Of a DNA stretch of 64,000 nt, positions 1 to 64,000 are shown one piece after another; within the stretch, counting starts at the first letter, position 1; each line of letters begins with the position of its first letter. The stretch comes from a virus (taxonomy: Duplodnaviria; Caudoviricetes), in IMG/VR virus record IMGVR_UViG_3300012200_000001, positions 1 through 64,000 of that record. One strand, given 5' to 3'. Under the pieces are notes generated by a model. That model did no database searches. It saw nothing but the letters and a program-made list of their open reading frames with translations, and was not told where the DNA came from. The position numbers were made by a program, and so were the translations under genes.

Positions 1-35
1 ACGACCCGAAAGAATTGGAAAAGGGAGGTAGACGC

Positions 36-395
36 ATGACGGGCATGAAGGACCTATTTGGTGATCGGCTCTACGAGCAGCGCCGACCGACACCGACACA
101 GCTCCGCGACGAGGGGCTCGCATTGGTGAAAGAGAACTCGGAGGAGGATGGGAATTGGTTCGGCCGCGCCCTGATGGTGATTGCGGCGATCCCACACGGC
201 TGGACTGGGACGGCGGAGGATATTCGGTTGGACTTTCTCGATGTCCAGCTCGAGCAGCCACACAGCGTCAAGGTCTACGGCAGCCTGACGACGCAGGCGA
301 TCAGGCATCATCTGATTGTGCTGACCGGCGAGCGCCGCCAGATGCGCGGCCCCAAGAGCAACGCCCGAAAAACCGATGTTTACAGGAGACTGTGA
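36..395 (+). CDS. Hypothetical phage protein, possibly winged-helix DNA-binding
   Basis: GGAGG SD at 24-28 before ATG 36; stop abuts the next gene. Confidence 0.6.
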   Translation: MTGMKDLFGDRLYEQRRPTPTQLRDEGLALVKENSEEDGNWFGRALMVIAAIPHGWTGTAEDIRLDFLDVQLEQPHSVKVYGSLTTQAIRHHLIVLTGERRQMRGPKSNARKTDVYRRL

Positions 396-406
396 TGGAG
401 GTTGTT

Positions 407-757
407 ATGAGCTTCGAGGAATTTTGGAAAGTCTATCCACGTCGCATCGCTAAATTTGCCGCCAGAAAGGCATGGGACAAAGCGTTGAAGCACAACCAAG
501 AACATGAAATTCTAGAGGGCGCAAAACGGTATGCTGTTGAACGCGAGGACGAGAACCCTAAATTCACAAAACATCCATCAACGTGGCTTAACGGTGGGTG
601 CTGGATGGATGATCCAGGAGCGAACGGCGGTCACGAGAAGAGCTACGCCGAGCTGGCGGATGATCTGAGACACGATGACACAGGAAGTAGCAGCAGCGAA
701 TCGGACCTATTTGGAGCGACCATCTCTACCCGGTCGCGCTATAACGGACATCATTGA
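407..757 (+). CDS. Phage replication initiator C-terminal-domain-like protein
   Basis: FEEFWKVYPRRIAKFAARKAW and HPSTWLNGGCW motifs typical of phage replisome-organizer C-termini; GGAGG before ATG 407. Confidence 0.65.
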   Translation: MSFEEFWKVYPRRIAKFAARKAWDKALKHNQEHEILEGAKRYAVEREDENPKFTKHPSTWLNGGCWMDDPGANGGHEKSYAELADDLRHDDTGSSSSESDLFGATISTRSRYNGHH

Positions 758-1505
758 CCGTTGCCTGTCGGCCTCGGAGCGTGACGGCCAGCACGCGCTT
801 TATCTGCGGAATATGCCAAGTGCGTCAGAGCGCAGGATGCTTTCCGAGCGTGTGCGGCTCTTGATGGCGTCGTTCAAACACCACGACAGGAAAGAGATTG
901 CGATCCTGATCATGGATATGCTGGCGAGCTATGATGTTGCACAGATCAAGCAGTTGACGGCGGCTGAGCGCAAGGCTGCGGCTGTGATCTACGTGCGGGA
1001 GCTGCAAGGTATTCCAACCTGGGCGGTGCAGGAAGCATGCAATAGGATTCGTCTCGGGACTGCACCGGACATCAGCCATTCTTACAAGCCGACGCCGATA
1101 CAAGTGCGGGTGCTCGCGGTGAGCATTGCGCAGCCATGGAAACAGGAAGCGTTGCGGATTGGGGAGATTCTTGGTGCTCCCGAATATGTGGAGGGTCCGA
1201 GTGAGGAGGAGAGAGAGAGGCTTGCAATCAAATGGCGTTCGCTCGCGGAGGCGTTGAAAGACGGCACGCTTGGTGATGATGGATTGAGAAATGCGCTTGC
1301 TGAAATTGAAAAGGAAAAACGCGAGGCGCTTCTACGTCGCCTTGTCGAGAATGATCGTAAGGTGATTGAACAGGGATGGGCATCGGCCGGTGTGAAGCCA
1401 CCTAAGTTTTTAGTGTCACGCTCGCTGGTGAAGCTAATCGAGGCACAAAAAAAGAATCGTGCGGATGAGCTACCGCACGATCCCCTCGCAGGTCTGGGCA
1501 GCTAA
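675..1505 (+). CDS. Putative helicase loader / replication accessory protein
   Basis: Directly follows the initiator-like gene; YVRELQGIPTWAVQEAC...KPTP pattern resembles phage loader-type proteins. Confidence 0.45.
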   Translation: MTQEVAAANRTYLERPSLPGRAITDIIDRCLSASERDGQHALYLRNMPSASERRMLSERVRLLMASFKHHDRKEIAILIMDMLASYDVAQIKQLTAAERKAAAVIYVRELQGIPTWAVQEACNRIRLGTAPDISHSYKPTPIQVRVLAVSIAQPWKQEALRIGEILGAPEYVEGPSEEERERLAIKWRSLAEALKDGTLGDDGLRNALAEIEKEKREALLRRLVENDRKVIEQGWASAGVKPPKFLVSRSLVKLIEAQKKNRADELPHDPLAGLGS

Positions 1506-1519
1506 AAGTCAGCCTAGCT

Positions 1520-2002
1520 TCATTTTACCCAGTACCCAGCAAGTTGGCGTGCCAGTTCTGCGCACTGCGCTCGTGCGAAAGCAACATTGCGGTATTCTTC
1601 TTCACGCAAACGCAAGTGTGGAAAGCGATGATTGCCCGGCGACAAGTCGTAGGCGTGGGCGCAATCAAAGCCGATCCACCACACATGATCAGGCTCGCCC
1701 GGATCAGGCACATGGCAGACGCCGTGGGAGTTGTCATCCTGCGGCTGGCAACGAGCAGAAAAAGTCACGCCACCGTGGACAAGAAGCTGTAAATAGTCGT
1801 CGTCGTCGTTACAGTCTTTGCCGTACAGCGGATGACCCTCGCTGATGCCGACATACCCACACCATGCGCCGATCCCGCTGCGCACGATCAAACACGGCAA
1901 GCCGGTCGCCTCGTCTGGCCACTGCATCTTGTCAGGCTCGTCATCCCACTCGCCGCGCGGCCAGTCTGATTTATTCACAGTCCGATATTCGATTGTCCTC
2001 AT
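1520..2002 (-). CDS. Conserved phage hypothetical protein
   Basis: WCGYVG..HP, VHGGVTF and WWIGFDCAH motifs; preceded by CCAACGGAGA SD motif. Confidence 0.8.
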   Translation of the reverse strand: MRTIEYRTVNKSDWPRGEWDDEPDKMQWPDEATGLPCLIVRSGIGAWCGYVGISEGHPLYGKDCNDDDDYLQLLVHGGVTFSARCQPQDDNSHGVCHVPDPGEPDHVWWIGFDCAHAYDLSPGNHRFPHLRLREEEYRNVAFARAQCAELARQLAGYWVK

Positions 2003-2004
2003 GG

Positions 2005-2472
2005 TTAATTCTCCGTTGGTTTAGTCTCCGGCATCTCCGGCTTGCGCAGCCTAGGTCCTTGCTTTTCCACCCACTCGAGGGTGCGGGTTAATTCTCGCAT
2101 GGCAGCTTCCAGCTCTTCGGCAATCTTCTGGCCTTCCTCCTGTAGCTTCTTCTTGCGCTCCTCGACTTTCCCTGTGATTTTCTCGAATAGGACACGAGCA
2201 TCCTCGACGATCTTATCGAGCGCCGTACAAGCATCGCCGTGAGCCTGGGTAACGCCGTTGCTCAGCACTTCTCGAGCCTTGGTCATATCGGCAGAGTTGG
2301 CATCTCTCGGCGGGTTTGGTGCGGGTTGGGACGTCGTTCCGCCTGAGCGCAAGGGATGATTGGTGGATGACTTCATAATGTCCCTCTCAAGGGCGGTCAT
2401 GAGTCCTTGTTCATCGCGTCTGCGTGCGTCATCCTCGCGCAACGCCGACAGTGTTATTCGCTTCTCATTCAT
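2005..2472 (-). CDS. Coiled-coil hypothetical protein
   Basis: GGAGGAG SD before ATG 2472; charged helical C-terminal half. Confidence 0.65.
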   Translation of the reverse strand: MNEKRITLSALREDDARRRDEQGLMTALERDIMKSSTNHPLRSGGTTSQPAPNPPRDANSADMTKAREVLSNGVTQAHGDACTALDKIVEDARVLFEKITGKVEERKKKLQEEGQKIAEELEAAMRELTRTLEWVEKQGPRLRKPEMPETKPTEN

Positions 2473-2797
2473 AGTCGTCTTCTCCTCCACGGAAGAATTG
2501 AGCATCGTCCCGCTTACGCTCGTAAGCTTCATCGGGATCTGGCTCCGGTGGGGCTTCCCGTCCGTGATGCGGGCAGTCCCGGTCGATCTTGACGATGTGT
2601 GGTGGATCGATGGTCGCGGTGTCCACCGGACTCCACTGGCATGTGCAGATGCGACGGTGATATTGCTCAGGAAGTGGCTCGACGATTTCGACCTCATCGA
2701 ACTCATCTTCCCATTGTTTGTGGCATTGCGTACAGCGCACGTCGTCGTCATATGCGTTCTCCTGACCGCATGCGGAGCAGTACCAAACCTTCACCAT
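2465..2797 (-). CDS. Zinc-finger hypothetical protein
   Basis: CxxC..CxxC and CxC..CxxH motifs; overlaps the next gene by 8 nt. Confidence 0.7.
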   Translation of the reverse strand: MVKVWYCSACGQENAYDDDVRCTQCHKQWEDEFDEVEIVEPLPEQYHRRICTCQWSPVDTATIDPPHIVKIDRDCPHHGREAPPEPDPDEAYERKRDDAQFFRGGEDDYE

Positions 2798-2801
2798 GCC
2801 G

Positions 2802-2902
2802 CAATTCCCTCGCAGATCATCACGATCATTGTTGTCTCCATAGTTGTGTATCGCTAGCTATGGAGATAGCATGCCCCCCCCAATTCCCTCGCAGATCATC
2901 AC
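2802..2902. repeat. 22-bp direct repeat (CAATTCCCTCGCAGATCATCAC at 2802 and 2881) flanking a 9-bp-stem hairpin and a C8 tract
   Basis: Read directly; stem TCTCCATAG/CTATGGAGA at about 2835-2866. Confidence 0.9.
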
Positions 2903-3189
2903 TGCTTCTCCGTTGGTTCCCTAATGACGTTGCTCACAGCGGCTTGCCCGGCCTCATTCAACCGGGCACCGCGTTCAAGCGCTCGCGTCGACCAAAAGAA
3001 GTTACGGAATGCTTCCTGGATCCCGCAGGGCGTGCAGATGTAGAGATCGCAATAGCGGGAAAGGGCATTGCGCGCCTGCTCTGGATGCAGCCACTCGGCT
3101 TCGCAGGCGGGGCATACCGCGCCGTGAATGTATCGCGACGGCGGCGGCATTGGTTTAGGCTCTTGCCGGTAGTCTGTTCGTTTCGTCAT
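2899..3189 (-). CDS. Zinc-finger hypothetical protein
   Basis: CPAC...NALSRYCDLYICTPCG; SD motif 6 nt upstream. Confidence 0.7.
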   Translation of the reverse strand: MTKRTDYRQEPKPMPPPSRYIHGAVCPACEAEWLHPEQARNALSRYCDLYICTPCGIQEAFRNFFWSTRALERGARLNEAGQAAVSNVIREPTEKQ

Positions 3190-3407
3190 GTCGTTTCTCC
3201 GTTGGTTGGGATCACGTCACGGGCGACAATCAGATAGCAGCGCTGGCCACCGATCTTGCGTATGCGCGCATCGACGACATTCTCGCGTTTGATGTTCCAG
3301 CGCTCATAGTCGTCGGGCGTTGGTTTGTAGCCATCCGTCAACCAGCCGACGTGACGGCGCTCGCGTGGGTTTTTGGGTGGTTGCACGAATACTTCCAGGT
3401 TGGTCAT
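3186..3407 (-). CDS. Hypothetical protein
   Basis: SD motif 5 nt upstream; 4-nt overlap with next gene. Confidence 0.6.
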   Translation of the reverse strand: MTNLEVFVQPPKNPRERRHVGWLTDGYKPTPDDYERWNIKRENVVDARIRKIGGQRCYLIVARDVIPTNGETT

Positions 3408-3431
3408 GTTGATCTCCGTTGGTTTCCGATT

Positions 3432-3605
3432 TCAATTGTCGAGCCGGGAGATTCGATTCAATCTGCTGGCTGCTGCTTCGGCTTCGTCCTTTCGGTCCAT
3501 CCGATAAACAACGTGCATGCATGGGTCGAGGACAAAATAGCCCTGAGCATTTTCATATTTCTCGTTGACCTGTTTCATAAGTTTTGCGGACAATACGGTA
3601 TACAT
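3432..3605 (-). CDS. Small hypothetical protein (57 aa)
   Basis: GGGGGAGAG SD before ATG 3605. Confidence 0.6.
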   Translation of the reverse strand: MYTVLSAKLMKQVNEKYENAQGYFVLDPCMHVVYRMDRKDEAEAAASRLNRISRLDN

Positions 3606-3629
3606 TTGAGTTCTCTCCCCCTGCCGGTT

Positions 3630-3730
3630 CTCTCCGTTGGTGGTGCCCGCCGGTCCGGGGACCAACGGGCACCGTGCTCCGCGTGAGGTGCGGAGCATCA
3701 GGGCGGGCCAACGGAGAGTCACCCGCCCTG
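3630..3730 (-). ncRNA. Structured intergenic RNA element of three consecutive hairpins
   Basis: Stems CAGGGCGGG/CCCGCCCTG, TGCTCCGC/GCGGAGCA and GGTGCCCG/CGGGCACC are visible; function is inferred. Confidence 0.5.
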
Positions 3731-3738
3731 AAATTGCT

Positions 3739-4581
3739 CTACGACTTTAACTTCGCCATCTCTGACGCGAGCATCCATAGGGCACGGTTCAGCTTAATGT
3801 CGCCGTCGATGCCCCTGACTTCACGGGTCGTGGCGGTGCGCCATTGCTGGCGGTCGTTCCGATAGCGGGCGCTAAGTCCACCTTTCGTAGTATTCTCTTG
3901 CACACGGTTGAACACACGCCAGAGATCGTCGCCTCTGTCAGCCTCGCGGCGTGGGTGCAGAAGCTGGTCCGCCTTGATCGGCGTATCGACGTTGCCCTCG
4001 GCATCGCCAAACCGGACGATGTGCGCGGACTCCGCAAATGCCATCTGCTCGTCGCGTGTGAGGTTGATAGTCGGCCAGACCTTGGGGGCCTCAAGCGCCA
4101 GCGGGGCGTGCTCGATAATCTGATACGCTCCGTCGACCACCTGTTTGAGCTGCCGCTCGCGATTGCCAGAATGGCGGATATGGACGGAGGCAATCGTGCC
4201 GTCGTCCACGGTCATACCGTTCAAGCACAGCAGTTTGAATAGGCCAGCACCGAGTTCGTAGGCGGCGGTGCCGTCGTGTGCATTGCGCAGAAAGACTTCC
4301 AGCAGTGTGTCGCCGACTTGCAGTTTCTTCTCTTCGCGATACCGCAAGCGGACCAGGTGCTTTGCAAAGTTCTGACGGTTTGCATCGCGGCTGCGTGATA
4401 CGCGGGCCTCGACGGGCTCGAAGCCCTCCTCGATCAACGCGCCCATCACGTCCTTTGTACTCACGTATACATACCGCTCGCTGCGGGACTCATGCGGCCG
4501 CTCTGCGAAGATCGCAGGAAGCCGTTGACGCATTTCGTCTAGCGACAGGGTGTCGCCAGCGCGGGCTCTTAAGATTGTCAT
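3739..4581 (-). CDS. DUF932 (DUF945) family protein
   Basis: PAIFAERPHESRSERY..ST, KHLVRLR, NAHDGTAAY..AGLFKLLCLNGM, LLHPRREAD..DLWRVFNRVQEN, LNRALW. Confidence 0.92.
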   Translation of the reverse strand: MTILRARAGDTLSLDEMRQRLPAIFAERPHESRSERYVYVSTKDVMGALIEEGFEPVEARVSRSRDANRQNFAKHLVRLRYREEKKLQVGDTLLEVFLRNAHDGTAAYELGAGLFKLLCLNGMTVDDGTIASVHIRHSGNRERQLKQVVDGAYQIIEHAPLALEAPKVWPTINLTRDEQMAFAESAHIVRFGDAEGNVDTPIKADQLLHPRREADRGDDLWRVFNRVQENTTKGGLSARYRNDRQQWRTATTREVRGIDGDIKLNRALWMLASEMAKLKS

Positions 4582-4698
4582 GGTAGTTCTCCGTTGGGTT
4601 GGGTGGGTTTAAAAGAGCCGTTTGCCGCCATGCATTGTATGGGCTCACACGACGACTCTGGCTGCGCAGCCAGTTTGGGGGCACGACTCGACACCGTT

Positions 4699-4836
4699 TC
4701 ACCACACGACAGACCCACAACCATCGTGAGGGATACCCAAAATTAAAATTACAGAAAGCCAGCAGTTTTTGCAAGCATAAAAAACGCCCCGCAAAACGTA
4801 GGTGTTGTTAGGCAGCGGTTGGTCATCGATTGACAT
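4699..4836 (-). CDS. Possible small protein (45 aa)
   Basis: SD motif 5 nt before ATG 4836, but the ORF overlaps the predicted promoter. Confidence 0.3.
   Translation of the reverse strand: MSIDDQPLPNNTYVLRGVFYACKNCWLSVILILGIPHDGCGSVVW
4746..4781 (-). promoter_or_regulatory. Leftward sigma70-type promoter upstream of DUF932
   Basis: TTGCAA-17 nt-TAATTT on minus; shares TTTATGCTTGCA with the 8801-8836 promoter. Confidence 0.6.
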
Positions 4837-4909
4837 GATTTTCTCCGTTGGTATGGTGAGTGCGCCCGCCTTCCTGACAATGGGCGTTCTCAATTCTCCG
4901 TTGGGAACC

Positions 4910-4944
4910 AGGGCCGGGGGAGTTGCCCTCCTCCCGGCCCTTTT
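4910..4944. terminator. GC-rich hairpin with T-run on the + side (terminator-like or stabilising)
   Basis: AGGGCCGGG/CCCGGCCCT followed by TTT, immediately past the stop of 4949-5158. Confidence 0.45.
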
Positions 4945-4948
4945 CTGT

Positions 4949-5158
4949 TCACCATCGCCACTCTGGCGGCAGCTGGCTGTAATACCCGTCACAGCTCTCC
5001 TCGAAACCCATCGCGTGCTCGATCTCACCTGCGAGTCGAGCAATCTCGGCAGCCGCCTTGGCGTGTGCGTACAGCGACAAGAGTTGAGTACAGCGGGCAA
5101 ACTCGAATAGGTCATCCGTCGTTGCGCAGTCGAGATTAGGTACGTCGATGGCGATCAT
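4949..5158 (-). CDS. Small conserved phage protein
   Basis: ARLAGEI..A...E..CD..Y..LP.EWRW pattern. Confidence 0.7.
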   Translation of the reverse strand: MIAIDVPNLDCATTDDLFEFARCTQLLSLYAHAKAAAEIARLAGEIEHAMGFEESCDGYYSQLPPEWRW

Positions 5159-5427
5159 TTGCTCGAGGCTTTCTGCTTAGCTTCGTCAAACTTCTTTTGT
5201 GCCGCGTCTATTTTTGCGTTTTCAATGATTGGTCGCATGAGACGCCTGCAATAAGCTGTAGGATTGCCACCATGGGCCGCAATCGAGCGCGGACCCCCAG
5301 CTGCAATCCTATCCGCACATTCCTTTATCGCCGGATGGTCCCCGAAGGTGTATTCAAACATCAGCACCACGATTATCGCGCTGAGGCCTATGGCTAGAAC
5401 CAGAAATGTTTTTCTAAATCGAGTCAT
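5155..5427 (-). CDS. Membrane-anchored or exported small protein
   Basis: Basic N-terminus then hydrophobic segment FLVLAIGLSAIIVVLMF. Confidence 0.6.
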   Translation of the reverse strand: MTRFRKTFLVLAIGLSAIIVVLMFEYTFGDHPAIKECADRIAAGGPRSIAAHGGNPTAYCRRLMRPIIENAKIDAAQKKFDEAKQKASSK

Positions 5428-5705
5428 TTGGAATGATCCTCCACGGGGATGCCCGCGAGGCCGAAAGATTCGGTGATGACTTCGATGTCGCTGTCTTGCT
5501 GTTCTTTCAGCTGCTCGGCATTGATCGGCATTTCCGCGATGTGCGGCATGCGTGCAATGCAAATGAGTTTGCCGCCCTCCTTGCGGAACATCAGGCCAGA
5601 ACGCGGGACGCCCCAGATGCCTCCCTCTTTGAGTATGCGGAAATGGTTGCGGGACCAGGATACGCTGGCCTCGCTCTTGGGATCGCCGATTGTTTCGAAA
5701 GGCAT
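5424..5705 (-). CDS. Hypothetical protein
   Basis: CCAACGGAG SD before ATG 5705. Confidence 0.7.
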   Translation of the reverse strand: MPFETIGDPKSEASVSWSRNHFRILKEGGIWGVPRSGLMFRKEGGKLICIARMPHIAEMPINAEQLKEQQDSDIEVITESFGLAGIPVEDHSK

Positions 5706-5855
5706 GGTACTGCTCCGTTGGTTTGGTTTTGAGTTTGCGCGGATCGGCGTCCTTGTACGGGTCATGTCTCATTGAAATGGCGGGCCCGCAGGACACCTTC
5801 CGTTTTCCGACCCCCGCGCTGGCCGTCAGGAGTTGTTCCCGCCATTGTCGGTTTG

Positions 5856-6338
5856 TCAGTAGATTTTGAATCCACCGCAGCTGCGCAGGAACATTACGAA
5901 TTCCTGCACATGTTCGGTTTCAAATGGGTACATCGCGTCAGGCGGTCGCTTATGTCCGGTTGTGCCGCATCCGTTGCACGGGATGCCGCCGTTCTTCGGA
6001 TCACCGGCACCACGTTGCGGGACAGCCTTGCGTGTTCCTGTGCCTTCGCACAGCTCACAATCTTCATCGGGCAAACTCTCGATCTCTGATCGGCGAATCC
6101 GTTCGAAGCCCTTGGTTCGCCCGGCATCGATCTCGGCCTGCAGCGCGTCTGCCAGCTTGGCGCTGTCAGCTGCGTTTAGACCGTCGCCGTCGTTGCTTTG
6201 CCAATATTTGCACTTAGCGGTGATCTCCGGCGCGATGTCGCAGACATACGCCGCGAGTGGACGCCAGGACCAGACGGAAGACCGGAAGTATTCGCCTTCC
6301 TTGGTAGTCGGTTTATTGCCGTAGACATCCATTCCCAT
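5856..6338 (-). CDS. Conserved phage protein with DnaJ-type zinc-finger repeats
   Basis: MGMDVYG..YFRSSVWSWRPL; CELCEGTG and CNGCGTTG; F..FLRSCGGFKIY. Confidence 0.8.
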   Translation of the reverse strand: MGMDVYGNKPTTKEGEYFRSSVWSWRPLAAYVCDIAPEITAKCKYWQSNDGDGLNAADSAKLADALQAEIDAGRTKGFERIRRSEIESLPDEDCELCEGTGTRKAVPQRGAGDPKNGGIPCNGCGTTGHKRPPDAMYPFETEHVQEFVMFLRSCGGFKIY

Positions 6339-6339
6339 T

Positions 6340-6711
6340 TCATCCTCCTATTTTGTCGGGCAACTTCATCGCTTTGTTGTAGGCTGGCATCGCGAGGCCT
6401 TTTTCTGCAGCGGCATAACCGAACCAGCGCGCATGCTCGCCATTGCAGAAATATTCGTCGGCGTAGCTCTGACCGTCCCAAGTGTTGTAGCTGTAGATTG
6501 TTCGACGACCGGTACGGTCGTAATTGGTATCAGTCTCATAATGATATTTGACTGACACAATCTGCTCGTTGGTGAGCTTCTTGCAATCCTCGACGGTGGT
6601 TGGTCTATCAAAGTCGTACGTACCAATTCTTCCGACAGGGCGGTGATTAGTACGCTTGGCGATGCGCTTGCCGCACCATCGGCACAGCGGTTGTGTTTGC
6701 GATTTGAACAC
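6340..6711 (-). CDS. Zinc-binding hypothetical protein
   Basis: CRWCGK...YFCNGEHA; GTG start after AAGGAG. Confidence 0.65.
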   Translation of the reverse strand: MFKSQTQPLCRWCGKRIAKRTNHRPVGRIGTYDFDRPTTVEDCKKLTNEQIVSVKYHYETDTNYDRTGRRTIYSYNTWDGQSYADEYFCNGEHARWFGYAAAEKGLAMPAYNKAMKLPDKIGG

Positions 6712-6724
6712 AGCCTTGCTCCTT

Positions 6725-6964
6725 TCAGTCCGGCACGAAGTTGAAATAAAACCGAGGATTGTGCGTGAACTCCATCGAGCCCTTGACGCCGTCAGCCTTA
6801 CGGCGAACAACGACGAACGGAGCCATGAAGCCGATCACCTCGAACTCCTCGCGGAGTTGATCGGTGTCCCAGCGCTGCTTCGCTTCCGCGAGATCGCGCT
6901 GTGGCTGGCCTGTTGCCAGCATGACCATGCGTACGTTCTCAGTGGGATCGTCAGTCATTGTCAT
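6725..6964 (-). CDS. Conserved phage hypothetical protein
   Basis: WDT.QL.EEFEV.GF.APFVVVRRK.DG.KGSMEF.H.PRFYF. Confidence 0.8.
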   Translation of the reverse strand: MTMTDDPTENVRMVMLATGQPQRDLAEAKQRWDTDQLREEFEVIGFMAPFVVVRRKADGVKGSMEFTHNPRFYFNFVPD

Positions 6965-7154
6965 TCTCCTCTGCTGCTTTCACCCATTGAATGTCGAAAT
7001 GCATTCCATCAACACCGTAACCGGTGGCGATCACTTCCTTGTATTTGATCGGCCAGCCTTTGATGCGCTTGCGCATTGCTGCGATAGCTTCGAGCCGTGT
7101 CGCAAACGGTCCGAGCTGTTGTTTCCGGTATCGGGCCCAGTATTCGCGCGTCAT
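6951..7154 (-). CDS. Hypothetical protein
   Basis: Tightly packed in operon with overlaps. Confidence 0.6.
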   Translation of the reverse strand: MTREYWARYRKQQLGPFATRLEAIAAMRKRIKGWPIKYKEVIATGYGVDGMHFDIQWVKAAEENDND

Positions 7155-7435
7155 GTTTGTCTTCCTTCAGCCTTGGCGATGGCGGCGCGGCGCATAGGCT
7201 CGAAGATCACGGCCACGCTAGGGTGATTGCTCTCCTTGAGTATCTGCTCAAGGACTGGATGTGTGGCTATGACGTATAGGTCGGGCGCGGCGGCGATCAG
7301 ATGGGCGTTGGCGCGGACTTCAATGTCGCCCCGGTCTGCCATCGTGTCCCAAGGAACAAGGAGATTCCCGTCTCCGTCTAGGACATGGCCGCGTTTGTTG
7401 ACCTTCCACGGTCCAGGTGTGTGCTGTTCGGTCAT
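7151..7435 (-). CDS. HTPGPW-type phage protein
   Basis: HTPGPW...ANAHLIAAAPDL signature. Confidence 0.8.
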   Translation of the reverse strand: MTEQHTPGPWKVNKRGHVLDGDGNLLVPWDTMADRGDIEVRANAHLIAAAPDLYVIATHPVLEQILKESNHPSVAVIFEPMRRAAIAKAEGRQT

Positions 7436-7437
7436 GT

Positions 7438-7755
7438 TCAGTCCATCCTGCAGGTTTCGTGTGAGCCATCAGGCTGGATGATTGTGACCCAGCTGTAATC
7501 GTGGAAGATGATCAGCTCGTCGCGCAGCTTAGTCATCGCCAATGCCCGCATCGGCGGATCGCCGGGATAGAGCAGTGAATAATTGGCGGTCAGCTTGAAG
7601 CCATTGAACGGTCGCCAGCCGCCGCCATGTTGATAATTGGCGTCGAATTGCTCACGCGCTGGACGCGGATCGTTTTCATCGAGCATGCCTGGCAGCAAGC
7701 CGAGCATGTCCGCTCTCATGTCTTGATGCAGCGCTATCCAGTCCAACATCATCAT
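7438..7755 (-). CDS. Conserved phage hypothetical protein
   Basis: DPRPAREQFDANYQHGGGW..F, YPGDPP, IQPDGS.E..RMD. Confidence 0.8.
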   Translation of the reverse strand: MMMLDWIALHQDMRADMLGLLPGMLDENDPRPAREQFDANYQHGGGWRPFNGFKLTANYSLLYPGDPPMRALAMTKLRDELIIFHDYSWVTIIQPDGSHETCRMD

Positions 7756-8030
7756 GCGCTCCCCTTGGGCGCGGCATCAGCCAAGCCGCCGATCACCATG
7801 TGAATTGCGTAATTACAGCCGGTTTTGCGAATGTCAGTGATGTGGCCGCACTCCTCACAATGTCCGCGCTCGAACAGCTTGTTCGGGGTATTGCCGACGA
7901 TGCGCTTGCCGCAGCCACCGCAAGTCCATTTCTGAAAGAATGTGGCGTTGGGCCGTTCCGCTTGCAGCTTCTTCAATGCGCGAGCGCATTCATTAAGACC
8001 GTAGTCTCGATACTTCGGAGGTTGTGTCAT
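7752..8030 (-). CDS. Zinc-ribbon hypothetical protein
   Basis: CGGC...CEECG...GCNY; AGAGG SD. Confidence 0.7.
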   Translation of the reverse strand: MTQPPKYRDYGLNECARALKKLQAERPNATFFQKWTCGGCGKRIVGNTPNKLFERGHCEECGHITDIRKTGCNYAIHMVIGGLADAAPKGSA

Positions 8031-8196
8031 GTCGTTCATTCCTCTCTTGCAGTTTTGCGTCGATGAACTCTTCAAGTGCGCGTAAGAAGAGATCAAGCTC
8101 GCGCCCATCGTGAGTGGCTGTGCCAGCGAGTTGTGGACCAGTGTGGCCGAAGGCACGCCGCGCCATGCGCCACAGCACTGCTTTCGCCGTGTTCAT
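7993..8196 (-). CDS. Hypothetical protein
   Basis: ATGA overlap with the upstream gene. Confidence 0.5.
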   Translation of the reverse strand: MNTAKAVLWRMARRAFGHTGPQLAGTATHDGRELDLFLRALEEFIDAKLQERNERHDTTSEVSRLRS

Positions 8197-8507
8197 CGCC
8201 GCGCCCTTCTCCCGTTCAGCCATCCACGTTCTAGGTTGGCGCGCGGGCTCTCGGCCATTGTCTGAGGCCTCAAACTTGGATCGGTGCCGCCGCTGCTATG
8301 TTTCCGCCGTTTGATCAAAACGAGATCGTCCTGATCGATGTCCTCTTTCGCGCCCTGCTGGCCGAAGCCTGGCCAAAGCACGCGAGCGTCGTTTCCAAGC
8401 ACAGCGACGACAACACCTTCATGTCTTTCATCATCCTCGCGAGCGACCACATCGCCGCAATTGAACTTGCGGGTTTCACCGGGTTGGATGATTCGGTTCT
8501 TAGGCAT
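8193..8507 (-). CDS. SH3/KOW-like hypothetical protein
   Basis: F..GD.V...D....G.V..V...ARVLW beta-barrel pattern. Confidence 0.6.
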   Translation of the reverse strand: MPKNRIIQPGETRKFNCGDVVAREDDERHEGVVVAVLGNDARVLWPGFGQQGAKEDIDQDDLVLIKRRKHSSGGTDPSLRPQTMAESPRANLERGWLNGRRARR

Positions 8508-8800
8508 TTTGTCGATCCCGTTCAGAAAGTCCGCCCGCTGCTGCTACTCACAAACAGCGCATTGTTTATTTGCCGACCATTGCGGAATTCCTGCACCACA
8601 CAGTCGCGTGCGTGGACTACATCGGGCTCCTGACGCATTTGCGCGCGTGGCCCAGTTCGTGCCTTACGCCTAGCGGGCGTTTCGTTTCGGTGCCTCGACG
8701 AACATTGCCTTTCTCGTCTTGACGCCGAATGCAGGGCTGACGATGTCTGGTCTGGGCGAACTCCTACCTTGTGCCTGTACTGTGAAAGTTGTATATGCTC

Positions 8801-8836
8801 AATATAAGGACCCAGCGGAGTTAGTGCAAGCATAAA
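8801..8836 (-). promoter_or_regulatory. Leftward sigma70-type promoter heading the early operon
   Basis: TTGCAC-17 nt-TATATT on minus with AT-rich upstream; a second candidate TTGAGC-17-TACAGG at 8774-8802. Confidence 0.7.
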
Positions 8837-8924
8837 TAAGGTGATTTTTTAGGGCTACTACAAGGCGAGAAAGGCCCGTAAAATGGGCACTTCTGGCATT
8901 TTGGGGTAAGAGAGGAGTAAAGCC

Positions 8925-9200
8925 ATGGCGCGAAAACTGCAACCCAGGAAAGTGGGGAGGCCAGCCACCGGCAAAAACACCATGATCGCAATCCGCTGGC
9001 CGCGCTGGCTGCTAGAGGCCATCGATAGATATGGACAGCATGAGCTGCTGGAACGCCCGGTCGCACTTAAGCAGATCGTGACCAAATTTTTGCTTGCAGA
9101 GGGAATGGTTGATCAAGCTGCAGTTAGGGCATCGATGTTTCCTACAGCCGAAATGCGCCCTAAGCGGCGATCAAAGAATATCGAGAAGGAGCTGATTTAA
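8925..9200 (+). CDS. Ribbon-helix-helix (CopG/Arc-like) transcriptional regulator
   Basis: GRPATGK..MIAIRWPRWLLEAIDRY...R..ALKQIV; GAGGAG SD; divergent from the early operon. Confidence 0.75.
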   Translation: MARKLQPRKVGRPATGKNTMIAIRWPRWLLEAIDRYGQHELLERPVALKQIVTKFLLAEGMVDQAAVRASMFPTAEMRPKRRSKNIEKELI

Positions 9201-9201
9201 A

Positions 9202-9564
9202 ATGGGAAGGTCGGACAGGTTCTATGTGGACTTGCTTGTATCGTTTGCATTGATGACTGCCATCATTGCGATTGCGTTTGCTCTATTTGGCCGACCGGTG
9301 CGTGGTGGTGAGCGCGTCGCTTGTGAAGCCAAACCGGCCGTAGGCGATGGATGGCACTATCGCACGAAGATTCCGGGCTACGGCGTCGGCATCCGCGATG
9401 ACAAATGTTGGTACGTAGGGCCGTCAATGAAAGCACGCGATGAGCTTTATTGGCCGCCGACTGCCGATCCACCGAAACCAACAGCAAATGATCTCCCCAA
9501 GCCGTTATCCGAATTTGAGAACCGTTGGCGTGGAGCGACGGAGGGGTGGGACCAAAAGGAATAA
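9202..9564 (+). CDS. Membrane-anchored or exported hypothetical protein
   Basis: Hydrophobic N-terminal segment; three Cys. Confidence 0.65.
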   Translation: MGRSDRFYVDLLVSFALMTAIIAIAFALFGRPVRGGERVACEAKPAVGDGWHYRTKIPGYGVGIRDDKCWYVGPSMKARDELYWPPTADPPKPTANDLPKPLSEFENRWRGATEGWDQKE

Positions 9565-9568
9565 GGCC

Positions 9569-9796
9569 GTGGTCGGGGCAAAGAAAAATCGAGCGACGAA
9601 AAAGCCTGATCGTATTTCTGCTGATCTTCGCCGCATCGATCAGATGCTCACTGCGGTCTATCCCGCCGCCCTTAAGGGTGATCGGGAATCAATTCAGATC
9701 GTGCTGACCTTATGGCGAGAGCGCGAAACTATCGAAAAAAAATTGGTGCGGCAAGAGAGCTTCCGAGTCCTTGCGCCGGATGAAGAGGAGGAGTGA
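9569..9796 (+). CDS. Small helical protein resembling phage TerS/HTH-associated domain
   Basis: RIDQML..VYP.AL.GD..SI..VL...RE pattern; GTG start. Confidence 0.45.
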   Translation: MVGAKKNRATKKPDRISADLRRIDQMLTAVYPAALKGDRESIQIVLTLWRERETIEKKLVRQESFRVLAPDEEEE

Positions 9797-10026
9797 GTGA
9801 ATCCAATGGTCGCATCACATGCGCTTCAAGGTCGGTGACCGCGTTCGCCCGTGCCCGCAATGGCGTGATGATCCGAATAGAATACCGAGTGGGATCGTGC
9901 GCAGGATTGAGCCATGGGGGAAATGACGGTGCGCTATATGTCGGGGACGAGAAACGGGCATTTGCGGCCTATGTGTTCGAACATGTAAAGCGAAAAGCAC
10001 AACTAAGATCCCGGACGGCACGATGA
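9793..10026 (+). CDS. Hypothetical protein
   Basis: 4-nt overlaps on both sides; GAGGAG SD. Confidence 0.5.
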   Translation: MSESNGRITCASRSVTAFARARNGVMIRIEYRVGSCAGLSHGGNDGALYVGDEKRAFAAYVFEHVKRKAQLRSRTAR

Positions 10027-10232
10027 CTTGCGTATTCTGTGAATCTTGGTGCGCGACCAGTGAGAAGCAATGGCGCAATCGTCAGCGTAATCTACACGCA
10101 ATGCCACAAGTACAGGTCTATGCCTGTCAAGCTTGTGGCGATACCGAGTGGGCCACGACTAAGTCGCGTATCAGAAAGAGACGTTGGTGGAGTAGCCTTT
10201 ATGACCGCATTTGTCATAGGACCAAACGATGA
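10023..10232 (+). CDS. Small zinc-finger protein
   Basis: CVFC...CQAC. Confidence 0.5.
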   Translation: MTCVFCESWCATSEKQWRNRQRNLHAMPQVQVYACQACGDTEWATTKSRIRKRRWWSSLYDRICHRTKR

Positions 10233-10635
10233 GATTCGGCTGCGTGCTGCTGCTGAGAAGGCGCGCGCACATCCGATCCCGTGGGATGTACTGAAACATG
10301 GTGTCACGCCAAACCAACCTACCGACGAACTGACGCTAGCTGATCGTGTGGGAGTGCCAGTAATCCCGCGCGATCCGGTTCAGGTTATGCTTCCATTGGG
10401 CTGGCGAGTATCGATCACATGCGAGGAGCAGCCAGCCGGGTTTTTGCTGCACGTTTCAATGTCATCGCCCGCTGCGCGCAAGGTGCCGTCACCTGCGGCG
10501 ATGGAGATGTTGGTCAAGGCTTGCGGGTACAAACCCGATGACATCGTGCGGAGATGGCTTGAGGAATATGAGCCGGGAAAGCGCGCGGTCAACGTGCTCA
10601 TTGTACTTGGTGAGCAAACTAGCAACTTGAGTTAG
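10201..10635 (+). CDS. Hypothetical protein
   Basis: GGAG SD before ATG 10201. Confidence 0.65.
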   Translation: MTAFVIGPNDEIRLRAAAEKARAHPIPWDVLKHGVTPNQPTDELTLADRVGVPVIPRDPVQVMLPLGWRVSITCEEQPAGFLLHVSMSSPAARKVPSPAAMEMLVKACGYKPDDIVRRWLEEYEPGKRAVNVLIVLGEQTSNLS

Positions 10636-10645
10636 GAGGCCCCGG

Positions 10646-10858
10646 ATGTGCGACTGGCTTGTGTGGCGCTGGATAAAGGCGATGGCTTACTACCGTGGAT
10701 CGGGTAGTGGTCGTGCGTGGGGCAGTCTAGACAAAGCGGATATCAGGCGGATGCAGCAGGCTTGCAATCTGCTCACCGACTCCAAGCTTGTGGTCGACGG
10801 CGTTTACGGTCCCGCCACTAAGGCGGCCGTGGCTCATCTACAGGCCAAAGAGGAATAA
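10646..10858 (+). CDS. Small peptidoglycan-binding (PG_binding_1-like) protein
   Basis: MQQACN.L....LVVDGVYGPATKAAVAHLQ. Confidence 0.65.
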   Translation: MCDWLVWRWIKAMAYYRGSGSGRAWGSLDKADIRRMQQACNLLTDSKLVVDGVYGPATKAAVAHLQAKEE

Positions 10859-10869
10859 ATTCTCGCGCG

Positions 10870-11115
10870 ATGAGCACTCCAATGCGCGACGTTCTTACCG
10901 ACAGCGAGATCGAAGCCATTAGTGCGCAGGCAGGCACCTATTTTCGGTTCGTCTATTCCCGCCCGACCGGGCCAAAGGGGGGCGGTAGACGCATCACCGG
11001 CATGGTCGGGGTGCCCGAGGGAGCCGAGCTGCATGACGCTCAAGTCGAGGTTATGATCGAAAATCAGCGTTGGCAAAAGTATCGCCTTGAGTTTGCGGCT
11101 TTCTATCGGACATGA
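10870..11115 (+). CDS. Hypothetical protein
   Basis: Operon position. Confidence 0.55.
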   Translation: MSTPMRDVLTDSEIEAISAQAGTYFRFVYSRPTGPKGGGRRITGMVGVPEGAELHDAQVEVMIENQRWQKYRLEFAAFYRT

Positions 11116-11118
11116 CCG

Positions 11119-11388
11119 ATGAGCATTCCAACGGGCTGCTGCGATGACCGCGATCCGCGTCTGGCCATGGCACGTTATCTCGTGCGGTGCGCGTTTGGTG
11201 AAGCATTGCGCCAACGCAGCAACAATGAAACGGCGTTGATCGTGATGGGACTCGCGCGGATGGTCGCCATCGATCTTTTGGTTGAGCGCGGCATGAGGCG
11301 GCAGCGGGCTCGCCAGCTCGTGGATGACAGCACACGTATGCTCGAGCAGATGACGGACCAGATGGCCAAGGAAGCGGGGTTAGCTTGA
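11119..11388 (+). CDS. Hypothetical protein
   Basis: Operon position. Confidence 0.55.
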   Translation: MSIPTGCCDDRDPRLAMARYLVRCAFGEALRQRSNNETALIVMGLARMVAIDLLVERGMRRQRARQLVDDSTRMLEQMTDQMAKEAGLA

Positions 11389-11594
11389 TGCAGATCGGAC
11401 GGATGGAATTGCCGGTGCGGTACGATCTAATCAACACCAAAGTGCATGGGCAGGAGACACCATGTATGACGACAGCCTGGTTGCCAACACCGAAGGAATT
11501 AGAAGCACTTAATGCAGGTGCGGCCGTACATGTGCGTATTCTCGGAACTGTTCACCCGCCGATAATGGTTGAGGTCGGTTTGCCACCGTCCTAA
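11385..11594 (+). CDS. Conserved phage hypothetical protein
   Basis: TAW.PTPKELEALNAGA.V...ILG..HPPI.VEV. Confidence 0.7.
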   Translation: MMQIGRMELPVRYDLINTKVHGQETPCMTTAWLPTPKELEALNAGAAVHVRILGTVHPPIMVEVGLPPS

Positions 11595-11630
11595 ATATTA
11601 CTCAGGTAAACGTAGCTCAAGGTAGCTCAA

Positions 11631-12104
11631 ATGCCTGGACCTGGACGCCCATTTCAAAAAGGCGAGCGTCCTTTTGGGCGCAAGAAAGGCGTGCCGAACA
11701 AGCGCACGGTTGAGGTGCGCTCGGTTCTATTGGGCGCAGCTCGTGAGATCGGCGGCATGGAGCGGCTGGTCGCCTGGATCAAGGAATCGCCACAGCACGA
11801 ATATGCATTCTGGACCACGATGTATCCGAGGCTGTTGCCGGTGAACATTCAAGGTTCGGGCCCGCATGGTGAGCTGCAGATGACGCTTGAAATTAAACGG
11901 GAAGAGCTAGCGCGCAAGCTTGAAGAGCGCGGCTTGCCTACCTTTGTATTCGGCGTAGATCGCCCGACGCTTGAGCTAGAGGCGCAGCGGCGCATCGAGG
12001 GGAACGGTTCTGATGCAAACGGGAGGCAGCAAGATGAGGCTTCGGGCGGCGGTAAGGGTGATGGGACAAGGCCAGCCGGGCCTGTGGCTGATCGACGAAA
12101 ATAA
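11631..12104 (+). CDS. Putative terminase small subunit
   Basis: RPFQKGE..GRKKGVPNKRT N-terminus (DUF5681-like), GG...L..W....F....PRLLP; lies upstream of terL. Confidence 0.6.
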   Translation: MPGPGRPFQKGERPFGRKKGVPNKRTVEVRSVLLGAAREIGGMERLVAWIKESPQHEYAFWTTMYPRLLPVNIQGSGPHGELQMTLEIKREELARKLEERGLPTFVFGVDRPTLELEAQRRIEGNGSDANGRQQDEASGGGKGDGTRPAGPVADRRK

Positions 12105-12222
12105 CGAGACCAGGTTCACGGTCTCGGTTCTTGGATTTGCGACTACACGGGACCAAAGTGCGGCGATTGTTAAGGCGCTTGCGGAGTGTATCCCCGACGA
12201 AGGCATCGAGGTGCCGGGGTGA
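12034..12222 (+). CDS. Hypothetical protein
   Basis: GGGAGG SD before ATG 12034; overlaps the TerS tail. Confidence 0.45.
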   Translation: MRLRAAVRVMGQGQPGLWLIDENNETRFTVSVLGFATTRDQSAAIVKALAECIPDEGIEVPG

Positions 12223-12258
12223 GTTTGTAACGTAACAGCCTTGTGATACGTTACAGTC

Positions 12259-12465
12259 ATGCCCAAGAGCGAGCCTATGCTTTCAATCATTGCTCGAGTG
12301 CGTCGGGCGATGCCCCGCAATATGGATGTGATGGCGATCTGTGAGGTTGCCGAAAAGGCGGGTATCTGTCCCGCCGTTTTGCCGCCAAGCGAATGTCCAG
12401 AATGCGCAAGGCGACGCGAGGCGAATGCTCAGCGCGTGCGTAAATTCCGAGAAAAACAAAAATGA
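12259..12465 (+). CDS. Small basic zinc-binding protein
   Basis: MPRN.DVMAIC...CPEC.RRR..NA.RVRKFR. Confidence 0.65.
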   Translation: MPKSEPMLSIIARVRRAMPRNMDVMAICEVAEKAGICPAVLPPSECPECARRREANAQRVRKFREKQK

Positions 12466-12487
12466 CCGACGAGATGAGGTGCCCGAT

Positions 12488-12772
12488 ATGTGGACGCCTT
12501 GCGAGCGCGAGGATAGGGGGGGCGGGCTTTGGTTCGCGCACGAGGAGAGGAAGATGGAGAACAGGCTATTGCGGATCGAAGCGGAGTATGGGCCGATTGA
12601 GGTTCGTTTTCCCGGGCGGCTGACCAAAAATGACGTGAGTGATTTTGAGTGTCACGTCCAAATTCTATTGCGGGTCATGCGAAGAATGGCCGCCCTGGAT
12701 GAGCAAGATAATAATCTGCCGACTGTCGAAGATGCGCGCGGGATTATGCGTTCGTTGGAGAATCGAGAATGA
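12488..12772 (+). CDS. Hypothetical protein
   Basis: GAGGTG SD before ATG 12488. Confidence 0.5.
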   Translation: MWTPCEREDRGGGLWFAHEERKMENRLLRIEAEYGPIEVRFPGRLTKNDVSDFECHVQILLRVMRRMAALDEQDNNLPTVEDARGIMRSLENRE

Positions 12773-12936
12773 GTAATAAGGGGCCGACCAAGCGAGAATG
12801 GGAAAAGTTTACCGCCGTCAGTTATCGCCGCGCCCATCCGTTGGAATACGCGACATTGCTGGCTGGCCAACTTTTTGGGCTATTGATTGCGGCTGCAGCC
12901 ATGCTCTTTATCGTTGCAATAATCTGGAGAGGATGA
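12769..12936 (+). CDS. Small membrane protein (55 aa, below ORF-track cutoff)
   Basis: MSNKGP...LFGLLIAAAAMLFIVAIIWRG; ATGA overlap. Confidence 0.55.
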   Translation: MSNKGPTKREWEKFTAVSYRRAHPLEYATLLAGQLFGLLIAAAAMLFIVAIIWRG

Positions 12937-12967
12937 TCTCGATGGGGCGGCGGTCGGGGATGTAGGC

Positions 12968-13336
12968 ATGTACTTGCTTTGGTGGCCGTCTGGAAAAGTA
13001 AGCACAGCACGCGCGTTCGCTGTCGCGTTCCTGATCCTTGTCACCACGTTGTTCTGGTTCTTGCTGTTCGATCTAGTGTGGGCGCACGACAATTATCCAT
13101 CCGAGTGCTGCGACGATCAGGACTGCAGGCCGGTGCCATGTGCGGAATTCAGCGAGGAAGTTCGTTGGTCCGGCCACGGAACGTCGATAGAAATTGTTGT
13201 GCTCAACAGCCACGGCAAGCAGTATTTCGGCAAAAAAAGCAACGTGCGGCCATCTCCTGACGGTCAATGCCATGCCTGCTTTTGGCCTGGTACATTCGAG
13301 ATGCGGTGTATTTTCTGGCCGATGAAGATCTCATGA
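12968..13336 (+). CDS. Cys-rich secreted hypothetical protein
   Basis: Signal peptide ending WAH; CCDDQDC.PV.C...SPDGQCHAC...RC. Confidence 0.75.
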   Translation: MYLLWWPSGKVSTARAFAVAFLILVTTLFWFLLFDLVWAHDNYPSECCDDQDCRPVPCAEFSEEVRWSGHGTSIEIVVLNSHGKQYFGKKSNVRPSPDGQCHACFWPGTFEMRCIFWPMKIS

Positions 13337-14814
13337 TGAACATCCACACAGACATCGTAGCTGAGAGAACTTTCACGTACGGCGATCTACATCTCGTCGA
13401 TCAGATGGCCTGCCTCGAATCGCGCGAGTCGTTCTGGGCTTATCGCCAGTACATGAACCCGCGCATGCTCGTAGGTTGGTGGCAGCGCGAGGTAGCGCTC
13501 GAGCTGCACCGCTTCTGGATGGAGTATCGCGCTGGTCTGAGGCCAAAGCTGTTGCTGCAGTCACCACCGCAGCATGGCAAGTCGTCGATGGCGGTTGATT
13601 TTCTATCCTGGGCGGTCGGGCAATCGTGCCTGATGGGGCAGCCCGATCTAAGGATCATCTTTGCGTCCTTCAGTGATCGCTTGGGCATACGCGCCAATCT
13701 TCGCCTGCAAAGGATTTTCAACAACCCGAAGCACACAGCGATCTTCGGTCAGATTATTGAGCGACAGAATAGTCAGACGATTGAGTTTGCTGGGCAAGGC
13801 GCTGATCGAGGTTACTTCCGTTCCACAACTGTAGAAGGCGCGGTGACCGGCGAAGGCTTGGACATTGGCGTGATCGACGATCCGATCAAAGGACGCGCCG
13901 AGGCTAGCTCTCAGCTGATACGCGACAAGACGTGGAGTTGGATGACCGACGATTTCATGACGCGGTTCTCTGATCGGGCCGCGCTGCTGATGATCATGAC
14001 TCGCTGGCACTTGGACGATCCGGCTGGTCGATTAATGGAGAACCATCCTGATGTGCGTGTGTGTCGTTATCCGGCGCTGGCCGAGGAAGACGAGAGAGCT
14101 GCCGACGGCACATTGTTGCGCAAGAAGGGCGTGCCGCTATTTCCCGAACTCAAATCATTGGAGTTCCTCGAGAAACAACGTGGCTTGATGACCTTGGCGG
14201 GCTGGCAATCGGTATATCAGCAAGCACCGATCATTGTCGGCGGCGAGATGTTTCCGGTCGACAAGGCGGTGGTCATCCCAGAGCGTCCAGCGCAAGCCGA
14301 TGTGCAGGCTGCTGTGCGCTATTGGGACAAGGCTGGGACCAAGGATGGCGGTGCATATACGGCTGGCGTCCTGATGCTGCGCATGCGCGATGATACGTAC
14401 GTCGTTGTTGATGTGAGGCGTGGGCGCTGGTCAGCATTGGATCGTGAGCGGATGATTAGGCAGACTGCCGAGGTCGATCAAAAGCTCTATCACCTGACCA
14501 GGATTTATCTTGAGCAGGAGCCGGGCTCGGGCGGCAAGGAGAGCGCCGAGTCGAGCGTCAGGATGCTTGCCGGTTTCAGCGTCGAGGCGGATCGGGTGAT
14601 CGGAGCGAAGGAGGTGCGTGCGGATCCGTTCGCAGCGCAGTGGCAGGCGGGCAATGTGCGGCTTGTGCTCGGAGATTGGAACCGGGATTATCTGGACGAG
14701 CACGAGCACTTTCCGGTTGGCAAGTACAAGGATCAGGTCGATGCATCTACTGGCGCGTTCAACAAGATCGCGAGCAAGTATCGATATCCGTCCACGATGG
14801 ATTGGGTGGGATGA
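13333..14814 (+). CDS. terL: Terminase large subunit
   Basis: Walker A-like SPPQHGKS, Walker B IGVIDDPIKG, MTRWHLDD, C-terminal nuclease RYWDKA...EQEPGSGG...DQVDA. Confidence 0.95.
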   Translation: MMNIHTDIVAERTFTYGDLHLVDQMACLESRESFWAYRQYMNPRMLVGWWQREVALELHRFWMEYRAGLRPKLLLQSPPQHGKSSMAVDFLSWAVGQSCLMGQPDLRIIFASFSDRLGIRANLRLQRIFNNPKHTAIFGQIIERQNSQTIEFAGQGADRGYFRSTTVEGAVTGEGLDIGVIDDPIKGRAEASSQLIRDKTWSWMTDDFMTRFSDRAALLMIMTRWHLDDPAGRLMENHPDVRVCRYPALAEEDERAADGTLLRKKGVPLFPELKSLEFLEKQRGLMTLAGWQSVYQQAPIIVGGEMFPVDKAVVIPERPAQADVQAAVRYWDKAGTKDGGAYTAGVLMLRMRDDTYVVVDVRRGRWSALDRERMIRQTAEVDQKLYHLTRIYLEQEPGSGGKESAESSVRMLAGFSVEADRVIGAKEVRADPFAAQWQAGNVRLVLGDWNRDYLDEHEHFPVGKYKDQVDASTGAFNKIASKYRYPSTMDWVG

Positions 14815-14896
14815 TGTGGATTAGATTGCGGAAGAAATGGCATCATGTGCAGTGGTGTGGATGGTGTCTATATGTGAACGGAACAAGGTGGATGTG

Positions 14897-15085
14897 ATGT
14901 ATATTTACTGTCCCAATGATCCCGAGCGCGTCTTCGGCACTCATACATGGATTGCGACCTGGCAGGGTCGGCTTGGCGATGAGCACCTACCGACACACTG
15001 TAAGAAGTGTGGCGCAGCGTTGACGCAACGCGCGAGTCCGAGTTTTCAACCTGTTTACATTGAATCTGATGAACCACGGTTTTGA
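14897..15085 (+). CDS. Small zinc-ribbon protein
   Basis: YCP...HCKKCG. Confidence 0.5.
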   Translation: MYIYCPNDPERVFGTHTWIATWQGRLGDEHLPTHCKKCGAALTQRASPSFQPVYIESDEPRF

Positions 15086-15175
15086 AGATTGGATAATGCT
15101 TGGGGCGGTAGTGTTGGTTGCGCTGATGATAATCGGTGCAATGTTGCTGATCGGGTTACGAGGACTGTGAAATCG

Positions 15176-15373
15176 ATGGCCCGGAAGATGAAACTGCATG
15201 ACCTTGAATGCACGTTGATCCACGAGACTGACGGCGCGGTTCTGGTCACTGTGGACGGCGAGCACAAAGCGTGGCTTCCCAAGAGTGCAATCGAGGTCGA
15301 GCGAACGGAAGGCAGCAATGTCGTCGTCATAACCGCACCGGAAGAGCTGCTGGTCGATAAGGAATTGGTATGA
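15176..15373 (+). CDS. Conserved small phage protein
   Basis: ETDGAVLV..DG...WLPKS.IE...PE.L..DK.L. Confidence 0.75.
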   Translation: MARKMKLHDLECTLIHETDGAVLVTVDGEHKAWLPKSAIEVERTEGSNVVVITAPEELLVDKELV

Positions 15374-15405
15374 CGGCACGCAACATCGTCGTCATGGGTG
15401 TCGCG

Positions 15406-15441
15406 AAAAAAATCCCCCAGCCCGGTTAAGAGCTGGGGGTT
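15406..15441 (-). terminator. Rho-independent terminator of the minus-strand moron
   Basis: CCCCCAGC/GCTGGGGG stem followed by T7 on minus, just past stop 15446. Confidence 0.85.
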
Positions 15442-15445
15442 TGAG

Positions 15446-15940
15446 TTAGCGTTTGGTCGGATGGAAGCCCATCGCTTTCATCCGCTTCTGCCTATCGAGC
15501 TGTCCCTCGACTTTCTGCAGCAGGTTTGGATCATCGGCGAGCTTCACCGGATTGACCGGTTTGCGCTTGGGCTCACGGCGCAAGTTCTTGGGTATGTCGA
15601 GGCCGTCATCCGGCACTCGCTCACCCTTGCCGTTGAAGCCCGGAGCGGGACCAAGTACGCCGAGCTGTGTGGTTGGATCAACCTTGACTGACTTAGGCTT
15701 GGTTGATCCAACCAGAGTATTGGCAGCCTCGGCTTTCGCTTTCACGATTGCCTTGTCGGCTCTGCGCCTCTTGCCGTTCATCACGGCGAGACGCTTGAGC
15801 CAGCGCTTGGCTGCCTTGTCGTGTTTCTCGAATGTGCGTTCGGCACGCTCGATGGTCACGAGAAGCTTTTCGCGCCGCGCTTCCATGCGGTCCAACTTTT
15901 TGTCCGGTGAGTTGACAACCGGCGCGGGAGATTGTTTCAT
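15446..15940 (-). CDS. Moron: basic coiled-coil protein with an FtsZ-tail-like motif
   Basis: Only minus-strand gene in the late region; own promoter and terminator; DDGLDIPKNLRR. Confidence 0.75.
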   Translation of the reverse strand: MKQSPAPVVNSPDKKLDRMEARREKLLVTIERAERTFEKHDKAAKRWLKRLAVMNGKRRRADKAIVKAKAEAANTLVGSTKPKSVKVDPTTQLGVLGPAPGFNGKGERVPDDGLDIPKNLRREPKRKPVNPVKLADDPNLLQKVEGQLDRQKRMKAMGFHPTKR

Positions 15941-16070
15941 TCTCCCACCTCTGTTTCCGTGAACACATAAGTGATCCGGGCCTCGGGCGCGTCAACGCCC
16001 GGGGTTTTCTGTTCGTGGTTCACAATGTCAAACATCCCGGTCAATCGAGACGACCTCGACTGAACGATGC

Positions 16071-16079
16071 ATTATAGCA
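16071..16079 (-). promoter_or_regulatory. Extended -10 promoter (TGcTATAAT) for the moron
   Basis: Perfect TGnTATAAT on minus about 130 nt upstream of ATG 15940. Confidence 0.7.
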
Positions 16080-16167
16080 AATCGACTTTTGGGATTTTCC
16101 GATTTGACGCGACTCGCATGCAAGAAACCCGCATGATATAAGGCTTAGTGCGACGTGTTTCGAAAAC

Positions 16168-16196
16168 TTGACATAGGTGGAATCGTGGTAACTACT
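16168..16196 (+). promoter_or_regulatory. Candidate rightward sigma70 promoter
   Basis: Consensus TTGACA at 16168; -10 is imperfect (TGgTAACTA with short spacer). Confidence 0.35.
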
Positions 16197-16284
16197 GCGT
16201 CAATTGCAGTGGGCGATTCAAGAACCGCCCATTCCATCGAACTTGGTCGAGGCTAAAAAAATATTTATGGACGAAGGGTGAGCT

Positions 16285-16374
16285 ATGTGTGGATGGGCAC
16301 CGTTTGGGGCCTACGCTGGCGTGCTGATATGTTTGCTAATCCTCATCGTTCGTTTTTACGTCAAGAGGAAGTAG
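16285..16374 (+). CDS. 29-aa membrane peptide
   Basis: MCGWAPFGAYAGVLICLLILIVRFYVKRK; stop abuts ATG 16375. Confidence 0.45.
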   Translation: MCGWAPFGAYAGVLICLLILIVRFYVKRK

Positions 16375-16947
16375 ATGCAGGAGCAGCCGGATCTTCGCAC
16401 CTGGGATGCGTGGCATCTCACGCATCAACCGTTTGAGCTTCAGTGGTGGAAGGATCATCTTGCGAATGGCCACTCGCTAGACGATGCCGAATTCCTGAAA
16501 GTCTGGAGTGAGGTTAGGGAATTTATTAAGCCGTACGGTGTCGTCCTCGATATTGGCTGCGGTCCTCGTCCACCATTTGCGCCTTGCATTGCTATCGAGC
16601 CGCTCGCGCTCGAGTATCGCAAGTTGGTGCCGCCGGAGTGGTGGTACGGCGTGGAGGTTCACGCGCACCCTGCCGAATTTCTGATCGACAAGCTGCATGC
16701 GAACACGGTGATCTGCTGGAACTGCATCGATCACACAATCGGCTGGTGCGCGATCCTCGACAACATGCTTGCGTATGGCGACAAGAGGACTCGCTATGCG
16801 CTGGCGACCGACTTCTGGGAGCCGTTCGTTGGGCATCCCGGCTTCGAGCGTCAGGAGTTCATGGCCGAGGTCGAGAAGCGTTTCGAGATAATCGACAAGC
16901 GTGAGCCGTTCGGCAGGGAGCTGGCGCTTATCATGATCAAGCGGTAG
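16375..16947 (+). CDS. Class I SAM-dependent methyltransferase
   Basis: Motif I VLDIGCGP, acidic post-I IEP, V.CWNCIDH. Confidence 0.8.
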   Translation: MQEQPDLRTWDAWHLTHQPFELQWWKDHLANGHSLDDAEFLKVWSEVREFIKPYGVVLDIGCGPRPPFAPCIAIEPLALEYRKLVPPEWWYGVEVHAHPAEFLIDKLHANTVICWNCIDHTIGWCAILDNMLAYGDKRTRYALATDFWEPFVGHPGFERQEFMAEVEKRFEIIDKREPFGRELALIMIKR

Positions 16948-16956
16948 GGAGGGTAT

Positions 16957-17169
16957 ATGAAGGCGAGCATAGAGGTTAAAGATCGTCGTGAGGCGGATGC
17001 TATTCGCACCGGACTGGATGATCCGGCGGTGCGAGCATTCGTCGTCATCATGGGCACGCTCAAGCCATTGAGTAAGCGCGCTCAGGCGCGTGTGCTGCAT
17101 TACGTGCGTGATCGTTTCGAAGAAGAGGAAGAATTAACTTCTGAAGGAAACGGCGGAAAGCTGGAGTAG
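16957..17169 (+). CDS. Hypothetical protein
   Basis: GGGAGG SD. Confidence 0.65.
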   Translation: MKASIEVKDRREADAIRTGLDDPAVRAFVVIMGTLKPLSKRAQARVLHYVRDRFEEEEELTSEGNGGKLE

Positions 17170-17246
17170 GTTGACTTTCGTTTCATGGTAGAGTTCGCGA
17201 TGCGAGTCGGAGTTCAGCCAACCAAAAAATTAAATTAGGAGACGAT

Positions 17247-17726
17247 GTGATGTCGGGCTCGGGGTTGGTGCAGTTCCTGGTAAACGTAATTGCGCTGCTG
17301 GCGGCAGGCGGCATATTTTTTCTCTCAATCGACAAAGTGGCACCGGATGAGTTCTTTGCCCGCATTGCCAAGATCGCAATCGGAGCTTTGTTATTGATTG
17401 GGCTTGTGGTCACCATTGCTGCGGTCTTCGGATTGGCATCTGGGGTTACGGTTTCGCCATTGGGCATCGTGTGGTTTGCGGTTGCGGTGATCGTCGCTGT
17501 GGTCATTCTCTACATCATCAACCTGGTCATCGATTGGATCGGGAGAAACATGGGCGGCGGCCCGTGGATCACGCCGGTTAAGTACGTGTTGGGAGCGATA
17601 GTTCTGGTCGGTTTGTTAGTCGCTGCTGCCAACATGCTGTTCGGCTATAAGGTGCCTCTTCAATTCGGAACTACACTATCCTCCGATAACGGCTCCGGAC
17701 ATTTGCGTAGATTGCAGGTGATGTGA
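17247..17726 (+). CDS. Four-helix membrane protein with internal duplication
   Basis: Two similar TM-hairpin units (Thivi_2564-like pattern). Confidence 0.7.
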   Translation: MMSGSGLVQFLVNVIALLAAGGIFFLSIDKVAPDEFFARIAKIAIGALLLIGLVVTIAAVFGLASGVTVSPLGIVWFAVAVIVAVVILYIINLVIDWIGRNMGGGPWITPVKYVLGAIVLVGLLVAAANMLFGYKVPLQFGTTLSSDNGSGHLRRLQVM

Positions 17727-18187
17727 TGCTTAAATCGCCGCGAGGGAACGGTGGGATGGGCTCGGCGGCGTTCCCGTCTCATCGTTTGCCTACGCTGGCA
17801 TCGATGGCACAGAACGACATCGTCGATAGGAATACTCTGCGCGCCGATGTTCCGTGTGGAAAGTGTCAGCTCTGTTGCAAGACGCTGATCGTGCCGTTGG
17901 CCGAAGAGGAGTACGAGAAATATGATTGGGCTTGGATCACAGCACGAGATGGAACACGATTGGGTCGTGCTTTGCAGCGGAAGCCGAACGGTGATTGCGT
18001 GTACTTGGCTGAAAACGGCTGTTCAATCCATGGCCAAGCACCACACGTGTGCCAGCGATTTGATTGTCGTGAGCTGTTCCTCAAATCGGATCGTGCGGGA
18101 CGCCGTCAAGCTGTGAAGAGCGGCAAGATATCGAAGGAGTTATTCGACAAAGGCCACGAGATGCTGGAGCAGACACGCGATGACTGA
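17723..18187 (+). CDS. YkgJ family CxxCxxCC cysteine-cluster protein
   Basis: CGKCQLCC...C.YL...GCSIH..AP.VC..FDC. Confidence 0.85.
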   Translation: MMLKSPRGNGGMGSAAFPSHRLPTLASMAQNDIVDRNTLRADVPCGKCQLCCKTLIVPLAEEEYEKYDWAWITARDGTRLGRALQRKPNGDCVYLAENGCSIHGQAPHVCQRFDCRELFLKSDRAGRRQAVKSGKISKELFDKGHEMLEQTRDD

Positions 18188-18296
18188 GCATCTACTTATG
18201 TTCGCATTAGGATTTGGCAGTGGCGTAGTCTGTATGACGCTGATCGCTTTCGTGGATGGCTGTGCCAGGTTCACAAAATAGGAGGCAGATCACGAA

Positions 18297-18512
18297 ATGA
18301 CATATGGCGAGAAAGCAGTAGGGCTGAGCTTCAACCCGAGCGGCGATCACGACGTCGAGCGAATTAAAAAGCTCTATGCCGAGATCATCGACTACTGCGA
18401 CGACGCTCGTTCCGGCTCAAGCAGCGAGAAGGCGCGACTGTACTCGGTGGCGATCATCGAGGCGCAGACGGCGCAGATGTGGGCGGTGAAGGCGATCACG
18501 TGGAAGGACTAG
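18297..18512 (+). CDS. Acb2/Tad1-like helical-hairpin protein (putative immune-signal sponge)
   Basis: GEKAVGLSFNPSG..V..IK...A..ID...E..RL.S.AI...QTAQMWAVKA.TW. Confidence 0.55.
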   Translation: MTYGEKAVGLSFNPSGDHDVERIKKLYAEIIDYCDDARSGSSSEKARLYSVAIIEAQTAQMWAVKAITWKD

Positions 18513-18671
18513 ATGAGCCTTATTCGTATTTATCTAACGACGGCGTACACATTGACGATGGCCGGTGAGTTCGCCTTGCTTAGAGAGTACATCGTTGGCG
18601 CGATGAAAGTTCTAAACGCCAAAGAGGTCATCATCATTCCGGGTGTCCCGCAGGACAAGCCGATCAACTAA
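18513..18671 (+). CDS. Small hypothetical protein (52 aa)
   Basis: Fills the gap exactly; start abuts previous stop. Confidence 0.45.
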   Translation: MSLIRIYLTTAYTLTMAGEFALLREYIVGAMKVLNAKEVIIIPGVPQDKPIN

Positions 18672-18683
18672 AGGAGAAAAATT

Positions 18684-19031
18684 ATGGTCGATTTCACTAC
18701 CGAGCAGAAGCTTCCGTTCACTTTCGTTGTTAGGGATGGTCGTGGACGCCCCGCCGCCATCGACGGCGCTCCGACTGCTGCGTCGTCTGACGAGACCGTG
18801 GCCAAAGTGTCGGAGCTTACTTCCACCGACAACATCACGTGGAGTGGCGAGGCCGTTAGTGTTTTGGCGGGTACATGTCGCATTGTCGTGACGGCGGATG
18901 CCGACACCACGCCGGAGGGCGTGCAAGATGTGATGGGGGCGATTGATTGCAACGTGACGCTCGATCCTCGCACCAGCGCTCGCGTTGTCACCATGGATCC
19001 CGGTACTCCGGTCGATAAGCCGGTCATTTAA
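18684..19031 (+). CDS. Ig-like beta-sandwich protein
   Basis: D..G.PA.IDG.P...SSDETVA.V; AAGGAG SD. Confidence 0.7.
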   Translation: MVDFTTEQKLPFTFVVRDGRGRPAAIDGAPTAASSDETVAKVSELTSTDNITWSGEAVSVLAGTCRIVVTADADTTPEGVQDVMGAIDCNVTLDPRTSARVVTMDPGTPVDKPVI

Positions 19032-19154
19032 GAGGTTCGCCTCGCCCGCCGGGTCTAATCGGCGTGACCTGGGATGAGGCGGAGGTGGTCGGTGGCGTTG
19101 ATGGTAGAGGGTCTGCCGGAGCCACCGACCCCGGTTAGGTGAAAGGGAGCGACG

Positions 19155-19511
19155 GTGTGGCGTCTAGAAGATTTGACTGTGCCGCAGCGGATCGTCGCGA
19201 CGGTGGTCATAGTTATTGCCGCTCTCTTGGTATTGTTCGTTGTAGGGATGTTCACGGTGGAGGGGCAGCCAATCGCCCTCGTGCCGCCGAGATTCGAGAG
19301 CCACCTAATCAAACTGGATAGGGAGGCAATCGACGAAGCGTACAAAGCGCACATCAGGAGGTTGTTCGATATCTGGGTGACGGACTATGCCGCGAATATT
19401 GGTCAGCCCCCTCGAGCGGTGAAGGGAGCCAACAATGCCAGAGGCGCGTATGTTCAATCTATAACCGCGATTGAGAAGCGAGAATCAGTTCTCGCACCGG
19501 AGAGCAAATGA
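19155..19511 (+). CDS. Single-TM protein preceding the endolysin
   Basis: N-terminal TM; D.EAI..AY...I.RLF.IW...P.RA..G...AR.AY. Confidence 0.7.
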   Translation: MWRLEDLTVPQRIVATVVIVIAALLVLFVVGMFTVEGQPIALVPPRFESHLIKLDREAIDEAYKAHIRRLFDIWVTDYAANIGQPPRAVKGANNARGAYVQSITAIEKRESVLAPESK

Positions 19512-21034
19512 AAATAGTCATCAGTTCGGGGCACGGCTTGCACATCCGCGGGGCCGCGGGTCCAGAGCCTTGGGGCCTCGATGAGGTTGACGAGGCGCGT
19601 CGGGTCGTTGAGCAGGTCGCGACTGTGCTGCGGGGCGGTGGTGTCGATACGACCACTTACCATGATGATGTCAGCGACGACCAGAATGAGAATCTCAACC
19701 GCATCGTCGATTTCCATAACAGCAAGACGCGCGACCTCGATATTTCGGTCCACTTCAACGCCAATGTGAGTACCAGCAAACCAGTAGGGACCGAGTGTTG
19801 GTATGTAACGCAGAGCACGCTGGCGGAAGCGGTTGCGACCGCTGTTGCCGATGCTGGTCACCTGATTGATCGAGGGCCGAAAAAAAGCACCTCGCTTTTC
19901 TTCCTCAATAATACTGAGGAGCCCGCGATTTTGATCGAGGTATGTTTTGTGGACAGCAAGGCCGACGCCGACCTATATCGGGGGAATTTTAATTCTATAG
20001 CTACGGCAATCGCGCAGGCGGTGTCAGGCGAGGCGATACAGCCGGGGCCAACACCGCCGCCTGTCCCTGAGCCCGTGCCGCCATCTGGCGATAGACCGAC
20101 GCTGCAAAAAGGGGACAAAGGGCCTTACGTTTCTGAGCTGCAGAAGTCGCTGGGCGTGCTCAATGCGGACGGCAATTTCGGTTCGATCACTGATACGTGG
20201 GTGCGAGCATTTCAAGCGGCATGCGGCCTGGGTGTCGATGGGAAGGTCGGGCCTAAGACTTGGGAGCAGGTTGACGATCTGGATGAGCGTGTAAGAGAGG
20301 GCGAGCCTTGTCTGCCGAAGAACGTCGCTGATCAGATTTACGCGATGGCAGCTCAATCGGAAATCGCGGACTATGAGTGGCCGGATCGCGACATCACGCC
20401 TCCTGGATATGTGCCTGCCATGGCGATGTCCTTTGCGTATGCTGCGCGCTTATTGCAGGAGGATGACGACGCCGTAACCATCATGGCCAAGGCGCAGGGC
20501 AGTTCCGACAAGGATGCGCTGGCTTGGTATGAGCAAGAATTCACCAAGCTCGGTATAAGCAACAAGAAGGCTGGCATCGATACGTTGCGGCACCTATTCG
20601 TGATGATGATTGGACTTGGTCCACGCGAATCAAGTGCCCGATATTGTGAGGGTCGGGATTTATCGGCCTCCAATGTTGAAAGTACGACAGCCGAGGCCGG
20701 TTTGTTCCAGACATCGTTCAATATCAGCAGCGCCAGCTCCGCGATCCCGCCGTTGCTTGATGAGTTCTGGCTCAACCCGAATGGGTTCCTAAAAGAGTTC
20801 AAGGAAAACGTCGAGCCGACAGCGAACAACTTGAACTGCTACGGCAGTGGCGACGGCGCGCGCTATCAGTGGCTGTCGCGGTTCTGTCCGCTGTTTCATG
20901 TGATGGTCACAGGTGTTGGTATGCGGACGCTTCGGCAGCATTGGGGTCCGATCAACCGGCGCGAGGTGACACTCAAGAAAGAGGCGGACGATCTGCTCAG
21001 GCAAGTACAGGAGTTGATTGAAGCGGTTGCGTGA
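19508..21034 (+). CDS. Endolysin: Amidase_3 + PG-binding + lysozyme-like C-terminal domain
   Basis: ISSGHG, E, SVHFNA, AILIEVCFVDS (Amidase_3); RPTLQKGDKG..V..LQ...DG.FG...FQ (PG_binding_1); RES...GLFQTS. Confidence 0.9.
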   Translation: MKIVISSGHGLHIRGAAGPEPWGLDEVDEARRVVEQVATVLRGGGVDTTTYHDDVSDDQNENLNRIVDFHNSKTRDLDISVHFNANVSTSKPVGTECWYVTQSTLAEAVATAVADAGHLIDRGPKKSTSLFFLNNTEEPAILIEVCFVDSKADADLYRGNFNSIATAIAQAVSGEAIQPGPTPPPVPEPVPPSGDRPTLQKGDKGPYVSELQKSLGVLNADGNFGSITDTWVRAFQAACGLGVDGKVGPKTWEQVDDLDERVREGEPCLPKNVADQIYAMAAQSEIADYEWPDRDITPPGYVPAMAMSFAYAARLLQEDDDAVTIMAKAQGSSDKDALAWYEQEFTKLGISNKKAGIDTLRHLFVMMIGLGPRESSARYCEGRDLSASNVESTTAEAGLFQTSFNISSASSAIPPLLDEFWLNPNGFLKEFKENVEPTANNLNCYGSGDGARYQWLSRFCPLFHVMVTGVGMRTLRQHWGPINRREVTLKKEADDLLRQVQELIEAVA

Positions 21035-21191
21035 GGAGGACTTTGCTTGCCTTTCGAATCGGGATTGAGGATTAAGAAAGCGTATAGATTTTTTGCGCTC
21101 CCTCGATGGCACAACAGCGAGTTTTGTCGGATTATCTCTTGGCTAGGTGTTTCAGTCGTAATGGTGAAATAAAAAACTAAAGGAGGATGCG

Positions 21192-21620
21192 ATGGACCCG
21201 CTCACGATTCTTCAGCTCGCAATTCAGTACGGTCCCGCAGTCAAGGCAGCCATCGATGCGGCAAGTTCGAACAGCGATCTCAGCGCGAAAATAAAAGCGC
21301 TATCGCAGCCGCTGGCTAAGATTCTTGAGACCGTGGGCGGCGCTCTATTTCCATCCGCGAAGCCCGAACTTCACGTTGTCGGCGGTGCCATCGCGGCGTT
21401 CGATCCCAACGTGACGAAGTGGCTGCAAGGCAGTCTCAATGCTCTGGTCGTACCGAGCCCGAAACTTGTGGTTGATGGGCAGTATGGTCCAAGAACCCGC
21501 GCTGCGGTGCAGGCGTTCCAGAAGCAAGCTGGGCTTGTGGTTGACGGTCTCGCCGGGCAGCTCACGCAGGCGGCCGTCATTGCGGCAGTCGGAGCGCTTA
21601 CTGGGCGCAAGACAGCCTGA
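21192..21620 (+). CDS. Peptidoglycan-binding domain protein
   Basis: WLQ.SLN.L....LVVDGQYGPRTRAAVQAFQ..AGLVVDGLAG. Confidence 0.85.
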   Translation: MDPLTILQLAIQYGPAVKAAIDAASSNSDLSAKIKALSQPLAKILETVGGALFPSAKPELHVVGGAIAAFDPNVTKWLQGSLNALVVPSPKLVVDGQYGPRTRAAVQAFQKQAGLVVDGLAGQLTQAAVIAAVGALTGRKTA

Positions 21621-21632
21621 TAGGAGGCGTCT

Positions 21633-21887
21633 ATGAATTTCGACATGTGGATGCAGCTGCTGCGATACAGCCTGTTGACGCTAGGTCCTGCCGCCGCCGC
21701 AACGGGATACGCAACAGGAGAACAGTGGTCGACCATTGTCGGCGGCATCGTTTGGCTGGTGACATTCGTCTGGGGGATTTACGTCAAATACGGCACGACC
21801 TCGGTGCCGGATCGTGTGGCGATCCGCGCGGATGTCCCGACTGTGAATCCCATCACGGGAACAGTGAAGACGGGAGCTGGCACCTAA
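21633..21887 (+). CDS. Putative holin (2 TM, Pam3-gp28-like)
   Basis: Small two-TM protein in the lysis cluster; QW.TI.GG..W.V..VW. Confidence 0.65.
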   Translation: MNFDMWMQLLRYSLLTLGPAAAATGYATGEQWSTIVGGIVWLVTFVWGIYVKYGTTSVPDRVAIRADVPTVNPITGTVKTGAGT

Positions 21888-22087
21888 ATATTACGGAGAG
21901 CATTTCATGGAGGTCAATTTAATTGGAGTGCTGGATGCAGTCAGAGAATGGCGTGACGCGCGCATGGCATTCTGGCCGCCTGTGATACCGCGGTTTGAAC
22001 GCCACCCGCCCGAGCGGTGGGCGAGATTGGAGCAGGCAGAGCAACGACTGATGGAGTTGGCAGAAAAGATTTAAGGAGAGACTTCGC

Positions 22088-22291
22088 TTGAGAGTTCCCG
22101 AGCGTCCAGTGTGGGCTAAGATTTACAAGGGGAGCGCGCATACGCCAAGCTGGCAAGATCAGCAGCTTGTGGCTGTGACAAGGCACACGTTGCACTTAGC
22201 GCGCTCGGCGCTACGGACACAGAACGCGATGGATTATTATGACAACTACGGTGCCGCCGAGCGCGAGATAAACGAAGCGCTGCAAGAATGA
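22088..22291 (+). CDS. Hypothetical protein
   Basis: AAGGAG SD, TTG start, ATGA overlap. Confidence 0.5.
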   Translation: MRVPERPVWAKIYKGSAHTPSWQDQQLVAVTRHTLHLARSALRTQNAMDYYDNYGAAEREINEALQE

Positions 22292-22737
22292 TTGAGACGA
22301 TGAGCAAACGGCTCACGGGGATTGTGATTGAACGAGAGGTCCAGGAGACCCATGTCGATGTCGTGGGTCTGGGCCTGAAGGCATTCAGTCTGCGTGCTGA
22401 GATCATGGCGCTGTGGGCCGACGCGCAGCCCATCATCGATGTCATCAAGCTTCAACTGCCCAAAGTGATCAGCCGCGGACGCGAGTTGTACGCTCGGATG
22501 ATGCCGGAGGAGCAGGCCATGCTCGCGGCGCAGGCTCCCGTGGCCACGTTCGATGCTCTGTGGGTTCAGGAAAAGCTCAAAAAGCTTGGCTACGACCCCG
22601 GTCCGCTCGACGGCATTCACGGACAGATGAGCAGAGCGGCGGTGCGCAAGTTTCAGGTAGAGCATGATTTGCTCCCAGACGAGTGGCCGGGGCGCGAGAC
22701 GGTCATCGCGATAGGCGTTGCTCTGGCCGGATTATGA
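22288..22737 (+). CDS. Peptidoglycan-binding domain protein
   Basis: WVQEKL..LGYDPGPLDGI.G..SRAAVRKFQ..H.L..D..PG..T. Confidence 0.85.
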   Translation: MIETMSKRLTGIVIEREVQETHVDVVGLGLKAFSLRAEIMALWADAQPIIDVIKLQLPKVISRGRELYARMMPEEQAMLAAQAPVATFDALWVQEKLKKLGYDPGPLDGIHGQMSRAAVRKFQVEHDLLPDEWPGRETVIAIGVALAGL

Positions 22738-23207
22738 GCGATCCCTTCCACGCGCGGGCAAATGGCGTTCTCTACCGATCTTTCCCCGCTATTGCCTCGG
22801 GTTTGCTCATCTTCTTAGCGACGCAGGCCCTTCTTGGTTTGATTTGGGCCGCGCAGCTTGGCGCACGGCTCTCGGCACTAGAGCTTCAAGCCACGAATAT
22901 CGTGAACACCTTGCTGCGTTTTGACGAGCAAGGAACAAGACAACTGCCGCTGTTGCGACAGACGCTAGAGCGCACAAACGCTCAGCTTGATGTTGGCATG
23001 AAACGGCTCGATGCTTTGGAGAATCGAAATCACGAGAATCTTGTGGTATTCACCAAGGAGTCCACTGTCATTCGCAGCAGTATCGATGTTCTGAAAAGCG
23101 ATATGACTCGAGTGCAGGAGCAACAAACGAGAATCATTCAGTCGCTCGATTCGACCTATAACCTGATCAATGAACATCTTCGCACCCATGCGGCAGAGCA
23201 CAAGTAG
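22734..23207 (+). CDS. TM plus coiled-coil protein (lysis accessory / spanin-like)
   Basis: N-terminal TM then long heptad region. Confidence 0.55.
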   Translation: MSDPFHARANGVLYRSFPAIASGLLIFLATQALLGLIWAAQLGARLSALELQATNIVNTLLRFDEQGTRQLPLLRQTLERTNAQLDVGMKRLDALENRNHENLVVFTKESTVIRSSIDVLKSDMTRVQEQQTRIIQSLDSTYNLINEHLRTHAAEHK

Positions 23208-23628
23208 AATAGGGATCGCCGGATTGTGTTGGCTTACGATGGTTTCGACGGCGGTGGCGCAAGGAGCTGGGGTCGGGGCGAACCGCATCGGGCATGCAAT
23301 CGACATTCGCGGCACAGTTGAAAGCAACGTGATGGGTCATGCTTCGCCATTGTACAAAGGCGGTGTGGTCTACGGCGATCAATGGGTGAATACGCGCGCA
23401 AACAGCGTCGCCGGGCTTGGTTTGATCGACGAATCGAAGATCCACATCGGCCCAAATTCGTCGGTCAAATTGGACAAATCGAAATATGATCCGGCCAAAC
23501 GCGGTGGTATCGTCAGTCTGCGGATCAGGGGTGGAACCCAAGCGCTGGTGAATACAGCTGCCACCGATTCGACCAATTATCGCCTCAGGGACCCCAATGG
23601 GGTCTTGTCAGTCGGCGGCGGTCGCTGA
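23170..23628 (+). CDS. Secreted FecR-like domain protein, N-terminal half
   Basis: Signal peptide; IG.A..I.G.V...L..G..V...V.T..NS...L..IDES.I.IGPNSSV.LD...YDP. Confidence 0.7.
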   Translation: MNIFAPMRQSTSRIGIAGLCWLTMVSTAVAQGAGVGANRIGHAIDIRGTVESNVMGHASPLYKGGVVYGDQWVNTRANSVAGLGLIDESKIHIGPNSSVKLDKSKYDPAKRGGIVSLRIRGGTQALVNTAATDSTNYRLRDPNGVLSVGGGR

Positions 23629-23647
23629 CGAACAAAGGGAGGCTTCA

Positions 23648-24154
23648 TTGCGAGGGCTCATCGTCGTGACAGGTCTGTTGTCGTGCATGACTTGGGCTCA
23701 CGCCCAGCAAGTACTCAGCGTCGGCAGCAACAAGGTCGAGATCGTGACTAATCCCGATCCGCGCGCCGAATGTGCGACCAAGCTCAGGCTGGTCGAAGGC
23801 GAGATCGAATACAAGATCGCGAAAACCGGCAAGATTGTTCGACTGAGAAATCGATACGAAAGCAATGTCGCCTGCATCACTCGAGCCGGTGACGTGAGGT
23901 ATTCCACCAGCACGCGATCCATTCTAACTTTCTCCGCCGACGCATCCGCCTCTGAGTTCCCCGGCTCTGGGTTCGAAGCCACATCGGAGGGCATCGGAAC
24001 GCCCTCTCAATTCTCCGGCGATGTTTCGGGCGCGGCGTTGATCGCGCCGAATGCCGCTCTCTCTGGGTTGTTCATCTTCGTCCCGGCGTTTGGTTTGATT
24101 GGTCCACTCTTCCTGTCTTCCGGCGCAGGCCAGCCTTCGCCGATATCGCCATAG
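23648..24154 (+). CDS. Secreted protein resembling the C-terminal half of a FecR-like domain
   Basis: GGGAGG SD, TTG start, signal peptide AHA; LRLVEGEIEY...G..V.L. Confidence 0.55.
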   Translation: MRGLIVVTGLLSCMTWAHAQQVLSVGSNKVEIVTNPDPRAECATKLRLVEGEIEYKIAKTGKIVRLRNRYESNVACITRAGDVRYSTSTRSILTFSADASASEFPGSGFEATSEGIGTPSQFSGDVSGAALIAPNAALSGLFIFVPAFGLIGPLFLSSGAGQPSPISP

Positions 24155-24163
24155 GAGTGCGTC

Positions 24164-24349
24164 TTGGTCTGCGAGTATTGCGACGGAACTCAGACTATCT
24201 TAAACGATGAGCACTCAGCTTGGCCTGGAACATATAGGTGGTGCGAATGGTGTACTCCCCGCGGCAAGCCTAGGCCGCCGGGGCCCGGTCTGTGGCACTG
24301 CGCCACCACGACCGGTGTTCTGGCCTGGGAAAAAATCAGCGATTATTAA
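24164..24349 (+). CDS. Small zinc-finger protein
   Basis: CEYCDG...CEWC; AGGAG SD. Confidence 0.55.
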   Translation: MVCEYCDGTQTILNDEHSAWPGTYRWCEWCTPRGKPRPPGPGLWHCATTTGVLAWEKISDY

Positions 24350-24361
24350 AGGAGGATCAGG

Positions 24362-24526
24362 ATGACATTTTTCATGGATCGCACCGGCCCGCTGCTCCGG
24401 TACGAAGATGGAATCCTTCGCGTTGAGGATCTGAACCCTGAGATTAGGACTCGATGGCGCATGACTCGCCGTGAGCGGTTTGTGGTTGGGCTCCGGTTCG
24501 TCTTGTCTGCGTTGTTGCAGAAATAG
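24362..24526 (+). CDS. Small hypothetical protein (54 aa)
   Basis: AAAGGAGG SD; MTFFMDRTG... Confidence 0.55.
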   Translation: MTFFMDRTGPLLRYEDGILRVEDLNPEIRTRWRMTRRERFVVGLRFVLSALLQK

Positions 24527-24538
24527 TATCAGTCAAAG

Positions 24539-24778
24539 ATGAGCGAAGCAGCAACAAGGGCCGCTACGCCGCCGCAGAGCGAGCAGAACTGCGGTAACTG
24601 CCGTGCGTACTTGGAAGATGTAACAACCCCTGATGGCGTGGGGTGGTGTCGCTTTTGGCCGCCCACCCTTCTCATGACTCCGCCGGTCGGAGGCTCCGCA
24701 TTCGGCAATCCGGAGTCGTTTCATCCAGAGGTAAAGGCGGATGATTGGTGTGCGCAGTGGGCACCGATGGAAAAATGA
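24539..24778 (+). CDS. Four-Cys small protein
   Basis: CGNC...G.CR..PP...HP.V..DDWC.QW. Confidence 0.7.
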   Translation: MSEAATRAATPPQSEQNCGNCRAYLEDVTTPDGVGWCRFWPPTLLMTPPVGGSAFGNPESFHPEVKADDWCAQWAPMEK

Positions 24779-24963
24779 CCTGGGTCATGTGGGTTACCCT
24801 GTTGTCCGGCCAGGCGATCTACGCTGGCGAGTATCAAACTTGGCATCGGTGCAGTCGTGCAATCGAGATGCAGCAGAGATACTGGGTCGGGAAGCACGCG
24901 GCAGATAAGATGGAATGCAGGCTATCGACGGTGACACCCCTAAAAGGAAGAGATAACTTTTGA
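24775..24963 (+). CDS. Small hypothetical protein
   Basis: ATGA overlap; hydrophobic N-terminus. Confidence 0.5.
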   Translation: MTWVMWVTLLSGQAIYAGEYQTWHRCSRAIEMQQRYWVGKHAADKMECRLSTVTPLKGRDNF

Positions 24964-24964
24964 A

Positions 24965-25246
24965 ATGAGCCTAATGAAACGCTGTGGCAACTGTTTCTTT
25001 GCGAGGCTTAATCCGCAGATTATCGCGCAGGATATATCGAAGCGGGTATGTTACGGCGCACCTCCAAGTGCGATCCAACTGCCAACGACAGGTGGCCGGA
25101 TGACATTGCAAATGGCGCGGCCGATTGTAGGGGTAACCGAAGATGCATGCTCGCTACATCGCGCCAAGGATGAGGCGGATACGGCACGCGATCACGATGC
25201 CATGCACGAGCTGCAACAGATGAAGAATATGGAGACCAAGCAGTGA
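24965..25246 (+). CDS. Four-Cys small protein, probable paralogue of 24539-24778
   Basis: CGNC...VC..APP...RP.V....AC. Confidence 0.65.
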   Translation: MSLMKRCGNCFFARLNPQIIAQDISKRVCYGAPPSAIQLPTTGGRMTLQMARPIVGVTEDACSLHRAKDEADTARDHDAMHELQQMKNMETKQ

Positions 25247-25400
25247 ACCGGAAATGGTGGCGCAGACTAGCTCAACGAATTGCCTACCCGAAAATGTGGC
25301 CGGTGGTTGTCTCGTATTGGATGCCGATGAACGATGAGACTGCGCCACCGCGAATCGGGGTTTCCGTTAATGGCACAGTGATTTGGTATGGAGTTCTAAC

Positions 25401-26969
25401 GTGAGCTACGTCACCTACCTCCGCGACTCGCTCCGCAACTTTGTCACGGGACTAGGTCAGCTCGGCGTCGATCCGAACAAGAGCGTTGAATACATTCTCA
25501 CGCTGTTGGATCGAAACACTCTCGAAAATATGTATCGCGGAGATTGGTTGGCTCGCAAGATAGTCGAAGCGCCAGCCGAAGACATGACGCGCGAGTGGCG
25601 CGCCTGGCAAGCAAACCAGCAGCAGATTGAGGCGCTGGAGTTGGTTGAGAAGACCCTGGATCTTCAGCGCAAGGTCAAGCAATGGATCAGCAAAGCTAGA
25701 TTGTACGGAGGCTCGGCACTCGTCATTGGCGTGGACGACGGTAATGATCCTAGCCAACCGCTTGATCTAGAAAAGTGCAGCAAGGATTGTCTGAAGTACG
25801 TGGTGGTGCTGCACCGCTTCGAACTCAATGCTGGTCCGCGCATCTACAACGTGATGGATCCCTACTACACGCGACCGGCCTATTACACCGTTGCGACGCC
25901 GATGTTTGGTTTTGAGGGCGGATCGGGGACGACGACGCCGTCGGTACGTGGACAGCCCGAGCAAGTGCCGGGTGCGGTCAATCCGGTCAAGAGCTTTTTC
26001 AGTAATGTGATTCCGTTTAGTAAAGGCCGACAACAAGAGCTAAGCACGATCCCCACAAACATGGGCATGACACAGATTCATCCCAGCCGCGTGCTCGAGC
26101 TTCCTGGCAATGAGCTACCCGACTGGCGGCTTGCTCCGCTCGGCGGCGGCTGGGGCGATAGCGTGTTGCAGACCGTGGTCGATACGGTCAACAGTTTCAC
26201 GGGCAGCATTCAATCCATTGCTGCAATGGTTAACGACGGCAAGATGGATGTTGTCAAAATCCCAAACATGGCGCTGAGCCTGATATCACCGGAATATAAG
26301 AACAAGATGCTTGATCGGTTCACTCTGTCGGCTCAGACCAAGAGTGCACTTTCCGTGCTGATATTGGACAAGGAGGAGGAGTGGGACCGGATACAGACCA
26401 ATTATAGTGGCCTGCCGATGATCTTGCATGAGTTCATCACTCTCATCAGCGGTGCGGCCAGTATTCCGGTTAGTCGTTTGTTCGGCACGGCATCGGGCAT
26501 GGGATTGCAGGGCGGCAGTACGAGCGGCGGGCCGGACGATGTGCGCAACTATTACGATGATTGCGTGAACAAGCAGAAGAACGAGATCGCGCCGCGCCTC
26601 GCAATGCTCGACCAGGTGATGATGCGCAGTGCGCTCGGTAAGGCCGATCCTAACATTCACTACGAATGGAATCCGCTGTGGCAACTCAGCGAAGGCGACA
26701 AGGCCAAGATCGGGCTTGAGAAGGCGCAAGCGACGCAAGTTTATGCAACCATTGGCATCATTAACGCGGATGCCTTCCGTGAAGGCGTGGTCAATCAGCT
26801 GATCGAGGATGGGACCTATCCGGGGCTCGACGATGCCATTGAAAAATATGGATCGGAACCAGAGGAAGGCGACGATACTGGAGGCTATCAACCCAGTGGC
26901 GAGCCCGCGCCCGATGCGAGTGGCGGAGGGAGTCCGGAACCAGGGCGGTTCAACTGGAAAGCATCATGA
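25401..26969 (+). CDS. Portal protein (DUF1073 / HI1409 family)
   Basis: YRGDWLARKIVEAPAEDMTREW, ARLYGGS, IHPSRV, GWGDSVLQ, IPVSRLFG, DVRNYYD, EWNPLWQLSE. Confidence 0.92.
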   Translation: MSYVTYLRDSLRNFVTGLGQLGVDPNKSVEYILTLLDRNTLENMYRGDWLARKIVEAPAEDMTREWRAWQANQQQIEALELVEKTLDLQRKVKQWISKARLYGGSALVIGVDDGNDPSQPLDLEKCSKDCLKYVVVLHRFELNAGPRIYNVMDPYYTRPAYYTVATPMFGFEGGSGTTTPSVRGQPEQVPGAVNPVKSFFSNVIPFSKGRQQELSTIPTNMGMTQIHPSRVLELPGNELPDWRLAPLGGGWGDSVLQTVVDTVNSFTGSIQSIAAMVNDGKMDVVKIPNMALSLISPEYKNKMLDRFTLSAQTKSALSVLILDKEEEWDRIQTNYSGLPMILHEFITLISGAASIPVSRLFGTASGMGLQGGSTSGGPDDVRNYYDDCVNKQKNEIAPRLAMLDQVMMRSALGKADPNIHYEWNPLWQLSEGDKAKIGLEKAQATQVYATIGIINADAFREGVVNQLIEDGTYPGLDDAIEKYGSEPEEGDDTGGYQPSGEPAPDASGGGSPEPGRFNWKAS

Positions 26970-28960
26970 CGCTTGCTCTCAGCCTCTGCGGGCCCCACCG
27001 TGCTCTGCCCACGCATGCAGAGCTGCAGGATGCACGGGCTGGGAAAGACCCGACCAAGACGTATTACCTACGCGCGCGCATGCGAGCGGAAGGTGACCGG
27101 CGCTGGCAGACGTTGGCGCAGACGGTGCGTCAGGCGTTGATCGAGCACGATCTCATAGGAATGCGCGGTATCGGTCGGCTCCCATATGCCGACAAGGCCG
27201 AGGGCTTTGCGGCGTGGCTGCGTGAGGAGCTGCGGCACAAAGTATTCGGCTTGGACGGCCGTTGGCTCAGACCGTACGTGCAGCAGGCGGCCGTGATCGC
27301 ACAGAAGCATGTGAACCAGTTAGCTCCTGGTGGGAAAGTTGACTCGACTCGAGTCGCTACCATGGAGAACTTTGCAGTCAGCGAGCTACGCGGCATCTGT
27401 GAGGCGGCGCAGCAGCAGATGATCCGGGTCGTGACGCATTCGATCATGGCCAACGATACGCCGACGCAAGCGGCCAATGCGCTATCCGGCGTGATCAAGA
27501 CCATGCGCAATCGCACGCGCGCTATGAGCGAGTATGTGATCGCCAAGACCCATGGCACTTGCACGCTCAGCGCATTCCGTGATGCCGGAGTGCAGCAGGT
27601 TGGGATCATTCCCGAGCGATTGCGCAAGCGGCGTGTTGTGCAGGGTCCGCACGGTAAGACGCTCGTGAGCGATTGGCTACGTAGCCATTCATCTCGCGTA
27701 ACTTTCTTCACTCACGAACGTGACATAAAAAAGTTACGTTCAGACAACCGCACGCAATCAAGGGACGCCAAGCAACCTGTCGGTGGCCCCGGCTCCCGTG
27801 TTAGCAGGACCGAGACGCCGTCGGCCGCCACGATTGCGCGTATCGAAAGGGCACAGGAGAAGATCGAAGAGGTCGAGGGGATAGGGGGCGTCGAGGTGGT
27901 CACGGCGGGCGACGAGGACGTGTGCGTCATCTGCGAAGATATAAGCGACGAGGGCCCTTACGATCTCGATACGGCGGAGTCGCTGATACCAGCCCACGCA
28001 TGGTGCCGATGTAGCTTTTACCCTGCCGGTGAAACGACGGATGCGCTTTGGGATTGGGATCCGGAGCAGCATCCACGCGGCAAGACGTCAGAGCAATCGA
28101 CAGGTGGAAGCTTTGCTCCTGGTGAATTACCGCTTTCGGGCGGTGGGGAACCAGAGCCGGGAAAGAACCGCTTTATCGAGGCGCTCGAGTCTGGCGAAGA
28201 AAAAATAGGCCAGACGTGGATGCAGCGCGGATCAACGCGAGATGTACAAAAGCTTGCGCGCGATGCGGTCGTCAGCGTTGGTGATGATAATTTCGAAACC
28301 GCAGTCATTGTTGGCGAGCATCGTCCCGACGGGACACTTGTCGGAGCTGCCCCGGCGGGGGGTGCTCATAGTGTTGGTGTGTCGCCGAAACTGATAGCCA
28401 AATTCGGGGTGCATGAGCTGCATCATAATCATCCGTCACCATTACCTGTTTCCGGCCCGGATATCAGCTTGCTCAATCGACGTCCCGGGGAGTTGGCGGT
28501 GTGGGCGCACACCGATGACGCCTCGTCGAAGGCTAGCATCCCTGGCCGTGATGCCGAGCATCCAAACATGTCGATTGTCGGGGATGCCGATCCCAATGTT
28601 TATACATTGCGGGAGCCAAAGCCGACTGAAGCCTTCGATAGGTTCTTGATGGAATATCACGACGAGGTTGGCAACGAAGCTGGAAACACCTTGCAGCGCC
28701 TTCAATACCAGCTGCGTAGAGAATTCGCAGACGAAAAGGAATTGGAGAGCGCCAACCGTTTTGTGCTCTATCATCCGCTGGTGCAAGGGCTGGTGAATGC
28801 GGGCCTGGTCAAGCATGATTATCAACCCGGGGCATTCGAGCGCGGGCTTTTGCGCAAACACGGTCGTGCCATCAAGCGGATCACCGAGATCGCTGACCGG
28901 GCCATGGCCGACGGAATCAAACGCCACAACCTGCATATCGCCGATGTTGGTCTCAATTGA
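26966..28960 (+). CDS. MuF-like head morphogenesis protein with a C-terminal JAB/MPN-like domain
   Basis: D..VC.IC...IPAHAWCRC MuF end; WDPEQHPRG linker; E...HNHP.....SGPD. Confidence 0.85.
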   Translation: MTLALSLCGPHRALPTHAELQDARAGKDPTKTYYLRARMRAEGDRRWQTLAQTVRQALIEHDLIGMRGIGRLPYADKAEGFAAWLREELRHKVFGLDGRWLRPYVQQAAVIAQKHVNQLAPGGKVDSTRVATMENFAVSELRGICEAAQQQMIRVVTHSIMANDTPTQAANALSGVIKTMRNRTRAMSEYVIAKTHGTCTLSAFRDAGVQQVGIIPERLRKRRVVQGPHGKTLVSDWLRSHSSRVTFFTHERDIKKLRSDNRTQSRDAKQPVGGPGSRVSRTETPSAATIARIERAQEKIEEVEGIGGVEVVTAGDEDVCVICEDISDEGPYDLDTAESLIPAHAWCRCSFYPAGETTDALWDWDPEQHPRGKTSEQSTGGSFAPGELPLSGGGEPEPGKNRFIEALESGEEKIGQTWMQRGSTRDVQKLARDAVVSVGDDNFETAVIVGEHRPDGTLVGAAPAGGAHSVGVSPKLIAKFGVHELHHNHPSPLPVSGPDISLLNRRPGELAVWAHTDDASSKASIPGRDAEHPNMSIVGDADPNVYTLREPKPTEAFDRFLMEYHDEVGNEAGNTLQRLQYQLRREFADEKELESANRFVLYHPLVQGLVNAGLVKHDYQPGAFERGLLRKHGRAIKRITEIADRAMADGIKRHNLHIADVGLN

Positions 28961-31900
28961 TCCGCCGGGATTGTTTGCAAAACCAGCACAGTGGCAGAGC
29001 TTTGTCGCTGATATGGAGCAGCGGCTAGCTGAGGGCCACGAGGATGCAAGGCCGTGGCTCGAATGGGGGCGCAAGCATCTCGGCACGCATGACTTCGATC
29101 CTGACCAGCCGCGCGACCCGCAGGGTAAATGGACTGGCACGGGAGGAGGGACTCCGGCCTATCATGGTTCGCCGTATGCCTTTTCCGAATTTGCGAGCAA
29201 GGTTGGCAGCGGTGAGGGCACGGATGCCTTCGGCCACGGGCTGTACTTTTCCGAGAACCGCGCGGTCGCCGAGCATTACCGGCGCGCGCTGAGCGGGCTG
29301 CGCGGGCAACCGGCGGGCGGCGTGCTGTACGAGGTCGATCTCGACGTCGAGCGCAGCAAGCTGCTTGACTGGGACAAGCCGCTAAGCCAGCAGCCGGAAA
29401 TCTCCAAAATCCTGCGCGATCAAATTGGAACGGCGGCGACGCCGTTCAGCGGCGAAACGAACAAGGATATTGCCGACCTGTTGCGTAAGGATGCGAAGGG
29501 CGAGGCGATCATGGAGAGGGTCAGCGGCTCCCCGCAAGGCGTTCTGCACAAGCTGAAGGAGGGCAGCGATGCGCTGCATGAGATCGGCATTCAGGGCGTG
29601 AAATATCTCGACAAGCGTTCGCGGGCAAAGGGTGAGGGTACGAGCAATTACGTCGTGTTTGATCCGAAGCGCGTCCACATCGTGCATGCCCACCAGTTTG
29701 CAGATGCTGCGAAGAAGGGCATCAGGGTCTTCTTCATGGGGCTGGGGCATCCGCATCAACAGCCAGCAGGCGGCGGAGACGCCTATGACGATGATCGGGC
29801 ACGCTACGATCCTGGTGAAATCAGCGTGCATGGTGGTGAGTTTGCACCGGAAGGCGGTGCGGTTGGCGGGCCTGATTACGAACCAGGCGGCGTCAAGTAT
29901 GAGGAAGGTCGGCGGCTTACCAGCAATTACATCGCCCGCGAAGCCTCTGGCTATAAGCCCAACTCACGTAAAGTGCCGGACGTTGCGCAGGAATTGAATG
30001 GCCGTGCGCAGAAAATTCTTCAGCAGGAAGTTAATGTCAAAGAAATCACGCGGGAGAACGCTACTCCGCAGCTTGAGAATTACATCGCTAAGACGTTGGC
30101 TATGGAGCTGAAGGACGGGTTGCGCAACGGTCATTCGACGGAGACGTGGTACAGCGACAAGATGCAGCGAACGATGCAGATTGCATCAAAGCTGCATCCC
30201 GAAATCAGCGCCGATCCAGGTAAACGGTTTGCGTTCATTGCTGCGCTTAGCATTGTTAGCCAGGGCGAGCGTGTTAACCGAGCCGGACGAAATGCCGATG
30301 AGGCATACACGCGCTTCAACAAAGACGGGAAATTTCCGACCGATATCAAGGTTGCTGATCCGAACATCACCGGCAATTTTCAGAAGATGAATAAGCTGAT
30401 TGCTCGCTTTGGCCTCGAAGGCACCAAGAAAATTTTTGATACCCAGTACACCAATCGTGATCTGCTTGAGGCGACTGGCTATAAAGTTGGCAAGACCAAC
30501 ATGGATGACAAGGTCTATGGGTCTGCTGTGTTGGGCCCGAAGATCGGACAGGGCTTTTATCAGAATCTGAATGGCAACTTTGACCCGCTCACGATGGATA
30601 TGTGGTTCATGCGTTCGTGGGGGCGTCTCACTGGCACTGGTATTGGCCATACCGACATGAACGAGCAGCGCGACAAGCTGCGAACCGAGCTGAAGCGCAA
30701 AGGCAAAGCAGCGCCGTCAAGCATGGAGAGGCTTCTGGGCATTGCACAGAAAACAATAGATGTGCATGAGGCTGACTATAAAGAAACACGTAGACCGAAG
30801 ACTCCGCTCGAACATGCCGCGGAGCGTTTTGTCTACAACTACAGTGGGGCGATGGTCGAAGCACCGAAGGGTGGCAATGATCGTATTTGGATTACATCGG
30901 TCTTCGATAAAGCGCTTAATCTCTTGCATAAGGAAGGAACTCATCTTACGCGCGCGTCTGGGCAAGCTACGTGGTGGACGCCTGAGCAAGGACTGTACAA
31001 ACGTCTTGGTGCGCGCGTCCCTCAATACGACACTGACTATGCTAAAGTGTTTGAGAGGATCGCCAGGGAAAAGGGCGTGACCGTGGATGCGAAAATGACA
31101 CTCGAGTTCGCGCCGTGGATCGATGATCCCGATTCGCCTGATAACATGACCGAAGCTGAAATGGATCGCATGGTCGAGGGCTTTGTCCATCTTCAAAGTA
31201 AAGCAGCAAGAGACTATGACCCGGATCAGCCGCGCGTACCAAAGGGTTCGGGCGAGGGTAGCGGAGAGTGGACAGCAGCCGGTGGCGGCGGTGGCTTTGA
31301 GTTTGTCTCGCCCAATATTGAGCACACCGGTTTCGAAGGTGCCCTACGTGGGCTGACCGGTGATCGACAGCGGGCCTTGCGCCTAGCGGCGACCGAGATC
31401 GATGGCACTCTCGGCCTCGACAGTGTCCACACCAACATTGTGGGAGCCTGGTCCGATGGTGCCGAGAACTCGATCCTGAGCGAGGTGGAAAATCCGGACT
31501 GGGACAAGCTCAAGCTCAGCGGTGCAATGAAGGGTTATCTGGCCGACCAGAAGTCGGTCCTGTTGTTCAAGCAGGACGACAAGGGTAAGGCGGTCCTTTA
31601 CAAGTGGGCGATGCCTGGTACGCTCGAGAGTGCCCACAGGGAGTTGATGCAGGCTGGTATTACGGACCACACCTTGCAGAAACAGACATCTGGCGTTACG
31701 GCATATGTAGTTGATCGAGACGGAAAATTGCATGACAAAATCGCCCACGCCTCCTCCGGGGCAGACGTCGAATACCAGTTCGGACGCGCAGAATTTATCG
31801 GAACTACAAAAGACGACGGAACCGACCGCCAGCAGCGAGACGACGCGCGAAGAGCTTATGCGGAAATTATCAAGCAATCCCCGATTCAAAATGGCACGGA

Positions 31901-32351
31901 AGTCTGGGACCGGGTTCACAATCGGTGGGGTGAAGCGCTAAATCCCAAGAGCGGCAAGGTCATTCAGATCGGCCGCAATCAGCCGTTTGAGGTGATGATC
32001 AATCCGAGTGAACGTGACTTGCGTAGCATGGTGCGCGAGTCTTCGGATCAAGAGATTCGTGTTTTACTCGATAAAGACAACAATCTATTTGCTTGGGATG
32101 CGCGGCATGCAATTCACGCTTCCGTTGAGGATGAACTACAGCTTAAGGCCAAGGAGTGGGATAATTGGATTTTACATCGCGGTAAGTTGGTGTCTGGACG
32201 CTATTTTCGCCCTAATCCAAATATTTCCGAGGATGTTCAGCGACGTCATTTGCGTCAGGGAGAGACCGAGGTTCGTAGTTGGTTAAAACAAGTTCCGGCA
32301 ATCGCCGCGTTCAATACAGCGCTTAGGGATGCGTCAGCTTCGATGATATGA
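28944..32351 (+). CDS. Polyvalent head-associated protein: ART-like + HhH-like + unknown domains
   Basis: YHGS...G.GEG..FG.GLYFS...NYVVFDP; GPKIG.GFYQNL.G...LTMDMWFMR; three DP.QP/DPGE linkers. Confidence 0.8.
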   Translation: MLVSIDPPGLFAKPAQWQSFVADMEQRLAEGHEDARPWLEWGRKHLGTHDFDPDQPRDPQGKWTGTGGGTPAYHGSPYAFSEFASKVGSGEGTDAFGHGLYFSENRAVAEHYRRALSGLRGQPAGGVLYEVDLDVERSKLLDWDKPLSQQPEISKILRDQIGTAATPFSGETNKDIADLLRKDAKGEAIMERVSGSPQGVLHKLKEGSDALHEIGIQGVKYLDKRSRAKGEGTSNYVVFDPKRVHIVHAHQFADAAKKGIRVFFMGLGHPHQQPAGGGDAYDDDRARYDPGEISVHGGEFAPEGGAVGGPDYEPGGVKYEEGRRLTSNYIAREASGYKPNSRKVPDVAQELNGRAQKILQQEVNVKEITRENATPQLENYIAKTLAMELKDGLRNGHSTETWYSDKMQRTMQIASKLHPEISADPGKRFAFIAALSIVSQGERVNRAGRNADEAYTRFNKDGKFPTDIKVADPNITGNFQKMNKLIARFGLEGTKKIFDTQYTNRDLLEATGYKVGKTNMDDKVYGSAVLGPKIGQGFYQNLNGNFDPLTMDMWFMRSWGRLTGTGIGHTDMNEQRDKLRTELKRKGKAAPSSMERLLGIAQKTIDVHEADYKETRRPKTPLEHAAERFVYNYSGAMVEAPKGGNDRIWITSVFDKALNLLHKEGTHLTRASGQATWWTPEQGLYKRLGARVPQYDTDYAKVFERIAREKGVTVDAKMTLEFAPWIDDPDSPDNMTEAEMDRMVEGFVHLQSKAARDYDPDQPRVPKGSGEGSGEWTAAGGGGGFEFVSPNIEHTGFEGALRGLTGDRQRALRLAATEIDGTLGLDSVHTNIVGAWSDGAENSILSEVENPDWDKLKLSGAMKGYLADQKSVLLFKQDDKGKAVLYKWAMPGTLESAHRELMQAGITDHTLQKQTSGVTAYVVDRDGKLHDKIAHASSGADVEYQFGRAEFIGTTKDDGTDRQQRDDARRAYAEIIKQSPIQNGTEVWDRVHNRWGEALNPKSGKVIQIGRNQPFEVMINPSERDLRSMVRESSDQEIRVLLDKDNNLFAWDARHAIHASVEDELQLKAKEWDNWILHRGKLVSGRYFRPNPNISEDVQRRHLRQGETEVRSWLKQVPAIAAFNTALRDASASMI

Positions 32352-32487
32352 CCGAAGGAGGGCGCGTTCAGGTTGAATGGGGGCTTCCTTAAAGACGCAA
32401 AGTCGAGTAATTACGATTTGATGCAGGGAATCGTTTCTGAGTCCGAGGCTGGCCGTCGGGGAGACACGTCGGCCACGGAGCAGATGA

Positions 32488-35400
32488 ATGCCTTACAAGG
32501 CAAGCCAGATCCCGAGCGGGACTGAGAAGGTTCCCAAGCACGGTCAGGCTATTTTCCGATCAGCATTCAATGCCGCCTTCGAGAAGTATGGCGAGGAGCG
32601 CGCGCACGCGATTGCGTGGTCGGCCGTTAAAGCAAAATATAAGAAGAAGGGCGACCGCTGGGTCAGCAAGGACGGATATGCCGTCATGCATCGGCTCGGG
32701 GACTACGACCCCGATCAGCCGCGCGTACCTGCCGGTGAATCAGGTGGCGGTCAGTGGGCTGGCGGCGGCGGTGGCCCCGCCGGTCGCGGCGAGCTGCATC
32801 TGACCAAGGCAGAAGGACTATCTGAAAAACCCGAGATCGCACGCACCTTTGGTTTTGGTCAGGGCATCGAAGGAATAAGCGGCGGGCTTGGAGGCGCTGA
32901 GGGAGAACTTGGTGCCGGGACATTCGGCAAAAGCGAACCTGCTGGTGGCGCGAAGGCCTCACCCGGCGTTCCCAAGGAATTGGTGAAAGCCATTGAGGAT
33001 CACGTCGGCGGGATGGGTGGTGAATTTGGCCAGCACGGCAGCGCCGATCTCACCAGGTGGCTGATGCTCGCGCGCAAAGACCAGATGCTCAAACTCATCG
33101 ATGACATGCCAGCCAACAAGCGGCCAGCGCTGCTGCTGCACAAGGGTGATGAGAAGGCGGGCATGCCGTCAGTATGGTTGTTGGGTTGGAGTGGGACCGA
33201 GCAGACGGACATCCACGATCATGTTCGTTCCGAAGTCGGCATTTCGGTGTTGCGCGGTAATATTGCCAACGAATGGAATCATCCTCCTGCGGGCTATCTC
33301 GATGCCGCGAAGAGCCCTGACGGGCTGCGTATGCCGGTCAACAAGGACACGTTGCCCGAAGGCACAACTGTGCAGCTCGAGGCTCCGTATATCCACCTGA
33401 TGCGCGGCACCGCGCCGTCGAAGGCGTCGGGAGAGCGCGACATTTCGGTGCATGCATATCACCCGCCACTCAAGCAGATGCACTATTTCAAATCTCGAGG
33501 CGGTGCGCTGCATTACGACGGCGATTGGGATGAGGATCGCCCGCCGTCCGAATATTCGACTCGCGATTGTGCTTGCTGTTCGTTGCTTGACGAGGCGGCA
33601 GGCCATCCGTTCCGAGGTAACCAATATACGACGGGAGAGAGCGGCGGTGGCAATGGGCAACCAGCTGAGAGTACCGGTGAGCATGGTCAGAAGGTTAAGG
33701 CATTCCTCAGCTTATCGTCCGCTAAGTCGGTCATCAGAAGCGCAATCAATGAAACGATCAGGGCTGGAGAGCACATCGTAAAGCATGAATCCGAGATCGC
33801 CGTAACGAGCGGCATCCTCGCTGCCTTGACGGCGTTGGGTGCGCCATCGGTGCCAGCGGCAGTCTGTGCCACGATTGCTGGTTATGCGGTGCACCGCGTG
33901 GCCCATAGTCTTGGCATCGATGCCGGAGCTGCACACCGCTTATTGAAGGCCACGACCGGCGGGCTGCGGAATATGTCTGAACGAGCAAGGCGCTCTGGCA
34001 TGCATGGCGGCGGCTTCCCCGAGCAGGCATTAGGTTTCGGCGATGCGGATGACGGTTCCGTCTCCCGGTCTTTGCGCTTGCTCGACGATGCATTGAATCG
34101 TCACACACTCGATGAGCTTGATAGATTTATCGAGGAGTACGAATCCGGCCGCTTCCATCGGGATGAAGAGGCGGGTCATCCATTCCGCGGCAACCAGTAC
34201 ACCACGGGTGAAAGCGGTGGCGGAAAAGGCGAGGAGGGCGGCGGAGGGCGAGGCGGTGGTGGCGAGGAGGTCCATCCCGGGAAGGGCTACTCGAAGGAGG
34301 CCCGCGTTGACGAGAAAGGCGTCATCCATACCGAGAATGTTGATGATGCAGCGCGTGCGCTTACCGAAGGGCGCAAGGTTGAACTGAATCAACCACGGCA
34401 AGTCTCAACCTTGCTCGACAAGCTTGGTGAGATAGCCAAAGCGGCGCTCGCTAAAGGCGAGAAGGCTCCAAATTTTAATTTGTGCGATGTGTCGGTAAAA
34501 GGCACCAACCTGTTCTGCGCGGAGACTAAAGGCTTCACGCGCATTGAGATGCCGCAGCTCGAGGATACCAAAGGTTTCCTCGATTACCTGAAGGCTCGAG
34601 GCCACACGGTAAAAGACGGCGAAGAATATGCGGCGCACTTGCGAGCAACACAGAACGAACTGAAGGGCGCGCAGGTCGCGGCCCTCGCCAATTTCATGGA
34701 GACCGGCATCGGTAAGGACGGCAAGGTCGACAAGGAAGCAGCCGCTAAGCTACAAGACCGGCCCATCGTTATTAGCAAGGACGATTACATTCTCGATGGC
34801 CACCATAGCTGGGCGGCAAAAATTGGCATGGACGCGCGCGACAACATCTTGGCTGACGACAAAAAGATGAATGTGCGCCGGGTCGACACCGACATCATCA
34901 CATTGCTGTACGCCGCCGATGACTTCACCGGGGGTAAAGGGAAAAAAAGCGCAAAGGATCGCGCAAAGGATCGCGTCATGATGGACCAAAGGAAACAATG
35001 TCCCGGGTGTTACGGGAGCGGTTTGGACCTTGAAGGCGACCAGTGCGATGAATGCGACGGTACTGGTTATATCGATAATGACGATGATGATGTTGAGGAT
35101 GGCCGACGACGGCAGACAGATTCGATACATCTCATCGAGAACGCCGTATTTGTCCAAGATCGCGATGGCAAGATCGTACGCAAAACCAAGGATGGCTACC
35201 TCGTAGCGAATGCACGTATCGCTCGTACCGGCATTCAGCTCTACGACGGAGCAGAGATCGGTAAGCCCGACATGGGCGTGGTGCGGGTCTATCGACCGGA
35301 GAGCGAAGTCTTCAGCGCCAAGGCGATGCACAGCCTCGCGAACAAGCCGATCACGCTCAATCATCCGCCGGTCATGGTGGATGCGAAGAATTGGGACGAA

Positions 35401-36336
35401 TACGCGGTTGGTCACATAGGTGAGGAAGTCGCGCGCGATGGTGATTCGGTGCGCGTGCCGCTGGTGATCATGGATAGCAAGGCCATTGAGGCTTACGAGA
35501 AACATGGCGTGAAAGAATTGTCAGTTGGCTATTCGACCGACTTGCGGTGGGGCAAGGGCCGCACACCGGATGGTGAAATCTACGATGCCAAGCAGACTGC
35601 GATACGCGGGAATCATCTGGCCGTCGTCCCCGCTGCCAGAGGCGGATCGCGATTGAAGATCGGGGACGATCACCAGAAAGGAAGGACCGACATGGTGAAG
35701 ATTCTCGTAGACGGTCAGAGCATCGGGTTCGAGGACGAACTCGCTGCCAAGCACGTACAAAACTTTATCGGATCGCTGCAAACGCAGTTGGATGCTGCCA
35801 GGAAAAAGAACGGCAACAACAATAACAAGGAGGGCAGTGCTGCCGAGGAAGAGCAGGAGAGCGAGAAGGAAGAGCGCGGCGAGAAGGATGCTGCATTCGC
35901 GGCCATGAAAGGCGAGGTGGCGGCGCTCAAGAAGCAACTCGCTGACGCTCTTGCCAAGACTGATCCCAAAGCCATCGATGCGGAGGCGGAGCGGCGGATC
36001 GATCTGCTGCTGAAGGCCGATGCCGTGATGGAGGGCAAGGCCGACTTCAAAGGCAAGCCGGATACGGAGATCGTGCGCACCGTCGTCATGACTAAGATGG
36101 GCGATGCCGCTAAGGACCTCTCCGACGCCGAGATGGTGGGCGCATTCAAAATCCTGACTGCGAACCTCAAGCCGCGTTCAGGCACAGACCGTCTCGCAGA
36201 TAGCTTGTTGCTGCTCGGTCATGGCGGCGGCAGCAGCGATCAGACCAATCCCAAGGCGATCAGAGACAAAGCCTACGCGGATTATGTCGCCAATACCTCG
36301 AACGCCTGGAAGAATCCTCGCGGCGCGGCACAGTAA
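32488..36336 (+). CDS. ChaB + cargo domains + DUF2213 prohead protease/scaffold fusion
   Basis: N-terminal MPY...P.H.Q.IF..AFN.A...E.AH..AW.AVK..Y (ChaB); PIVIS.D.YILDGHH (ParB-like); DGYL.A.ARIARTGIQLY...NKPITLNHP...KELSVGY...GNHLAVV..ARGG (DUF2213). Confidence 0.9.
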   Translation: MPYKASQIPSGTEKVPKHGQAIFRSAFNAAFEKYGEERAHAIAWSAVKAKYKKKGDRWVSKDGYAVMHRLGDYDPDQPRVPAGESGGGQWAGGGGGPAGRGELHLTKAEGLSEKPEIARTFGFGQGIEGISGGLGGAEGELGAGTFGKSEPAGGAKASPGVPKELVKAIEDHVGGMGGEFGQHGSADLTRWLMLARKDQMLKLIDDMPANKRPALLLHKGDEKAGMPSVWLLGWSGTEQTDIHDHVRSEVGISVLRGNIANEWNHPPAGYLDAAKSPDGLRMPVNKDTLPEGTTVQLEAPYIHLMRGTAPSKASGERDISVHAYHPPLKQMHYFKSRGGALHYDGDWDEDRPPSEYSTRDCACCSLLDEAAGHPFRGNQYTTGESGGGNGQPAESTGEHGQKVKAFLSLSSAKSVIRSAINETIRAGEHIVKHESEIAVTSGILAALTALGAPSVPAAVCATIAGYAVHRVAHSLGIDAGAAHRLLKATTGGLRNMSERARRSGMHGGGFPEQALGFGDADDGSVSRSLRLLDDALNRHTLDELDRFIEEYESGRFHRDEEAGHPFRGNQYTTGESGGGKGEEGGGGRGGGGEEVHPGKGYSKEARVDEKGVIHTENVDDAARALTEGRKVELNQPRQVSTLLDKLGEIAKAALAKGEKAPNFNLCDVSVKGTNLFCAETKGFTRIEMPQLEDTKGFLDYLKARGHTVKDGEEYAAHLRATQNELKGAQVAALANFMETGIGKDGKVDKEAAAKLQDRPIVISKDDYILDGHHSWAAKIGMDARDNILADDKKMNVRRVDTDIITLLYAADDFTGGKGKKSAKDRAKDRVMMDQRKQCPGCYGSGLDLEGDQCDECDGTGYIDNDDDDVEDGRRRQTDSIHLIENAVFVQDRDGKIVRKTKDGYLVANARIARTGIQLYDGAEIGKPDMGVVRVYRPESEVFSAKAMHSLANKPITLNHPPVMVDAKNWDEYAVGHIGEEVARDGDSVRVPLVIMDSKAIEAYEKHGVKELSVGYSTDLRWGKGRTPDGEIYDAKQTAIRGNHLAVVPAARGGSRLKIGDDHQKGRTDMVKILVDGQSIGFEDELAAKHVQNFIGSLQTQLDAARKKNGNNNNKEGSAAEEEQESEKEERGEKDAAFAAMKGEVAALKKQLADALAKTDPKAIDAEAERRIDLLLKADAVMEGKADFKGKPDTEIVRTVVMTKMGDAAKDLSDAEMVGAFKILTANLKPRSGTDRLADSLLLLGHGGGSSDQTNPKAIRDKAYADYVANTSNAWKNPRGAAQ

Positions 36337-36342
36337 AGTAAC

Positions 36343-36369
36343 GCGCTGCAGTAAAGCTGCTGCGCTTTT
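36343..36369 (+). terminator. Imperfect hairpin plus T4 between the protease and decoration genes
   Basis: GCGCTGCAG/CTGCTGCGC then TTTT. Confidence 0.35.
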
Positions 36370-36393
36370 GAAAATAGAAAAGGAGATAAGGGC

Positions 36394-36876
36394 ATGTTGA
36401 CTCCGGCCCCCGTTCAAACCGACTACATTCGCTATCAACTTCCCGCCCAAAACGGGATGCTTGCTAGCTCGATCAACTACTCGGCGGACACGCGGATTGT
36501 AGAGGTCGTCAGTGGCGGTGCCACTGCTATCCCGTTTGGTCGCGCCGTCAGTCAAGGCGTAAAACCCAAAGGCTGCCACCTCGGCGGCACCGCCTTTGTG
36601 GGCCTTTCCCGCGCTGATCCGACGGTCGCTCGCTCGGAGACTCTTCCTATCGATGAGTATCCGGAGAACGACAACGCGGGCATCCTGGTGACCGGCGACC
36701 TGTGGGTCATCGTTGCCGGTGATGTGACTGCTGGCCAGTCGATCCATTACAACACAACCGACGGCAAGCTTAGCGCCGCCGGTGGCACCGCCATCGACAG
36801 CTCACGCTGGATGACGACGGCTACATCTGGCCACCTCGCCGTCGCACGTCTCGGCAACATCGCTGGCAAAGCGTAA
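36394..36876 (+). CDS. Head decoration / cement protein
   Basis: Between scaffold and MCP; IPFGRAV, G.LWV, W.T....G.LA..RL. Confidence 0.75.
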   Translation: MLTPAPVQTDYIRYQLPAQNGMLASSINYSADTRIVEVVSGGATAIPFGRAVSQGVKPKGCHLGGTAFVGLSRADPTVARSETLPIDEYPENDNAGILVTGDLWVIVAGDVTAGQSIHYNTTDGKLSAAGGTAIDSSRWMTTATSGHLAVARLGNIAGKA

Positions 36877-36897
36877 ACAGCGCTCAATACGGGAGAC

Positions 36898-37866
36898 ATG
36901 AATATGCGCCTTGATATCTACGACAACCCTCAACAGGCGCTCGGCTTCCTGTTGAGCCAGACTGCTTTCATCGAGCAGGAAGTTTACCGGACGCAATACC
37001 CGGAAATAATTTATCAGCAGCTCATTCCTATCGACACCGCTGCTGGTGAGTGGGCCAAATCGGTCACCTACTTCAGCCTCGACCGGGTCGGTCAGGCTCA
37101 ATGGCTGAGCAACGTAGCGACCGATATGCCGTACGCCGATGTCAATCGTAATAAGTACGAGCAAGGCATCGAGATGGCTGGCATTGGCTACACCTACACG
37201 CTCGAGGAGATCGGCCAGGCGTTGATGATTCCTGGTTTGAACCTCACCGGGGAGCGTGCCGACGCAGCAAGATTCTCCTACGAAATGTTCATGGACAACC
37301 ATGCGTATCGTGGAGATGCGACCAAGAACGTGACCGGATTGTTCAACAATCCGACCGTCACGGTGGTCACAGCGAAGACCGGTGCAGGAGGTTCGACGCA
37401 CTGGTCGCTGAAGACGGCGGACGAGATCATCGGCGATGTGCAGGATGCTCTCACCGGCATTTACGCAGGAAGCCTGACCGTTGAGATGGCGGACACGGTG
37501 TTGCTGCCAGTTGGCGAAATGCAGAAGCTCGCCAACATTCGCATCCCGAATACCTACGGCAACGCACTCGACTATCTGGCTCGCTACAATCTCTACACGT
37601 TCAACACAGGTGCGCCGCTCACGATCCGCGGTGTGATTGGTCTCGACTCTGCGGGCGCAGACGGTGGCGGACGCATGGTCGTATATCGGCGCGATCCGCG
37701 TGTGCTCAAGTTACACATTCCAATGCCGCACCGCTTCCTGCCGGTGTTCCAGCGTAGTGCGATCCAGTTCGACATCCCTGGCATCTTCCGCGTTGGCTCC
37801 GTCGAGGTTCGGCGTCCGGGTGCCGTGCGGTATGTCGATGGCATCAGCGGTGTTGGGTCGCCCTAG
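36898..37866 (+). CDS. Major capsid protein (DUF2184 family, HK97 fold)
   Basis: FL.SQ...IE..VY..QYP, G.GY.YTLEE.GQA, GLFNNP, GRMVVYRRDP..L...IPMP..F, GSVE.RRP.A..Y.DGI. Confidence 0.92.
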   Translation: MNMRLDIYDNPQQALGFLLSQTAFIEQEVYRTQYPEIIYQQLIPIDTAAGEWAKSVTYFSLDRVGQAQWLSNVATDMPYADVNRNKYEQGIEMAGIGYTYTLEEIGQALMIPGLNLTGERADAARFSYEMFMDNHAYRGDATKNVTGLFNNPTVTVVTAKTGAGGSTHWSLKTADEIIGDVQDALTGIYAGSLTVEMADTVLLPVGEMQKLANIRIPNTYGNALDYLARYNLYTFNTGAPLTIRGVIGLDSAGADGGGRMVVYRRDPRVLKLHIPMPHRFLPVFQRSAIQFDIPGIFRVGSVEVRRPGAVRYVDGISGVGSP

Positions 37867-37943
37867 TAACTGAGTGCTTTTTGTTAGAGGCCGGGAGCGG
37901 GTGGGAGGCCCGCGCCTGGAAAAATTTTGGAGGAGAGAAGAAC

Positions 37944-38249
37944 ATGCCGACGAAGAAAAGTGAGACTGAGTGGAGCAATGAGCCGGTGGCGGACCTCGAT
38001 GCGGAGAGGATGAAACCCACACCGCGTGAAAAGATGGTCGCTGACCTGACCGAAAAGGCTAAAGACGTTAAGCCGCAGCGCTACGACATCACCAGCAAGA
38101 ACGCCAAGGCGCTGCGCGTGGTGCACGATCATCACGGCAACAAAGTCGCACTTCAGCCCGGAGAGACAAAGCGCAGCATCCTGCTGCGTCCGGATCTCGC
38201 CGAATATCTCGGCAAAGGGGACCTGACCCTGACGGCGAGCACAGTGTGA
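37944..38249 (+). CDS. Small post-capsid protein (probable virion component)
   Basis: GGAGGAG SD; C-terminal domain aligns without gaps to the N-terminus of the 61497 ORF. Confidence 0.7.
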   Translation: MPTKKSETEWSNEPVADLDAERMKPTPREKMVADLTEKAKDVKPQRYDITSKNAKALRVVHDHHGNKVALQPGETKRSILLRPDLAEYLGKGDLTLTASTV

Positions 38250-38677
38250 TGCGCCTTGGAATGATGACGACGCAGGGAACGGGAGGTCATCCGGCATGGA
38301 AACATGCTGAGGTCACAGCCGATAAGCTGGTAATTGATCCAGAGCCGAGTGTTGCCGACTACGCCGCCAAGTGCGAAGCGGCGGCCCACCTGCGGCGTAA
38401 GCTGCGTGACGCGCTTGAGAAGCATCATGAGGACGTGAAGCAGCACGAACTCGCACAGCTTCAGGCGAACTCTGCAACGCGGATCAAGGCGGCGCTCGAA
38501 CCTGAGAGTCGGCACGTCGACGAGGCGGTTGCCACGATCCAGGGCCTGACCAAAGGCACGCTGCTAGAAGAGCACTATGCCAAACCAGAAGTGGTGCAAG
38601 CGATGCGCGAGGTGCTGGCCTGCGAGTTCAGGACGCAGCAGTACATTCACCGCCAGGAGGCGGGCAAGGGAGCATGA
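38246..38677 (+). CDS. Hypothetical head/neck-region protein
   Basis: Operon position with 4-nt overlap. Confidence 0.65.
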   Translation: MMRLGMMTTQGTGGHPAWKHAEVTADKLVIDPEPSVADYAAKCEAAAHLRRKLRDALEKHHEDVKQHELAQLQANSATRIKAALEPESRHVDEAVATIQGLTKGTLLEEHYAKPEVVQAMREVLACEFRTQQYIHRQEAGKGA

Positions 38678-38680
38678 GCT

Positions 38681-39139
38681 ATGCCGGGCTTCACCACAGC
38701 AATGCCGACCAGTTACAAGGCGGAGCTGCCGCAGGCGATTCACAACCACACGGCAATAACCGGCGACGATTTCAAATGCGCGCTTGGCGTGGGAACGCCA
38801 TCTGGTACATTCGACGCAACCACAACCAACTATTCGGCGCTTAGCTCCGACGAGGTTGCCAACGGCAACGGCTATACAACCGGAGGCTTCGACTTCACTG
38901 CGGCCAACAACACCACACCATTAAGCGCAAGCGGCACGGCCTACTGGCAGTGGGGCGTGAACCCGAGCTGGTCGAGCGCGACGTTCTCGACCTCGGGCTG
39001 CATCATCTACAACGCGAGCAAGTCCAACCGCGCAGTCTATGTCGGCTCGTTCGGCGGCATACAGTCGGTGACCAACGGCACGCTCACGCTGGTCATGCCG
39101 ACGAACGGGAACACGACTTCGCTGCTGAGAATCCAATAG
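38681..39139 (+). CDS. Conserved virion structural (fibre-base-like) protein
   Basis: SYKAEL...HN....D.FK.AL...TT.Y....EV..G.GYT.GG...W..AT....G.IIYN. Confidence 0.7.
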   Translation: MPGFTTAMPTSYKAELPQAIHNHTAITGDDFKCALGVGTPSGTFDATTTNYSALSSDEVANGNGYTTGGFDFTAANNTTPLSASGTAYWQWGVNPSWSSATFSTSGCIIYNASKSNRAVYVGSFGGIQSVTNGTLTLVMPTNGNTTSLLRIQ

Positions 39140-39148
39140 GGGCGGCTA

Positions 39149-40186
39149 GTGGCCCTGGTCTTCACAGACGCCTTCGACTCCTACGCCGCGACGGCAGACC
39201 TCATCAAGAAGTGGGGCACAGCATCCGGCGGCTTCACGTGGGGCGCGACTGCTGGCCGCAACGGTGCAGGGGGTGTCACATGCGCGGCTGGAGCCGCAGG
39301 CGGTATATTTCAAACCCCGAGCATTCTTGGCGGTGTCGCGAGCGGAATCTTTCACTTTGGTTTTTACATCAAGTTTTCGGCGATCCCCTCTAGCCTCTAT
39401 GAGTTTCTGGAACCTGTCCGCTCGGATACCGGGGCTCCAGGGCACTTGCTGGGAATCCAAACCGGCACTGGCTTTCTGCAGCTGATAAATGCGGTTGCCA
39501 CCGTACAGGCGACCGGAACCCGCAATGTCTGTGATAATAATTGGCACTGGATTGAGGTAAAGTACAATTTAGCGAACGCAGCCAATTTACAAACGGTATA
39601 CGTTGACAGCACGCAGGATATTTCTGGGTCATTCAACGTGACCAATGCTTTTACTTTTGGGCCTATTCGCTTTGTGCAGGCCAACGTGGGCTGCGCGATC
39701 AACGGAATAGACGACGTCATCGTTTACGACGACACCGGAGATTCCCCGAAGGATTCGGATTACCCGCTAGGCCCGCGTGAGATACTGACGTTACGCCCGA
39801 ATGGCGACAGCGCGGTGCAATTCACGCCAAACAGCGGTGTGACCAACTGGACACGGGTGAATGAGACCGTTGCCGATGGTGACACAACCTATGTGCAGGA
39901 CGGCAACGTAGGCGATCAAGACCTCTATACCTATGCCGCTCCCGGTATCACGCCGTCGCAGATCAACGGCGTGATGCTCAACTCTTACGTAGAGAATCCG
40001 AACGCGGGCACACTCAACTTCAAGCAGATTTGCAAGAACGGCGCGACGCAGATCGACGGCACCAGTATGCAAGCGCCGTCGGGCTACACGACCAAGCAGC
40101 AGTATTTCGGACACGATCCCAACACCGGCTCGGTGTGGACGCCGAGCACGCTCGCCACGGCAACATTCGGAATGAAGGTCGCCTGA
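39149..40186 (+). CDS. Concanavalin/LamG-like virion protein (paralogue of 57163-58224)
   Basis: D.FD.Y...WHWIEVK...IDDV.VYD...PNGD...DGDTTYV. Confidence 0.65.
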   Translation: MALVFTDAFDSYAATADLIKKWGTASGGFTWGATAGRNGAGGVTCAAGAAGGIFQTPSILGGVASGIFHFGFYIKFSAIPSSLYEFLEPVRSDTGAPGHLLGIQTGTGFLQLINAVATVQATGTRNVCDNNWHWIEVKYNLANAANLQTVYVDSTQDISGSFNVTNAFTFGPIRFVQANVGCAINGIDDVIVYDDTGDSPKDSDYPLGPREILTLRPNGDSAVQFTPNSGVTNWTRVNETVADGDTTYVQDGNVGDQDLYTYAAPGITPSQINGVMLNSYVENPNAGTLNFKQICKNGATQIDGTSMQAPSGYTTKQQYFGHDPNTGSVWTPSTLATATFGMKVA

Positions 40187-40187
40187 G

Positions 40188-40844
40188 ATGCAAAATGGAA
40201 AGATGCCACTCGTTGCACTCTGCCTTCCATCCGGCGGGACGTGGAAGGCGAAAATGGGAATGGATCTGCTCTACCTCGTCACCTACACGCTGAGCCAGGG
40301 CGTGCAGATCATGCCGATTTGCAACGAAGGTTCATCGATATCGAATGGCCGCAATCACCTTGTTCTCAACGCGCTGGCGATCAAGGCCGACTACCTGTTC
40401 TTCGTGGACACCGATATCACCCATCCACCGGACGGGCTGCTGCGATTGAAGGCACATGACAAGGACGTGGTGTGCGCCACGTATAACCGGCGCATTCCAC
40501 CCTACGACACGCTCGGCGTTTGGGAGGGCGAGTGGAAGCCGGACAAGGACGGCAAGGTCGGTATCGTCAAGGCAACCAAGATTCCGACCGGTTTCCTGCT
40601 CCTGAAGGCGGTAGTGTTCAAGAAGATGAAAGGGCCGCCGTGGTTCATGGAGGTTTACACGCAGGCAACCATCAGTGACCGCAATCAAACCGGCCACATC
40701 TCCGACGATTACGTGTTCTCGCACCGGCTAATCGAGGAGGGTTTTCAACCGTACATCGATCTCGACCTGACGTTTGAGATTGGTCACATCGGCGAGCGCG
40801 TGATCGTGGCCGAGCGGCCCAAGCTGCAGCAGGCCGCGCAATGA
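40188..40844 (+). CDS. Glycosyltransferase, GT-A fold (GT2-like)
   Basis: ALCLPS, RN.LV..AL...ADYLFFVDTD, TGFLL....VF, SDDY.F, GHIG. Confidence 0.85.
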   Translation: MQNGKMPLVALCLPSGGTWKAKMGMDLLYLVTYTLSQGVQIMPICNEGSSISNGRNHLVLNALAIKADYLFFVDTDITHPPDGLLRLKAHDKDVVCATYNRRIPPYDTLGVWEGEWKPDKDGKVGIVKATKIPTGFLLLKAVVFKKMKGPPWFMEVYTQATISDRNQTGHISDDYVFSHRLIEEGFQPYIDLDLTFEIGHIGERVIVAERPKLQQAAQ

Positions 40845-41179
40845 GAAATCTTTTACCCGATTGGATCAAGCGCCGCGAAGATCGCCACGGCTACCGGCTG
40901 ATCGGGGCATATGCACGAACCGATCCGAAGGACGTGCGCGATGTCGCGCGCTTGTGCTTGGAGCGATGCCGCAACATGCGCTGGCATCCCAATATCGAGG
41001 ACCAACTCGCGCTTGAGTTTTTCCTGGGTGCATCTGTGGGTGCAGTGGCGGCGGGAAGCACGCTGCTGGCAAACCGGATCGCCTGGGCCGCCACCAACAT
41101 TGTGGCTAAGCACGGTATGCGCGGAATCGCCGCTCTTGAGCGTGGAGAGGCGGACATTCCCAAGAATGGAGCGAACTGA
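40841..41179 (+). CDS. Hypothetical protein
   Basis: Operon position. Confidence 0.6.
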   Translation: MRNLLPDWIKRREDRHGYRLIGAYARTDPKDVRDVARLCLERCRNMRWHPNIEDQLALEFFLGASVGAVAAGSTLLANRIAWAATNIVAKHGMRGIAALERGEADIPKNGAN

Positions 41180-41745
41180 TGCCCAGTCAGGGATGGGAGC
41201 AGGCCATTGTCAATGCGCAGGCTGCGGGCAGTTCGGTCTCCAATACCACGACATCAACCACGCTGTTGCCGACGCACGCGCTGTTCACGCTTCCCGCCAA
41301 CTTCTTCAACGTCGGTACGCTGCTCAAGTTCACCAGCATCGGCCAGATCAGCAATGTGGTGACGACGCCTGGCACGATCACGCTCGACGTGCGCTTCGGT
41401 GCGGTTGTCGTGTTCAATGGTGGCGCGGCGCAGATGTCTACTACGGCGCACACGACGCTGCCGTATTGGTGGGAGGCAATATCAACGTGCCGCGCCATCG
41501 GCTCGGGCACCAGCGCAAACCTGATGAGCCAGGGCAGGCTGACGGGTCAGATGATCTCGGCTACGGCGGTAGCCGACTCCACCTCGACGCATGGCACGTT
41601 GTTGACACCCAACACGGCGCCCGCGGTGGGCACCGGTTTTGACAGTACGGCCACACAGCAGATCAACCACTTTGTGACATTCAGTGTCACGACCAACCCG
41701 ACCAACATTACGCTTCAACAATGGATCGTTGAGTCCTTGAACTAA
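41179..41745 (+). CDS. Thr-rich beta-structured virion protein
   Basis: Composition and position. Confidence 0.65.
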   Translation: MPSQGWEQAIVNAQAAGSSVSNTTTSTTLLPTHALFTLPANFFNVGTLLKFTSIGQISNVVTTPGTITLDVRFGAVVVFNGGAAQMSTTAHTTLPYWWEAISTCRAIGSGTSANLMSQGRLTGQMISATAVADSTSTHGTLLTPNTAPAVGTGFDSTATQQINHFVTFSVTTNPTNITLQQWIVESLN

Positions 41746-42272
41746 TGGCCAACCCCCCGCCTACAAACAGCCCACGGTCTAACAAGCCGTATGCGGTCCC
41801 TTTCACAAAGGGGCCATTTCGGCGTTTCCCTCAGCTTAAATCCGGGGCATCTCCAAGCGTTCGGCTATCGCAGCAATATACGGAGGTCGTCCACAGCGGC
41901 AGTGATCCCAAGATCCGGCTATCGCAGCAGTACACTGAGGTCGTTCAGAGCGGCGGCAACACCAAGATTCGGCTGTCGCAGCAATACATCGAGGTCATTG
42001 TCAATTTCGGCCAACCCCCGCCCAACAACGGCAAGGGCAAGGCTCCGGGGCAAGGCAAGAAGCCGCCTAAAGATGTAACGGCATTGTGGCTCAAGCGGCT
42101 CCGTTTTGCCGAGGCGCGCAAGACCTGGCGCTTCATGCCGAATGCCCAGGTCTACGCGAGCCCGGGCTTTGCGTATGTTCCGCAAGTGCCGCCCCCGTAC
42201 ATGTGGCGCGACCGCAAGCATGTCGTCACGGTTGGCACTTCTTCCCGCGCAGTGAGGACAGAAAATGAGTAG
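41745..42272 (+). CDS. Protein with three 17-aa RLSQQYxEV repeats
   Basis: VRLSQQYTEVVHSGSDP / IRLSQQYTEVVQSGGNT / IRLSQQYIEVIV. Confidence 0.7.
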   Translation: MANPPPTNSPRSNKPYAVPFTKGPFRRFPQLKSGASPSVRLSQQYTEVVHSGSDPKIRLSQQYTEVVQSGGNTKIRLSQQYIEVIVNFGQPPPNNGKGKAPGQGKKPPKDVTALWLKRLRFAEARKTWRFMPNAQVYASPGFAYVPQVPPPYMWRDRKHVVTVGTSSRAVRTENE

Positions 42273-42738
42273 GCGATACACAATCGTTGAGCCGTCCTTC
42301 GCTGCGGCGGCCAACATGAATCTGATCGAGATCAAGGGTGCGTCCGGCAAGGTGCTTGAAGTGCTGCGCTGGTGGTGGAGACCTACCGATAACACGCTCG
42401 CGCCCGCGCAGGTGCTCTACACCCGCTGTCGATTGCTTCCAGCGACAGTGACGGATGCGACAGGCGGCGTGAATAGCTCGCCGTCAATTATGGCCAACGA
42501 CGGCGGTGACACCGCTGCTGGCTTTACCGCGATCACCAAGGGCACGGCGGGAGCCTCCACATCCGGCACGGCGCGGCTCTACGACTCGGCAGGCTCGCAT
42601 TCCTATAACGGCTATGACCAGACCATCGAGGAGGGCGTCACAGTCAAGTCCGGTGAGGCGTTTGTGTTTGAGATCGTCGGCAGCGTCACGACAACGATCA
42701 ACATTACGGTCGGTGCGGAGGTTGAGGAGATCGGATGA
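42265..42738 (+). CDS. Probable virion structural protein
   Basis: Beta-rich; operon position. Confidence 0.6.
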   Translation: MSRRYTIVEPSFAAAANMNLIEIKGASGKVLEVLRWWWRPTDNTLAPAQVLYTRCRLLPATVTDATGGVNSSPSIMANDGGDTAAGFTAITKGTAGASTSGTARLYDSAGSHSYNGYDQTIEEGVTVKSGEAFVFEIVGSVTTTINITVGAEVEEIG

Positions 42739-43751
42739 CGCGCGTTCGCTACCGCGAGAGAACTGTTGTCCGGCGTCTGGTCGCGGGCGGCCCATTCGCT
42801 GGGCCGGCAACATCCATCGATCTGACTGCGATTTTCGGGACTGGGACGGCGGGGACGCTCGCGCCGCAAATCAGCGATGTTCTTAATCTCGTTGGAGTGC
42901 TCGGCACCGGGGCAGCAGGTACGCTAGGGCCAATTACCCAGCTCACGCTCCCCAGCATTCATGCAACCGGCACCGCGCAGGCGTTGGTTGCTGCGGTCTC
43001 GGTGGCGTTGCAGTCCGCACACGGCATCGGAGCTGCGGGCACGCCCGTGGCTGGCATTGCTGTCCCGCTCAGCAGCGCGCACGGCATCGGCACGCCTGCC
43101 ACATTCGCGATCTCGGTGGGTCAGACGCTTTCGCTGGTTTCCGTTCATGGCATTGGCCAGATGGCATCCTTCGGGGTGCAGTTCGGCAAGGACATCGCAC
43201 TCGCCTCAGTATTCGGCGCGGGCGAGGCGGGTCTGTTGGTCAACAGGGTGGCTGTTCCGCTCGGCTCTGTGTTTGGTGCGGGGCATGGCTCTGCATTCTT
43301 CATCGAGGCTGGCAGCAATGTCCCGTTGGCTCCGGTTTATGGATTAGGGGCGGTTGCCAGCCTTACTACTGCCGAGCGCGTGGCGCTGGCAGCCATATTC
43401 GGCGTTGGCACAGTTGAGGAGCTTACACGTGAATTTGGTCTGCCGCTCACTGGCGCACTTGCCTACGGCGTGGCGGCACCGGTTGGGCTTGAATTTGAGG
43501 TATTCCTGCCGGGAGTGTTTAGCATCGGCCTGGCCGAGCCGTTTGAGCACATCTCATTTGCGCCGTGGCTGCTACGGCGGGTTGCGCTGCATGGGCAAGA
43601 GCCAACGGCGACCCTGCAGGGCGAGCGGCCTGTCCCGGTTATCAGGGGAGCGCAGTCAAGCCCGCTCCTGCGCGGGCGGCGTCTCAGCATCGATCTGCGC
43701 GGGATCGTGCCGCGCGTGACGATTAAGGGCGATTGGGAGAAAGACCATTGA
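42735..43751 (+). CDS. Gly/Ala-rich repeat fibre-like protein
   Basis: About a dozen ~20-aa repeats with L.S(A/V)(H/F)G.G core. Confidence 0.7.
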   Translation: MTRVRYRERTVVRRLVAGGPFAGPATSIDLTAIFGTGTAGTLAPQISDVLNLVGVLGTGAAGTLGPITQLTLPSIHATGTAQALVAAVSVALQSAHGIGAAGTPVAGIAVPLSSAHGIGTPATFAISVGQTLSLVSVHGIGQMASFGVQFGKDIALASVFGAGEAGLLVNRVAVPLGSVFGAGHGSAFFIEAGSNVPLAPVYGLGAVASLTTAERVALAAIFGVGTVEELTREFGLPLTGALAYGVAAPVGLEFEVFLPGVFSIGLAEPFEHISFAPWLLRRVALHGQEPTATLQGERPVPVIRGAQSSPLLRGRRLSIDLRGIVPRVTIKGDWEKDH

Positions 43752-44122
43752 GTGCACTCATACAGAACTTCTCGGTCCCAGCAGATGATGATGTGGAGGT
43801 CACTCTAAAGGTAGATCCGGACCTGGGCCTCGATACGCTTGAGGGCTCCGCGATCTACTGGCGCGTTTACGAGCAGCAGTTCGGCATTCCTGACTTTGAT
43901 GCCTCGCCTTTGCCTCTGCTGGAAAAGTCCACACTCGACGGCTCGATTACGTTGCTGCCGTCGCCGCCGCCCATGGAGTGTCAGATCAAGATTGCACGCG
44001 CCGACACCGCGAATCTGCTACGCAACTACTACCACGAGACGACGCTGATTGATGTGGCCGGTAACTTATCGACGCTCAACTGCGGGATTGTGACCATTAC
44101 GGCGACGGCGAACAGGCTCTAG
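43748..44122 (+). CDS. BppU N-terminal-like adaptor domain protein
   Basis: GDD-like start, K...G.I......I.I...DT.......YYHE..L.D..G...T...G...I. Confidence 0.55.
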   Translation: MSALIQNFSVPADDDVEVTLKVDPDLGLDTLEGSAIYWRVYEQQFGIPDFDASPLPLLEKSTLDGSITLLPSPPPMECQIKIARADTANLLRNYYHETTLIDVAGNLSTLNCGIVTITATANRL

Positions 44123-44132
44123 GAGTGCGGCG

Positions 44133-44513
44133 ATGATAGTCCCCACTGTCACGAATATGAAATTTAAGTTTCCTGAGTTCAGGAATGTAGACGATGGCAC
44201 CGTCGAGTTCGCGATTGAGGAGGCGGTGGTCACGTGCGGGGGCGAAGGTCATTGGATCGATGATGCAAATCAGACGCTTGCCATGATGTACTACGCGGCG
44301 CACTTGCTACAGGTCTCCATCATGCGGGCGGGGTCCGGTACGGGCCAGATCATTTCGAGCGAGCGCACGCCGGAGTTGTCGGTCACCTATGCAGTACCGA
44401 ATATGAATGCGCCGATTGATTTTACCATGACGATCTACGGCGAGCGCTTTCTCGGTTTGGTAAGGAAGAACTTTCCCGCCATTCTTACGGTGGGCAGCGC
44501 GACGGCGATGTGA
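44133..44513 (+). CDS. Head-tail adaptor (DUF4054 family)
   Basis: F.FPEF..V.D..V..A...W...YYAAHLL...SE...ELSV.YA...T.YG..F. Confidence 0.85.
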   Translation: MIVPTVTNMKFKFPEFRNVDDGTVEFAIEEAVVTCGGEGHWIDDANQTLAMMYYAAHLLQVSIMRAGSGTGQIISSERTPELSVTYAVPNMNAPIDFTMTIYGERFLGLVRKNFPAILTVGSATAM

Positions 44514-44929
44514 TGGCCACGTTTTATGAACCCTTTCCCTACGGTGTGGGCCGCTCGCGTCGGATTTGGGATAGCATGATCAAACGATATGGCAACCTCG
44601 CATTGCTGCGACAGCCAGATCTGCCTGATCGGTTTGTGTCCATTCTTTCGGCAAACTTCACCGCACTTGAGAGACAGGGCGGCATCAGTAATCCCACCGA
44701 CCGCAAGGTGCTCTTGTCGGCATTTAGTCCAGGCACCGAACAAGTGCTTGATCCGGAGCCGAGCGAGCGCGACATGCTAGTCACGCTGAGTCTCAATGAC
44801 GACGGAAGTCCGGTGAAGGATGCAAGCGGCAATCCGGTGGAGGACGAGCATCTCAAGCTAGTCGCCCCGCCCGCCCGCATTGGTCCTAGCCGAAAACAGT
44901 TGTACTGGGTGCTGCAGGCACGGGCATGA
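44510..44929 (+). CDS. Putative head-closure protein
   Basis: Position after adaptor; I.RYG..A.L...DR..L...LQAR. Confidence 0.55.
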   Translation: MMATFYEPFPYGVGRSRRIWDSMIKRYGNLALLRQPDLPDRFVSILSANFTALERQGGISNPTDRKVLLSAFSPGTEQVLDPEPSERDMLVTLSLNDDGSPVKDASGNPVEDEHLKLVAPPARIGPSRKQLYWVLQARA

Positions 44930-45441
44930 CATTCGACCAGACACTGGACCGGCGGGAGGCCATTCTGGATCGGCTGTTCGAGATCGGGCAGGGGCTTAGC
45001 GGTATTGCCGAGGCGCACCGCAACTACGGTCCGACCCCAAATGGCATCTTAGGCGTACAGCGCCCCGCGTTTTTGCTGTATGACGGCGGAGCCAGACTCA
45101 CGCAGGATGTGCGGATGCACAAGGCGACCAAGATGCCCCCGACCATCTGGCGCATGGACCCGCAGATCGTGGTGCTGTTGGAGAGCAGAGATACCGTCGA
45201 GAACGTAAGGGTGGACGGGGTAGATCGCCCAGTCGGGCCTGAAATTTCCACTTGGTTCAACTTGATCAAGGACACCATCACCAATGACAGCGTCCTGCTC
45301 GATTTGGTCACGGCAAACGGCACGCACTTCGTGAGCGGCTGCGAGACTGATCTAAAGGTAGGCAGAACCATAGGAGCCCTCGGCGCGTGGCTCATGATGC
45401 TCTATGAGTTCTACTATCCGTTGTTTCCATCGCGCCAATGA
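44926..45441 (+). CDS. Putative tail terminator
   Basis: Position before tail tube; RE.IL.RL..I...P...LYDG. Confidence 0.55.
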   Translation: MTFDQTLDRREAILDRLFEIGQGLSGIAEAHRNYGPTPNGILGVQRPAFLLYDGGARLTQDVRMHKATKMPPTIWRMDPQIVVLLESRDTVENVRVDGVDRPVGPEISTWFNLIKDTITNDSVLLDLVTANGTHFVSGCETDLKVGRTIGALGAWLMMLYEFYYPLFPSRQ

Positions 45442-45465
45442 AGGAGGAGAGAAAGCGCAGATGAA

Positions 45466-45999
45466 ATGCCTGTTCCCGGCCCTAGCCCAAATATCGGTAA
45501 CTATGTTGTCGGTCGTGGCATCGGCTACGTCAAATTGGTAGCGCCGAGCCTCAGCCCAGATGTCGACTACGTGGACGTCGGCAACATCACCGAGTTCACG
45601 TTCCTGGTTAAGCCGACCCGTTTGGAGCACTACAGCTCCCGTGTCGGTGTGCGTAAGAAGGACATGGTGGTCGTCACCGAAGTCGCTGCCACGCTGACCA
45701 TGATCCTCGAGGAGTTCACAGCTCGAAACCTTGGCATGGCTGTTCTGGGTGCCGCTTCTGGCGGAACGGTCACGATCTTGTCGGAACCGCTGCTCTATGC
45801 GGCGTTTAAGTTCGTTTCGACCAACGCCATCGGCCCGCAATACACCTATACGTTTCCGCTCTGTCTGTTCACGCCGACAAAGGCGATTAGCCTTCTGCCG
45901 ACGGGAAGCGGAACATGGGGGCAGATGGATTTCGAGGCGGATGTGTTGTTCGACGACGTCAGCGGAGGATTTGGAACTATCGTTGATACGACACACTGA
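45466..45999 (+). CDS. Major tail (tube) protein
   Basis: NY.VGRG..Y...Y.DVGN..EF...LEHYSSR.GVRKKD; strong AGGAGG SD. Confidence 0.8.
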   Translation: MPVPGPSPNIGNYVVGRGIGYVKLVAPSLSPDVDYVDVGNITEFTFLVKPTRLEHYSSRVGVRKKDMVVVTEVAATLTMILEEFTARNLGMAVLGAASGGTVTILSEPLLYAAFKFVSTNAIGPQYTYTFPLCLFTPTKAISLLPTGSGTWGQMDFEADVLFDDVSGGFGTIVDTTH

Positions 46000-46022
46000 C
46001 GTCGGCTGCAGAGGAGGAGAAT

Positions 46023-46517
46023 ATGGCTAGCATGTTGTCGCTGCTCGATGTCCTTCCGCGCCATGAGCGGGTGGACATCGGCGGTGGCCAGAAGATCGAT
46101 GTATACGGTATTTCTGGTGGAGACATCGGCAAAATTCTGGAGCGTTACCCAAACGCTTTTCAACAGATTGCCGATTCTGGCAGTCAGCCTACGCGAATGG
46201 ACGCGGGCTTGCTCGGTGCATTATTGGCAGCAAGTCAGCGCAACGGCGAGGATGAGTCGATGCTAAATAACGAGAAGGCGGAGAAGCGCGGCCGCGCTCT
46301 TGCTGTCAGCGACCAGATAAAGATCATGCAAGCACTGGGACGATGTACCTTCCCAGATGGTATCGGCCCTTTTCTCGAAGACCTCGTATCAATGTCATCG
46401 GAGACGTTCAAAGCTACAGAGGTCATCGTACGAGTCGTTTCAAAGGATCAGCCTACGGAATCGCCGCCGACGCCGAAGCCCTCGGAGCCGCCCGACACCC
46501 CACCGTCTGGAAGTTAA
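46023..46517 (+). CDS. Tail assembly chaperone (G-like)
   Basis: Between tail tube and tape measure; ends near TFPDGIGPF. Confidence 0.75.
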   Translation: MASMLSLLDVLPRHERVDIGGGQKIDVYGISGGDIGKILERYPNAFQQIADSGSQPTRMDAGLLGALLAASQRNGEDESMLNNEKAEKRGRALAVSDQIKIMQALGRCTFPDGIGPFLEDLVSMSSETFKATEVIVRVVSKDQPTESPPTPKPSEPPDTPPSGS

Positions 46518-46690
46518 CGCCGCGTCAGATGTCAGCGCTGTTGTTCATTGAGAATAAGCGCAAAGCATTTGAAAAAATTGAGTTGGTCAGCATGCTGCGG
46601 CTGGCGATGAACGGCTCAAAGCGAGACGTTGAAAAGGTTATGGAGCGATGGGCCAAGAGCGCTGAGATCGACCTAAAGTTCGAGGACTGA
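46367..46690 (+). CDS. -1 frameshift extension of the tail chaperone (GT-like)
   Basis: In-frame slippery heptamer C CCT TTT at 46367-46373; -1 frame open to 46690 (VWKLTPRQM..LL). Confidence 0.65.
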   Translation, partial: PFSRRPRINVIGDVQSYRGHRTSRFKGSAYGIAADAEALGAARHPTVWKLTPRQMSALLFIENKRKAFEKIELVSMLRLAMNGSKRDVEKVMERWAKSAEIDLKFED

Positions 46691-46691
46691 A

Positions 46692-47255
46692 ATGGAACTG
46701 AAAGTTAAGTGGAGCAACGAGCCGGAGGTAACCCGGAAGATCAAGCAGAATATGGATAAGCTTGGACACGTCGTCCGCGAAGCGATGCAGGAGGCCGCCG
46801 AGGAGACTGCCGAGTTCATCTTGTTTCGAGGTGCAGAAGACATTCAGGACGCTGGCAGGTTCGGTGATCGCTGGGTCGATGCGCTGCATGCTGATGTCAG
46901 TGAGACCCAGCGTACGGTTACCGTCGATGTGTCGATGCAGCCGGAGGGGCCGCCGGTCACGTATTGGAAAGTGTTCGAATACGGCGCGACGATACATGCG
47001 AAAAATCCAAGCGGATTGATGTGGCTGCCCTTCGCTGGCTCTGAGGGCACGGATGTGTGGCCGCGCGCGTATTCCGGTGACTTATTTCGCCGCGGCCGGG
47101 CGCTGTTCGATGCCGAAACCGGAGAGAAAAAATACTTCGGCGTCCCGGAGGTAACGATCCCGAAGAAGTTTCATCTCAATGAAATCGTCAAGGATGAAGC
47201 TGCGAAGGCGCGTTCCGTGTTCAAAAGAATCCTCGCTGAAAAACGTGAGACCTAG
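46692..47255 (+). CDS. HK97 gp10-like tail/neck completion protein
   Basis: REAM.EAA...GRFG.RW...FEYGATI. Confidence 0.6.
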   Translation: MELKVKWSNEPEVTRKIKQNMDKLGHVVREAMQEAAEETAEFILFRGAEDIQDAGRFGDRWVDALHADVSETQRTVTVDVSMQPEGPPVTYWKVFEYGATIHAKNPSGLMWLPFAGSEGTDVWPRAYSGDLFRRGRALFDAETGEKKYFGVPEVTIPKKFHLNEIVKDEAAKARSVFKRILAEKRET

Positions 47256-47257
47256 CC

Positions 47258-50200
47258 ATGGCGACCGACGAGATCATTAAGATAACTTTCGGGCTCGACA
47301 CAGGTGATGTCGCCTCGAAGGCGGCGGATGCGGGTAAACAGTCCGCTACCGCTTTCGAGGCGGGGTTTAAACCGAAGATTGACATTGTCCCTATTCCTAC
47401 GAGCCAGACGGCGGCAAAAGTTGCTTCCTCATATGCGGATGCGATTAGGAAGCTTTTGACGCCGGAAATTGAGAAATCATTTTTCGACATTGACTTCGCT
47501 AAAACAGGTTTCGGCAAAAACATTCACGAAGCGGTCAGGAAAGCTGCCGAGACGGCTCCTCCAACCCCCGCTGCCCTTCCTGCGATTGATCCAAGAGCGA
47601 CAGCGGAAACTATTGCCCATGGAATGAAGCCGGTCGTCGCCGGTTTGGAAGCTTTCACCGCCTTATTGAAGGGTGCCCCGCTGGGGGCAGCTGCTGCACT
47701 GGCGGTGCAGGGATTTGCACCAGAGCGAGAGCGGGGGCGGGGCGGCATACCCATTGCTCCGCCGCTTGGCGGAGCAGCACATGAGACTGAGGCTCAAAGA
47801 ATAGAGCGAAGACTTGCAGCGATTCCCGGCGCCGTTCCACCTGAACCCAGTGGAGTTGGCGGCGGCTTAAAAGCAGCCGGTGCGGGTGCCGCCGCAGGAG
47901 CTGTGTTTGGCGGCCCCGGATCGATCATCGGCGGTGCCATAGGCGGAGCGCTTGGATTTGCTACTCCAGTCCCAGGAGCAACAGCGGCTGGAATTGCTAC
48001 CGGCATTGTTATTGGCAAGGCAGCCGAGGACGTAACCAAATCTATTTTCGGAGCTGGTGAAGCTGTCGAGGATATGGCCGAAAAGGCATCTCGATTGGAC
48101 ATCGAGCTGTTGAATATGGCCAAGACGCTGAACACCACGCCAGCGCAGCTCTTGCGAATGCGCCATGAGGTGGCAGCGACTGGAGGGGATTTCGATAGCT
48201 GGGGCCTTTCACTGCAACGGCTGGCGGTTCATGCAAAACAGCAGATGCCGGAGATTGAACGGCAGGTCGAGCTTTCCAGCGATGTCATAACGGAATCCAA
48301 TATCAAGGTGGCAGAATCTACGCGCGGTGTTGCAAAGGCGCGAGATGATGAGCAGGCAGGTATAGAAAGAGTTGCCAAGACTAGAGGTGAGTTAGAAAAG
48401 TTTGAAGCGACGCGCGCGCAGGAGCGAGAGCAACAAGCTCGAGCTGCTGCATTGGCTGTGACCGGAGCGCAAATTGGTCTGCGTGGTGCGCAGATGCAAC
48501 GGGCGCAGGCAGGTATCGGCCTCGCCTTTGCGCCACAAGAAGCACGCCAAGCTGATATCGCTGGACCATTGACTGTTGAAGGTGCCCGGCTGGGTCGTAG
48601 AGGCGCGGGAATTGCTCTTGAAGAAGCCCAAGCGCGTTGGCGACGATTCGATACCGGCGAAGAAGAAGACCCCGATGTTGTAGAGCAGCGGCAGCGAAGA
48701 AAGGAAATTCTGGCAGTCCAGACTGCTCGCCACAATTTTGAAGACAAGAAACTCGCTGAAGACAAGGCGGAAACAGCCGAGCAGAAGCGGGTGACGATGA
48801 GGGGAGCTGGGCTTGGGCCTGAAGCGCAGGCTCAACAGCAAGCCGATCAAGCTGCTCAAGCCGAAGACCAAGCCAAGCTGCATCTCGAGCGGGTCACGAC
48901 CGCTCAAACAGGATTAAAAATTCTACAGGAGACCAACACGCTGCAGATGGAGGGCAATGAACTGCAGCGGCAACTAAACGAAGCGTTGCGTAATCAGCTT
49001 ACTGGGCCGGAGGCAGTGCAGCGAGCGGAAGCAAAGCTGCGAAAGGACATACAAGAACAAAAGAAGGTTCCGTATGGAGACGTACTAACAGTTCAGAGTG
49101 CAATCGAAGCCTTTCAGCGCGGCGAGCCGGTTCCCGGCTTTAAGTTTGAGCAGGTAGAGCCCGGGGCATTACGCGGCGCGCTCTTTCGTATGGGTGGCGG
49201 CAGAGCGAGCGATATTGTTGAGCGGTTGTCTGAGTACATACGCGGTCCAGCAGGAGAAGATCAGGCCGAGCAGTTACGCGCCATTGCCGAGGTCATCCCC
49301 GGTCGGCGTGGTGAGCGGCAACGAATGCAGATGTTGGACTATTTGAAGCTCTCGCCGGAAGAGCGAGCCGGTTTATCGACACCCAAAGATATCGAAAGGT
49401 TTCAGCAGCTAGAATCAACCATGCTGGGCAGGGAACCGGCAGCCCGAGGGTATTTAGCTCAACAGGGGATACGAGCCCTTGACGAACAAATGCGCGGGAT
49501 GGTCACAGGGCTCGAAGGCATAAATGTGGGAGGGAAGGTTTCGGCATTTGGTGAAGCTGTTGACCAGATTACGGACGCGGCAAAGCGAGTTGGCATCAAT
49601 ATCCCTGATTATCTTGCCATAGCACAAGGCGCGATCAAGGGAGCTGCAGATGCGCTCCACGACGCGGTTGCGAGCAAGGCCGGTGAAATAAAAGCCATTG
49701 TAATCGGTCCTCCAACTCCTACTCCAGCTCCTACTCCTACTCCTACTCCTGCAGAGCGAATTAAGGGTGGGTTTGAAGCAATCGAACAGCAAACCGGTGG
49801 TTTGATTTCTGGTCCCGGATCGGAGACTAGCGATTCTATTCCGATCAGGGCTTCGCATGGCGAGTTCATCATCAAAGCGGAGCGCACGCGAGCATTGGGA
49901 GTGTCGTTCTTAAATGCGCTGAATGAAGGCAAGCTTGACTTTGCTAAAGGCGGTATCATTCCGCGTTTCCAGGGCGGCGGTCCTGTTGTGCGTACGGTGC
50001 GCCCGCCCGGTGATGATGAGTATTGGAAATGGGTTGAGGCCAGCGGGATTCGACCAAATCGCGCGGAATGGAATGAAGTCAAAGCGGCGGGACTAGATCC
50101 GAATACATCCTTCGACGCAGACGGCAGCCTCAGCCCAGAGGCCGCAGCTAAGATCAAGACCCACAAGGCAGCAGCACCCAAACCAACCACGACAACGCAG

Positions 50201-51973
50201 GCGGCCGCCGCAGCGCGCGCCGTAACGCCCATAACGCCAGTCGGGGCCGGTATCAGGTTTGCACCAGGCGCACAGCCAGAAGCGCAGCTAAGCGATGAGC
50301 AAGTAAGGGACCGTTTGAAGGATCGTGGCTTCAACGTACCGAAGGATGCGACCATCGTTCGCAATCCATTCTTTCCCGATGACAGCTTCCAGATTCGCCT
50401 GCCAAACAGGGGACCGGTGATCCTTATTCCTCCGACCACGGACCCGACTCGGCCGACGACGGATTTCCCATCTCGACCACCTGGCCCGCCAAGCAAGCGG
50501 GATCTGTCTATCCCCTTTAAGGTGTCGCCCCGCGACCTAGCAACGCCGCAAGAGCCTGTCACCAAACCGACGCTTATTCCTTCATCGACGTTGTCGATCC
50601 CGGTAGAACGCAAGCCTGGAGAGAGCAAGGCTGATTTTGATGAGCGGGTTCAGCGTTGGTACGAAGAAAGGGATAGAGCGGCTCAGCAACGTGGGGACGC
50701 TGTCAAAGATGCCACAGGAAAAGTAATTCCGTTAGAGAAGCAGACGACCGACACCGGATTTAGTTTGTTATCGCCAGCCGAGATAAGGAAACAACTCGAA
50801 CAGACTGCAGAGGGCCGCAAGACCCTTAAAGAGATTGCTCCCGAGGAAATCCCGCTTCCGCAATCGAGGCCGCAAGAGGCTGGACTAGGGGAACTCCCGT
50901 TTCCGCGGCCAAGGCCGAAAGAGGCAGGACCACGGGAGCCCATACCTGAGCCTCAAAAGCGGGTCATGCCGCTTCCGGAAGCCGCAACTATCGAATCAAT
51001 CGTAGAGCATCTAAAGACGCTCGTTCCGAAGGAGGAGCCGCAGCGCAAACCAACGATGGAAGAGCTGCGCGAGCAGTTGATCGAGCCGAGCACCCCAGAG
51101 CAACGAAAGATCGACCCGAACCTATTCCGTGGTGAACGGACGCCTGACGTTCAGCTAGCCATGAAGCGCGAAGAGGAGGAGCGCGAGCGGCGTAGGCGCG
51201 AGGAGCAAGAGACCGAGGCGGCGGCGGGTGGCCTCGTTCAGCGATTGCAGGAAGGCGGCCCGGTTTACGGCTACGATTTTCCAGGTGAGGTGGACCGGCG
51301 CGTGGAAGCATTGTCAGCTTTGGCTGCCACGGAGGCCGGTGGTGCCTTGGCCCAAGAGGCTGGCCTCGGCGACGTCGCTAGGAAAAAGGAAGAACAGGTC
51401 TTCCGCCTACAAGGGCCCGAGCGCGAAGACAAGCCCCACGAGGAGCCCGCCGAGGGCAGAGGCTTCGCAGAGATGGCTAAGGGTTTTCCAGAGTCGCAAC
51501 AGCCTTACTACTACGAGCGGCGGGGGGAACCGACCCCGCCGGAACTCAGCCTAGCGCAGGCCGGAGAATCGCTGGAGGATGTGACGTCCGGGGCACATGC
51601 CCCAAGCGTCGCGGCGAGTCTGGAGGCATTCGGGTTCAAGCCGAGGGCTTTTAAGTTTGCTGCGGGTGGTCTTGTGGTCGGCAGTAACGGTACTCGCGTT
51701 GATGTGGGCGATGCGATTACGCGTCTTGTGCGACCCGGCTTCCAGAGCGGCGGGATTGTGAATGCGGATTTATTCGAGACGGGGTTTGCGGGCGACTCAC
51801 GAGCTTATTCGGGCGGAGGTCAGAATACGCTTGGATTTCACCAGCTCGATATCCGAACCAACGCTGGCGACTTCACCGCTGGTGTGAGTGCGGACACGAT
51901 GGAGGCCCTGCAAAGGTCTTCACTCGGCGGCAAGCTGACGCAAACGGGGCCGCGTCCCACTTGGTACAGCTAA
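47258..51973 (+). CDS. Tape measure protein
   Basis: 1571 aa; Gly/Ala hydrophobic stretch, long coiled coils, GG.ISGPG..TSDSIP..AS.GEF motif. Confidence 0.9.
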   Translation: MATDEIIKITFGLDTGDVASKAADAGKQSATAFEAGFKPKIDIVPIPTSQTAAKVASSYADAIRKLLTPEIEKSFFDIDFAKTGFGKNIHEAVRKAAETAPPTPAALPAIDPRATAETIAHGMKPVVAGLEAFTALLKGAPLGAAAALAVQGFAPERERGRGGIPIAPPLGGAAHETEAQRIERRLAAIPGAVPPEPSGVGGGLKAAGAGAAAGAVFGGPGSIIGGAIGGALGFATPVPGATAAGIATGIVIGKAAEDVTKSIFGAGEAVEDMAEKASRLDIELLNMAKTLNTTPAQLLRMRHEVAATGGDFDSWGLSLQRLAVHAKQQMPEIERQVELSSDVITESNIKVAESTRGVAKARDDEQAGIERVAKTRGELEKFEATRAQEREQQARAAALAVTGAQIGLRGAQMQRAQAGIGLAFAPQEARQADIAGPLTVEGARLGRRGAGIALEEAQARWRRFDTGEEEDPDVVEQRQRRKEILAVQTARHNFEDKKLAEDKAETAEQKRVTMRGAGLGPEAQAQQQADQAAQAEDQAKLHLERVTTAQTGLKILQETNTLQMEGNELQRQLNEALRNQLTGPEAVQRAEAKLRKDIQEQKKVPYGDVLTVQSAIEAFQRGEPVPGFKFEQVEPGALRGALFRMGGGRASDIVERLSEYIRGPAGEDQAEQLRAIAEVIPGRRGERQRMQMLDYLKLSPEERAGLSTPKDIERFQQLESTMLGREPAARGYLAQQGIRALDEQMRGMVTGLEGINVGGKVSAFGEAVDQITDAAKRVGINIPDYLAIAQGAIKGAADALHDAVASKAGEIKAIVIGPPTPTPAPTPTPTPAERIKGGFEAIEQQTGGLISGPGSETSDSIPIRASHGEFIIKAERTRALGVSFLNALNEGKLDFAKGGIIPRFQGGGPVVRTVRPPGDDEYWKWVEASGIRPNRAEWNEVKAAGLDPNTSFDADGSLSPEAAAKIKTHKAAAPKPTTTTQAAAAARAVTPITPVGAGIRFAPGAQPEAQLSDEQVRDRLKDRGFNVPKDATIVRNPFFPDDSFQIRLPNRGPVILIPPTTDPTRPTTDFPSRPPGPPSKRDLSIPFKVSPRDLATPQEPVTKPTLIPSSTLSIPVERKPGESKADFDERVQRWYEERDRAAQQRGDAVKDATGKVIPLEKQTTDTGFSLLSPAEIRKQLEQTAEGRKTLKEIAPEEIPLPQSRPQEAGLGELPFPRPRPKEAGPREPIPEPQKRVMPLPEAATIESIVEHLKTLVPKEEPQRKPTMEELREQLIEPSTPEQRKIDPNLFRGERTPDVQLAMKREEEERERRRREEQETEAAAGGLVQRLQEGGPVYGYDFPGEVDRRVEALSALAATEAGGALAQEAGLGDVARKKEEQVFRLQGPEREDKPHEEPAEGRGFAEMAKGFPESQQPYYYERRGEPTPPELSLAQAGESLEDVTSGAHAPSVAASLEAFGFKPRAFKFAAGGLVVGSNGTRVDVGDAITRLVRPGFQSGGIVNADLFETGFAGDSRAYSGGGQNTLGFHQLDIRTNAGDFTAGVSADTMEALQRSSLGGKLTQTGPRPTWYS

Positions 51974-52444
51974 ATGATCACTCTCACCAACGGCACACTG
52001 CTAGTTCTTACGCCGCTGTCGGGTTTTGCGTCGCTACAGCTGACACCATTTGCAGCGCGCGGGCTTACGCAAACTCTTGAATTGATAAAGGGCGGCGGCG
52101 GGGGTGGTGGTGGTTGGCTGAGACGTGACGTGAATGGCATTCTGCGCTCCGTCGTAGACACGCGCTTTCGAAAATACAGAAGCACGGTCACGTGCAAGGA
52201 CGGCGAAACGCCTTGCCTCGATAATGCGTGGATCGGCGAGCCCGTGCTGGTCAGTTGTGCCTACGAGCTGAGCTATCCGACTGGAGCCTCTCCCGGGCGG
52301 CCCGTCGTGAGCGGCTCCACACGTACACAGGGCACCGTGACCTATTACCGCCCAGAACTTACCATGATGGTTGCGGATATCAGACTGTCATTGCCGGAAT
52401 GGCAAGCGCAGTATGATTGGCAAATTGATTTAGAGGAGATTTAA
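51974..52444 (+). CDS. Distal tail protein-like
   Basis: Follows TMP; RR.VNG.L...RKYRST..C.D...W.I.LEE. Confidence 0.65.
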   Translation: MITLTNGTLLVLTPLSGFASLQLTPFAARGLTQTLELIKGGGGGGGGWLRRDVNGILRSVVDTRFRKYRSTVTCKDGETPCLDNAWIGEPVLVSCAYELSYPTGASPGRPVVSGSTRTQGTVTYYRPELTMMVADIRLSLPEWQAQYDWQIDLEEI

Positions 52445-52446
52445 AC

Positions 52447-54621
52447 TTGCCTGCCGGGGGGATGGAATACACCTTCTTCTTTGCGTGGGTGCCGCCTGGT
52501 ACGCCATGGGATGTTTCGCTCGCGCGCTTCGACGAAAACATATTTGATTTAGAGATCAATCACGCCGAAGGTCAAATCCCCGAGGCCGTAGTCGAGATCG
52601 AGAATCCCCAGATTGGTCTTATTAACCCGGGCCGACAATACTGGGCATGGATCTCGTTCTCTTACGAAGCGTGTGGTCCACTTCCATTGTTCTACGGGCG
52701 GCTCGTTGGCATACCCGAGGATTTAACAGGGACCACGATCAAAATGAAGTTCACCGCGCGTGACGCGAATTACATCTATCAGAAGCAGCAGGTGGCACGC
52801 TCTCTTAAGAAACTTCCGAATTATGATGCACTCTGCTTCGAAACGTCAAAGCGCGACGATCCCGATTCGATCCTTGAGGGTTGGTCAGCTTTATATCACG
52901 TTGACCGAGTGAACCTCCGCGTGAGCGCAAGTGACATTCTAGTCGGGGAGGACGGCACCATTACCTTTGCGGCTCGGGATGTGTTTTACGATAGTTTAAA
53001 TTTTAGGATTCTCCAATCGCCGCTGGTCGCGATCAACGTCAAGATGGAGGTGCAGTGGGCGCAACAATATCGTGGCGCGTTTCAGGTCGGGCAATGGGCC
53101 TGGCCGACATTGGGCTCGGACCCATTCGTCGGAGAATGGCCGAAGAGCGGGTCAGGGCTGGGCGGTGGTTGGTCCGCTGGGGTCGCCTGGGCAGGAGAGC
53201 GAGACCCAAGCATCGAGCAAGCAGCATTGTTGCAACTAAAGCCGCAGGTGGCATCGATTTCGTATCAATGGACGAACACGGCGAAGACGCACCGGGAAGG
53301 CGACACGATGTCGATCAGTATCAATTCCACACCGCCGTGGGGCAATACAATCGTATTAAAATCAGAAACTCAAATGGGCTTGCTCGACCCCAACGCCGTA
53401 GACGGATATGGGGACCCGGCTCCGGTTAACAGACCAGCCAAACAGTCGGTTGATTGGTTCTGCTATCGCACCTTCGCGCTCAACTTTCTGGGCAAACAAT
53501 CGCTGGCGACCCTCAGTCTTATCTACGCGGCGGATCGGAAGCGCTCAGAGCGACTAGAAATGACCATCGCGGCGGATGTGCAGCCGGTACTCATCGATCC
53601 GACCGTCATCGAGGATACCGAACAGATCACGCTCAAGAGCGGCGACCTCTCACTGCCCCTCATCGATTACCAAAATTGGGACAGCGTCGGAATGGGCGGT
53701 TCCGTCACACAGGGATTAATCGTTTTTCCCGACAACCCGCTGGTGCCGGGACAGACATCGTCGCAGATCGCCTTGAACTCCGGCACCACTGGAATGGTGC
53801 AGCCGACGTTCTCCAACATCGCGGGGCAGACTACCGTCGATGGCAGCGTCACCTGGGTCAGTCTCGGCGAGACGCAGCCAACTGAGGCAGCACAGGACTG
53901 GGTAAAGCTGGCGCGCGTGCCGCTCGGGGCGCTATTGCTCCCGAAGCCGGTTTCGGGGGTGCCCAACTTTGATTCGGTCAAAATTCCAGGTCAGCTCAAT
54001 TTTCCGCCAACCGGGACCGGCGTGCCCCTCTTCAGCATATTCAGCGCGGGTGGTGGCGGCCCCGGCGATACGATGTACGAATGCAGCAGTGCAGGCATGC
54101 TGGGCGGGAGCGGGCCACAAGCAAGTTTCCGGAACTTCCACAACCCGACCGGGGCGTTTCTATATATTTCGATTCAAGCGGGCACGACGGGGCAATTTCA
54201 CATCAGCTTTCCTGAGACATCGGGCAGTCAAGTAACCGACGGTTCAGTGATCTGGCAATGCATTGGGCCCGTGGAGCTGCCGATTGGCGGCTCGCCGGGA
54301 ATGACGCCAGCCGCCAGCTACTTTTCAACCGACCGCGGGCGGCAGACCATATTGCATGGGTTTTGCAGAGCCCGCGCCAAGCTGCGCAAACGAGCACGAG
54401 CGGTGGAGGTCGCCTTTGATACGCGCTTTGAGGTTGCGGCTCAACTCTCGTGTCGAATGAATGGCGCGCTCAGCGATGTCCGACTCCCGGGCGGCAAAGC
54501 TTGGGGCAAAGTGATCTCATACAAGCTCAAGGCCAATGGAGACAGCGGAGTAGTCAACGGCACCGTTGTCCTTGGCTGCGGTATAGGTCAGAACAACATC
54601 GCTCCGGGGTTGCTGGCATGA
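52447..54621 (+). CDS. Tail tip / baseplate hub protein
   Basis: Follows Dit; LFYGRLVGIP, W..GK.I.Y.L. Confidence 0.65.
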   Translation: MPAGGMEYTFFFAWVPPGTPWDVSLARFDENIFDLEINHAEGQIPEAVVEIENPQIGLINPGRQYWAWISFSYEACGPLPLFYGRLVGIPEDLTGTTIKMKFTARDANYIYQKQQVARSLKKLPNYDALCFETSKRDDPDSILEGWSALYHVDRVNLRVSASDILVGEDGTITFAARDVFYDSLNFRILQSPLVAINVKMEVQWAQQYRGAFQVGQWAWPTLGSDPFVGEWPKSGSGLGGGWSAGVAWAGERDPSIEQAALLQLKPQVASISYQWTNTAKTHREGDTMSISINSTPPWGNTIVLKSETQMGLLDPNAVDGYGDPAPVNRPAKQSVDWFCYRTFALNFLGKQSLATLSLIYAADRKRSERLEMTIAADVQPVLIDPTVIEDTEQITLKSGDLSLPLIDYQNWDSVGMGGSVTQGLIVFPDNPLVPGQTSSQIALNSGTTGMVQPTFSNIAGQTTVDGSVTWVSLGETQPTEAAQDWVKLARVPLGALLLPKPVSGVPNFDSVKIPGQLNFPPTGTGVPLFSIFSAGGGGPGDTMYECSSAGMLGGSGPQASFRNFHNPTGAFLYISIQAGTTGQFHISFPETSGSQVTDGSVIWQCIGPVELPIGGSPGMTPAASYFSTDRGRQTILHGFCRARAKLRKRARAVEVAFDTRFEVAAQLSCRMNGALSDVRLPGGKAWGKVISYKLKANGDSGVVNGTVVLGCGIGQNNIAPGLLA

Positions 54622-55361
54622 GTCCTCCGCTGACCGATCCAGGTGTTCCTTCCTACGTAGGCATAGCGGGGCCAACGAATGGTTACGTGAAGCGTGGATA
54701 TCAAAAATATTACAGCACAGGGACCACGCTGACACCGGGAGAGCCGGGCTATCAGCCGCCGGGCACGCCGCCCCAGCAGGGCGTTCCCTTTACTCCTCCA
54801 CCGACGCCCGGAGCCATTGGCGGCGGCATCACGGAGCAGTGGCCGACTGTACCGCCCACGCTTCCCCCGGAGACGTGCCCGCCGCTGAACTCCGTTTGGT
54901 CATCGGGGCCGACCGAGCCCAGTGCGGATCAGATCGGTTACACGCCGCCTGTCAGCAATCCAAACGACGACGGCCTCACTTTCCCAGTATCATTTTCAGA
55001 CGTGCGTCTGAAGCAAGAGTGGCACGGCGTCGCGTCAACGATAAACCCAGTCAACCTTACAATCTACCAGCGGCAACTGGACCAAATCGTCCACGACGCG
55101 GTCGCTTCGGCCAACAGCAGCAAACAGATGAACTTCCCCTCCGTCGGCGGCACCGCAACGGGAACGATCAATGTTCCCGTTTCGCCTTTCTATGATATCC
55201 AGGTCGCCGTTGAGATGGCGGTCCTAAAAGAGATGCTGCAGGGAACAGGCCTTTGGTTCGAGCTGGTGCTCAAGCCGCTTACGAATGGACCGTTCGCGAA
55301 CTATTACGTGGTCGACACTACCCCGCTGCAGATTCCGATGGGCATCAATTTGTCCGCATGA
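54618..55361 (+). CDS. Pro-rich tail-tip protein
   Basis: ATGA overlap; operon position. Confidence 0.6.
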   Translation: MSPPLTDPGVPSYVGIAGPTNGYVKRGYQKYYSTGTTLTPGEPGYQPPGTPPQQGVPFTPPPTPGAIGGGITEQWPTVPPTLPPETCPPLNSVWSSGPTEPSADQIGYTPPVSNPNDDGLTFPVSFSDVRLKQEWHGVASTINPVNLTIYQRQLDQIVHDAVASANSSKQMNFPSVGGTATGTINVPVSPFYDIQVAVEMAVLKEMLQGTGLWFELVLKPLTNGPFANYYVVDTTPLQIPMGINLSA

Positions 55362-55370
55362 GATGAAATC

Positions 55371-55598
55371 ATGCCGCTTGATGATACTGTACGTGCCTAT
55401 CAGCTACCGACGCCCGCACCGGCACAGTTATATTTGTCGCAATACAATCTCGCGACCAATGCGCCAGTTTACATCACGCCGGGATTCGGTGGTTCAGGCG
55501 GTGGTCAACTGCCGCCGATCCAGACCGGATCGGCACACTACGACATAACAATAACTTCGTACATGGAGCAGGCCGCAGTAGAGGCACGGGAGCAATAA
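55371..55598 (+). CDS. Small tail-associated protein
   Basis: Operon position. Confidence 0.6.
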   Translation: MPLDDTVRAYQLPTPAPAQLYLSQYNLATNAPVYITPGFGGSGGGQLPPIQTGSAHYDITITSYMEQAAVEAREQ

Positions 55599-55599
55599 G

Positions 55600-56703
55600 G
55601 TGGCCTACAGATTCCGCACGCCCGGTCCATGGGGTCCCGGAGAAGCAGAAGACTTACCCCCAGATGCGATTGACGGTAATTTCTGGCAAGCGATCCAGGA
55701 TATCGCGGCCAAGGCGGTCGCGGGCGTCGGCATCGCCAACTTCGTCGTGTCAGGCAATCAGTTCACGGTGGTCTTGACCGACCACACGCTATTAGGACCA
55801 TACACACTCCCGGTAGTATTGCCGAAATTCAAGGGCGAGTGGCTGCCAGACTATAATTACCTCGCCGGGGATATCATCTCACACGCCGGAATCACCTATG
55901 GCATTAACGTCAATCATCTCAGTGAGGCGACTTTCGACCCGGGCGCAAATACGGATGGGAACGATTGGTATACGGTACTGTTGGAAAACCCAGCCCTAAT
56001 CATCCCAGCCGGTGGTGCCGCTGGGGCTTTCCTACGGAAGATCACGCTCGCCGACTACGACTTCACCTGGACAACGGCGGCCCTCGCCGATTTGACGGAT
56101 GTCTCTCTGCCGATTTCTCCCGGTCCGGCTTCGGGCGACGTGTTGACCTTTTCCGGCGGCTTATGGACGGCGGCTCCCCTTTCGGCGATGGAGTTGTTGC
56201 TCTCGCAGCTAGGCGACGTGGACGTATTGGAGTCGCCGTCACCGACAACCGGCCAACTGTTGACGTGGAACGGAACGGCGTGGACGAATGATGATCCAGC
56301 ATTTCAGCCCACGATAACCGCCCCGACGGCAGGTCAGCTGCTGACGTACGAGGCGGGCGCGTGGAAAAATACGAACACCGCAAACATTCCGGTCTTAGCT
56401 GGCGTCAACGTATTCGGTTCACTCACACTCGACTATTCACAGGGGTCTGTGCAGCGCGTCACTATGACCAACGGCGTCACACTAAGCGGCATCACGAACT
56501 GGCCCGCCGCAGGACAATTTGGACGGCTCGTGCTGGAAGTGCGCAACACCGGAGCCTACACATGGACGTGGCCTACCACATACAAATGGCCGGGAGGTGC
56601 TGATCCGGTGGTGTCGGTCAGCGGCAGGGACATCTTTGCGCTCACCACCTTCGATGGCGGTTCAACCGTGGACGGCAGCGTCATCGGACAAAACTATTTA
56701 TAG
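55600..56703 (+). CDS. Tail fibre protein
   Basis: Repeated L..L.DV...G..LT(W/F).G..W units; C-terminal WPGG..P..S..G.DI...T.DGG...G..QNY. Confidence 0.75.
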   Translation: MAYRFRTPGPWGPGEAEDLPPDAIDGNFWQAIQDIAAKAVAGVGIANFVVSGNQFTVVLTDHTLLGPYTLPVVLPKFKGEWLPDYNYLAGDIISHAGITYGINVNHLSEATFDPGANTDGNDWYTVLLENPALIIPAGGAAGAFLRKITLADYDFTWTTAALADLTDVSLPISPGPASGDVLTFSGGLWTAAPLSAMELLLSQLGDVDVLESPSPTTGQLLTWNGTAWTNDDPAFQPTITAPTAGQLLTYEAGAWKNTNTANIPVLAGVNVFGSLTLDYSQGSVQRVTMTNGVTLSGITNWPAAGQFGRLVLEVRNTGAYTWTWPTTYKWPGGADPVVSVSGRDIFALTTFDGGSTVDGSVIGQNYL

Positions 56704-56718
56704 ACATGCGGGGCTGAT

Positions 56719-57159
56719 ATGGCGGTAGGTGGAAAAGGTCAGATATTCGACAATGATCTGTTGAAGCTCATTTTCAACGCAACCCCTATCGCCCAAATCG
56801 CGGACAACGCCGCAGTTTCGGCCCTGACAAACTTGTATTTCAGTTTGCACACTGGAGATCCCGGCATCGGCGGCAACCAGACAACGCTGGAGGCCGCGTA
56901 CACCAGTTACACTCGTGTCGCAGTGGCACGGACCGCCAGCGGATTCGTCGTAACAGGCAACAGCGCCGTGCTGGCCGGTCCTGTGGCATTTCCGACGCCG
57001 AGCGGTGGTGCCGGGGAGATGGATACATTTTTTGCGGTCGGCACGGCAGGCAGCGGTACTGGCAAAATCCTGTACCGAGGGCCGATCACGCCCATCGTTA
57101 CGGTCGTTGTGGGATTGGCTCCGGTACTCACCACAGGCACGACGATCACGGAGAACTGA
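56719..57159 (+). CDS. Conserved virion fibre-base-like protein
   Basis: LL.LIFN...NLY.SLHT.DPG..G.QTT.E..YT.Y.RVAV.R. Confidence 0.75.
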   Translation: MAVGGKGQIFDNDLLKLIFNATPIAQIADNAAVSALTNLYFSLHTGDPGIGGNQTTLEAAYTSYTRVAVARTASGFVVTGNSAVLAGPVAFPTPSGGAGEMDTFFAVGTAGSGTGKILYRGPITPIVTVVVGLAPVLTTGTTITEN

Positions 57160-57162
57160 CAA

Positions 57163-58224
57163 ATGGCGTGGTTGGTAGGCGACGGTTTTGATTTTTACAA
57201 CGCCGCGGGCGACGTCGCATTGAACTCGGGAGTCTGGGCAGTAGAAACAAACTGCACCCTGCAACCATTTGGGACGTCGCGATTTGGGGCCGGGAATTGG
57301 ATGACGTTGGGAAACCTCGGCTCCACAGCCGGAAACTTAGGGACAGCAGCGTTTGCAAATAGCACAACGATCTACGTGAACATGAACATCATCTCGAATC
57401 AGGCTCATGTGGGCGGCGGCACCACGCAGTGCGTGGGTTTCACCTGGCGGGACGGTGCTTCTATCCAGGGCGGTCTTTTCTTACGCAATGGCGGAGACTT
57501 CGTCGTCACCAGCGGCGATAAAGGGAGCGCCGTGCTGGCCACGTCAAGCGTGTTAATTCCGGTGGTCAATGTGTGGCACCACATACAAGCCAAGATCGTC
57601 GTCAACAACGCGACCGGGACTGTCGATCTTCGCCTGGACGGTCACACGTCAGCGGATTTTAGTTCCGGGAGCATCAACACCCGCAACGGCACAGCCAACG
57701 CCTATGCCAACGTCATCAACATTACCTCAACAAGCCCCAGCCTCGATGGCGTCGACGATTTCTACGCATTCAACGATCAAGGTGCGGCCCCGAACACATG
57801 GCAGGGGGACGTGCGCGCCGTGCAACAGGTGCCGAACACGGACAGCGCGATTACCTGGACGCGCAACACCGGCCCGAATAATTGCTTAACGGTCGACGAT
57901 CTGAGACAAGACGGCGACACGACGTACGTATCAACGAATGTCGTGAACAACGTGGACACCTACGCGCTCGCGGCGCTGGCGACAACTCCTTCTGTGGTTG
58001 TTGCAGTGGTGCTTAAATATATAGCCCGTATGGACGACTCCGGGCCACATACAGTGACCGCTCAGCTCACCAGCGGTGGAACGACGGTTACTCTGCCAGA
58101 TTACAGCACCACGAGTAGCTATGCTTACCAACAGGCCGTGTACACCACTGATCCGAACACGTCTGCGGCTTGGTCGGCAGCGGCGGTGAATGCGGCCTTA
58201 ATCAGCCTCAAAGACGTTCTGTAA
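57163..58224 (+). CDS. Concanavalin/LamG-like virion protein (paralogue of 39149-40186)
   Basis: DGFD.Y...WHHIQAK...VDDFY...PNTD...DGDTTYV. Confidence 0.65.
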   Translation: MAWLVGDGFDFYNAAGDVALNSGVWAVETNCTLQPFGTSRFGAGNWMTLGNLGSTAGNLGTAAFANSTTIYVNMNIISNQAHVGGGTTQCVGFTWRDGASIQGGLFLRNGGDFVVTSGDKGSAVLATSSVLIPVVNVWHHIQAKIVVNNATGTVDLRLDGHTSADFSSGSINTRNGTANAYANVINITSTSPSLDGVDDFYAFNDQGAAPNTWQGDVRAVQQVPNTDSAITWTRNTGPNNCLTVDDLRQDGDTTYVSTNVVNNVDTYALAALATTPSVVVAVVLKYIARMDDSGPHTVTAQLTSGGTTVTLPDYSTTSSYAYQQAVYTTDPNTSAAWSAAAVNAALISLKDVL

Positions 58225-58227
58225 GAA

Positions 58228-58545
58228 ATGGCAATCCGCGTCACCCAGGTCGGCAACGAAGTCTGGGTTGTCAATCCCAGCAAAATTCGTGTCACCCAAG
58301 TTGGCAATGAAGTCTGGCTCATCCCCACCGGGGGCAAAATCCGTGTCACCCAGGTCGGACTCGAAGTCTGGCGCTCCGTTGCAAACGAGCCACTGACCAT
58401 CACGGGCCACGCGGACGGAGTGGCCCGGGCCTTCGCCTACACGCCCTTTACCTACCCGGTGGAAGGGCACGCGGACGGATATGCGACTGCTCAGGAAACG
58501 TCCGGAGTAAAGTGGTCAGCCATCATGGTCGTCATGGGCGTCTGA
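58228..58545 (+). CDS. Protein with three IRVTQVGxEVW repeats
   Basis: Repeats read directly; also two GHADG.A.A units. Confidence 0.75.
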   Translation: MAIRVTQVGNEVWVVNPSKIRVTQVGNEVWLIPTGGKIRVTQVGLEVWRSVANEPLTITGHADGVARAFAYTPFTYPVEGHADGYATAQETSGVKWSAIMVVMGV

Positions 58546-58546
58546 A

Positions 58547-59479
58547 ATGGCTGACAGCAAGCGCAAGGCCCACGTCAAACGTATCTATAAGATAGTCACC
58601 GATCCTGACACCAAGGAGGAGTTTCTCAGCACCGACATCTTTGTAGACGTGCTCAGAATCGACGAGCTTCTCGTCAACTTTCAGAGCACGGACGATGAAA
58701 GACTCGGGCAAATCATCAAATACGTTTTGAAGTGGAATGACGACAAAGACAATCCGCTCGACAATATCGACGCTAGCGCCGCGGACATCCAATTTGAGAA
58801 CGCCAACGCCAAGCGCAAGACCGAAAAACGCAGAATAGTCGATCCGGGCGTCAAGACGGACAAGACCCCCCTGCCTGAGGGCAGCTCTGAGAGTGCCACC
58901 TCAACCGAGGACAACGACCTTTACCTTTGGATTATGAAGAGAGTGAAAATAATGATGCCGCGGGGGGAGGTTACCGGACGAGAAGATCAAATCGTTCAAT
59001 TCGTGTTCAACAACCGTCCTTTATTCGATGATAGCGAAGGGCCCCCGAGCAATCGAACGACCAGCGTGATCAAGGTCGTCAACAACGATCTCGGCGGCAT
59101 GAAAATGGCGACCGAACCGCAGGCCGATGGGGACGGTGCTGATGAGGATCCGCAAGCGATTGTTCGTGATTGGGATACCTACAGGAAGGCTCTAGAGGAC
59201 GGCAAGACCGACAAAGATGACGAGTTATATCTCACCGTGGAATTTACGGACAACTTTACGGTTAACTTTGGTGCCGATGCGGAGAGAGGGTTAGAAGCTC
59301 AGGGCATCAAACACGTCCTGGGAAATAACCGGGCCATAGAGGACATGTTTGCGAAGGGCGACCCAAAGGCTCTGGATCTCGATGGAAAATCAGCCCTAAT
59401 TCGGCTCGATCCACTTCAGCTTATCGTCAACGTGGGTTCAAACATCATCGCTGTTGAGTTTAAGCCTGAGGCCGAGTGA
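58547..59479 (+). CDS. Hypothetical tail-region protein with three degenerate internal repeats
   Basis: R..(.)..RI ... V.F ... Q ... N units. Confidence 0.6.
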   Translation: MADSKRKAHVKRIYKIVTDPDTKEEFLSTDIFVDVLRIDELLVNFQSTDDERLGQIIKYVLKWNDDKDNPLDNIDASAADIQFENANAKRKTEKRRIVDPGVKTDKTPLPEGSSESATSTEDNDLYLWIMKRVKIMMPRGEVTGREDQIVQFVFNNRPLFDDSEGPPSNRTTSVIKVVNNDLGGMKMATEPQADGDGADEDPQAIVRDWDTYRKALEDGKTDKDDELYLTVEFTDNFTVNFGADAERGLEAQGIKHVLGNNRAIEDMFAKGDPKALDLDGKSALIRLDPLQLIVNVGSNIIAVEFKPEAE

Positions 59480-59480
59480 C

Positions 59481-61280
59481 ATGGCCTACGAATATGTGGC
59501 CCCCGTGAAAGTGGCGGACGCAAGCAAGATCACTCTTTCTACGTGGGTCTATATCAGCAAAGAGGCGGTTGCTGCCCAGGCCAAGGTTGTTGCGGCTAAG
59601 ACCCTGGACCCTCACTTTGCAAGCGATAGCGTCCGCAGCCGTATTCCCATCATGGAATTCGGCAACAGCATAGAGCCGCTCGTGGGCATTCGCATCGGAA
59701 TGAGTATGACTTGGGAGGGATATCTGGGGTTTTTTTGGTGGTATGGCTTTCTCGACGCCCCATACTTCCCGGACTACACCGCAGGATACATGATCGGCGG
59801 CAAAGGTCGGACCAGGAAGGGTTGGTTTCCTTTCGTCGGCGGCAAAGCAATAGCTTCTGTCGATTACTCAGAGGAGTGGAAGAACGTCAATTTCGTCTTC
59901 CTTGGAACGGCAGCCTCCGGCGTCGGTACTGACTTTTACTACATGCCCCCAGGCACCGTGCTCCCACCCATCCACCCAACCGTACGGTATGACGGTTTTG
60001 ACGACACGGGAATCCTTCCCTACAACGTCACCAACGCAGGTACGGGGGATTTTCCAGCGTATCCCGGCGGCGATCACGCCGGTAAGTTTGCGCATCCAAC
60101 GAGCTGGACTTTCCGGGGAGAGATGAAAGCTCTTGTGGTGAATGTCCCCAATCGCATATCAGTTTTGCCGAAGGACATCGTATCCGCAGCCGACGGTCTT
60201 CTCGTCGAGAGCGAAATACTTTTCAATAATTTTTGGTCCTCTCCGCTGAACTACACGATGCAACCGACCCCCACTCCGGTCATGGGAGATAAGCCCGATA
60301 TAAGAGTAGATACCGGCCCAGGCTCGGGCAAGTATTTCGCTTATGGCGACATGGTCCTCATTTTCCCGAAGCGCCCAAACGCAACCTACGCGACCGAGGA
60401 GCACGTAACAGCAATACCCTCCACGTTGTTCTACGAGGGCGAGACCATAAAATTCTTGCTAACCGGCCGTTGGCCGGAGAAGACAACACCCCAAGACGAT
60501 GAGATAGTCCCAACGCTGACCTTCTCCGCGGGAGGATTCAAAGTTGATAGCTGGAACCACATCTTCCTCACAGTCGATCTGACAACAATGGTCATCAGCG
60601 GCGGTCAAGACGATCCCGAAAAGCTGATATGGATTGACACCATAGTAGGTCCTCAACTCGTACCAGAGGGACTGCGGATACCAGAGATGGTCACGCCTCC
60701 CAAATGGGCAATGTACGTAAACGGCAAAGCGGCCACGAAAGGAACGGACCTAAATCCAAACCCTGTTGCTCAACTCACGGTCTATCCGAGCAAGAACGGT
60801 CACTGGAAATCCGAGAAGACTTTCAAGATGGCACTGAAGGATGGCCAGATCGGGCTTCCGCTCATTCCCGAGGAGATCGGCAGATACAAGACGACCGGAC
60901 CAAATCAGAAGATTGAATACGCCTACACGCACATCTGGTTCGACAAATATATCGAGCCGACAAAGGCGAACCTGTCCAAGTTCTTCTGGAAAAGTAAGAA
61001 CAAGGACTACAACTTTGTGATCCCGCCTCCGAACAAAAAGGCGGCAAGGAAGGCGTTCGGCAAACCAGACGTGTGGTTGTACCGCGATAAGGCGGGCGGC
61101 GTTGAGTGGAAGAACCTAGGAACAGCTGGGACGTTTAAGATTGTAGGTAAACCAAAAACTGTAACTGACAAAGATGAGACGGGCGCGGAGATTAAGAAAG
61201 AAGTGAAACCGCCATTCGATTACCGTCCGGGTCCGGGACAACCTAAAAGGAAAAAGACCACAACCACCGTAACCGCCTAA
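59481..61280 (+). CDS. LamG-like protein with a large insertion (candidate receptor-binding protein)
   Basis: ITLSTWVY...WNHIFLTVD...MYVNG...IWFD. Confidence 0.55.
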   Translation: MAYEYVAPVKVADASKITLSTWVYISKEAVAAQAKVVAAKTLDPHFASDSVRSRIPIMEFGNSIEPLVGIRIGMSMTWEGYLGFFWWYGFLDAPYFPDYTAGYMIGGKGRTRKGWFPFVGGKAIASVDYSEEWKNVNFVFLGTAASGVGTDFYYMPPGTVLPPIHPTVRYDGFDDTGILPYNVTNAGTGDFPAYPGGDHAGKFAHPTSWTFRGEMKALVVNVPNRISVLPKDIVSAADGLLVESEILFNNFWSSPLNYTMQPTPTPVMGDKPDIRVDTGPGSGKYFAYGDMVLIFPKRPNATYATEEHVTAIPSTLFYEGETIKFLLTGRWPEKTTPQDDEIVPTLTFSAGGFKVDSWNHIFLTVDLTTMVISGGQDDPEKLIWIDTIVGPQLVPEGLRIPEMVTPPKWAMYVNGKAATKGTDLNPNPVAQLTVYPSKNGHWKSEKTFKMALKDGQIGLPLIPEEIGRYKTTGPNQKIEYAYTHIWFDKYIEPTKANLSKFFWKSKNKDYNFVIPPPNKKAARKAFGKPDVWLYRDKAGGVEWKNLGTAGTFKIVGKPKTVTDKDETGAEIKKEVKPPFDYRPGPGQPKRKKTTTTVTA

Positions 61281-61290
61281 AGAGGTTGTC

Positions 61291-61500
61291 GTGACAACAG
61301 TATTCCTAGTGACAGCGGATCAAATCCCGATACTCGTGTTTTCTACAATGAGCGCTGCCCAGCGGTTCTGCTCGACGCGACCAGATTTAAAATATCATGA
61401 GTTCACGGTGTTGGAAGAATCGCGTGCTGTAGCAGAAGGTGAATGCCCGGAAACAGCATGTCCAGGACGGATGGCCGCTGGGTTACATTCACTGCCATGA
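61291..61500 (+). CDS. Small hypothetical protein
   Basis: GAGG SD, GTG start, ATGA overlap with next. Confidence 0.5.
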   Translation: MTTVFLVTADQIPILVFSTMSAAQRFCSTRPDLKYHEFTVLEESRAVAEGECPETACPGRMAAGLHSLP

Positions 61501-64000
61501 TCTGCACGATACACAACGCCTCAGCCTCAGCTCGCATATTCTATGATGTGCAGAAGCGCGAAGTTAGGGTTGATCCCGGTTGTGTGCGCTACGCCGACAT
61601 CGATGAGGGCACCTACGTAAGTCTTCGAGCCCGTAGTGATCTTATCGTGAAAGGGGCTTCATTCGCGAAGCATGCGCCGCCGGAGCCGCCACCCGCAGCG
61701 CTGCCGATCACTCAAAAATCTCCGGTCGTCATTACTGGGCACTTCGGGATTGGAGACAACCTACATCAGCGCGCGGTGATACGCGAATTGATGCCGACGC
61801 ATGATGTGTGGCTGCACACGTGCCATTTCAATTTGTATCACGACTTAATCGCACAAGGCCTGAAGCTGGTCATGCGGGCGACCGGACTGCACGCGCAGGC
61901 GAAAACCGTCGCGCGCGAGCAGCAGCAGTTTGCGGACGCTAAGTTTCCGGCACCGCCGCGAACCGCGCGCCAGTTGAAGATCGGCTATCCCAAGGTGTTG
62001 ATCGATCAGCACGGCTCAATCCTAGAGGCGATGTTCGGCTGCGTCGGTCTCAAGATGCCGGAGCGCCCTGACTTCAGTTTGCCTATCAAACCAGAGTGGC
62101 GTTGCGCGATTCGCGAGGCGATCAGCAAATGGAATGTTGGTGGCAAGCCATTGATGGTGCATCGGCCGATTGTCGTTCGCGGGGAGTGGGATGGTAAGTC
62201 ACGCAATCCAGACCCGGTTGCTTACAATGAGCTGTATCGATCACTGCGGGACAGGTTCTTCGTGGTGAGCATCGCGGACCTACAGACGGGGCGGGAATGG
62301 ATCGACGGGCCACGGCAGAACGTAGACATCGAACTGCATAAGGGGGAGCTGTCTTTCGAGGAGATGGCGGCGCTGTTTTCCGAAGCAAGTATGGTATTCT
62401 GCAACGCGGGCTTCGCTCCGGTGCTGGCGCAGGCAGTAGGCACTCCTGTTGTCGTAGTGTACGGCGGACGAGAGAGCTTCCGCACCACCCAGCGCGTTGG
62501 CGCGCACCTTGCTCCCACGCTGCCGATTGATGTCATCAACCCCTGCGATTGCCATAGCGCGAAGCATTCGTGCAACAAGCGCATCGATCTCCCGATAGCG
62601 CAGCAACGCCTGCAGCAGTTTCTGGAACAGCGCAGAAGCACGCTTCTCTTCGGCACGTTCTATGTCGATAGCCCGGATCGGGATGCTCTGACGGATCTAT
62701 GGAAGCGGCTGCACCTGGCGCTCAATGACGACTGCGATGTTCTCGCGGTCGACTCGCATTCACCGATCAAAAAGTTCGAGGACTGGCCACCTTATGATGG
62801 CAAGCGACACCGCCGCATGTATTTCAGCTTCCCGGATAACATTGGCCATCTCAGTAGGCCAAAGGTTACTCTCGGCCGGGACGGATGGGGACGCGCCTTC
62901 TGCAAGGGGCTCGAGGTTGCGTGCGAACTCGGTTATGAGTACGTCGCGCACATCGAAGGCGACAGCTTGTTTCGCCTCTGCGTGTCAGATGTGGTCAAGC
63001 AGATGAAGACAGAGGGCATCGACTGTGCCTCAACTAATGTGCATGGGTTGAGAACGCCCGGATTAGACAAGCAATGGATCGAGACAGGCTTGCTGTTTTT
63101 CTCGACCGATTATCTGCGGCGCAGCAGATTCATCGAACGCTATAACTGGCCCGAGCGTCAAGCATCTCCAACGCCGGAGCGCTACATTCGATTGACGATT
63201 TTGGAGAAGGACCTTGACGATAAACAATTGCGGATCATGCCGTGGAAGGCGCTGCGCGCCGACAAGAACCAGATTACCAAAGACAATGTGTCGTCGTTGA
63301 ATCTCGATTGGATCACGCATCAGCATGACAGCGCGCAGCAGGATGTCTACAGCAAATTCGTTGACATGGCTCTGAAGGCGGTGCGGCTGGATGGATCAAC
63401 ATCCGGGGAACTGGCGGGGACGACTGACAGCGTCCCCCGCATCGTCGTCCCCAGACTGAAGCTCAACCTCGGCTGCGGAACTAACAAGCTCGCGGGCTGG
63501 GACAATCATGATGCTGACGTGGACATCACCCGGCGGCTACCGTGGGCCAATGACAGCGCCAGCCATATCTTCATCGAGCACTGCGTCGAGCATGTGCCGT
63601 ACAAAGCGGCCATCGAGTTTTTCAAAGAGGCGCACCGCGTGCTCGCCCCTGGCGGCGTGCTGCGCGTCACGGTTCCTTCGCTAGAGCAAATCGCCTGCTG
63701 CGATGATGCTGACTATCACCGTTTCACTACCAAGTGGCAGTCGTTCGGTTCGAATAAGCGCGGCGCAATGCATGCCATCATCTACGCGCATGGTCATGAG
63801 ATGGTCTGGAATGCGCAGCTCCTCAGAGACACGCTCTACTTCGCGGCCTTCGATGATGTCCGCCTCTGTAAGCTGGGTGAATCGGATGATCCAGTGCTGC
63901 GAGGCGTTGAAGGGCATGGCAGGATTATCGGAGAAAAATTCAACCGCATTGAATCATGCTCAGTCGAGGCGCGCAAGAGCGGTCACTTGGCAGAAGCGAC
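61497..64000 (+). CDS. Multidomain glycan-synthesis enzyme (partial, runs off window): post-capsid-like domain + GT9-like + GT-A-like + methyltransferase
   Basis: Manually translated open frame of over 830 codons with no stop; G.FGIGD.L..R, L.F.E.AAL...A..V......LAQAVGTP...YG, HIEGDS, LNLGCG...EHC.EH...E..RVL.PGG.LR..VP. Confidence 0.85.
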   Translation, partial: MICTIHNASASARIFYDVQKREVRVDPGCVRYADIDEGTYVSLRARSDLIVKGASFAKHAPPEPPPAALPITQKSPVVITGHFGIGDNLHQRAVIRELMPTHDVWLHTCHFNLYHDLIAQGLKLVMRATGLHAQAKTVAREQQQFADAKFPAPPRTARQLKIGYPKVLIDQHGSILEAMFGCVGLKMPERPDFSLPIKPEWRCAIREAISKWNVGGKPLMVHRPIVVRGEWDGKSRNPDPVAYNELYRSLRDRFFVVSIADLQTGREWIDGPRQNVDIELHKGELSFEEMAALFSEASMVFCNAGFAPVLAQAVGTPVVVVYGGRESFRTTQRVGAHLAPTLPIDVINPCDCHSAKHSCNKRIDLPIAQQRLQQFLEQRRSTLLFGTFYVDSPDRDALTDLWKRLHLALNDDCDVLAVDSHSPIKKFEDWPPYDGKRHRRMYFSFPDNIGHLSRPKVTLGRDGWGRAFCKGLEVACELGYEYVAHIEGDSLFRLCVSDVVKQMKTEGIDCASTNVHGLRTPGLDKQWIETGLLFFSTDYLRRSRFIERYNWPERQASPTPERYIRLTILEKDLDDKQLRIMPWKALRADKNQITKDNVSSLNLDWITHQHDSAQQDVYSKFVDMALKAVRLDGSTSGELAGTTDSVPRIVVPRLKLNLGCGTNKLAGWDNHDADVDITRRLPWANDSASHIFIEHCVEHVPYKAAIEFFKEAHRVLAPGGVLRVTVPSLEQIACCDDADYHRFTTKWQSFGSNKRGAMHAIIYAHGHEMVWNAQLLRDTLYFAAFDDVRLCKLGESDDPVLRGVEGHGRIIGEKFNRIESCSVEARKSGHLAEA

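What the first reader, a model, noticed from the sequence alone, without database searches (positions are those of the whole stretch)
26966..36336. Three consecutive head genes built as motif-delimited cargo polyproteins
Seen: seven related Gly-rich linkers separate distinct domains across MuF, the 28944 protein and the protease gene: WDPEQHPRG (28049), DFDPDQPRDPQGKW (29091), RYDPGEISVHGGEF (29802), DYDPDQPRVPKG (31212), DYDPDQPRVPAG..GGQW (32701), and EAGHPFRGNQYTTGESGGG twice (33589, 34162). The last two are near-identical in protein but differ at most synonymous sites, so the peptide is under selection. Known: MuF proteins carry polymorphic C-terminal toxin domains, and polyvalent phage proteins are delivered with DNA. 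Inference: the linkers are capsid-targeting or processing tags for a packaged and injected effector set of at least six domains, an unusually large load for a DUF1073/2213/2184 head.
Basis: partly seen in the sequence, partly recalled or inferred. Interest (0 to 1): 0.85.

Follow-up and report, generated by a model that had tools for sequence, protein, structure and literature searches.

The report
Header-tagged cargo cassettes in phage head genes
Three head genes of this 78-kb phage string enzyme modules together, each module preceded by a short conserved "header" peptide that recurs in many uncultivated phages and marks where modules are swapped, so it is probably a loading or processing tag for proteins carried in the capsid.

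Summary
All seven motifs lie at the stated coordinates and occur nowhere else in six frames of the complete 77.9-kb genome. They fall into two sequence classes. Class B is [FYW]-D-P-x-Q-(H)-P-R...G-x-[WF], then a Gly run (five copies, one degenerate). Class A is GHPFRGNQY plus a Gly run (two copies, 18 identical residues, 13 codons differing synonymously). Both classes are widespread in viral contigs, but class A is nearly absent from 596 Gb of cellular genomes. Homology blocks shared with phages whose portals are about 70% identical start and stop at the motifs. Stand-alone homologues of the same modules carry a header near their N-terminus, and no header lies near a C-terminus. The same module is headed by class A, B or related variants in different phages. 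Header-led genes sit next to portal, MuF and protease genes in other head lineages too. These are therefore header+spacer+module cassettes fused to MuF and to the protease-scaffold. Their role as a capsid-loading or processing tag is inferred, not shown. The load is not unusual for this clade. The protein class is known (polyvalent proteins, Iyer 2017). I found no publication describing the header. Earlier notes of this scan report similar headers on other DNA.

The parts
25383..26969 (+). Portal protein (context; start of the head module)
   Evidence: Pfam PF06381 Phage_portal_3, E 3e-85
26966..28045 (+). MuF-like minor head domain, aa 1-360 of the 664-aa protein, ending in a CxxC...CxC zinc ribbon
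   Evidence: PHROG minor head protein / head morphogenesis hits, E 5e-7 to 5e-6, on aa 278-360. Pfam gives no hit. It is 50-70% identical to post-portal genes of relatives. The stand-alone homologue L135_9065 (316 aa) ends where this domain ends.
28049..28114 (+). Header 1, class B, HPR variant (WDWDPEQHPRG...GGSF)
   Evidence: homology to relatives' MuF stops at aa 353-360 just before it
28148..28957 (+). MuF C-terminal cargo module, RadC/JAB-like by motif (HNHPS...SGPD at aa 487-499)
   Evidence: The motif was read from the sequence. Pfam gives no hit and the Atlas gives only weak JAB leads. The one homologue, P0356, has a 2H/Acb1-like domain, then an HPR-type header, then this module.
28944..32351 (+). 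P2: 1135-aa cargo-only gene with no head-structural domain; its ATG overlaps the MuF stop by 17 nt
   Evidence: no homologue in the close relatives apart from the header itself
29091..29150 (+). Header 2, class B (DFDPDQPRDPQGKW + TGTGGG), after a 49-aa leader
29157..29678 (+). ADP-ribosyltransferase module (ART-PolyVal)
   Evidence: Pfam PF18760, 33.3 bits against a cut-off of 31.2 when the segment is scored alone. Homologous modules occur in internal virion proteins of T7-like Burkholderia and Ralstonia phages.
29802..29843 (+). Header 3, degenerate (RYDPGEISVHGGEF); resembles the FNPYHEPGG..GGxF variant seen in front of the same module elsewhere
   Evidence: P0012, P0038
29901..31088 (+). 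Module b (P2 aa ~320-715): all-alpha domain with an HhH-GPD DNA-glycosylase-like fold
   Evidence: The AF2 model has pLDDT 88 and pTM 0.80. The top 22 VIA-align wide rows include HhH-GPD DNA glycosylases, two queuine-salvage DUF2419 entries and one phage base-modifying enzyme (Z 10.2-6.6). K533 and D552 are invariant and 19 residues apart. There are 8895 relatives at E<=1e-10 across the P2 modules combined. Pfam, PDB sequence search and Foldseek gave no hit.
31212..31295 (+). Header 4, class B (DYDPDQPRVPKG...GEW + TAAGGGGG)
   Evidence: In the AF2 model the header has pLDDT 50-77, while the domain behind it is above 90.
31290..32348 (+). Modules c1 (aa ~783-1000, tandem ferredoxin-like alpha/beta) and c2 (aa ~1000-1135, low-confidence model)
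   Evidence: AF2 model. Foldseek gives only weak hits, best E 1e-3. Of 63 c1 homologues, 35 have a recognisable header within 90 aa upstream: 23 class B, 11 HPR, 1 class A.
32488..36336 (+). P3: 1282-aa cargo + prohead protease + scaffold polyprotein
32521..32670 (+). ChaB domain
   Evidence: Pfam PF06150, E 4.7e-16. ChaB is a common N-terminal addition of DUF2213 proteases.
32701..32775 (+). Header 5, class B (DYDPDQPRVPAG...GGQW + AGGGGG)
   Evidence: In relative L125 the same ChaB is followed by a class A header instead.
33154..33495 (+). Cysteine-dioxygenase-type cupin module
   Evidence: Pfam PF05995, 30.8-33.9 bits against a cut-off of 23. The cassette aa 66-364 recurs at 1028-1313 of the L135 portal fusion.
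33598..33651 (+). Header 6, class A (AGHPFRGNQYTTGESGGG)
33655..34152 (+). Module 3, unknown, with a hydrophobic helical stretch at aa ~437-470
   Evidence: read from the translation; no Pfam or Atlas hit
34171..34224 (+). Header 7, class A (AGHPFRGNQYTTGESGGG)
34255..35067 (+). Module 4 (unknown; phrog_2859) followed by a DnaJ-type CxxCxGxG zinc ribbon
   Evidence: There are 82 stand-alone homologues of 180-483 aa, most with a class B, HPR or NPYH header near the N-terminus. Distant homologues occur in cultured phages, including an 'unknown structural protein' of Dickeya phage XF4 and the giant F116 gp59.
35182..36333 (+). DUF2213 prohead protease (aa 899-1060) and C-terminal scaffold
   Evidence: Pfam PF09979, E 6.8e-50. 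PHROG 530 head maturation protease, E 6.5e-90. Cultured-phage homologues cover only this part. No header lies directly in front of it.
36394..37866 (+). Cement protein and major capsid protein (context; end of the module)
   Evidence: Pfam PF22758 and PF09950; neither carries a header

Best explanation
The three genes are phage 'polyvalent' head-internal proteins assembled from cassettes. Each cassette is a short conserved header peptide (class A, GHPFRGNQY, or class B, [FYW]DPxQ(H)PR..G.[WF]), a glycine-rich flexible spacer, and one effector module. Cassettes are fused behind MuF, which is portal-associated. They are inserted between ChaB and the protease-scaffold, which enters the procapsid as scaffold. 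In P2 they stand behind only a 49-residue leader. I propose that the header is a portable head-incorporation signal, working like a capsid-targeting sequence. It would be recognised by a component of the assembling head, and it (or the spacer behind it) may also be where the polyproteins are cut. Separate enzymes would then lie in the capsid and leave with the DNA. These enzymes are an ADP-ribosyltransferase, a glycosylase-like module, a JAB-like module, a cupin and several unknowns. Shown here: the motifs, protein-level selection on them, the cassette structure, swapping at headers, the N-terminal position of headers, head-module context and restriction to viruses. Inferred: packaging, recognition partner, cleavage and ejection.
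For: (1) The motifs occur only in these three genes of the genome. The two class A copies are identical in 18 aa but differ at 13 of 18 codons.
(2) Blocks shared with relatives start and stop at headers. P3 aa 66-364 matches L135 1028-1313. P3 aa 366-828 matches L135 605-1034, so the order is reversed there. P3 aa 563-825 matches L125 67-330. MuF homology ends at aa 353-360. Six of 9 block ends lie within 10 aa of a header, which covers 14% of the region (P=5e-4).
(3) Position is asymmetric. In 267 complete header-bearing ORFs, a quarter have the first header within 26 aa of the start. Only 5% have fewer than about 96 aa after the last header. Some leaders are as short as 3-10 aa.
(4) The same module is headed by class B, HPR, NPYH or A variants in different proteins. 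ChaB is followed by class A in L125 and class B here.
(5) The A and B sets share the same anchors: MuF, three portal families, and S78, S78_2 and DUF2213 proteases. They also share the same cargo families: ARTs, Zeta toxin, topoisomerase IB, 2H and DUF3626.
(6) Arrays of small header-led genes lie directly behind a Mu-type portal, MuF or an XkdF-type protease in unrelated head lineages.
(7) The exact class A motif gives 117 stretches in viral contigs but 8 in 596 Gb of cellular genomes.
(8) N-extended DUF2213 proteases without cargo lack headers (2 of 73). The header therefore travels with cargo and is not a generic linker.
(9) A PHROG 'head maturation protease' profile matches a B header with its first 39 positions. 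Some proteases, which must themselves enter the procapsid, therefore appear to begin with the header.
Against: There is no direct evidence that any module is in virions or that the header binds or is cut by anything. A 9-residue motif conserved across phages with three portal families and at least three protease families is hard to reconcile with a fast-evolving phage-specific receptor. Classes A and B share no demonstrable core. The AF2 model gives the header only pLDDT 50-77. Fused cassettes already have an anchor, so a targeting signal seems redundant there. No header precedes the protease domain, so cutting at headers alone would leave module 4 attached to the protease.
Confidence: 0.5

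Rival explanations
1. The headers are only cleavage sites for the prohead protease. The polyproteins ride in on MuF or the scaffold and are cut at each header, and the header has no targeting role.
For: The protease is encoded at the end of one of the polyproteins. Iyer et al. 2017 predicted processing by C-terminal assemblin-like peptidases. Homologous modules in protease-less head types carry no header: T7-like Bp-AMP1 gp40, vir555, phiGT1 gp5 and F116 gp59. Class A records are enriched for XkdF-type protease: 15 of 27 against 6 of 27 for class B (P=0.024), and 4 of 4 complete class A records.
Against: Headers often sit 3-26 aa from the N-terminus of stand-alone cargo genes, where a cut would release nothing. 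The capsid, cement, portal and scaffold parts of this phage have no header. The same class A header is used with DUF2213 here and with S78_2 elsewhere. Three complete B-bearing genomes match none of seven prohead-protease families, which is weak evidence because a diverged protease cannot be excluded. The correlation with protease family may simply reflect lineage.
Confidence: 0.2
2. The header acts after or during ejection. It could be a threading or exit signal for passage through the portal and tail channel, or a motif recognised by a conserved host factor once the cargo is inside the cell.
For: Extreme conservation across otherwise unrelated head lineages points to a partner that is itself conserved. 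The header is always N-terminal to a module and is followed by a flexible spacer.
Against: There is no known host-binding motif of this sequence. Two sequence classes rarely mix within one phage region (12 of 246 loci). Headers are more alike within a locus than between loci (0.34 against 0.25 identity at variable positions). Both findings fit a phage-encoded partner better.
Confidence: 0.12
3. The header is a self-processing element, for example a labile Asp-Pro bond in class B or Asn-dependent cleavage at G-N-Q in class A, that separates modules without a protease.
For: Its conservation does not depend on head lineage. D-P is invariant in class B, and G, H, F, G, N, Q are invariant in class A.
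Against: The two classes share no candidate catalytic residue. The motif is only about 15-20 aa long and has no confidently predicted structure. N-terminal copies would have nothing to release.
Confidence: 0.06
4. The motifs are passive: flexible joints, or recombination scars inherited with the cassettes, without a function of their own.
For: They lie at recombination breakpoints and are followed by low-complexity glycine runs.
Against: Nine of nine residues are identical in 117 viral stretches in front of unrelated modules. The copies within this genome diverge at synonymous sites. Different header classes sit before the same module. Headers are absent from other domain junctions of the same protein families.
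Confidence: 0.05

Closest known systems
Phage-type polyvalent proteins (Iyer, Burroughs, Anand, de Souza, Aravind 2017, J Bacteriol, PMC5512222)
   Same: These are multi-effector polypeptides in late or structural gene context. They include fusions to MuF and portal, an assemblin-like protease at the C-terminus, and ART-PolyVal, RadC/JAB-like and ParB-like cargo. Packaging and injection are predicted for them too.
   Different: A term search of that paper for 'linker', 'glycine-rich' and 'GNQ' finds nothing. 'Glycosylase', 'ChaB' and 'cupin' are likewise absent. Giant polyvalent proteins that hold module b or module 4 elsewhere usually lack the header, so the header defines a subset.
T4 internal proteins with the capsid-targeting sequence (IPI-III, Alt) cut by the gp21 prohead protease
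   Same: A short N-terminal peptide on otherwise unrelated cargo, head-internal location, delivery with the DNA, and an ADP-ribosyltransferase among the cargo. This comparison rests on established knowledge and the reviews listed.
   Different: The sequence is unrelated, since the T4 sequence ends in L/I-x-E. Here the tag also occurs internally between modules of polyproteins, is followed by a glycine spacer, and spans several head lineages. Targeting and cutting are not shown here.
MuF polymorphic toxins of temperate phages (Jamet et al. 2017, BMC Biol, PMC5576092)
   Same: An N-terminal MuF domain with a variable C-terminal toxin or effector domain.
   Different: A term search of that paper for 'linker', 'conserved motif', 'boundary', 'cleav', 'demarcat' and 'glycine' finds nothing. 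Here the cargo also sits on the protease-scaffold and in a separate gene, in an apparently non-integrated 78-kb phage with terminal repeats.
Encapsulin cargo-loading peptides
   Same: A short conserved peptide plus flexible linker that loads diverse enzymes into an HK97-fold shell (established knowledge).
   Different: Encapsulin peptides are mostly C-terminal and bind the shell protein. Here the tag is N-terminal to its module and its partner is unknown. No sequence similarity was tested or claimed.
Demarcating motifs of polymorphic toxins (VENN in CdiA, DPxGL in Rhs)
   Same: A conserved short motif marks the junction where variable toxin modules are exchanged (established knowledge).
   Different: Those motifs belong to secreted bacterial toxins. 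The class A header is almost absent from cellular genomes and occurs many times per protein.

Membership tests
Phage polyvalent proteins (Iyer 2017) | Two or more unrelated effector or enzymatic domains in one polypeptide of a phage or mobile element | tested here: met
   P2 holds ART-PolyVal, a glycosylase-like module and c1/c2. P3 holds ChaB, a CDO cupin, module 3, module 4 and the protease.
Phage polyvalent proteins (Iyer 2017) | Hallmark domains of the class and virion-structural context (MuF/portal fusion, assemblin-like protease at the C-terminus) | tested here: met
   ART-PolyVal PF18760 scores above its cut-off. The DUF2213 protease is C-terminal, and relatives also hit Peptidase_S78. 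The genes lie between portal and capsid genes.
Phage polyvalent proteins (Iyer 2017) | Packaged in the virion and delivered with the DNA | not testable with these tools
   This needs virion proteomics. The only indirect support is that homologous ART modules sit in annotated internal virion proteins.
MuF / SPP1 gp7 family (Pfam PF04233) | Match to the family profile | tested here: inconclusive
   Pfam gives no hit at E<=1. PHROG minor head protein / head morphogenesis families hit aa 278-360 at E 5e-7 to 5e-6.
MuF / SPP1 gp7 family (Pfam PF04233) | Gene directly downstream of the portal gene in the head module | tested here: met
   The gene starts at 26966 and overlaps the portal stop at 26969. 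The position is the same in all relatives.
DUF2213 prohead protease-scaffold (PF09979) | Profile match and C-terminal scaffold region | tested here: met
   PF09979 E 6.8e-50. PHROG 530 covers aa 885-1278 at E 6.5e-90.
T4-type capsid-targeting sequence | N-terminal targeting peptide ending in an L/I-x-E protease site | tested here: not met
   The header consensus is KGD..GHPFRGNQY or FDPxQPRD..G.W. This is an analogy of position only.
T4-type capsid-targeting sequence | Sufficient to load foreign proteins into the procapsid and removed by the prohead protease | not testable with these tools
HhH-GPD DNA glycosylase superfamily (module b) | Two-lobed helical fold with a helix-hairpin-helix | tested here: inconclusive
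   VIA-align Z 10.2 (rmsd 4.2, 195 aligned). The top 22 rows include HhH-GPD glycosylases, two DUF2419 entries and one phage base-modifying enzyme. Z below about 13 can arise by chance for helical models, and Foldseek found nothing.
HhH-GPD DNA glycosylase superfamily (module b) | Catalytic Asp about 20 residues after the hairpin (plus Lys in bifunctional enzymes) | tested here: inconclusive
   K533 and D552 are invariant and 19 residues apart within GPKIGxGF...P.T.D. Their equivalence to catalytic residues was not checked in a structural superposition.
RadC-like JAB domain (MuF C-terminal module) | HNHPS...S-x-x-D metal-binding motif and profile match | tested here: inconclusive
   The motif HNHPSPLPVSGPD is present at aa 487-499. 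Pfam gives no hit at E<=1. The Atlas gives only weak JAB leads, 0.83-0.85.
Cysteine dioxygenase type I cupin (PF05995) | Profile match above the curated cut-off | tested here: met
   30.8-33.9 bits against a cut-off of 23. Enzyme activity is not testable here.

The most novel reading that the evidence does not exclude
The class A and class B headers are interchangeable forms of one portable capsid-loading (and possibly release) tag. Many tailed phages across several portal and protease lineages would use it to mark proteins for packaging and injection. Scanning for the header would then list a phage's injected effector set, and fusing it to any protein would load that protein into capsids.
Probability: 0.35. 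Interest if true: 0.85.

Novelty: new variant of a known kind. Interest (0 to 1): 0.62.

Why it matters
Proteins that phages inject with their DNA include anti-defence and host-takeover enzymes, and they are hard to recognise from sequence. A short tag that heads such modules would give a sequence-based way to find them. Most of the modules behind it have no known family, for example module b with thousands of relatives and no Pfam entry. The tag would also explain how cargo sets are reshuffled between phages, and it would offer a handle for loading chosen proteins into capsids. In this phage it also points to unusual cargo: a glycosylase-like enzyme, a cysteine-dioxygenase-type cupin and a JAB-like module.

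Tried and rejected
- Profile-profile comparison of classes A and B aligned only the aromatic-Thr-Gly tail (probability 11%), so common origin is not claimed.
- Literal motif strings in 8.4 million papers gave no relevant hit. Term searches of Iyer 2017 and Jamet 2017 found no linker or motif terms.
- Pfam at E<=1 found nothing for the MuF C-terminal module, modules b, c and 3, and only a zinc-ribbon match for the module 4 segment.
- PDB sequence and profile searches found nothing significant.
- Foldseek found nothing for module b and only weak ferredoxin-like hits for c1.
- The ESM Atlas gave weak JAB leads for the MuF C-terminal module and nothing for P3 modules 3-4.
- Cultured phages gave no close relative of the region and no homologue of c1. 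Phages holding ART or module 4 homologues (phiGT1, Tunturi_5, Bp-AMP1, vir555, F116) have no header, so I found no model phage with proteomics.
- A combined alignment of all P2 modules misaligned module c and was dropped in favour of per-module alignments.
- Protease survey: three complete B-bearing genomes matched none of seven protease families. One of them has an unassigned 483-aa gene before the scaffold-like and capsid genes, so absence of a protease cannot be concluded.
- A frameshift fusion of MuF and P2 was considered. P2 has its own ATG overlapping the MuF stop, and nothing requires a fusion.


Full report
**Context.** The window belongs to a complete 77,862-bp viral record with direct terminal repeats. 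The region is a head module. It contains a portal (PF06381, 25383-26969), a 664-aa MuF-like protein (26966-28960) and a 1135-aa protein, P2 (28944-32351). A 1282-aa protein, P3 (32488-36336), follows, ending in a DUF2213 prohead protease and scaffold. A cement protein and a PF09950 major capsid protein close the module. Cultured phages match only the last ~390 residues of P3.

**Observation.**
- Five are of class B: aromatic-D-P-x-Q-(H)-P-R, a few residues, G-x-[W/F], then a glycine run. One of these is an HPR variant in MuF and one is degenerate (RYDPGE...GGEF).
- Two are of class A: AGHPFRGNQYTTGESGGG.
- A six-frame scan of the whole genome finds these patterns in no other gene.
- The two class A copies are identical over 18 residues but differ at 13 of the 18 codons, all synonymously. 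The peptide, not the DNA, is therefore conserved.

**The motifs are widespread in viruses and rare in cells.**
- The exact 9-mer GHPFRGNQY occurs in 117 stretches of IMG/VR. My rough estimate of the chance expectation is below one. The wider consensus is h-x-K-G-D-[FY]-x-G-H-P-F-R-G-N-Q-Y-[TSV]-x-G-x-G-G.
- In 596 Gb of bacterial and archaeal genomes the class A pattern occurs only 8 times.

**The motifs are headers of mobile modules.** I compared the three proteins with phages whose portals are about 70% identical.
- Shared blocks begin and end at the motifs. The B-header+cupin block (P3 aa 66-364) lies at 1028-1313 of a 2088-aa portal fusion in L135.
- The block A-header+module 3+A-header+module 4 (aa 366-828) lies upstream of it there, at 605-1034. 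The order is therefore reversed.
- In L125 the protease gene has ChaB, then a class A header, then module 4 (P3 aa 563-825 = 67-330), without the cupin or module 3.
- MuF homology ends at aa 353-360, just before the MuF header. A stand-alone MuF of 316 aa ends at that point.
- Six of nine block ends fall within 10 residues of a header, although such windows cover 14% of the cargo region (P=5e-4).
- P2 has no counterpart in these relatives except the header itself.

**Position of the motif within proteins.** In 267 complete header-bearing ORFs from the viral loci, the first header has a median position of 53. A quarter lie within 26 residues of the start. Only 5% of ORFs have fewer than about 96 residues after the last header. 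The motif therefore precedes a domain-sized stretch and is practically never a C-terminal tail.

**Homologues of this phage's own modules show the same pattern.**
- Module c1 homologues begin with leaders as short as 3-10 residues followed by a header. Thirty-five of 63 have a recognisable header within 90 residues upstream, and several more show diverged forms such as FNPYH...GGxF.
- Among 82 stand-alone homologues of module 4, 46 match a header pattern, and more carry visibly diverged variants.
- The single homologue of the MuF C-terminal module has a 2H/Acb1-like domain, then an HPR header, then the module.
- The same module is headed by class A, B, HPR or NPYH variants in different proteins. 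The classes are therefore positionally interchangeable, although a profile comparison aligns only their aromatic-Thr-Gly tails (probability 11%).
- The classes rarely mix in one phage region (12 of 246 loci). This phage and its clade are in that minority.
- N-extended DUF2213 proteases that carry only ChaB or zinc ribbons almost never have a header (2 of 73). The header comes with cargo and is not a general interdomain linker.

**Context elsewhere.**
- Header-bearing proteins of both classes show the same anchors: MuF, three portal families, and S78, S78_2 and DUF2213 proteases.
- They also show the same cargo families: two ART families, Zeta toxin, topoisomerase IB, 2H phosphoesterase and DUF3626. 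PBECR1 and DarA_N appear in the A set only. Most of these proteins have no Pfam domain at all.
- In L087 and L089, arrays of small genes with a header at residues 21-43 follow a Mu-type portal, MuF or an XkdF-type protease gene.
- Homologous modules in T7-like internal virion proteins, phiGT1 and the giant F116 gp59 carry no header. Most giant proteins holding module b lack one as well.

**Protease link.**
- Of 27 class A records, 15 encode an XkdF-type (S78_2) protease (4 of 4 complete ones), 2 match S78 and none match DUF2213.
- Of 27 class B records, 6 match S78_2, 7 match S78 and 4 match DUF2213. The difference for S78_2 has P=0.024.
- This may reflect function or only lineage. The window's own genome has DUF2213 and no S78_2, yet it uses both header classes.
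- Three complete class B genomes matched none of seven protease families. In one of them an unassigned 483-aa gene precedes the scaffold-like and capsid genes, so absence of a protease is not established.
- In that phage a PHROG 'head maturation protease' profile matches a header with its first 39 positions. Some proteases therefore appear to begin with the header.

**Cargo.**
- ART-PolyVal passes its Pfam cut-off.
- Module b gives a confident all-alpha model (pLDDT 88). Its 22 best wide-search rows include HhH-GPD DNA glycosylases, two queuine-salvage DUF2419 entries and one phage base-modifying enzyme (Z 10.2-6.6). It has an invariant Lys and Asp 19 residues apart. This is a lead, not a proof, because the Z-scores are in the range that helical models can reach by chance.
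- Across the P2 modules combined, the search found 8895 relatives at E<=1e-10. Module b has no Pfam family.
- Module c1 is a tandem ferredoxin-like domain of unknown function.
- The cupin passes the CDO_I cut-off.
- The MuF C-terminal module has a RadC-like HNHPS...SGPD motif but no profile support.
- Module 3 has a hydrophobic helical stretch.
- Module 4 is a widespread unknown.

**Interpretation.** What is shown is the architecture: header+glycine spacer+module cassettes under protein-level selection. They are exchanged at the headers, restricted to viruses and located in head modules.

The most economical function is a portable signal that brings a module into the assembling head, possibly doubling as the place where polyproteins are cut. 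This would parallel the T4 capsid-targeting sequence. The N-terminal position in stand-alone genes argues against a pure cleavage-site role. The absence of headers from other junctions, and their conservation before unrelated modules, argue against passive linkers. A post-ejection role or self-cleavage cannot be excluded.

The load is not unusual for this clade.

**Prior knowledge.** The protein class was described by Iyer et al. 2017. Term searches of that paper and of Jamet et al. 2017 find no mention of such a motif, and literal motif strings are absent from the searchable literature. Earlier notes of this scan report similar headers in other phage genomes. I treated them as leads and tested the claims on this locus.

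Noticed in passing
L135:2636-8902 (contig IMGVR_UViG_3300005764_001037): In a relative the portal is fused in one 2088-aa frame to cargo cassettes (headers at aa 611, 778 and 1659). These include the same cupin and module 3/4 blocks as P3, but in reversed order. A separate 316-aa MuF follows.
   Followed up: partly
window 29901-31088 (P2 aa 320-715): Module b belongs to a very large family without a Pfam model; P2 as a whole has 8895 relatives at E<=1e-10. In many other proteins module c1 lies directly upstream of it with no header between, the opposite order to this phage.
   Followed up: partly
L275, L277, L278, L280, L281 (Ideonella, Rhodocyclaceae, Luteimonas, Propionivibrio, Hydromonas genomes): Five of the eight class A matches in bacterial genomes belong to one recurring context, ...DGDFxGHPFRGNQY[RK]K.S..SG.AV.AS..AK..., probably one prophage-borne family. 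Its neighbourhood was not examined.
   Followed up: no
P0356 (429 aa): The only homologue of the MuF C-terminal module has an N-terminal 2H/Acb1-like phosphoesterase domain (HxT...HxT), then an HPR-type header, then the JAB-like module. It looks like a candidate anti-signalling pair.
   Followed up: no
window 33790-33900 (P3 aa ~437-470): Module 3 contains a long hydrophobic, Ala/Gly-rich helical stretch that could insert into a membrane, which is unexpected for capsid cargo.
   Followed up: no
L284 (Pseudomonas phage F116 gp59, 47838-54227 of NC_006552): The 2129-aa 'methyltransferase' of F116 holds a distant homologue of P3 module 4 at aa ~830-961. No header was found in the 1794 residues examined, so this is a header-less polyvalent protein in a cultured phage.
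   Followed up: partly
L286:712-5040 and L288 (G037, 54,445-bp complete genome): A 1443-aa post-portal polyprotein has four class B headers and ends in a polynucleotide-kinase-like module. No known prohead-protease family was detected in the genome. An unassigned 483-aa gene lies before the scaffold-like and capsid genes.
   Followed up: partly
window 28944-28960: The P2 start codon overlaps the MuF stop by 17 nt and has no obvious Shine-Dalgarno sequence, suggesting translational coupling. P3 has GGAG 8-9 nt before its ATG.
   Followed up: no

Follow-up and report, generated by a model that had tools for sequence, protein, structure and literature searches.

We describe a phage gene encoding a conserved four-module glycan enzyme that is headed by a small β domain, which profile comparisons show to be homologous to a domain in the protein encoded directly after the major capsid gene of the same phage. 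The best reading of this arrangement, to which we accord about an even chance of being correct, is that the shared domain addresses the enzyme to the virion, which is thereby glycosylated. The gene lies at the end of the stretch of 64,000 nucleotides that was analyzed (the window), which comprises bases 1-64000 of a complete contig of an uncultured phage (77,862 bp with a 123-bp terminal repeat). As the preliminary description had pointed out, the frame beginning with the ATG at 61497 on the plus strand has no stop up to the window end at 64000; in the whole genome, which shares the numbering of the window, its stop ends at 64550, yielding a protein of 1017 aa. More than 120 homologues were recovered, many of them on phage contigs of 72-82 kb. 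Homologues all begin at the equivalent methionine (M-I-Y-x-x-x-N); hence, we take the start to be the ATG at 61497 rather than that at 61443. The features of this region are:

61291..61500, plus strand: small ORF upstream of the enzyme, whose stop overlaps the enzyme start codon as ATGA
61497..64000, continuing to 64550 in the genome, plus strand: multi-enzyme gene (open frame, more than 120 homologues, AF2 model)
61497..61664, plus strand: N-terminal β domain of about 55 aa (hhalign to the post-capsid family)
61716..62639, plus strand: GT-B glycosyltransferase module, GT9-like (VIA fold, phrog_6804)
62640..63386, plus strand: GT-A glycosyltransferase module with a GT2-like fold and H-I-E-G-D-S at residues 485-490 (VIA fold)
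63450..63986, plus strand: class I SAM-dependent methyltransferase module with L-N-L-G-C-G at residues 655-660 (PF08241, phrog_6636)
64014..64547, past the window, plus strand: fourth enzyme module, residues 840-1017 (hhalign to phrog_4603-type modules)

The small upstream ORF has no family match in Pfam or PHROGs. The AlphaFold (AF2) model of the enzyme is confident (pLDDT 89.9), with low-confidence linkers at residues 57-71, 631-650 and 835-838, and together with the searches it delineates five parts: the N-terminal β domain, a GT9-like GT-B domain, a GT2-like GT-A domain, a class I SAM methyltransferase and a further module. Fold, Pfam and PHROG matches bear out the three enzymes named in the preliminary description and the positions it had given them; its label of a triple enzyme fails on the count, there being four enzyme modules, the last of which had been missed because its bases lie past the window end.

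The GT-B module (residues 73-381) is most similar in fold to 3tov (VIA Z 20.3, rmsd 3.4 Å, 271 aligned residues), and its best structural matches also include TibC (Z 19.7), WaaF (18.3) and WaaC (17.3). It matches phrog_6804 at 5e-35, and residues G84, G86, D87, H90 and R92 are invariant among the homologues. The module is GT9-like by fold but not a GT9 member, a name chosen because its score against PF01075 (12.5 bits, E 0.089) falls under the gathering cut-off of 22. The GT-A module (residues 378-621) finds TarP (Z 15.3), RmlT (14.9), PBCV-1 A64R (14.5) and SpsA (14.3) as structural relatives, and no Pfam family, including the glycosyltransferase families, matches it. Its invariant residues are D419, H485, E487, G488 and S490, with D489 conserved in at least 90% of the homologues; judged by this conservation, the motif H485-I-E487-G-D489-S would be an ExD variant of the DxD motif. 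In phages, 5hmC in DNA is glycosylated by GT-B enzymes and by GT-A enzymes whose folds resemble those of TarP and A64R (bioRxiv 10.1101/2023.12.21.572611), which offers a precedent for transferases that place a methylated glycan on modified bases of the phage DNA. We regard such DNA hypermodification as highly improbable here and dropped it, as the genome encodes neither a Tet/JBP dioxygenase nor a thymidylate-synthase-like (ThyA-like) hydroxymethylase; furthermore, the gene sits in a late structural operon and not among replication genes, and the best GT-B matches are GT9 enzymes rather than the T4 β-glucosyltransferase.

The methyltransferase module scores above the cut-off for PF08241 (25.6 bits against 21.2) and matches phrog_6636 (methyltransferase) at 6.8e-8; its glycine-rich SAM loop has the form L-G-C-G-T-N, in which G659, C660 and G661 are nearly invariant. 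On profile comparison, the fourth module appears to be distantly like the MptE/'sialyltransferase' proteins of phages. It aligns with the phrog_4603-type N-terminal module of relatives of the enzyme (hhalign Prob 88, E 3e-6, 116 columns), which in turn matches phrog_4603 ('alpha-2,3-sialyltransferase') at 2.3e-30; its own direct match to phrog_4603 is weak (E 0.24). Among named Atlas clusters, PF01973 (MptE-like/DUF115) is the nearest; relatives of the module show sub-threshold matches to this family (E 0.005-0.04), which has no match in the genome, and a PDB sequence search with the module likewise returned no match. The protein P0326 matches PF01973 only in the half that is not homologous to the module.

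The counterpart of the N-terminal domain lies in the capsid region, which contains the following genes:

36394..36876, plus strand: cement (decoration) protein of the Pam3 gp6/E217 gp24 type (PF22758, 2.2e-23)
36898..37866, plus strand: major capsid protein of the PF09950 type (PF09950, 1.1e-78; phrog_264, 2e-86)
37944..38249, plus strand: post-capsid gene, 101 aa (family of 16, AF2 pLDDT 82.7)

The major capsid protein is 46% identical to that of Pam3, and, going by the PF22758 match, this phage already has a capsid-decorating protein in the Pam3-type cement protein. In the enzyme, the N-terminal domain is modeled with high confidence (pLDDT 94-96) as strands at residues 2-7, 13-16, 22-25 and 30-34, a helix at 37-44 and a strand at 49-53, with N7, R13, D17 and P27-G28 conserved. 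The post-capsid protein has a disordered start, a helix at residues 27-40 and then the β domain at residues 45-98 (bases 38079-38246), and its AF2 model shows the same order of strands and helix as the enzyme N-terminus. The preliminary description had aligned the two without gaps. Pairwise this likeness is only marginal, with 7 identities in 42 gapless columns, a score reached by 3.9% of shuffles, and no BLASTP alignment at E <= 100; it is at the profile level that it stands, where 25 enzyme N-termini align with 16 post-capsid proteins over 51 columns (hhalign Prob 97.5, E 5.6e-12), as against at most Prob 2.1 and a best E of 0.022 for 40 column-shuffled controls. A profile of the enzyme N-terminus run on the six-frame translated genome recovers the post-capsid ORF only (E 7e-8), and the post-capsid profile directly matches the N-termini of related enzymes (E 1.8e-5 to 1.7e-3). 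In more distant phages the post-capsid proteins are plainly similar to enzyme N-termini.

Neither the enzyme N-terminal domain nor the post-capsid protein belongs to a family in Pfam, PHROGs or NCBIfam, none of 130 members of the domain family matched any shared Pfam family, and sequence and profile searches of the PDB returned nothing significant (best Protein S, E 0.022). These searches indicate that the domain is an undescribed family, for which there is no Pfam model. Searched with a profile of the domain, 1.84 billion proteins yielded 271 clusters, mostly of proteins with 72-170 aa. The domain was found at 49 of the 80 loci that have a related capsid gene, at every one of the 49 in the gene directly after it, and it holds this position at all 33 loci whose capsid protein is at least 59% identical; a degenerate DNA pattern picked out one locus only. 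The post-capsid proteins of two cultured relatives, Pam3 gp8 and RHph_I65 gp039, look alike by eye but without significance.

The same search returned what the preliminary description had suggested looking for, namely N-terminal fusions of the domain (the tag) to several types of glycan enzyme. These include GT-B modules, the fourth module alone (P0178) and two more enzyme-like partners, whose motifs, together with a single weak GT2 match (E 0.083), suggest glycosyltransferases; some of the fusion proteins carry two domain copies in tandem. All 12 tag-bearing enzymes that were checked come from phages that also have the domain in the post-capsid position. Conversely, in five carriers of tag-less enzymes, two of them complete, the capsid is of a different type and the domain is absent, and one record with a GT-B enzyme but no tag (G023) has no detectable domain. 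The tag is not required, as the fourth-module enzymes at two loci (L043 and L044) are tag-less even in phages with the post-capsid domain. Concerted evolution of the two copies was discounted, since their likeness within one phage is no greater than between phages. A single capture of the tag was also set aside: in a tree of 57 columns the labels change 21 times, compared with 66 times in shuffles, implying clustering but not one clade, in a tree that is too weak to decide the matter and in which some 'small' rows are enzyme fragments.

A joint alignment of the enzyme and post-capsid sets shows an Asn that hardly varies, within N-P-T/S, and both sets also conserve an Arg and an Asp. This raises the possibility that the glycan is attached to the shared domain, in which case the post-capsid protein would be a glycoprotein, and the copy on the enzyme would act as a primer or a site of self-glycosylation in the manner of glycogenin, whose fold is matched by the GT-A module, among many GT-A folds. 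We give this only a slim chance: Asn-Pro-Thr is not known as a sequon, and the conservation of these residues may have no more than a structural basis. The small protein is also found mostly in phages without such an enzyme (for instance, none is found in G016, which is 94% complete), and among 17 records with related capsids the full enzyme is present only in G014 and a GT-B enzyme alone in G023. With regard to other acceptors, glycosylated tails in mycobacteriophages are reportedly Ser/Thr-rich, the sugars being attached to extensions at the C-termini of capsid and tail-tube proteins. Here, as a point against glycosylation of the virion, the capsid protein has no Ser/Thr-rich tail, and the tails of the small post-capsid proteins are rich in Pro and Ala rather than Ser/Thr. 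A set of Ser/Thr-rich 'appendage' genes (38681-43751) was dropped as a conserved acceptor because a close relative (G001) without this insert still has the enzyme.

In three phage lineages, the enzyme set is linked to capsid genes. Beyond the present one, at a provirus locus of the Mesorhizobium type (L025), a tag-less enzyme begins 5 bases after the capsid gene, with its modules in the order phrog_4603 module (2.3e-30), GT-B, GT-A and methyltransferase, and is followed by an FkbM methyltransferase gene. One homologue, P0117, is located in the chromosome of M. opportunistum. In PAJU2, three of the modules are encoded by separate genes between the head-closure and tail-terminator genes, that is, in the head-tail region, as in D3. 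The GT-B module aligns with PAJU2 gp11 (hhalign E 3.5e-33) and the fourth module, at lower probability, with gp10 (Prob 39, E 3e-4).

These contexts bear on an alternative in which the enzyme modifies the host envelope. It would alter exopolysaccharide, or the core or O-antigen of lipopolysaccharide, either at a late stage of infection or in the lysogenic state, and one use of this might be to block adsorption of progeny or rival phages; the N-terminal domain would then be a functionless recombination remnant or just an oligomerization piece. Lipopolysaccharide is the classical target of GT9 enzymes; the fold is common to the lipopolysaccharide heptosyltransferases WaaC and WaaF, homologues are named 'ADP-heptose:LPS heptosyltransferase' by their sources, and the tag-less versions occur in proviruses. 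However, the gene is found in late structural operons in three lineages, adjoining the capsid gene in one of them, and not in a lysogenic-conversion module. Moreover, the tag is kept across enzymes that are only 44-73% identical, and it recurs both on enzymes of other types and as tandem copies, which points to selection acting on the tag. Hence, we consider envelope modification unlikely.

We return to virion glycosylation and propose that the domain might function as an address tag, by which the enzyme would be brought to the partner used by the post-capsid protein. This partner could be the shell of PF09950-type protein, as prohead or as capsid, or else the post-capsid protein, if the two copies of the domain pair with each other. 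Once brought there in the late phase of infection, the enzyme would assemble a short glycan, probably a methylated one, on one of the virion proteins. Here we infer the capsid binding, the acceptor protein, the sugars and the capping of the chain by methylation. The hints of capsid binding are weak and come from the YqbF and gpFI fold matches given below and from a BFVD match to a 'virion structural protein' of AchV4; according to the AchV4 paper, a post-capsid protein was detected in virions by mass spectrometry. More tentatively, and with somewhat less than an even chance, the domain could be a dedicated addressing module that phages with PF09950 capsids graft, singly or in tandem, on the N-termini of at least four kinds of glycan enzyme, docking them on the prohead or capsid or pairing them with the post-capsid protein so that the particle is glycosylated. 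As a means of targeting phage protein glycosylation to its substrate, this would be without a described precedent, and the phages concerned probably have Gram-negative hosts. In the post-capsid family, the disordered tails end in basic residues (at least three K/R among the last 12 residues in 63 of the 91 tails that are 15 aa or longer), which would suit an internal, DNA-facing protein, and one might accordingly envisage that the domain loads the enzyme into the head as cargo that is injected to modify a host target. However, a four-step glycan builder would make an odd injected effector and the tag-less relatives retain the linkage to capsid genes; thus, packaging as cargo seems quite improbable.

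Among small head proteins, λ gpFI and YqbF of the B. subtilis skin element are likewise encoded directly after the major capsid gene, and like the post-capsid protein they are small and two-part, with a β domain of about 50 aa. In λ, gpFI links the capsid with the complex of terminase and DNA (PMC13595911). Both differ from the post-capsid protein in showing no sequence relation to it, and the best fold scores of the post-capsid model lie within the chance range, both for YqbF (2hjq; VIA Z 4.6, 47 aligned residues, rmsd 2.4 Å) and for the gpFI C-terminal domain (2lsm; Z 3.9, 56 of 61 residues aligned); PF14553 (YqbF) has no match in the genome.

Comparable enzymes are known from several systems. 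TibC, of the TibC/AAH autotransporter heptosyltransferases, resembles the GT-B module over residues 73-381 and is a heptosyltransferase with a protein acceptor; by alignment offset the invariant Asp87 lies near its catalytic Asp110 (PMC4358343). It differs in having only 12% identity, its own N-terminal β-barrel, a four-Cys iron finger and a dodecameric assembly. The chlorovirus PBCV-1 encodes multidomain enzymes, A064R and A111/114R, that build the glycans of its capsid protein. Like the phage enzyme, A064R carries a methyltransferase and a pair of glycosyltransferase modules on one chain, and its methyltransferase acts on the terminal sugar (PMC7826918). The similarity of the GT-A module to A64R domain 1 is one of fold, with no sequence-level homology, and A064R belongs to a giant algal virus, acts on N-glycans, and has no GT9-like GT-B, MptE-like module or address domain shared with a capsid-region gene. 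Mycobacteriophage virions are glycosylated in Che8, Corndog and Myrna (Freeman et al. 2023, as cited in PMC12363180), and, on that account, phage-encoded glycosyltransferases expressed with the structural genes modify virion proteins. These are separate single-domain genes of actinobacteriophages for which no docking domain is described; the present enzyme is known from its sequence and predicted structure. The D3/PAJU2 cassette of Pseudomonas siphophages (sialyltransferase-like gp10, GT-B gp11 and methyltransferase gp12) places the same trio of activities in a structural operon, but as three separate genes without the GT-A module or the N-terminal tag; our literature search found no paper on it.

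What is new here is a conserved family of four-module glycan enzymes together with an undescribed small domain that resembles an address label. To our knowledge, glycosylation of virions by phage enzymes has been demonstrated only for a few mycobacteriophages, and by viral enzymes also in giant algal viruses. In the mycobacteriophages, the glycan coats affect antibody recognition, according to work cited in PMC12363180, and they may therefore matter for phage therapy. D3 and PAJU2 in Pseudomonas, along with the Mesorhizobium proviruses, provide tractable test systems. If virion glycosylation addressed by the shared domain holds, it would furnish a testable targeting mechanism for this modification in phages, a sequence marker by which glycosylated phages could be found in metagenomes, and a hint of the role of the widespread, unstudied small post-capsid genes.

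The window covers the first 64 kb of a phage genome of 77,862 bp (56.6% GC) with a direct terminal repeat of 123 bp at its ends (1-123 and 77740-77862), indicating that the contig is a complete genome. The preliminary description had reported an open frame without a stop from ATG 61497 to the window end; in the genome this frame indeed runs on to a stop at 64550, encoding a protein of 1017 aa. A public database gene call (P0155) starts 18 codons earlier, at ATG 61443 (window 61443-61496). We place the start at 61497 instead because all homologues in the alignment begin at the equivalent Met, and because this ATG overlaps the stop of an upstream 69-aa ORF as ATGA. The gene lies 23 kb downstream of the head module, after unannotated late genes.

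An AlphaFold2 model based on 64 homologues (mean pLDDT 89.9; low-confidence linkers at residues 57-71, 631-650 and 835-838), fold comparison with PDB structures by VIA, and Pfam delineate the following modules:

Residues 1-56: small beta domain (AlphaFold2 model)
Residues 73-381: GT-B fold, nearest to GT9 enzymes (VIA)
Residues 378-621: GT-A fold (VIA)
Residues 652-830: class I SAM methyltransferase (PF08241, above its cut-off)
Residues 840-1017: fourth module, outside the window

Hence, of the earlier designation as a triple enzyme, the GT-B, GT-A and methyltransferase assignments stand, but the count of three does not, as a further module lies past the window end. The GT-B module matches 3tov (Z 20.3), TibC (19.7), WaaF (18.3) and WaaC (about 17), as well as phrog_6804 (5e-35), while PF01075 scores 12.5 bits, below its threshold of 22. 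Among these top matches, TibC acts on a protein (PMC4358343). The GT-A module matches TarP (Z 15.3), RmlT (14.9), PBCV-1 A64R (14.5) and SpsA (14.3). Similar GT folds modify DNA in other phages; however, the genome has no Tet/JBP or ThyA-like gene, and DNA hypermodification by these transferases appears very improbable. The GT-B module has at its end a conserved C-x-C-H-x5-C cluster (residues 350-359, window 62544-62573), with C350 and C359 invariant and C352 and H353 at least 90% conserved among the homologues, which may bind a metal. PAJU2 gp11 has a comparable cluster, C-x-C-x6-H-x-C, whereas the iron finger of TibC comprises four Cys at other positions (PMC4358343). The fourth module has no sequence match in Pfam or PDB. 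In hhalign it aligns with the N-terminal module of relatives lacking the beta domain (Prob 88, E 3e-6, 116 columns), which itself matches phrog_4603 (2.3e-30), annotated as 'alpha-2,3-sialyltransferase'. Repeated weak matches also point toward the MptE-like family PF01973, and homologues of the fourth module additionally occur as free-standing proteins of 170-200 aa.

From a gapless alignment, the preliminary description had proposed that the beta domain is shared with the small gene directly after the major capsid gene (the post-capsid gene, 37944-38249). Taken pairwise, the likeness is marginal, given 7 identities in 42 columns, no BLASTP match between the two and shuffles reaching the alignment score in 3.9% of cases. 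At the profile level it is firm. The enzyme N-termini, which are kept among enzymes of only 44-73% identity, align in hhalign with a 16-member post-capsid family at Prob 97.5 (E 5.6e-12), against Prob of at most 2.1 (E at least 0.022) for column-shuffled controls; further, an HMM of the N-termini run on the six-frame genome finds the post-capsid ORF as its sole other match (E 7e-8). Post-capsid proteins of distant phages hold the family consensus Y-D-I-x-N-P-T, R-V-I-Y-D-G-I, P-G-E-T and plainly resemble the enzyme N-termini. Modelled with AF2 (pLDDT 82.7), the post-capsid protein shows the strand and helix order of the enzyme domain: four strands, one helix and one further strand. Judged by their sequence families, the two domains are homologous.

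The head module of this phage is of the Pam3 myophage type:

36394-36876: cement protein (PF22758)
36898-37866: capsid protein, followed by the post-capsid gene
44133-44513: DUF4054 adaptor

Between the post-capsid gene and the adaptor lies an insert of about 5.9 kb with about ten genes, which encodes Ser/Thr-rich proteins and a LamG-like protein and is missing from the close relative G001. It also holds another GT-A-like gene, a small one of 218 aa (window 40188-40844), with a weak GT2 match and an Anp1/GT62 score of 26.8 bits, just below the cut-off of 28.8.

A profile built from both kinds of domain recovered 271 clusters (50% identity) in a search of 1.84 billion proteins; as 0 of 130 members match a shared Pfam family, the domain family is undescribed in Pfam. 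Most members are 72-170 aa long. Of 129 small members, 67 have the domain at the N-terminus and 29 at the C-terminus; the tails are Pro/Ala-rich (14% each; P0142-P0285). Where the tail has 15 aa or more, it ends in a basic Lys/Arg cluster in 63 of 91 cases, which would suit a DNA- or terminase-facing role. The C-terminal end of one member, P0173, shows a HeH/Rho-N-like helix motif, as does that of the Pam3 post-capsid protein gp8, which goes unmentioned in the Pam3 structure paper. The domain is present at 49 of the 80 viral loci where a related capsid gene occurs, each time in the gene immediately downstream of it; these include all 33 with a capsid protein of at least 59% identity. The longer members have the domain fused N-terminally to a partner, and include the glycosyltransferase fusions for which a search had been suggested. 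The partners are GT-B modules, the fourth module alone (P0178), a stretch of about 300 aa with what looks from the sequence like the C-lobe of a GT9 enzyme in its C-terminal half, and a GT-A-like module (weak GT2 match for P0141, E 0.083). Three proteins (P0141, P0157 and P0175) have two tandem copies ahead of the enzyme part, hinting that the domain may work in pairs.

A full search of the domain fold against 48,161 PDB chains gave nothing above Z 5: YqbF of B. subtilis ranks first through its N-terminal domain (Z 4.6), and lambda gpFI seventh through its C-terminal domain (Z 3.9, 56/61 of that domain's residues aligned). The YqbF and gpFI genes each lie right after a major capsid gene. In BFVD the matches are all weak, with many to small phage proteins, among them a protein of 114 aa from Achromobacter phage AchV4, named 'virion structural protein'. 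gpFI links the capsid with the terminase-DNA complex (PMC13595911), and a 115-aa AchV4 protein whose gene immediately follows that for the capsid is reported to have been found in virions by mass spectrometry (PMC7996906). We treat these matches as leads, not proof.

The enzyme has more than 120 homologues, which fall into a few architectures, the beta domain being termed the tag:

Tag, GT-B, GT-A, methyltransferase, fourth module: n=58
GT-B, GT-A, methyltransferase: n=44, some with an N-terminal extension of 200-250 aa, the phrog_4603-type module
Tag, GT-B, GT-A, fourth module: n=7

For all 12 tag-bearing enzymes that could be checked, the phage carries the post-capsid domain as well. The reverse does not hold, in two respects: at loci L043 and L044 the enzyme lacks the tag though the phage has the post-capsid domain, and genome G016 (94% complete) encodes the small protein and no enzyme. 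Five carriers of tag-less enzymes (2/5 complete) have neither a PF09950 capsid gene nor a domain copy; in genome G023 the GT-B is likewise without a tag and the domain is not detectable. In a Mesorhizobium-type provirus (locus L025, 8362-13103), a tag-less enzyme of 948 aa, with its first 206 aa matching phrog_4603 at 2.3e-30, starts 5 bases downstream of the capsid gene, with an FkbM-family methyltransferase (PF05050, 3e-9) next. In PAJU2 and D3, sialyltransferase-like, GT-B and methyltransferase genes are flanked by the head-closure and tail-terminator genes. Three lineages show linkage of the enzyme set to capsid and neck genes. In the lineage whose enzyme gene has moved away from them, that gene bears the post-capsid domain. 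Loci L020 (8260-13011) and L035 (10001-16580) have a second set of GT-A and methyltransferase modules in the enzyme region, in L035 about 1.9 kb further on, indicating that modules were duplicated or split in some phages. Modification of the host envelope by the enzyme would agree with its GT9 likeness; yet it is at odds with the structural-operon position and with a conserved, reused tag, and we consider it unlikely.

The capsid linkage in three lineages, the presence of the domain on the enzyme and its recurrence at the head of other glycan enzymes suggest that the domain acts as an address tag. Glycan enzymes would be directed by it to whatever the post-capsid protein partners with, the prohead or capsid, or to this protein itself, and a glycan on a virion protein would result. 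This is the simplest reading, to which we give about an even chance, with the binding, acceptor, sugars and role of methylation all being what we infer. That the enzyme is packaged as head cargo, or that the shared domain is itself the glycan acceptor, seems quite improbable, to a like degree for each. The transferase-transferase-methyltransferase build has a viral precedent in PBCV-1 A064R, which constructs a methylated capsid glycan (PMC7826918). Virus-encoded builders of capsid glycans are already known, and structure databases already hold automatically named multidomain glycosyltransferase/methyltransferase proteins of uncultured phages. What is new is a four-module enzyme family tied to capsid genes, with permuted and split forms, and, above all, an undescribed tag common to the enzyme and the post-capsid gene.
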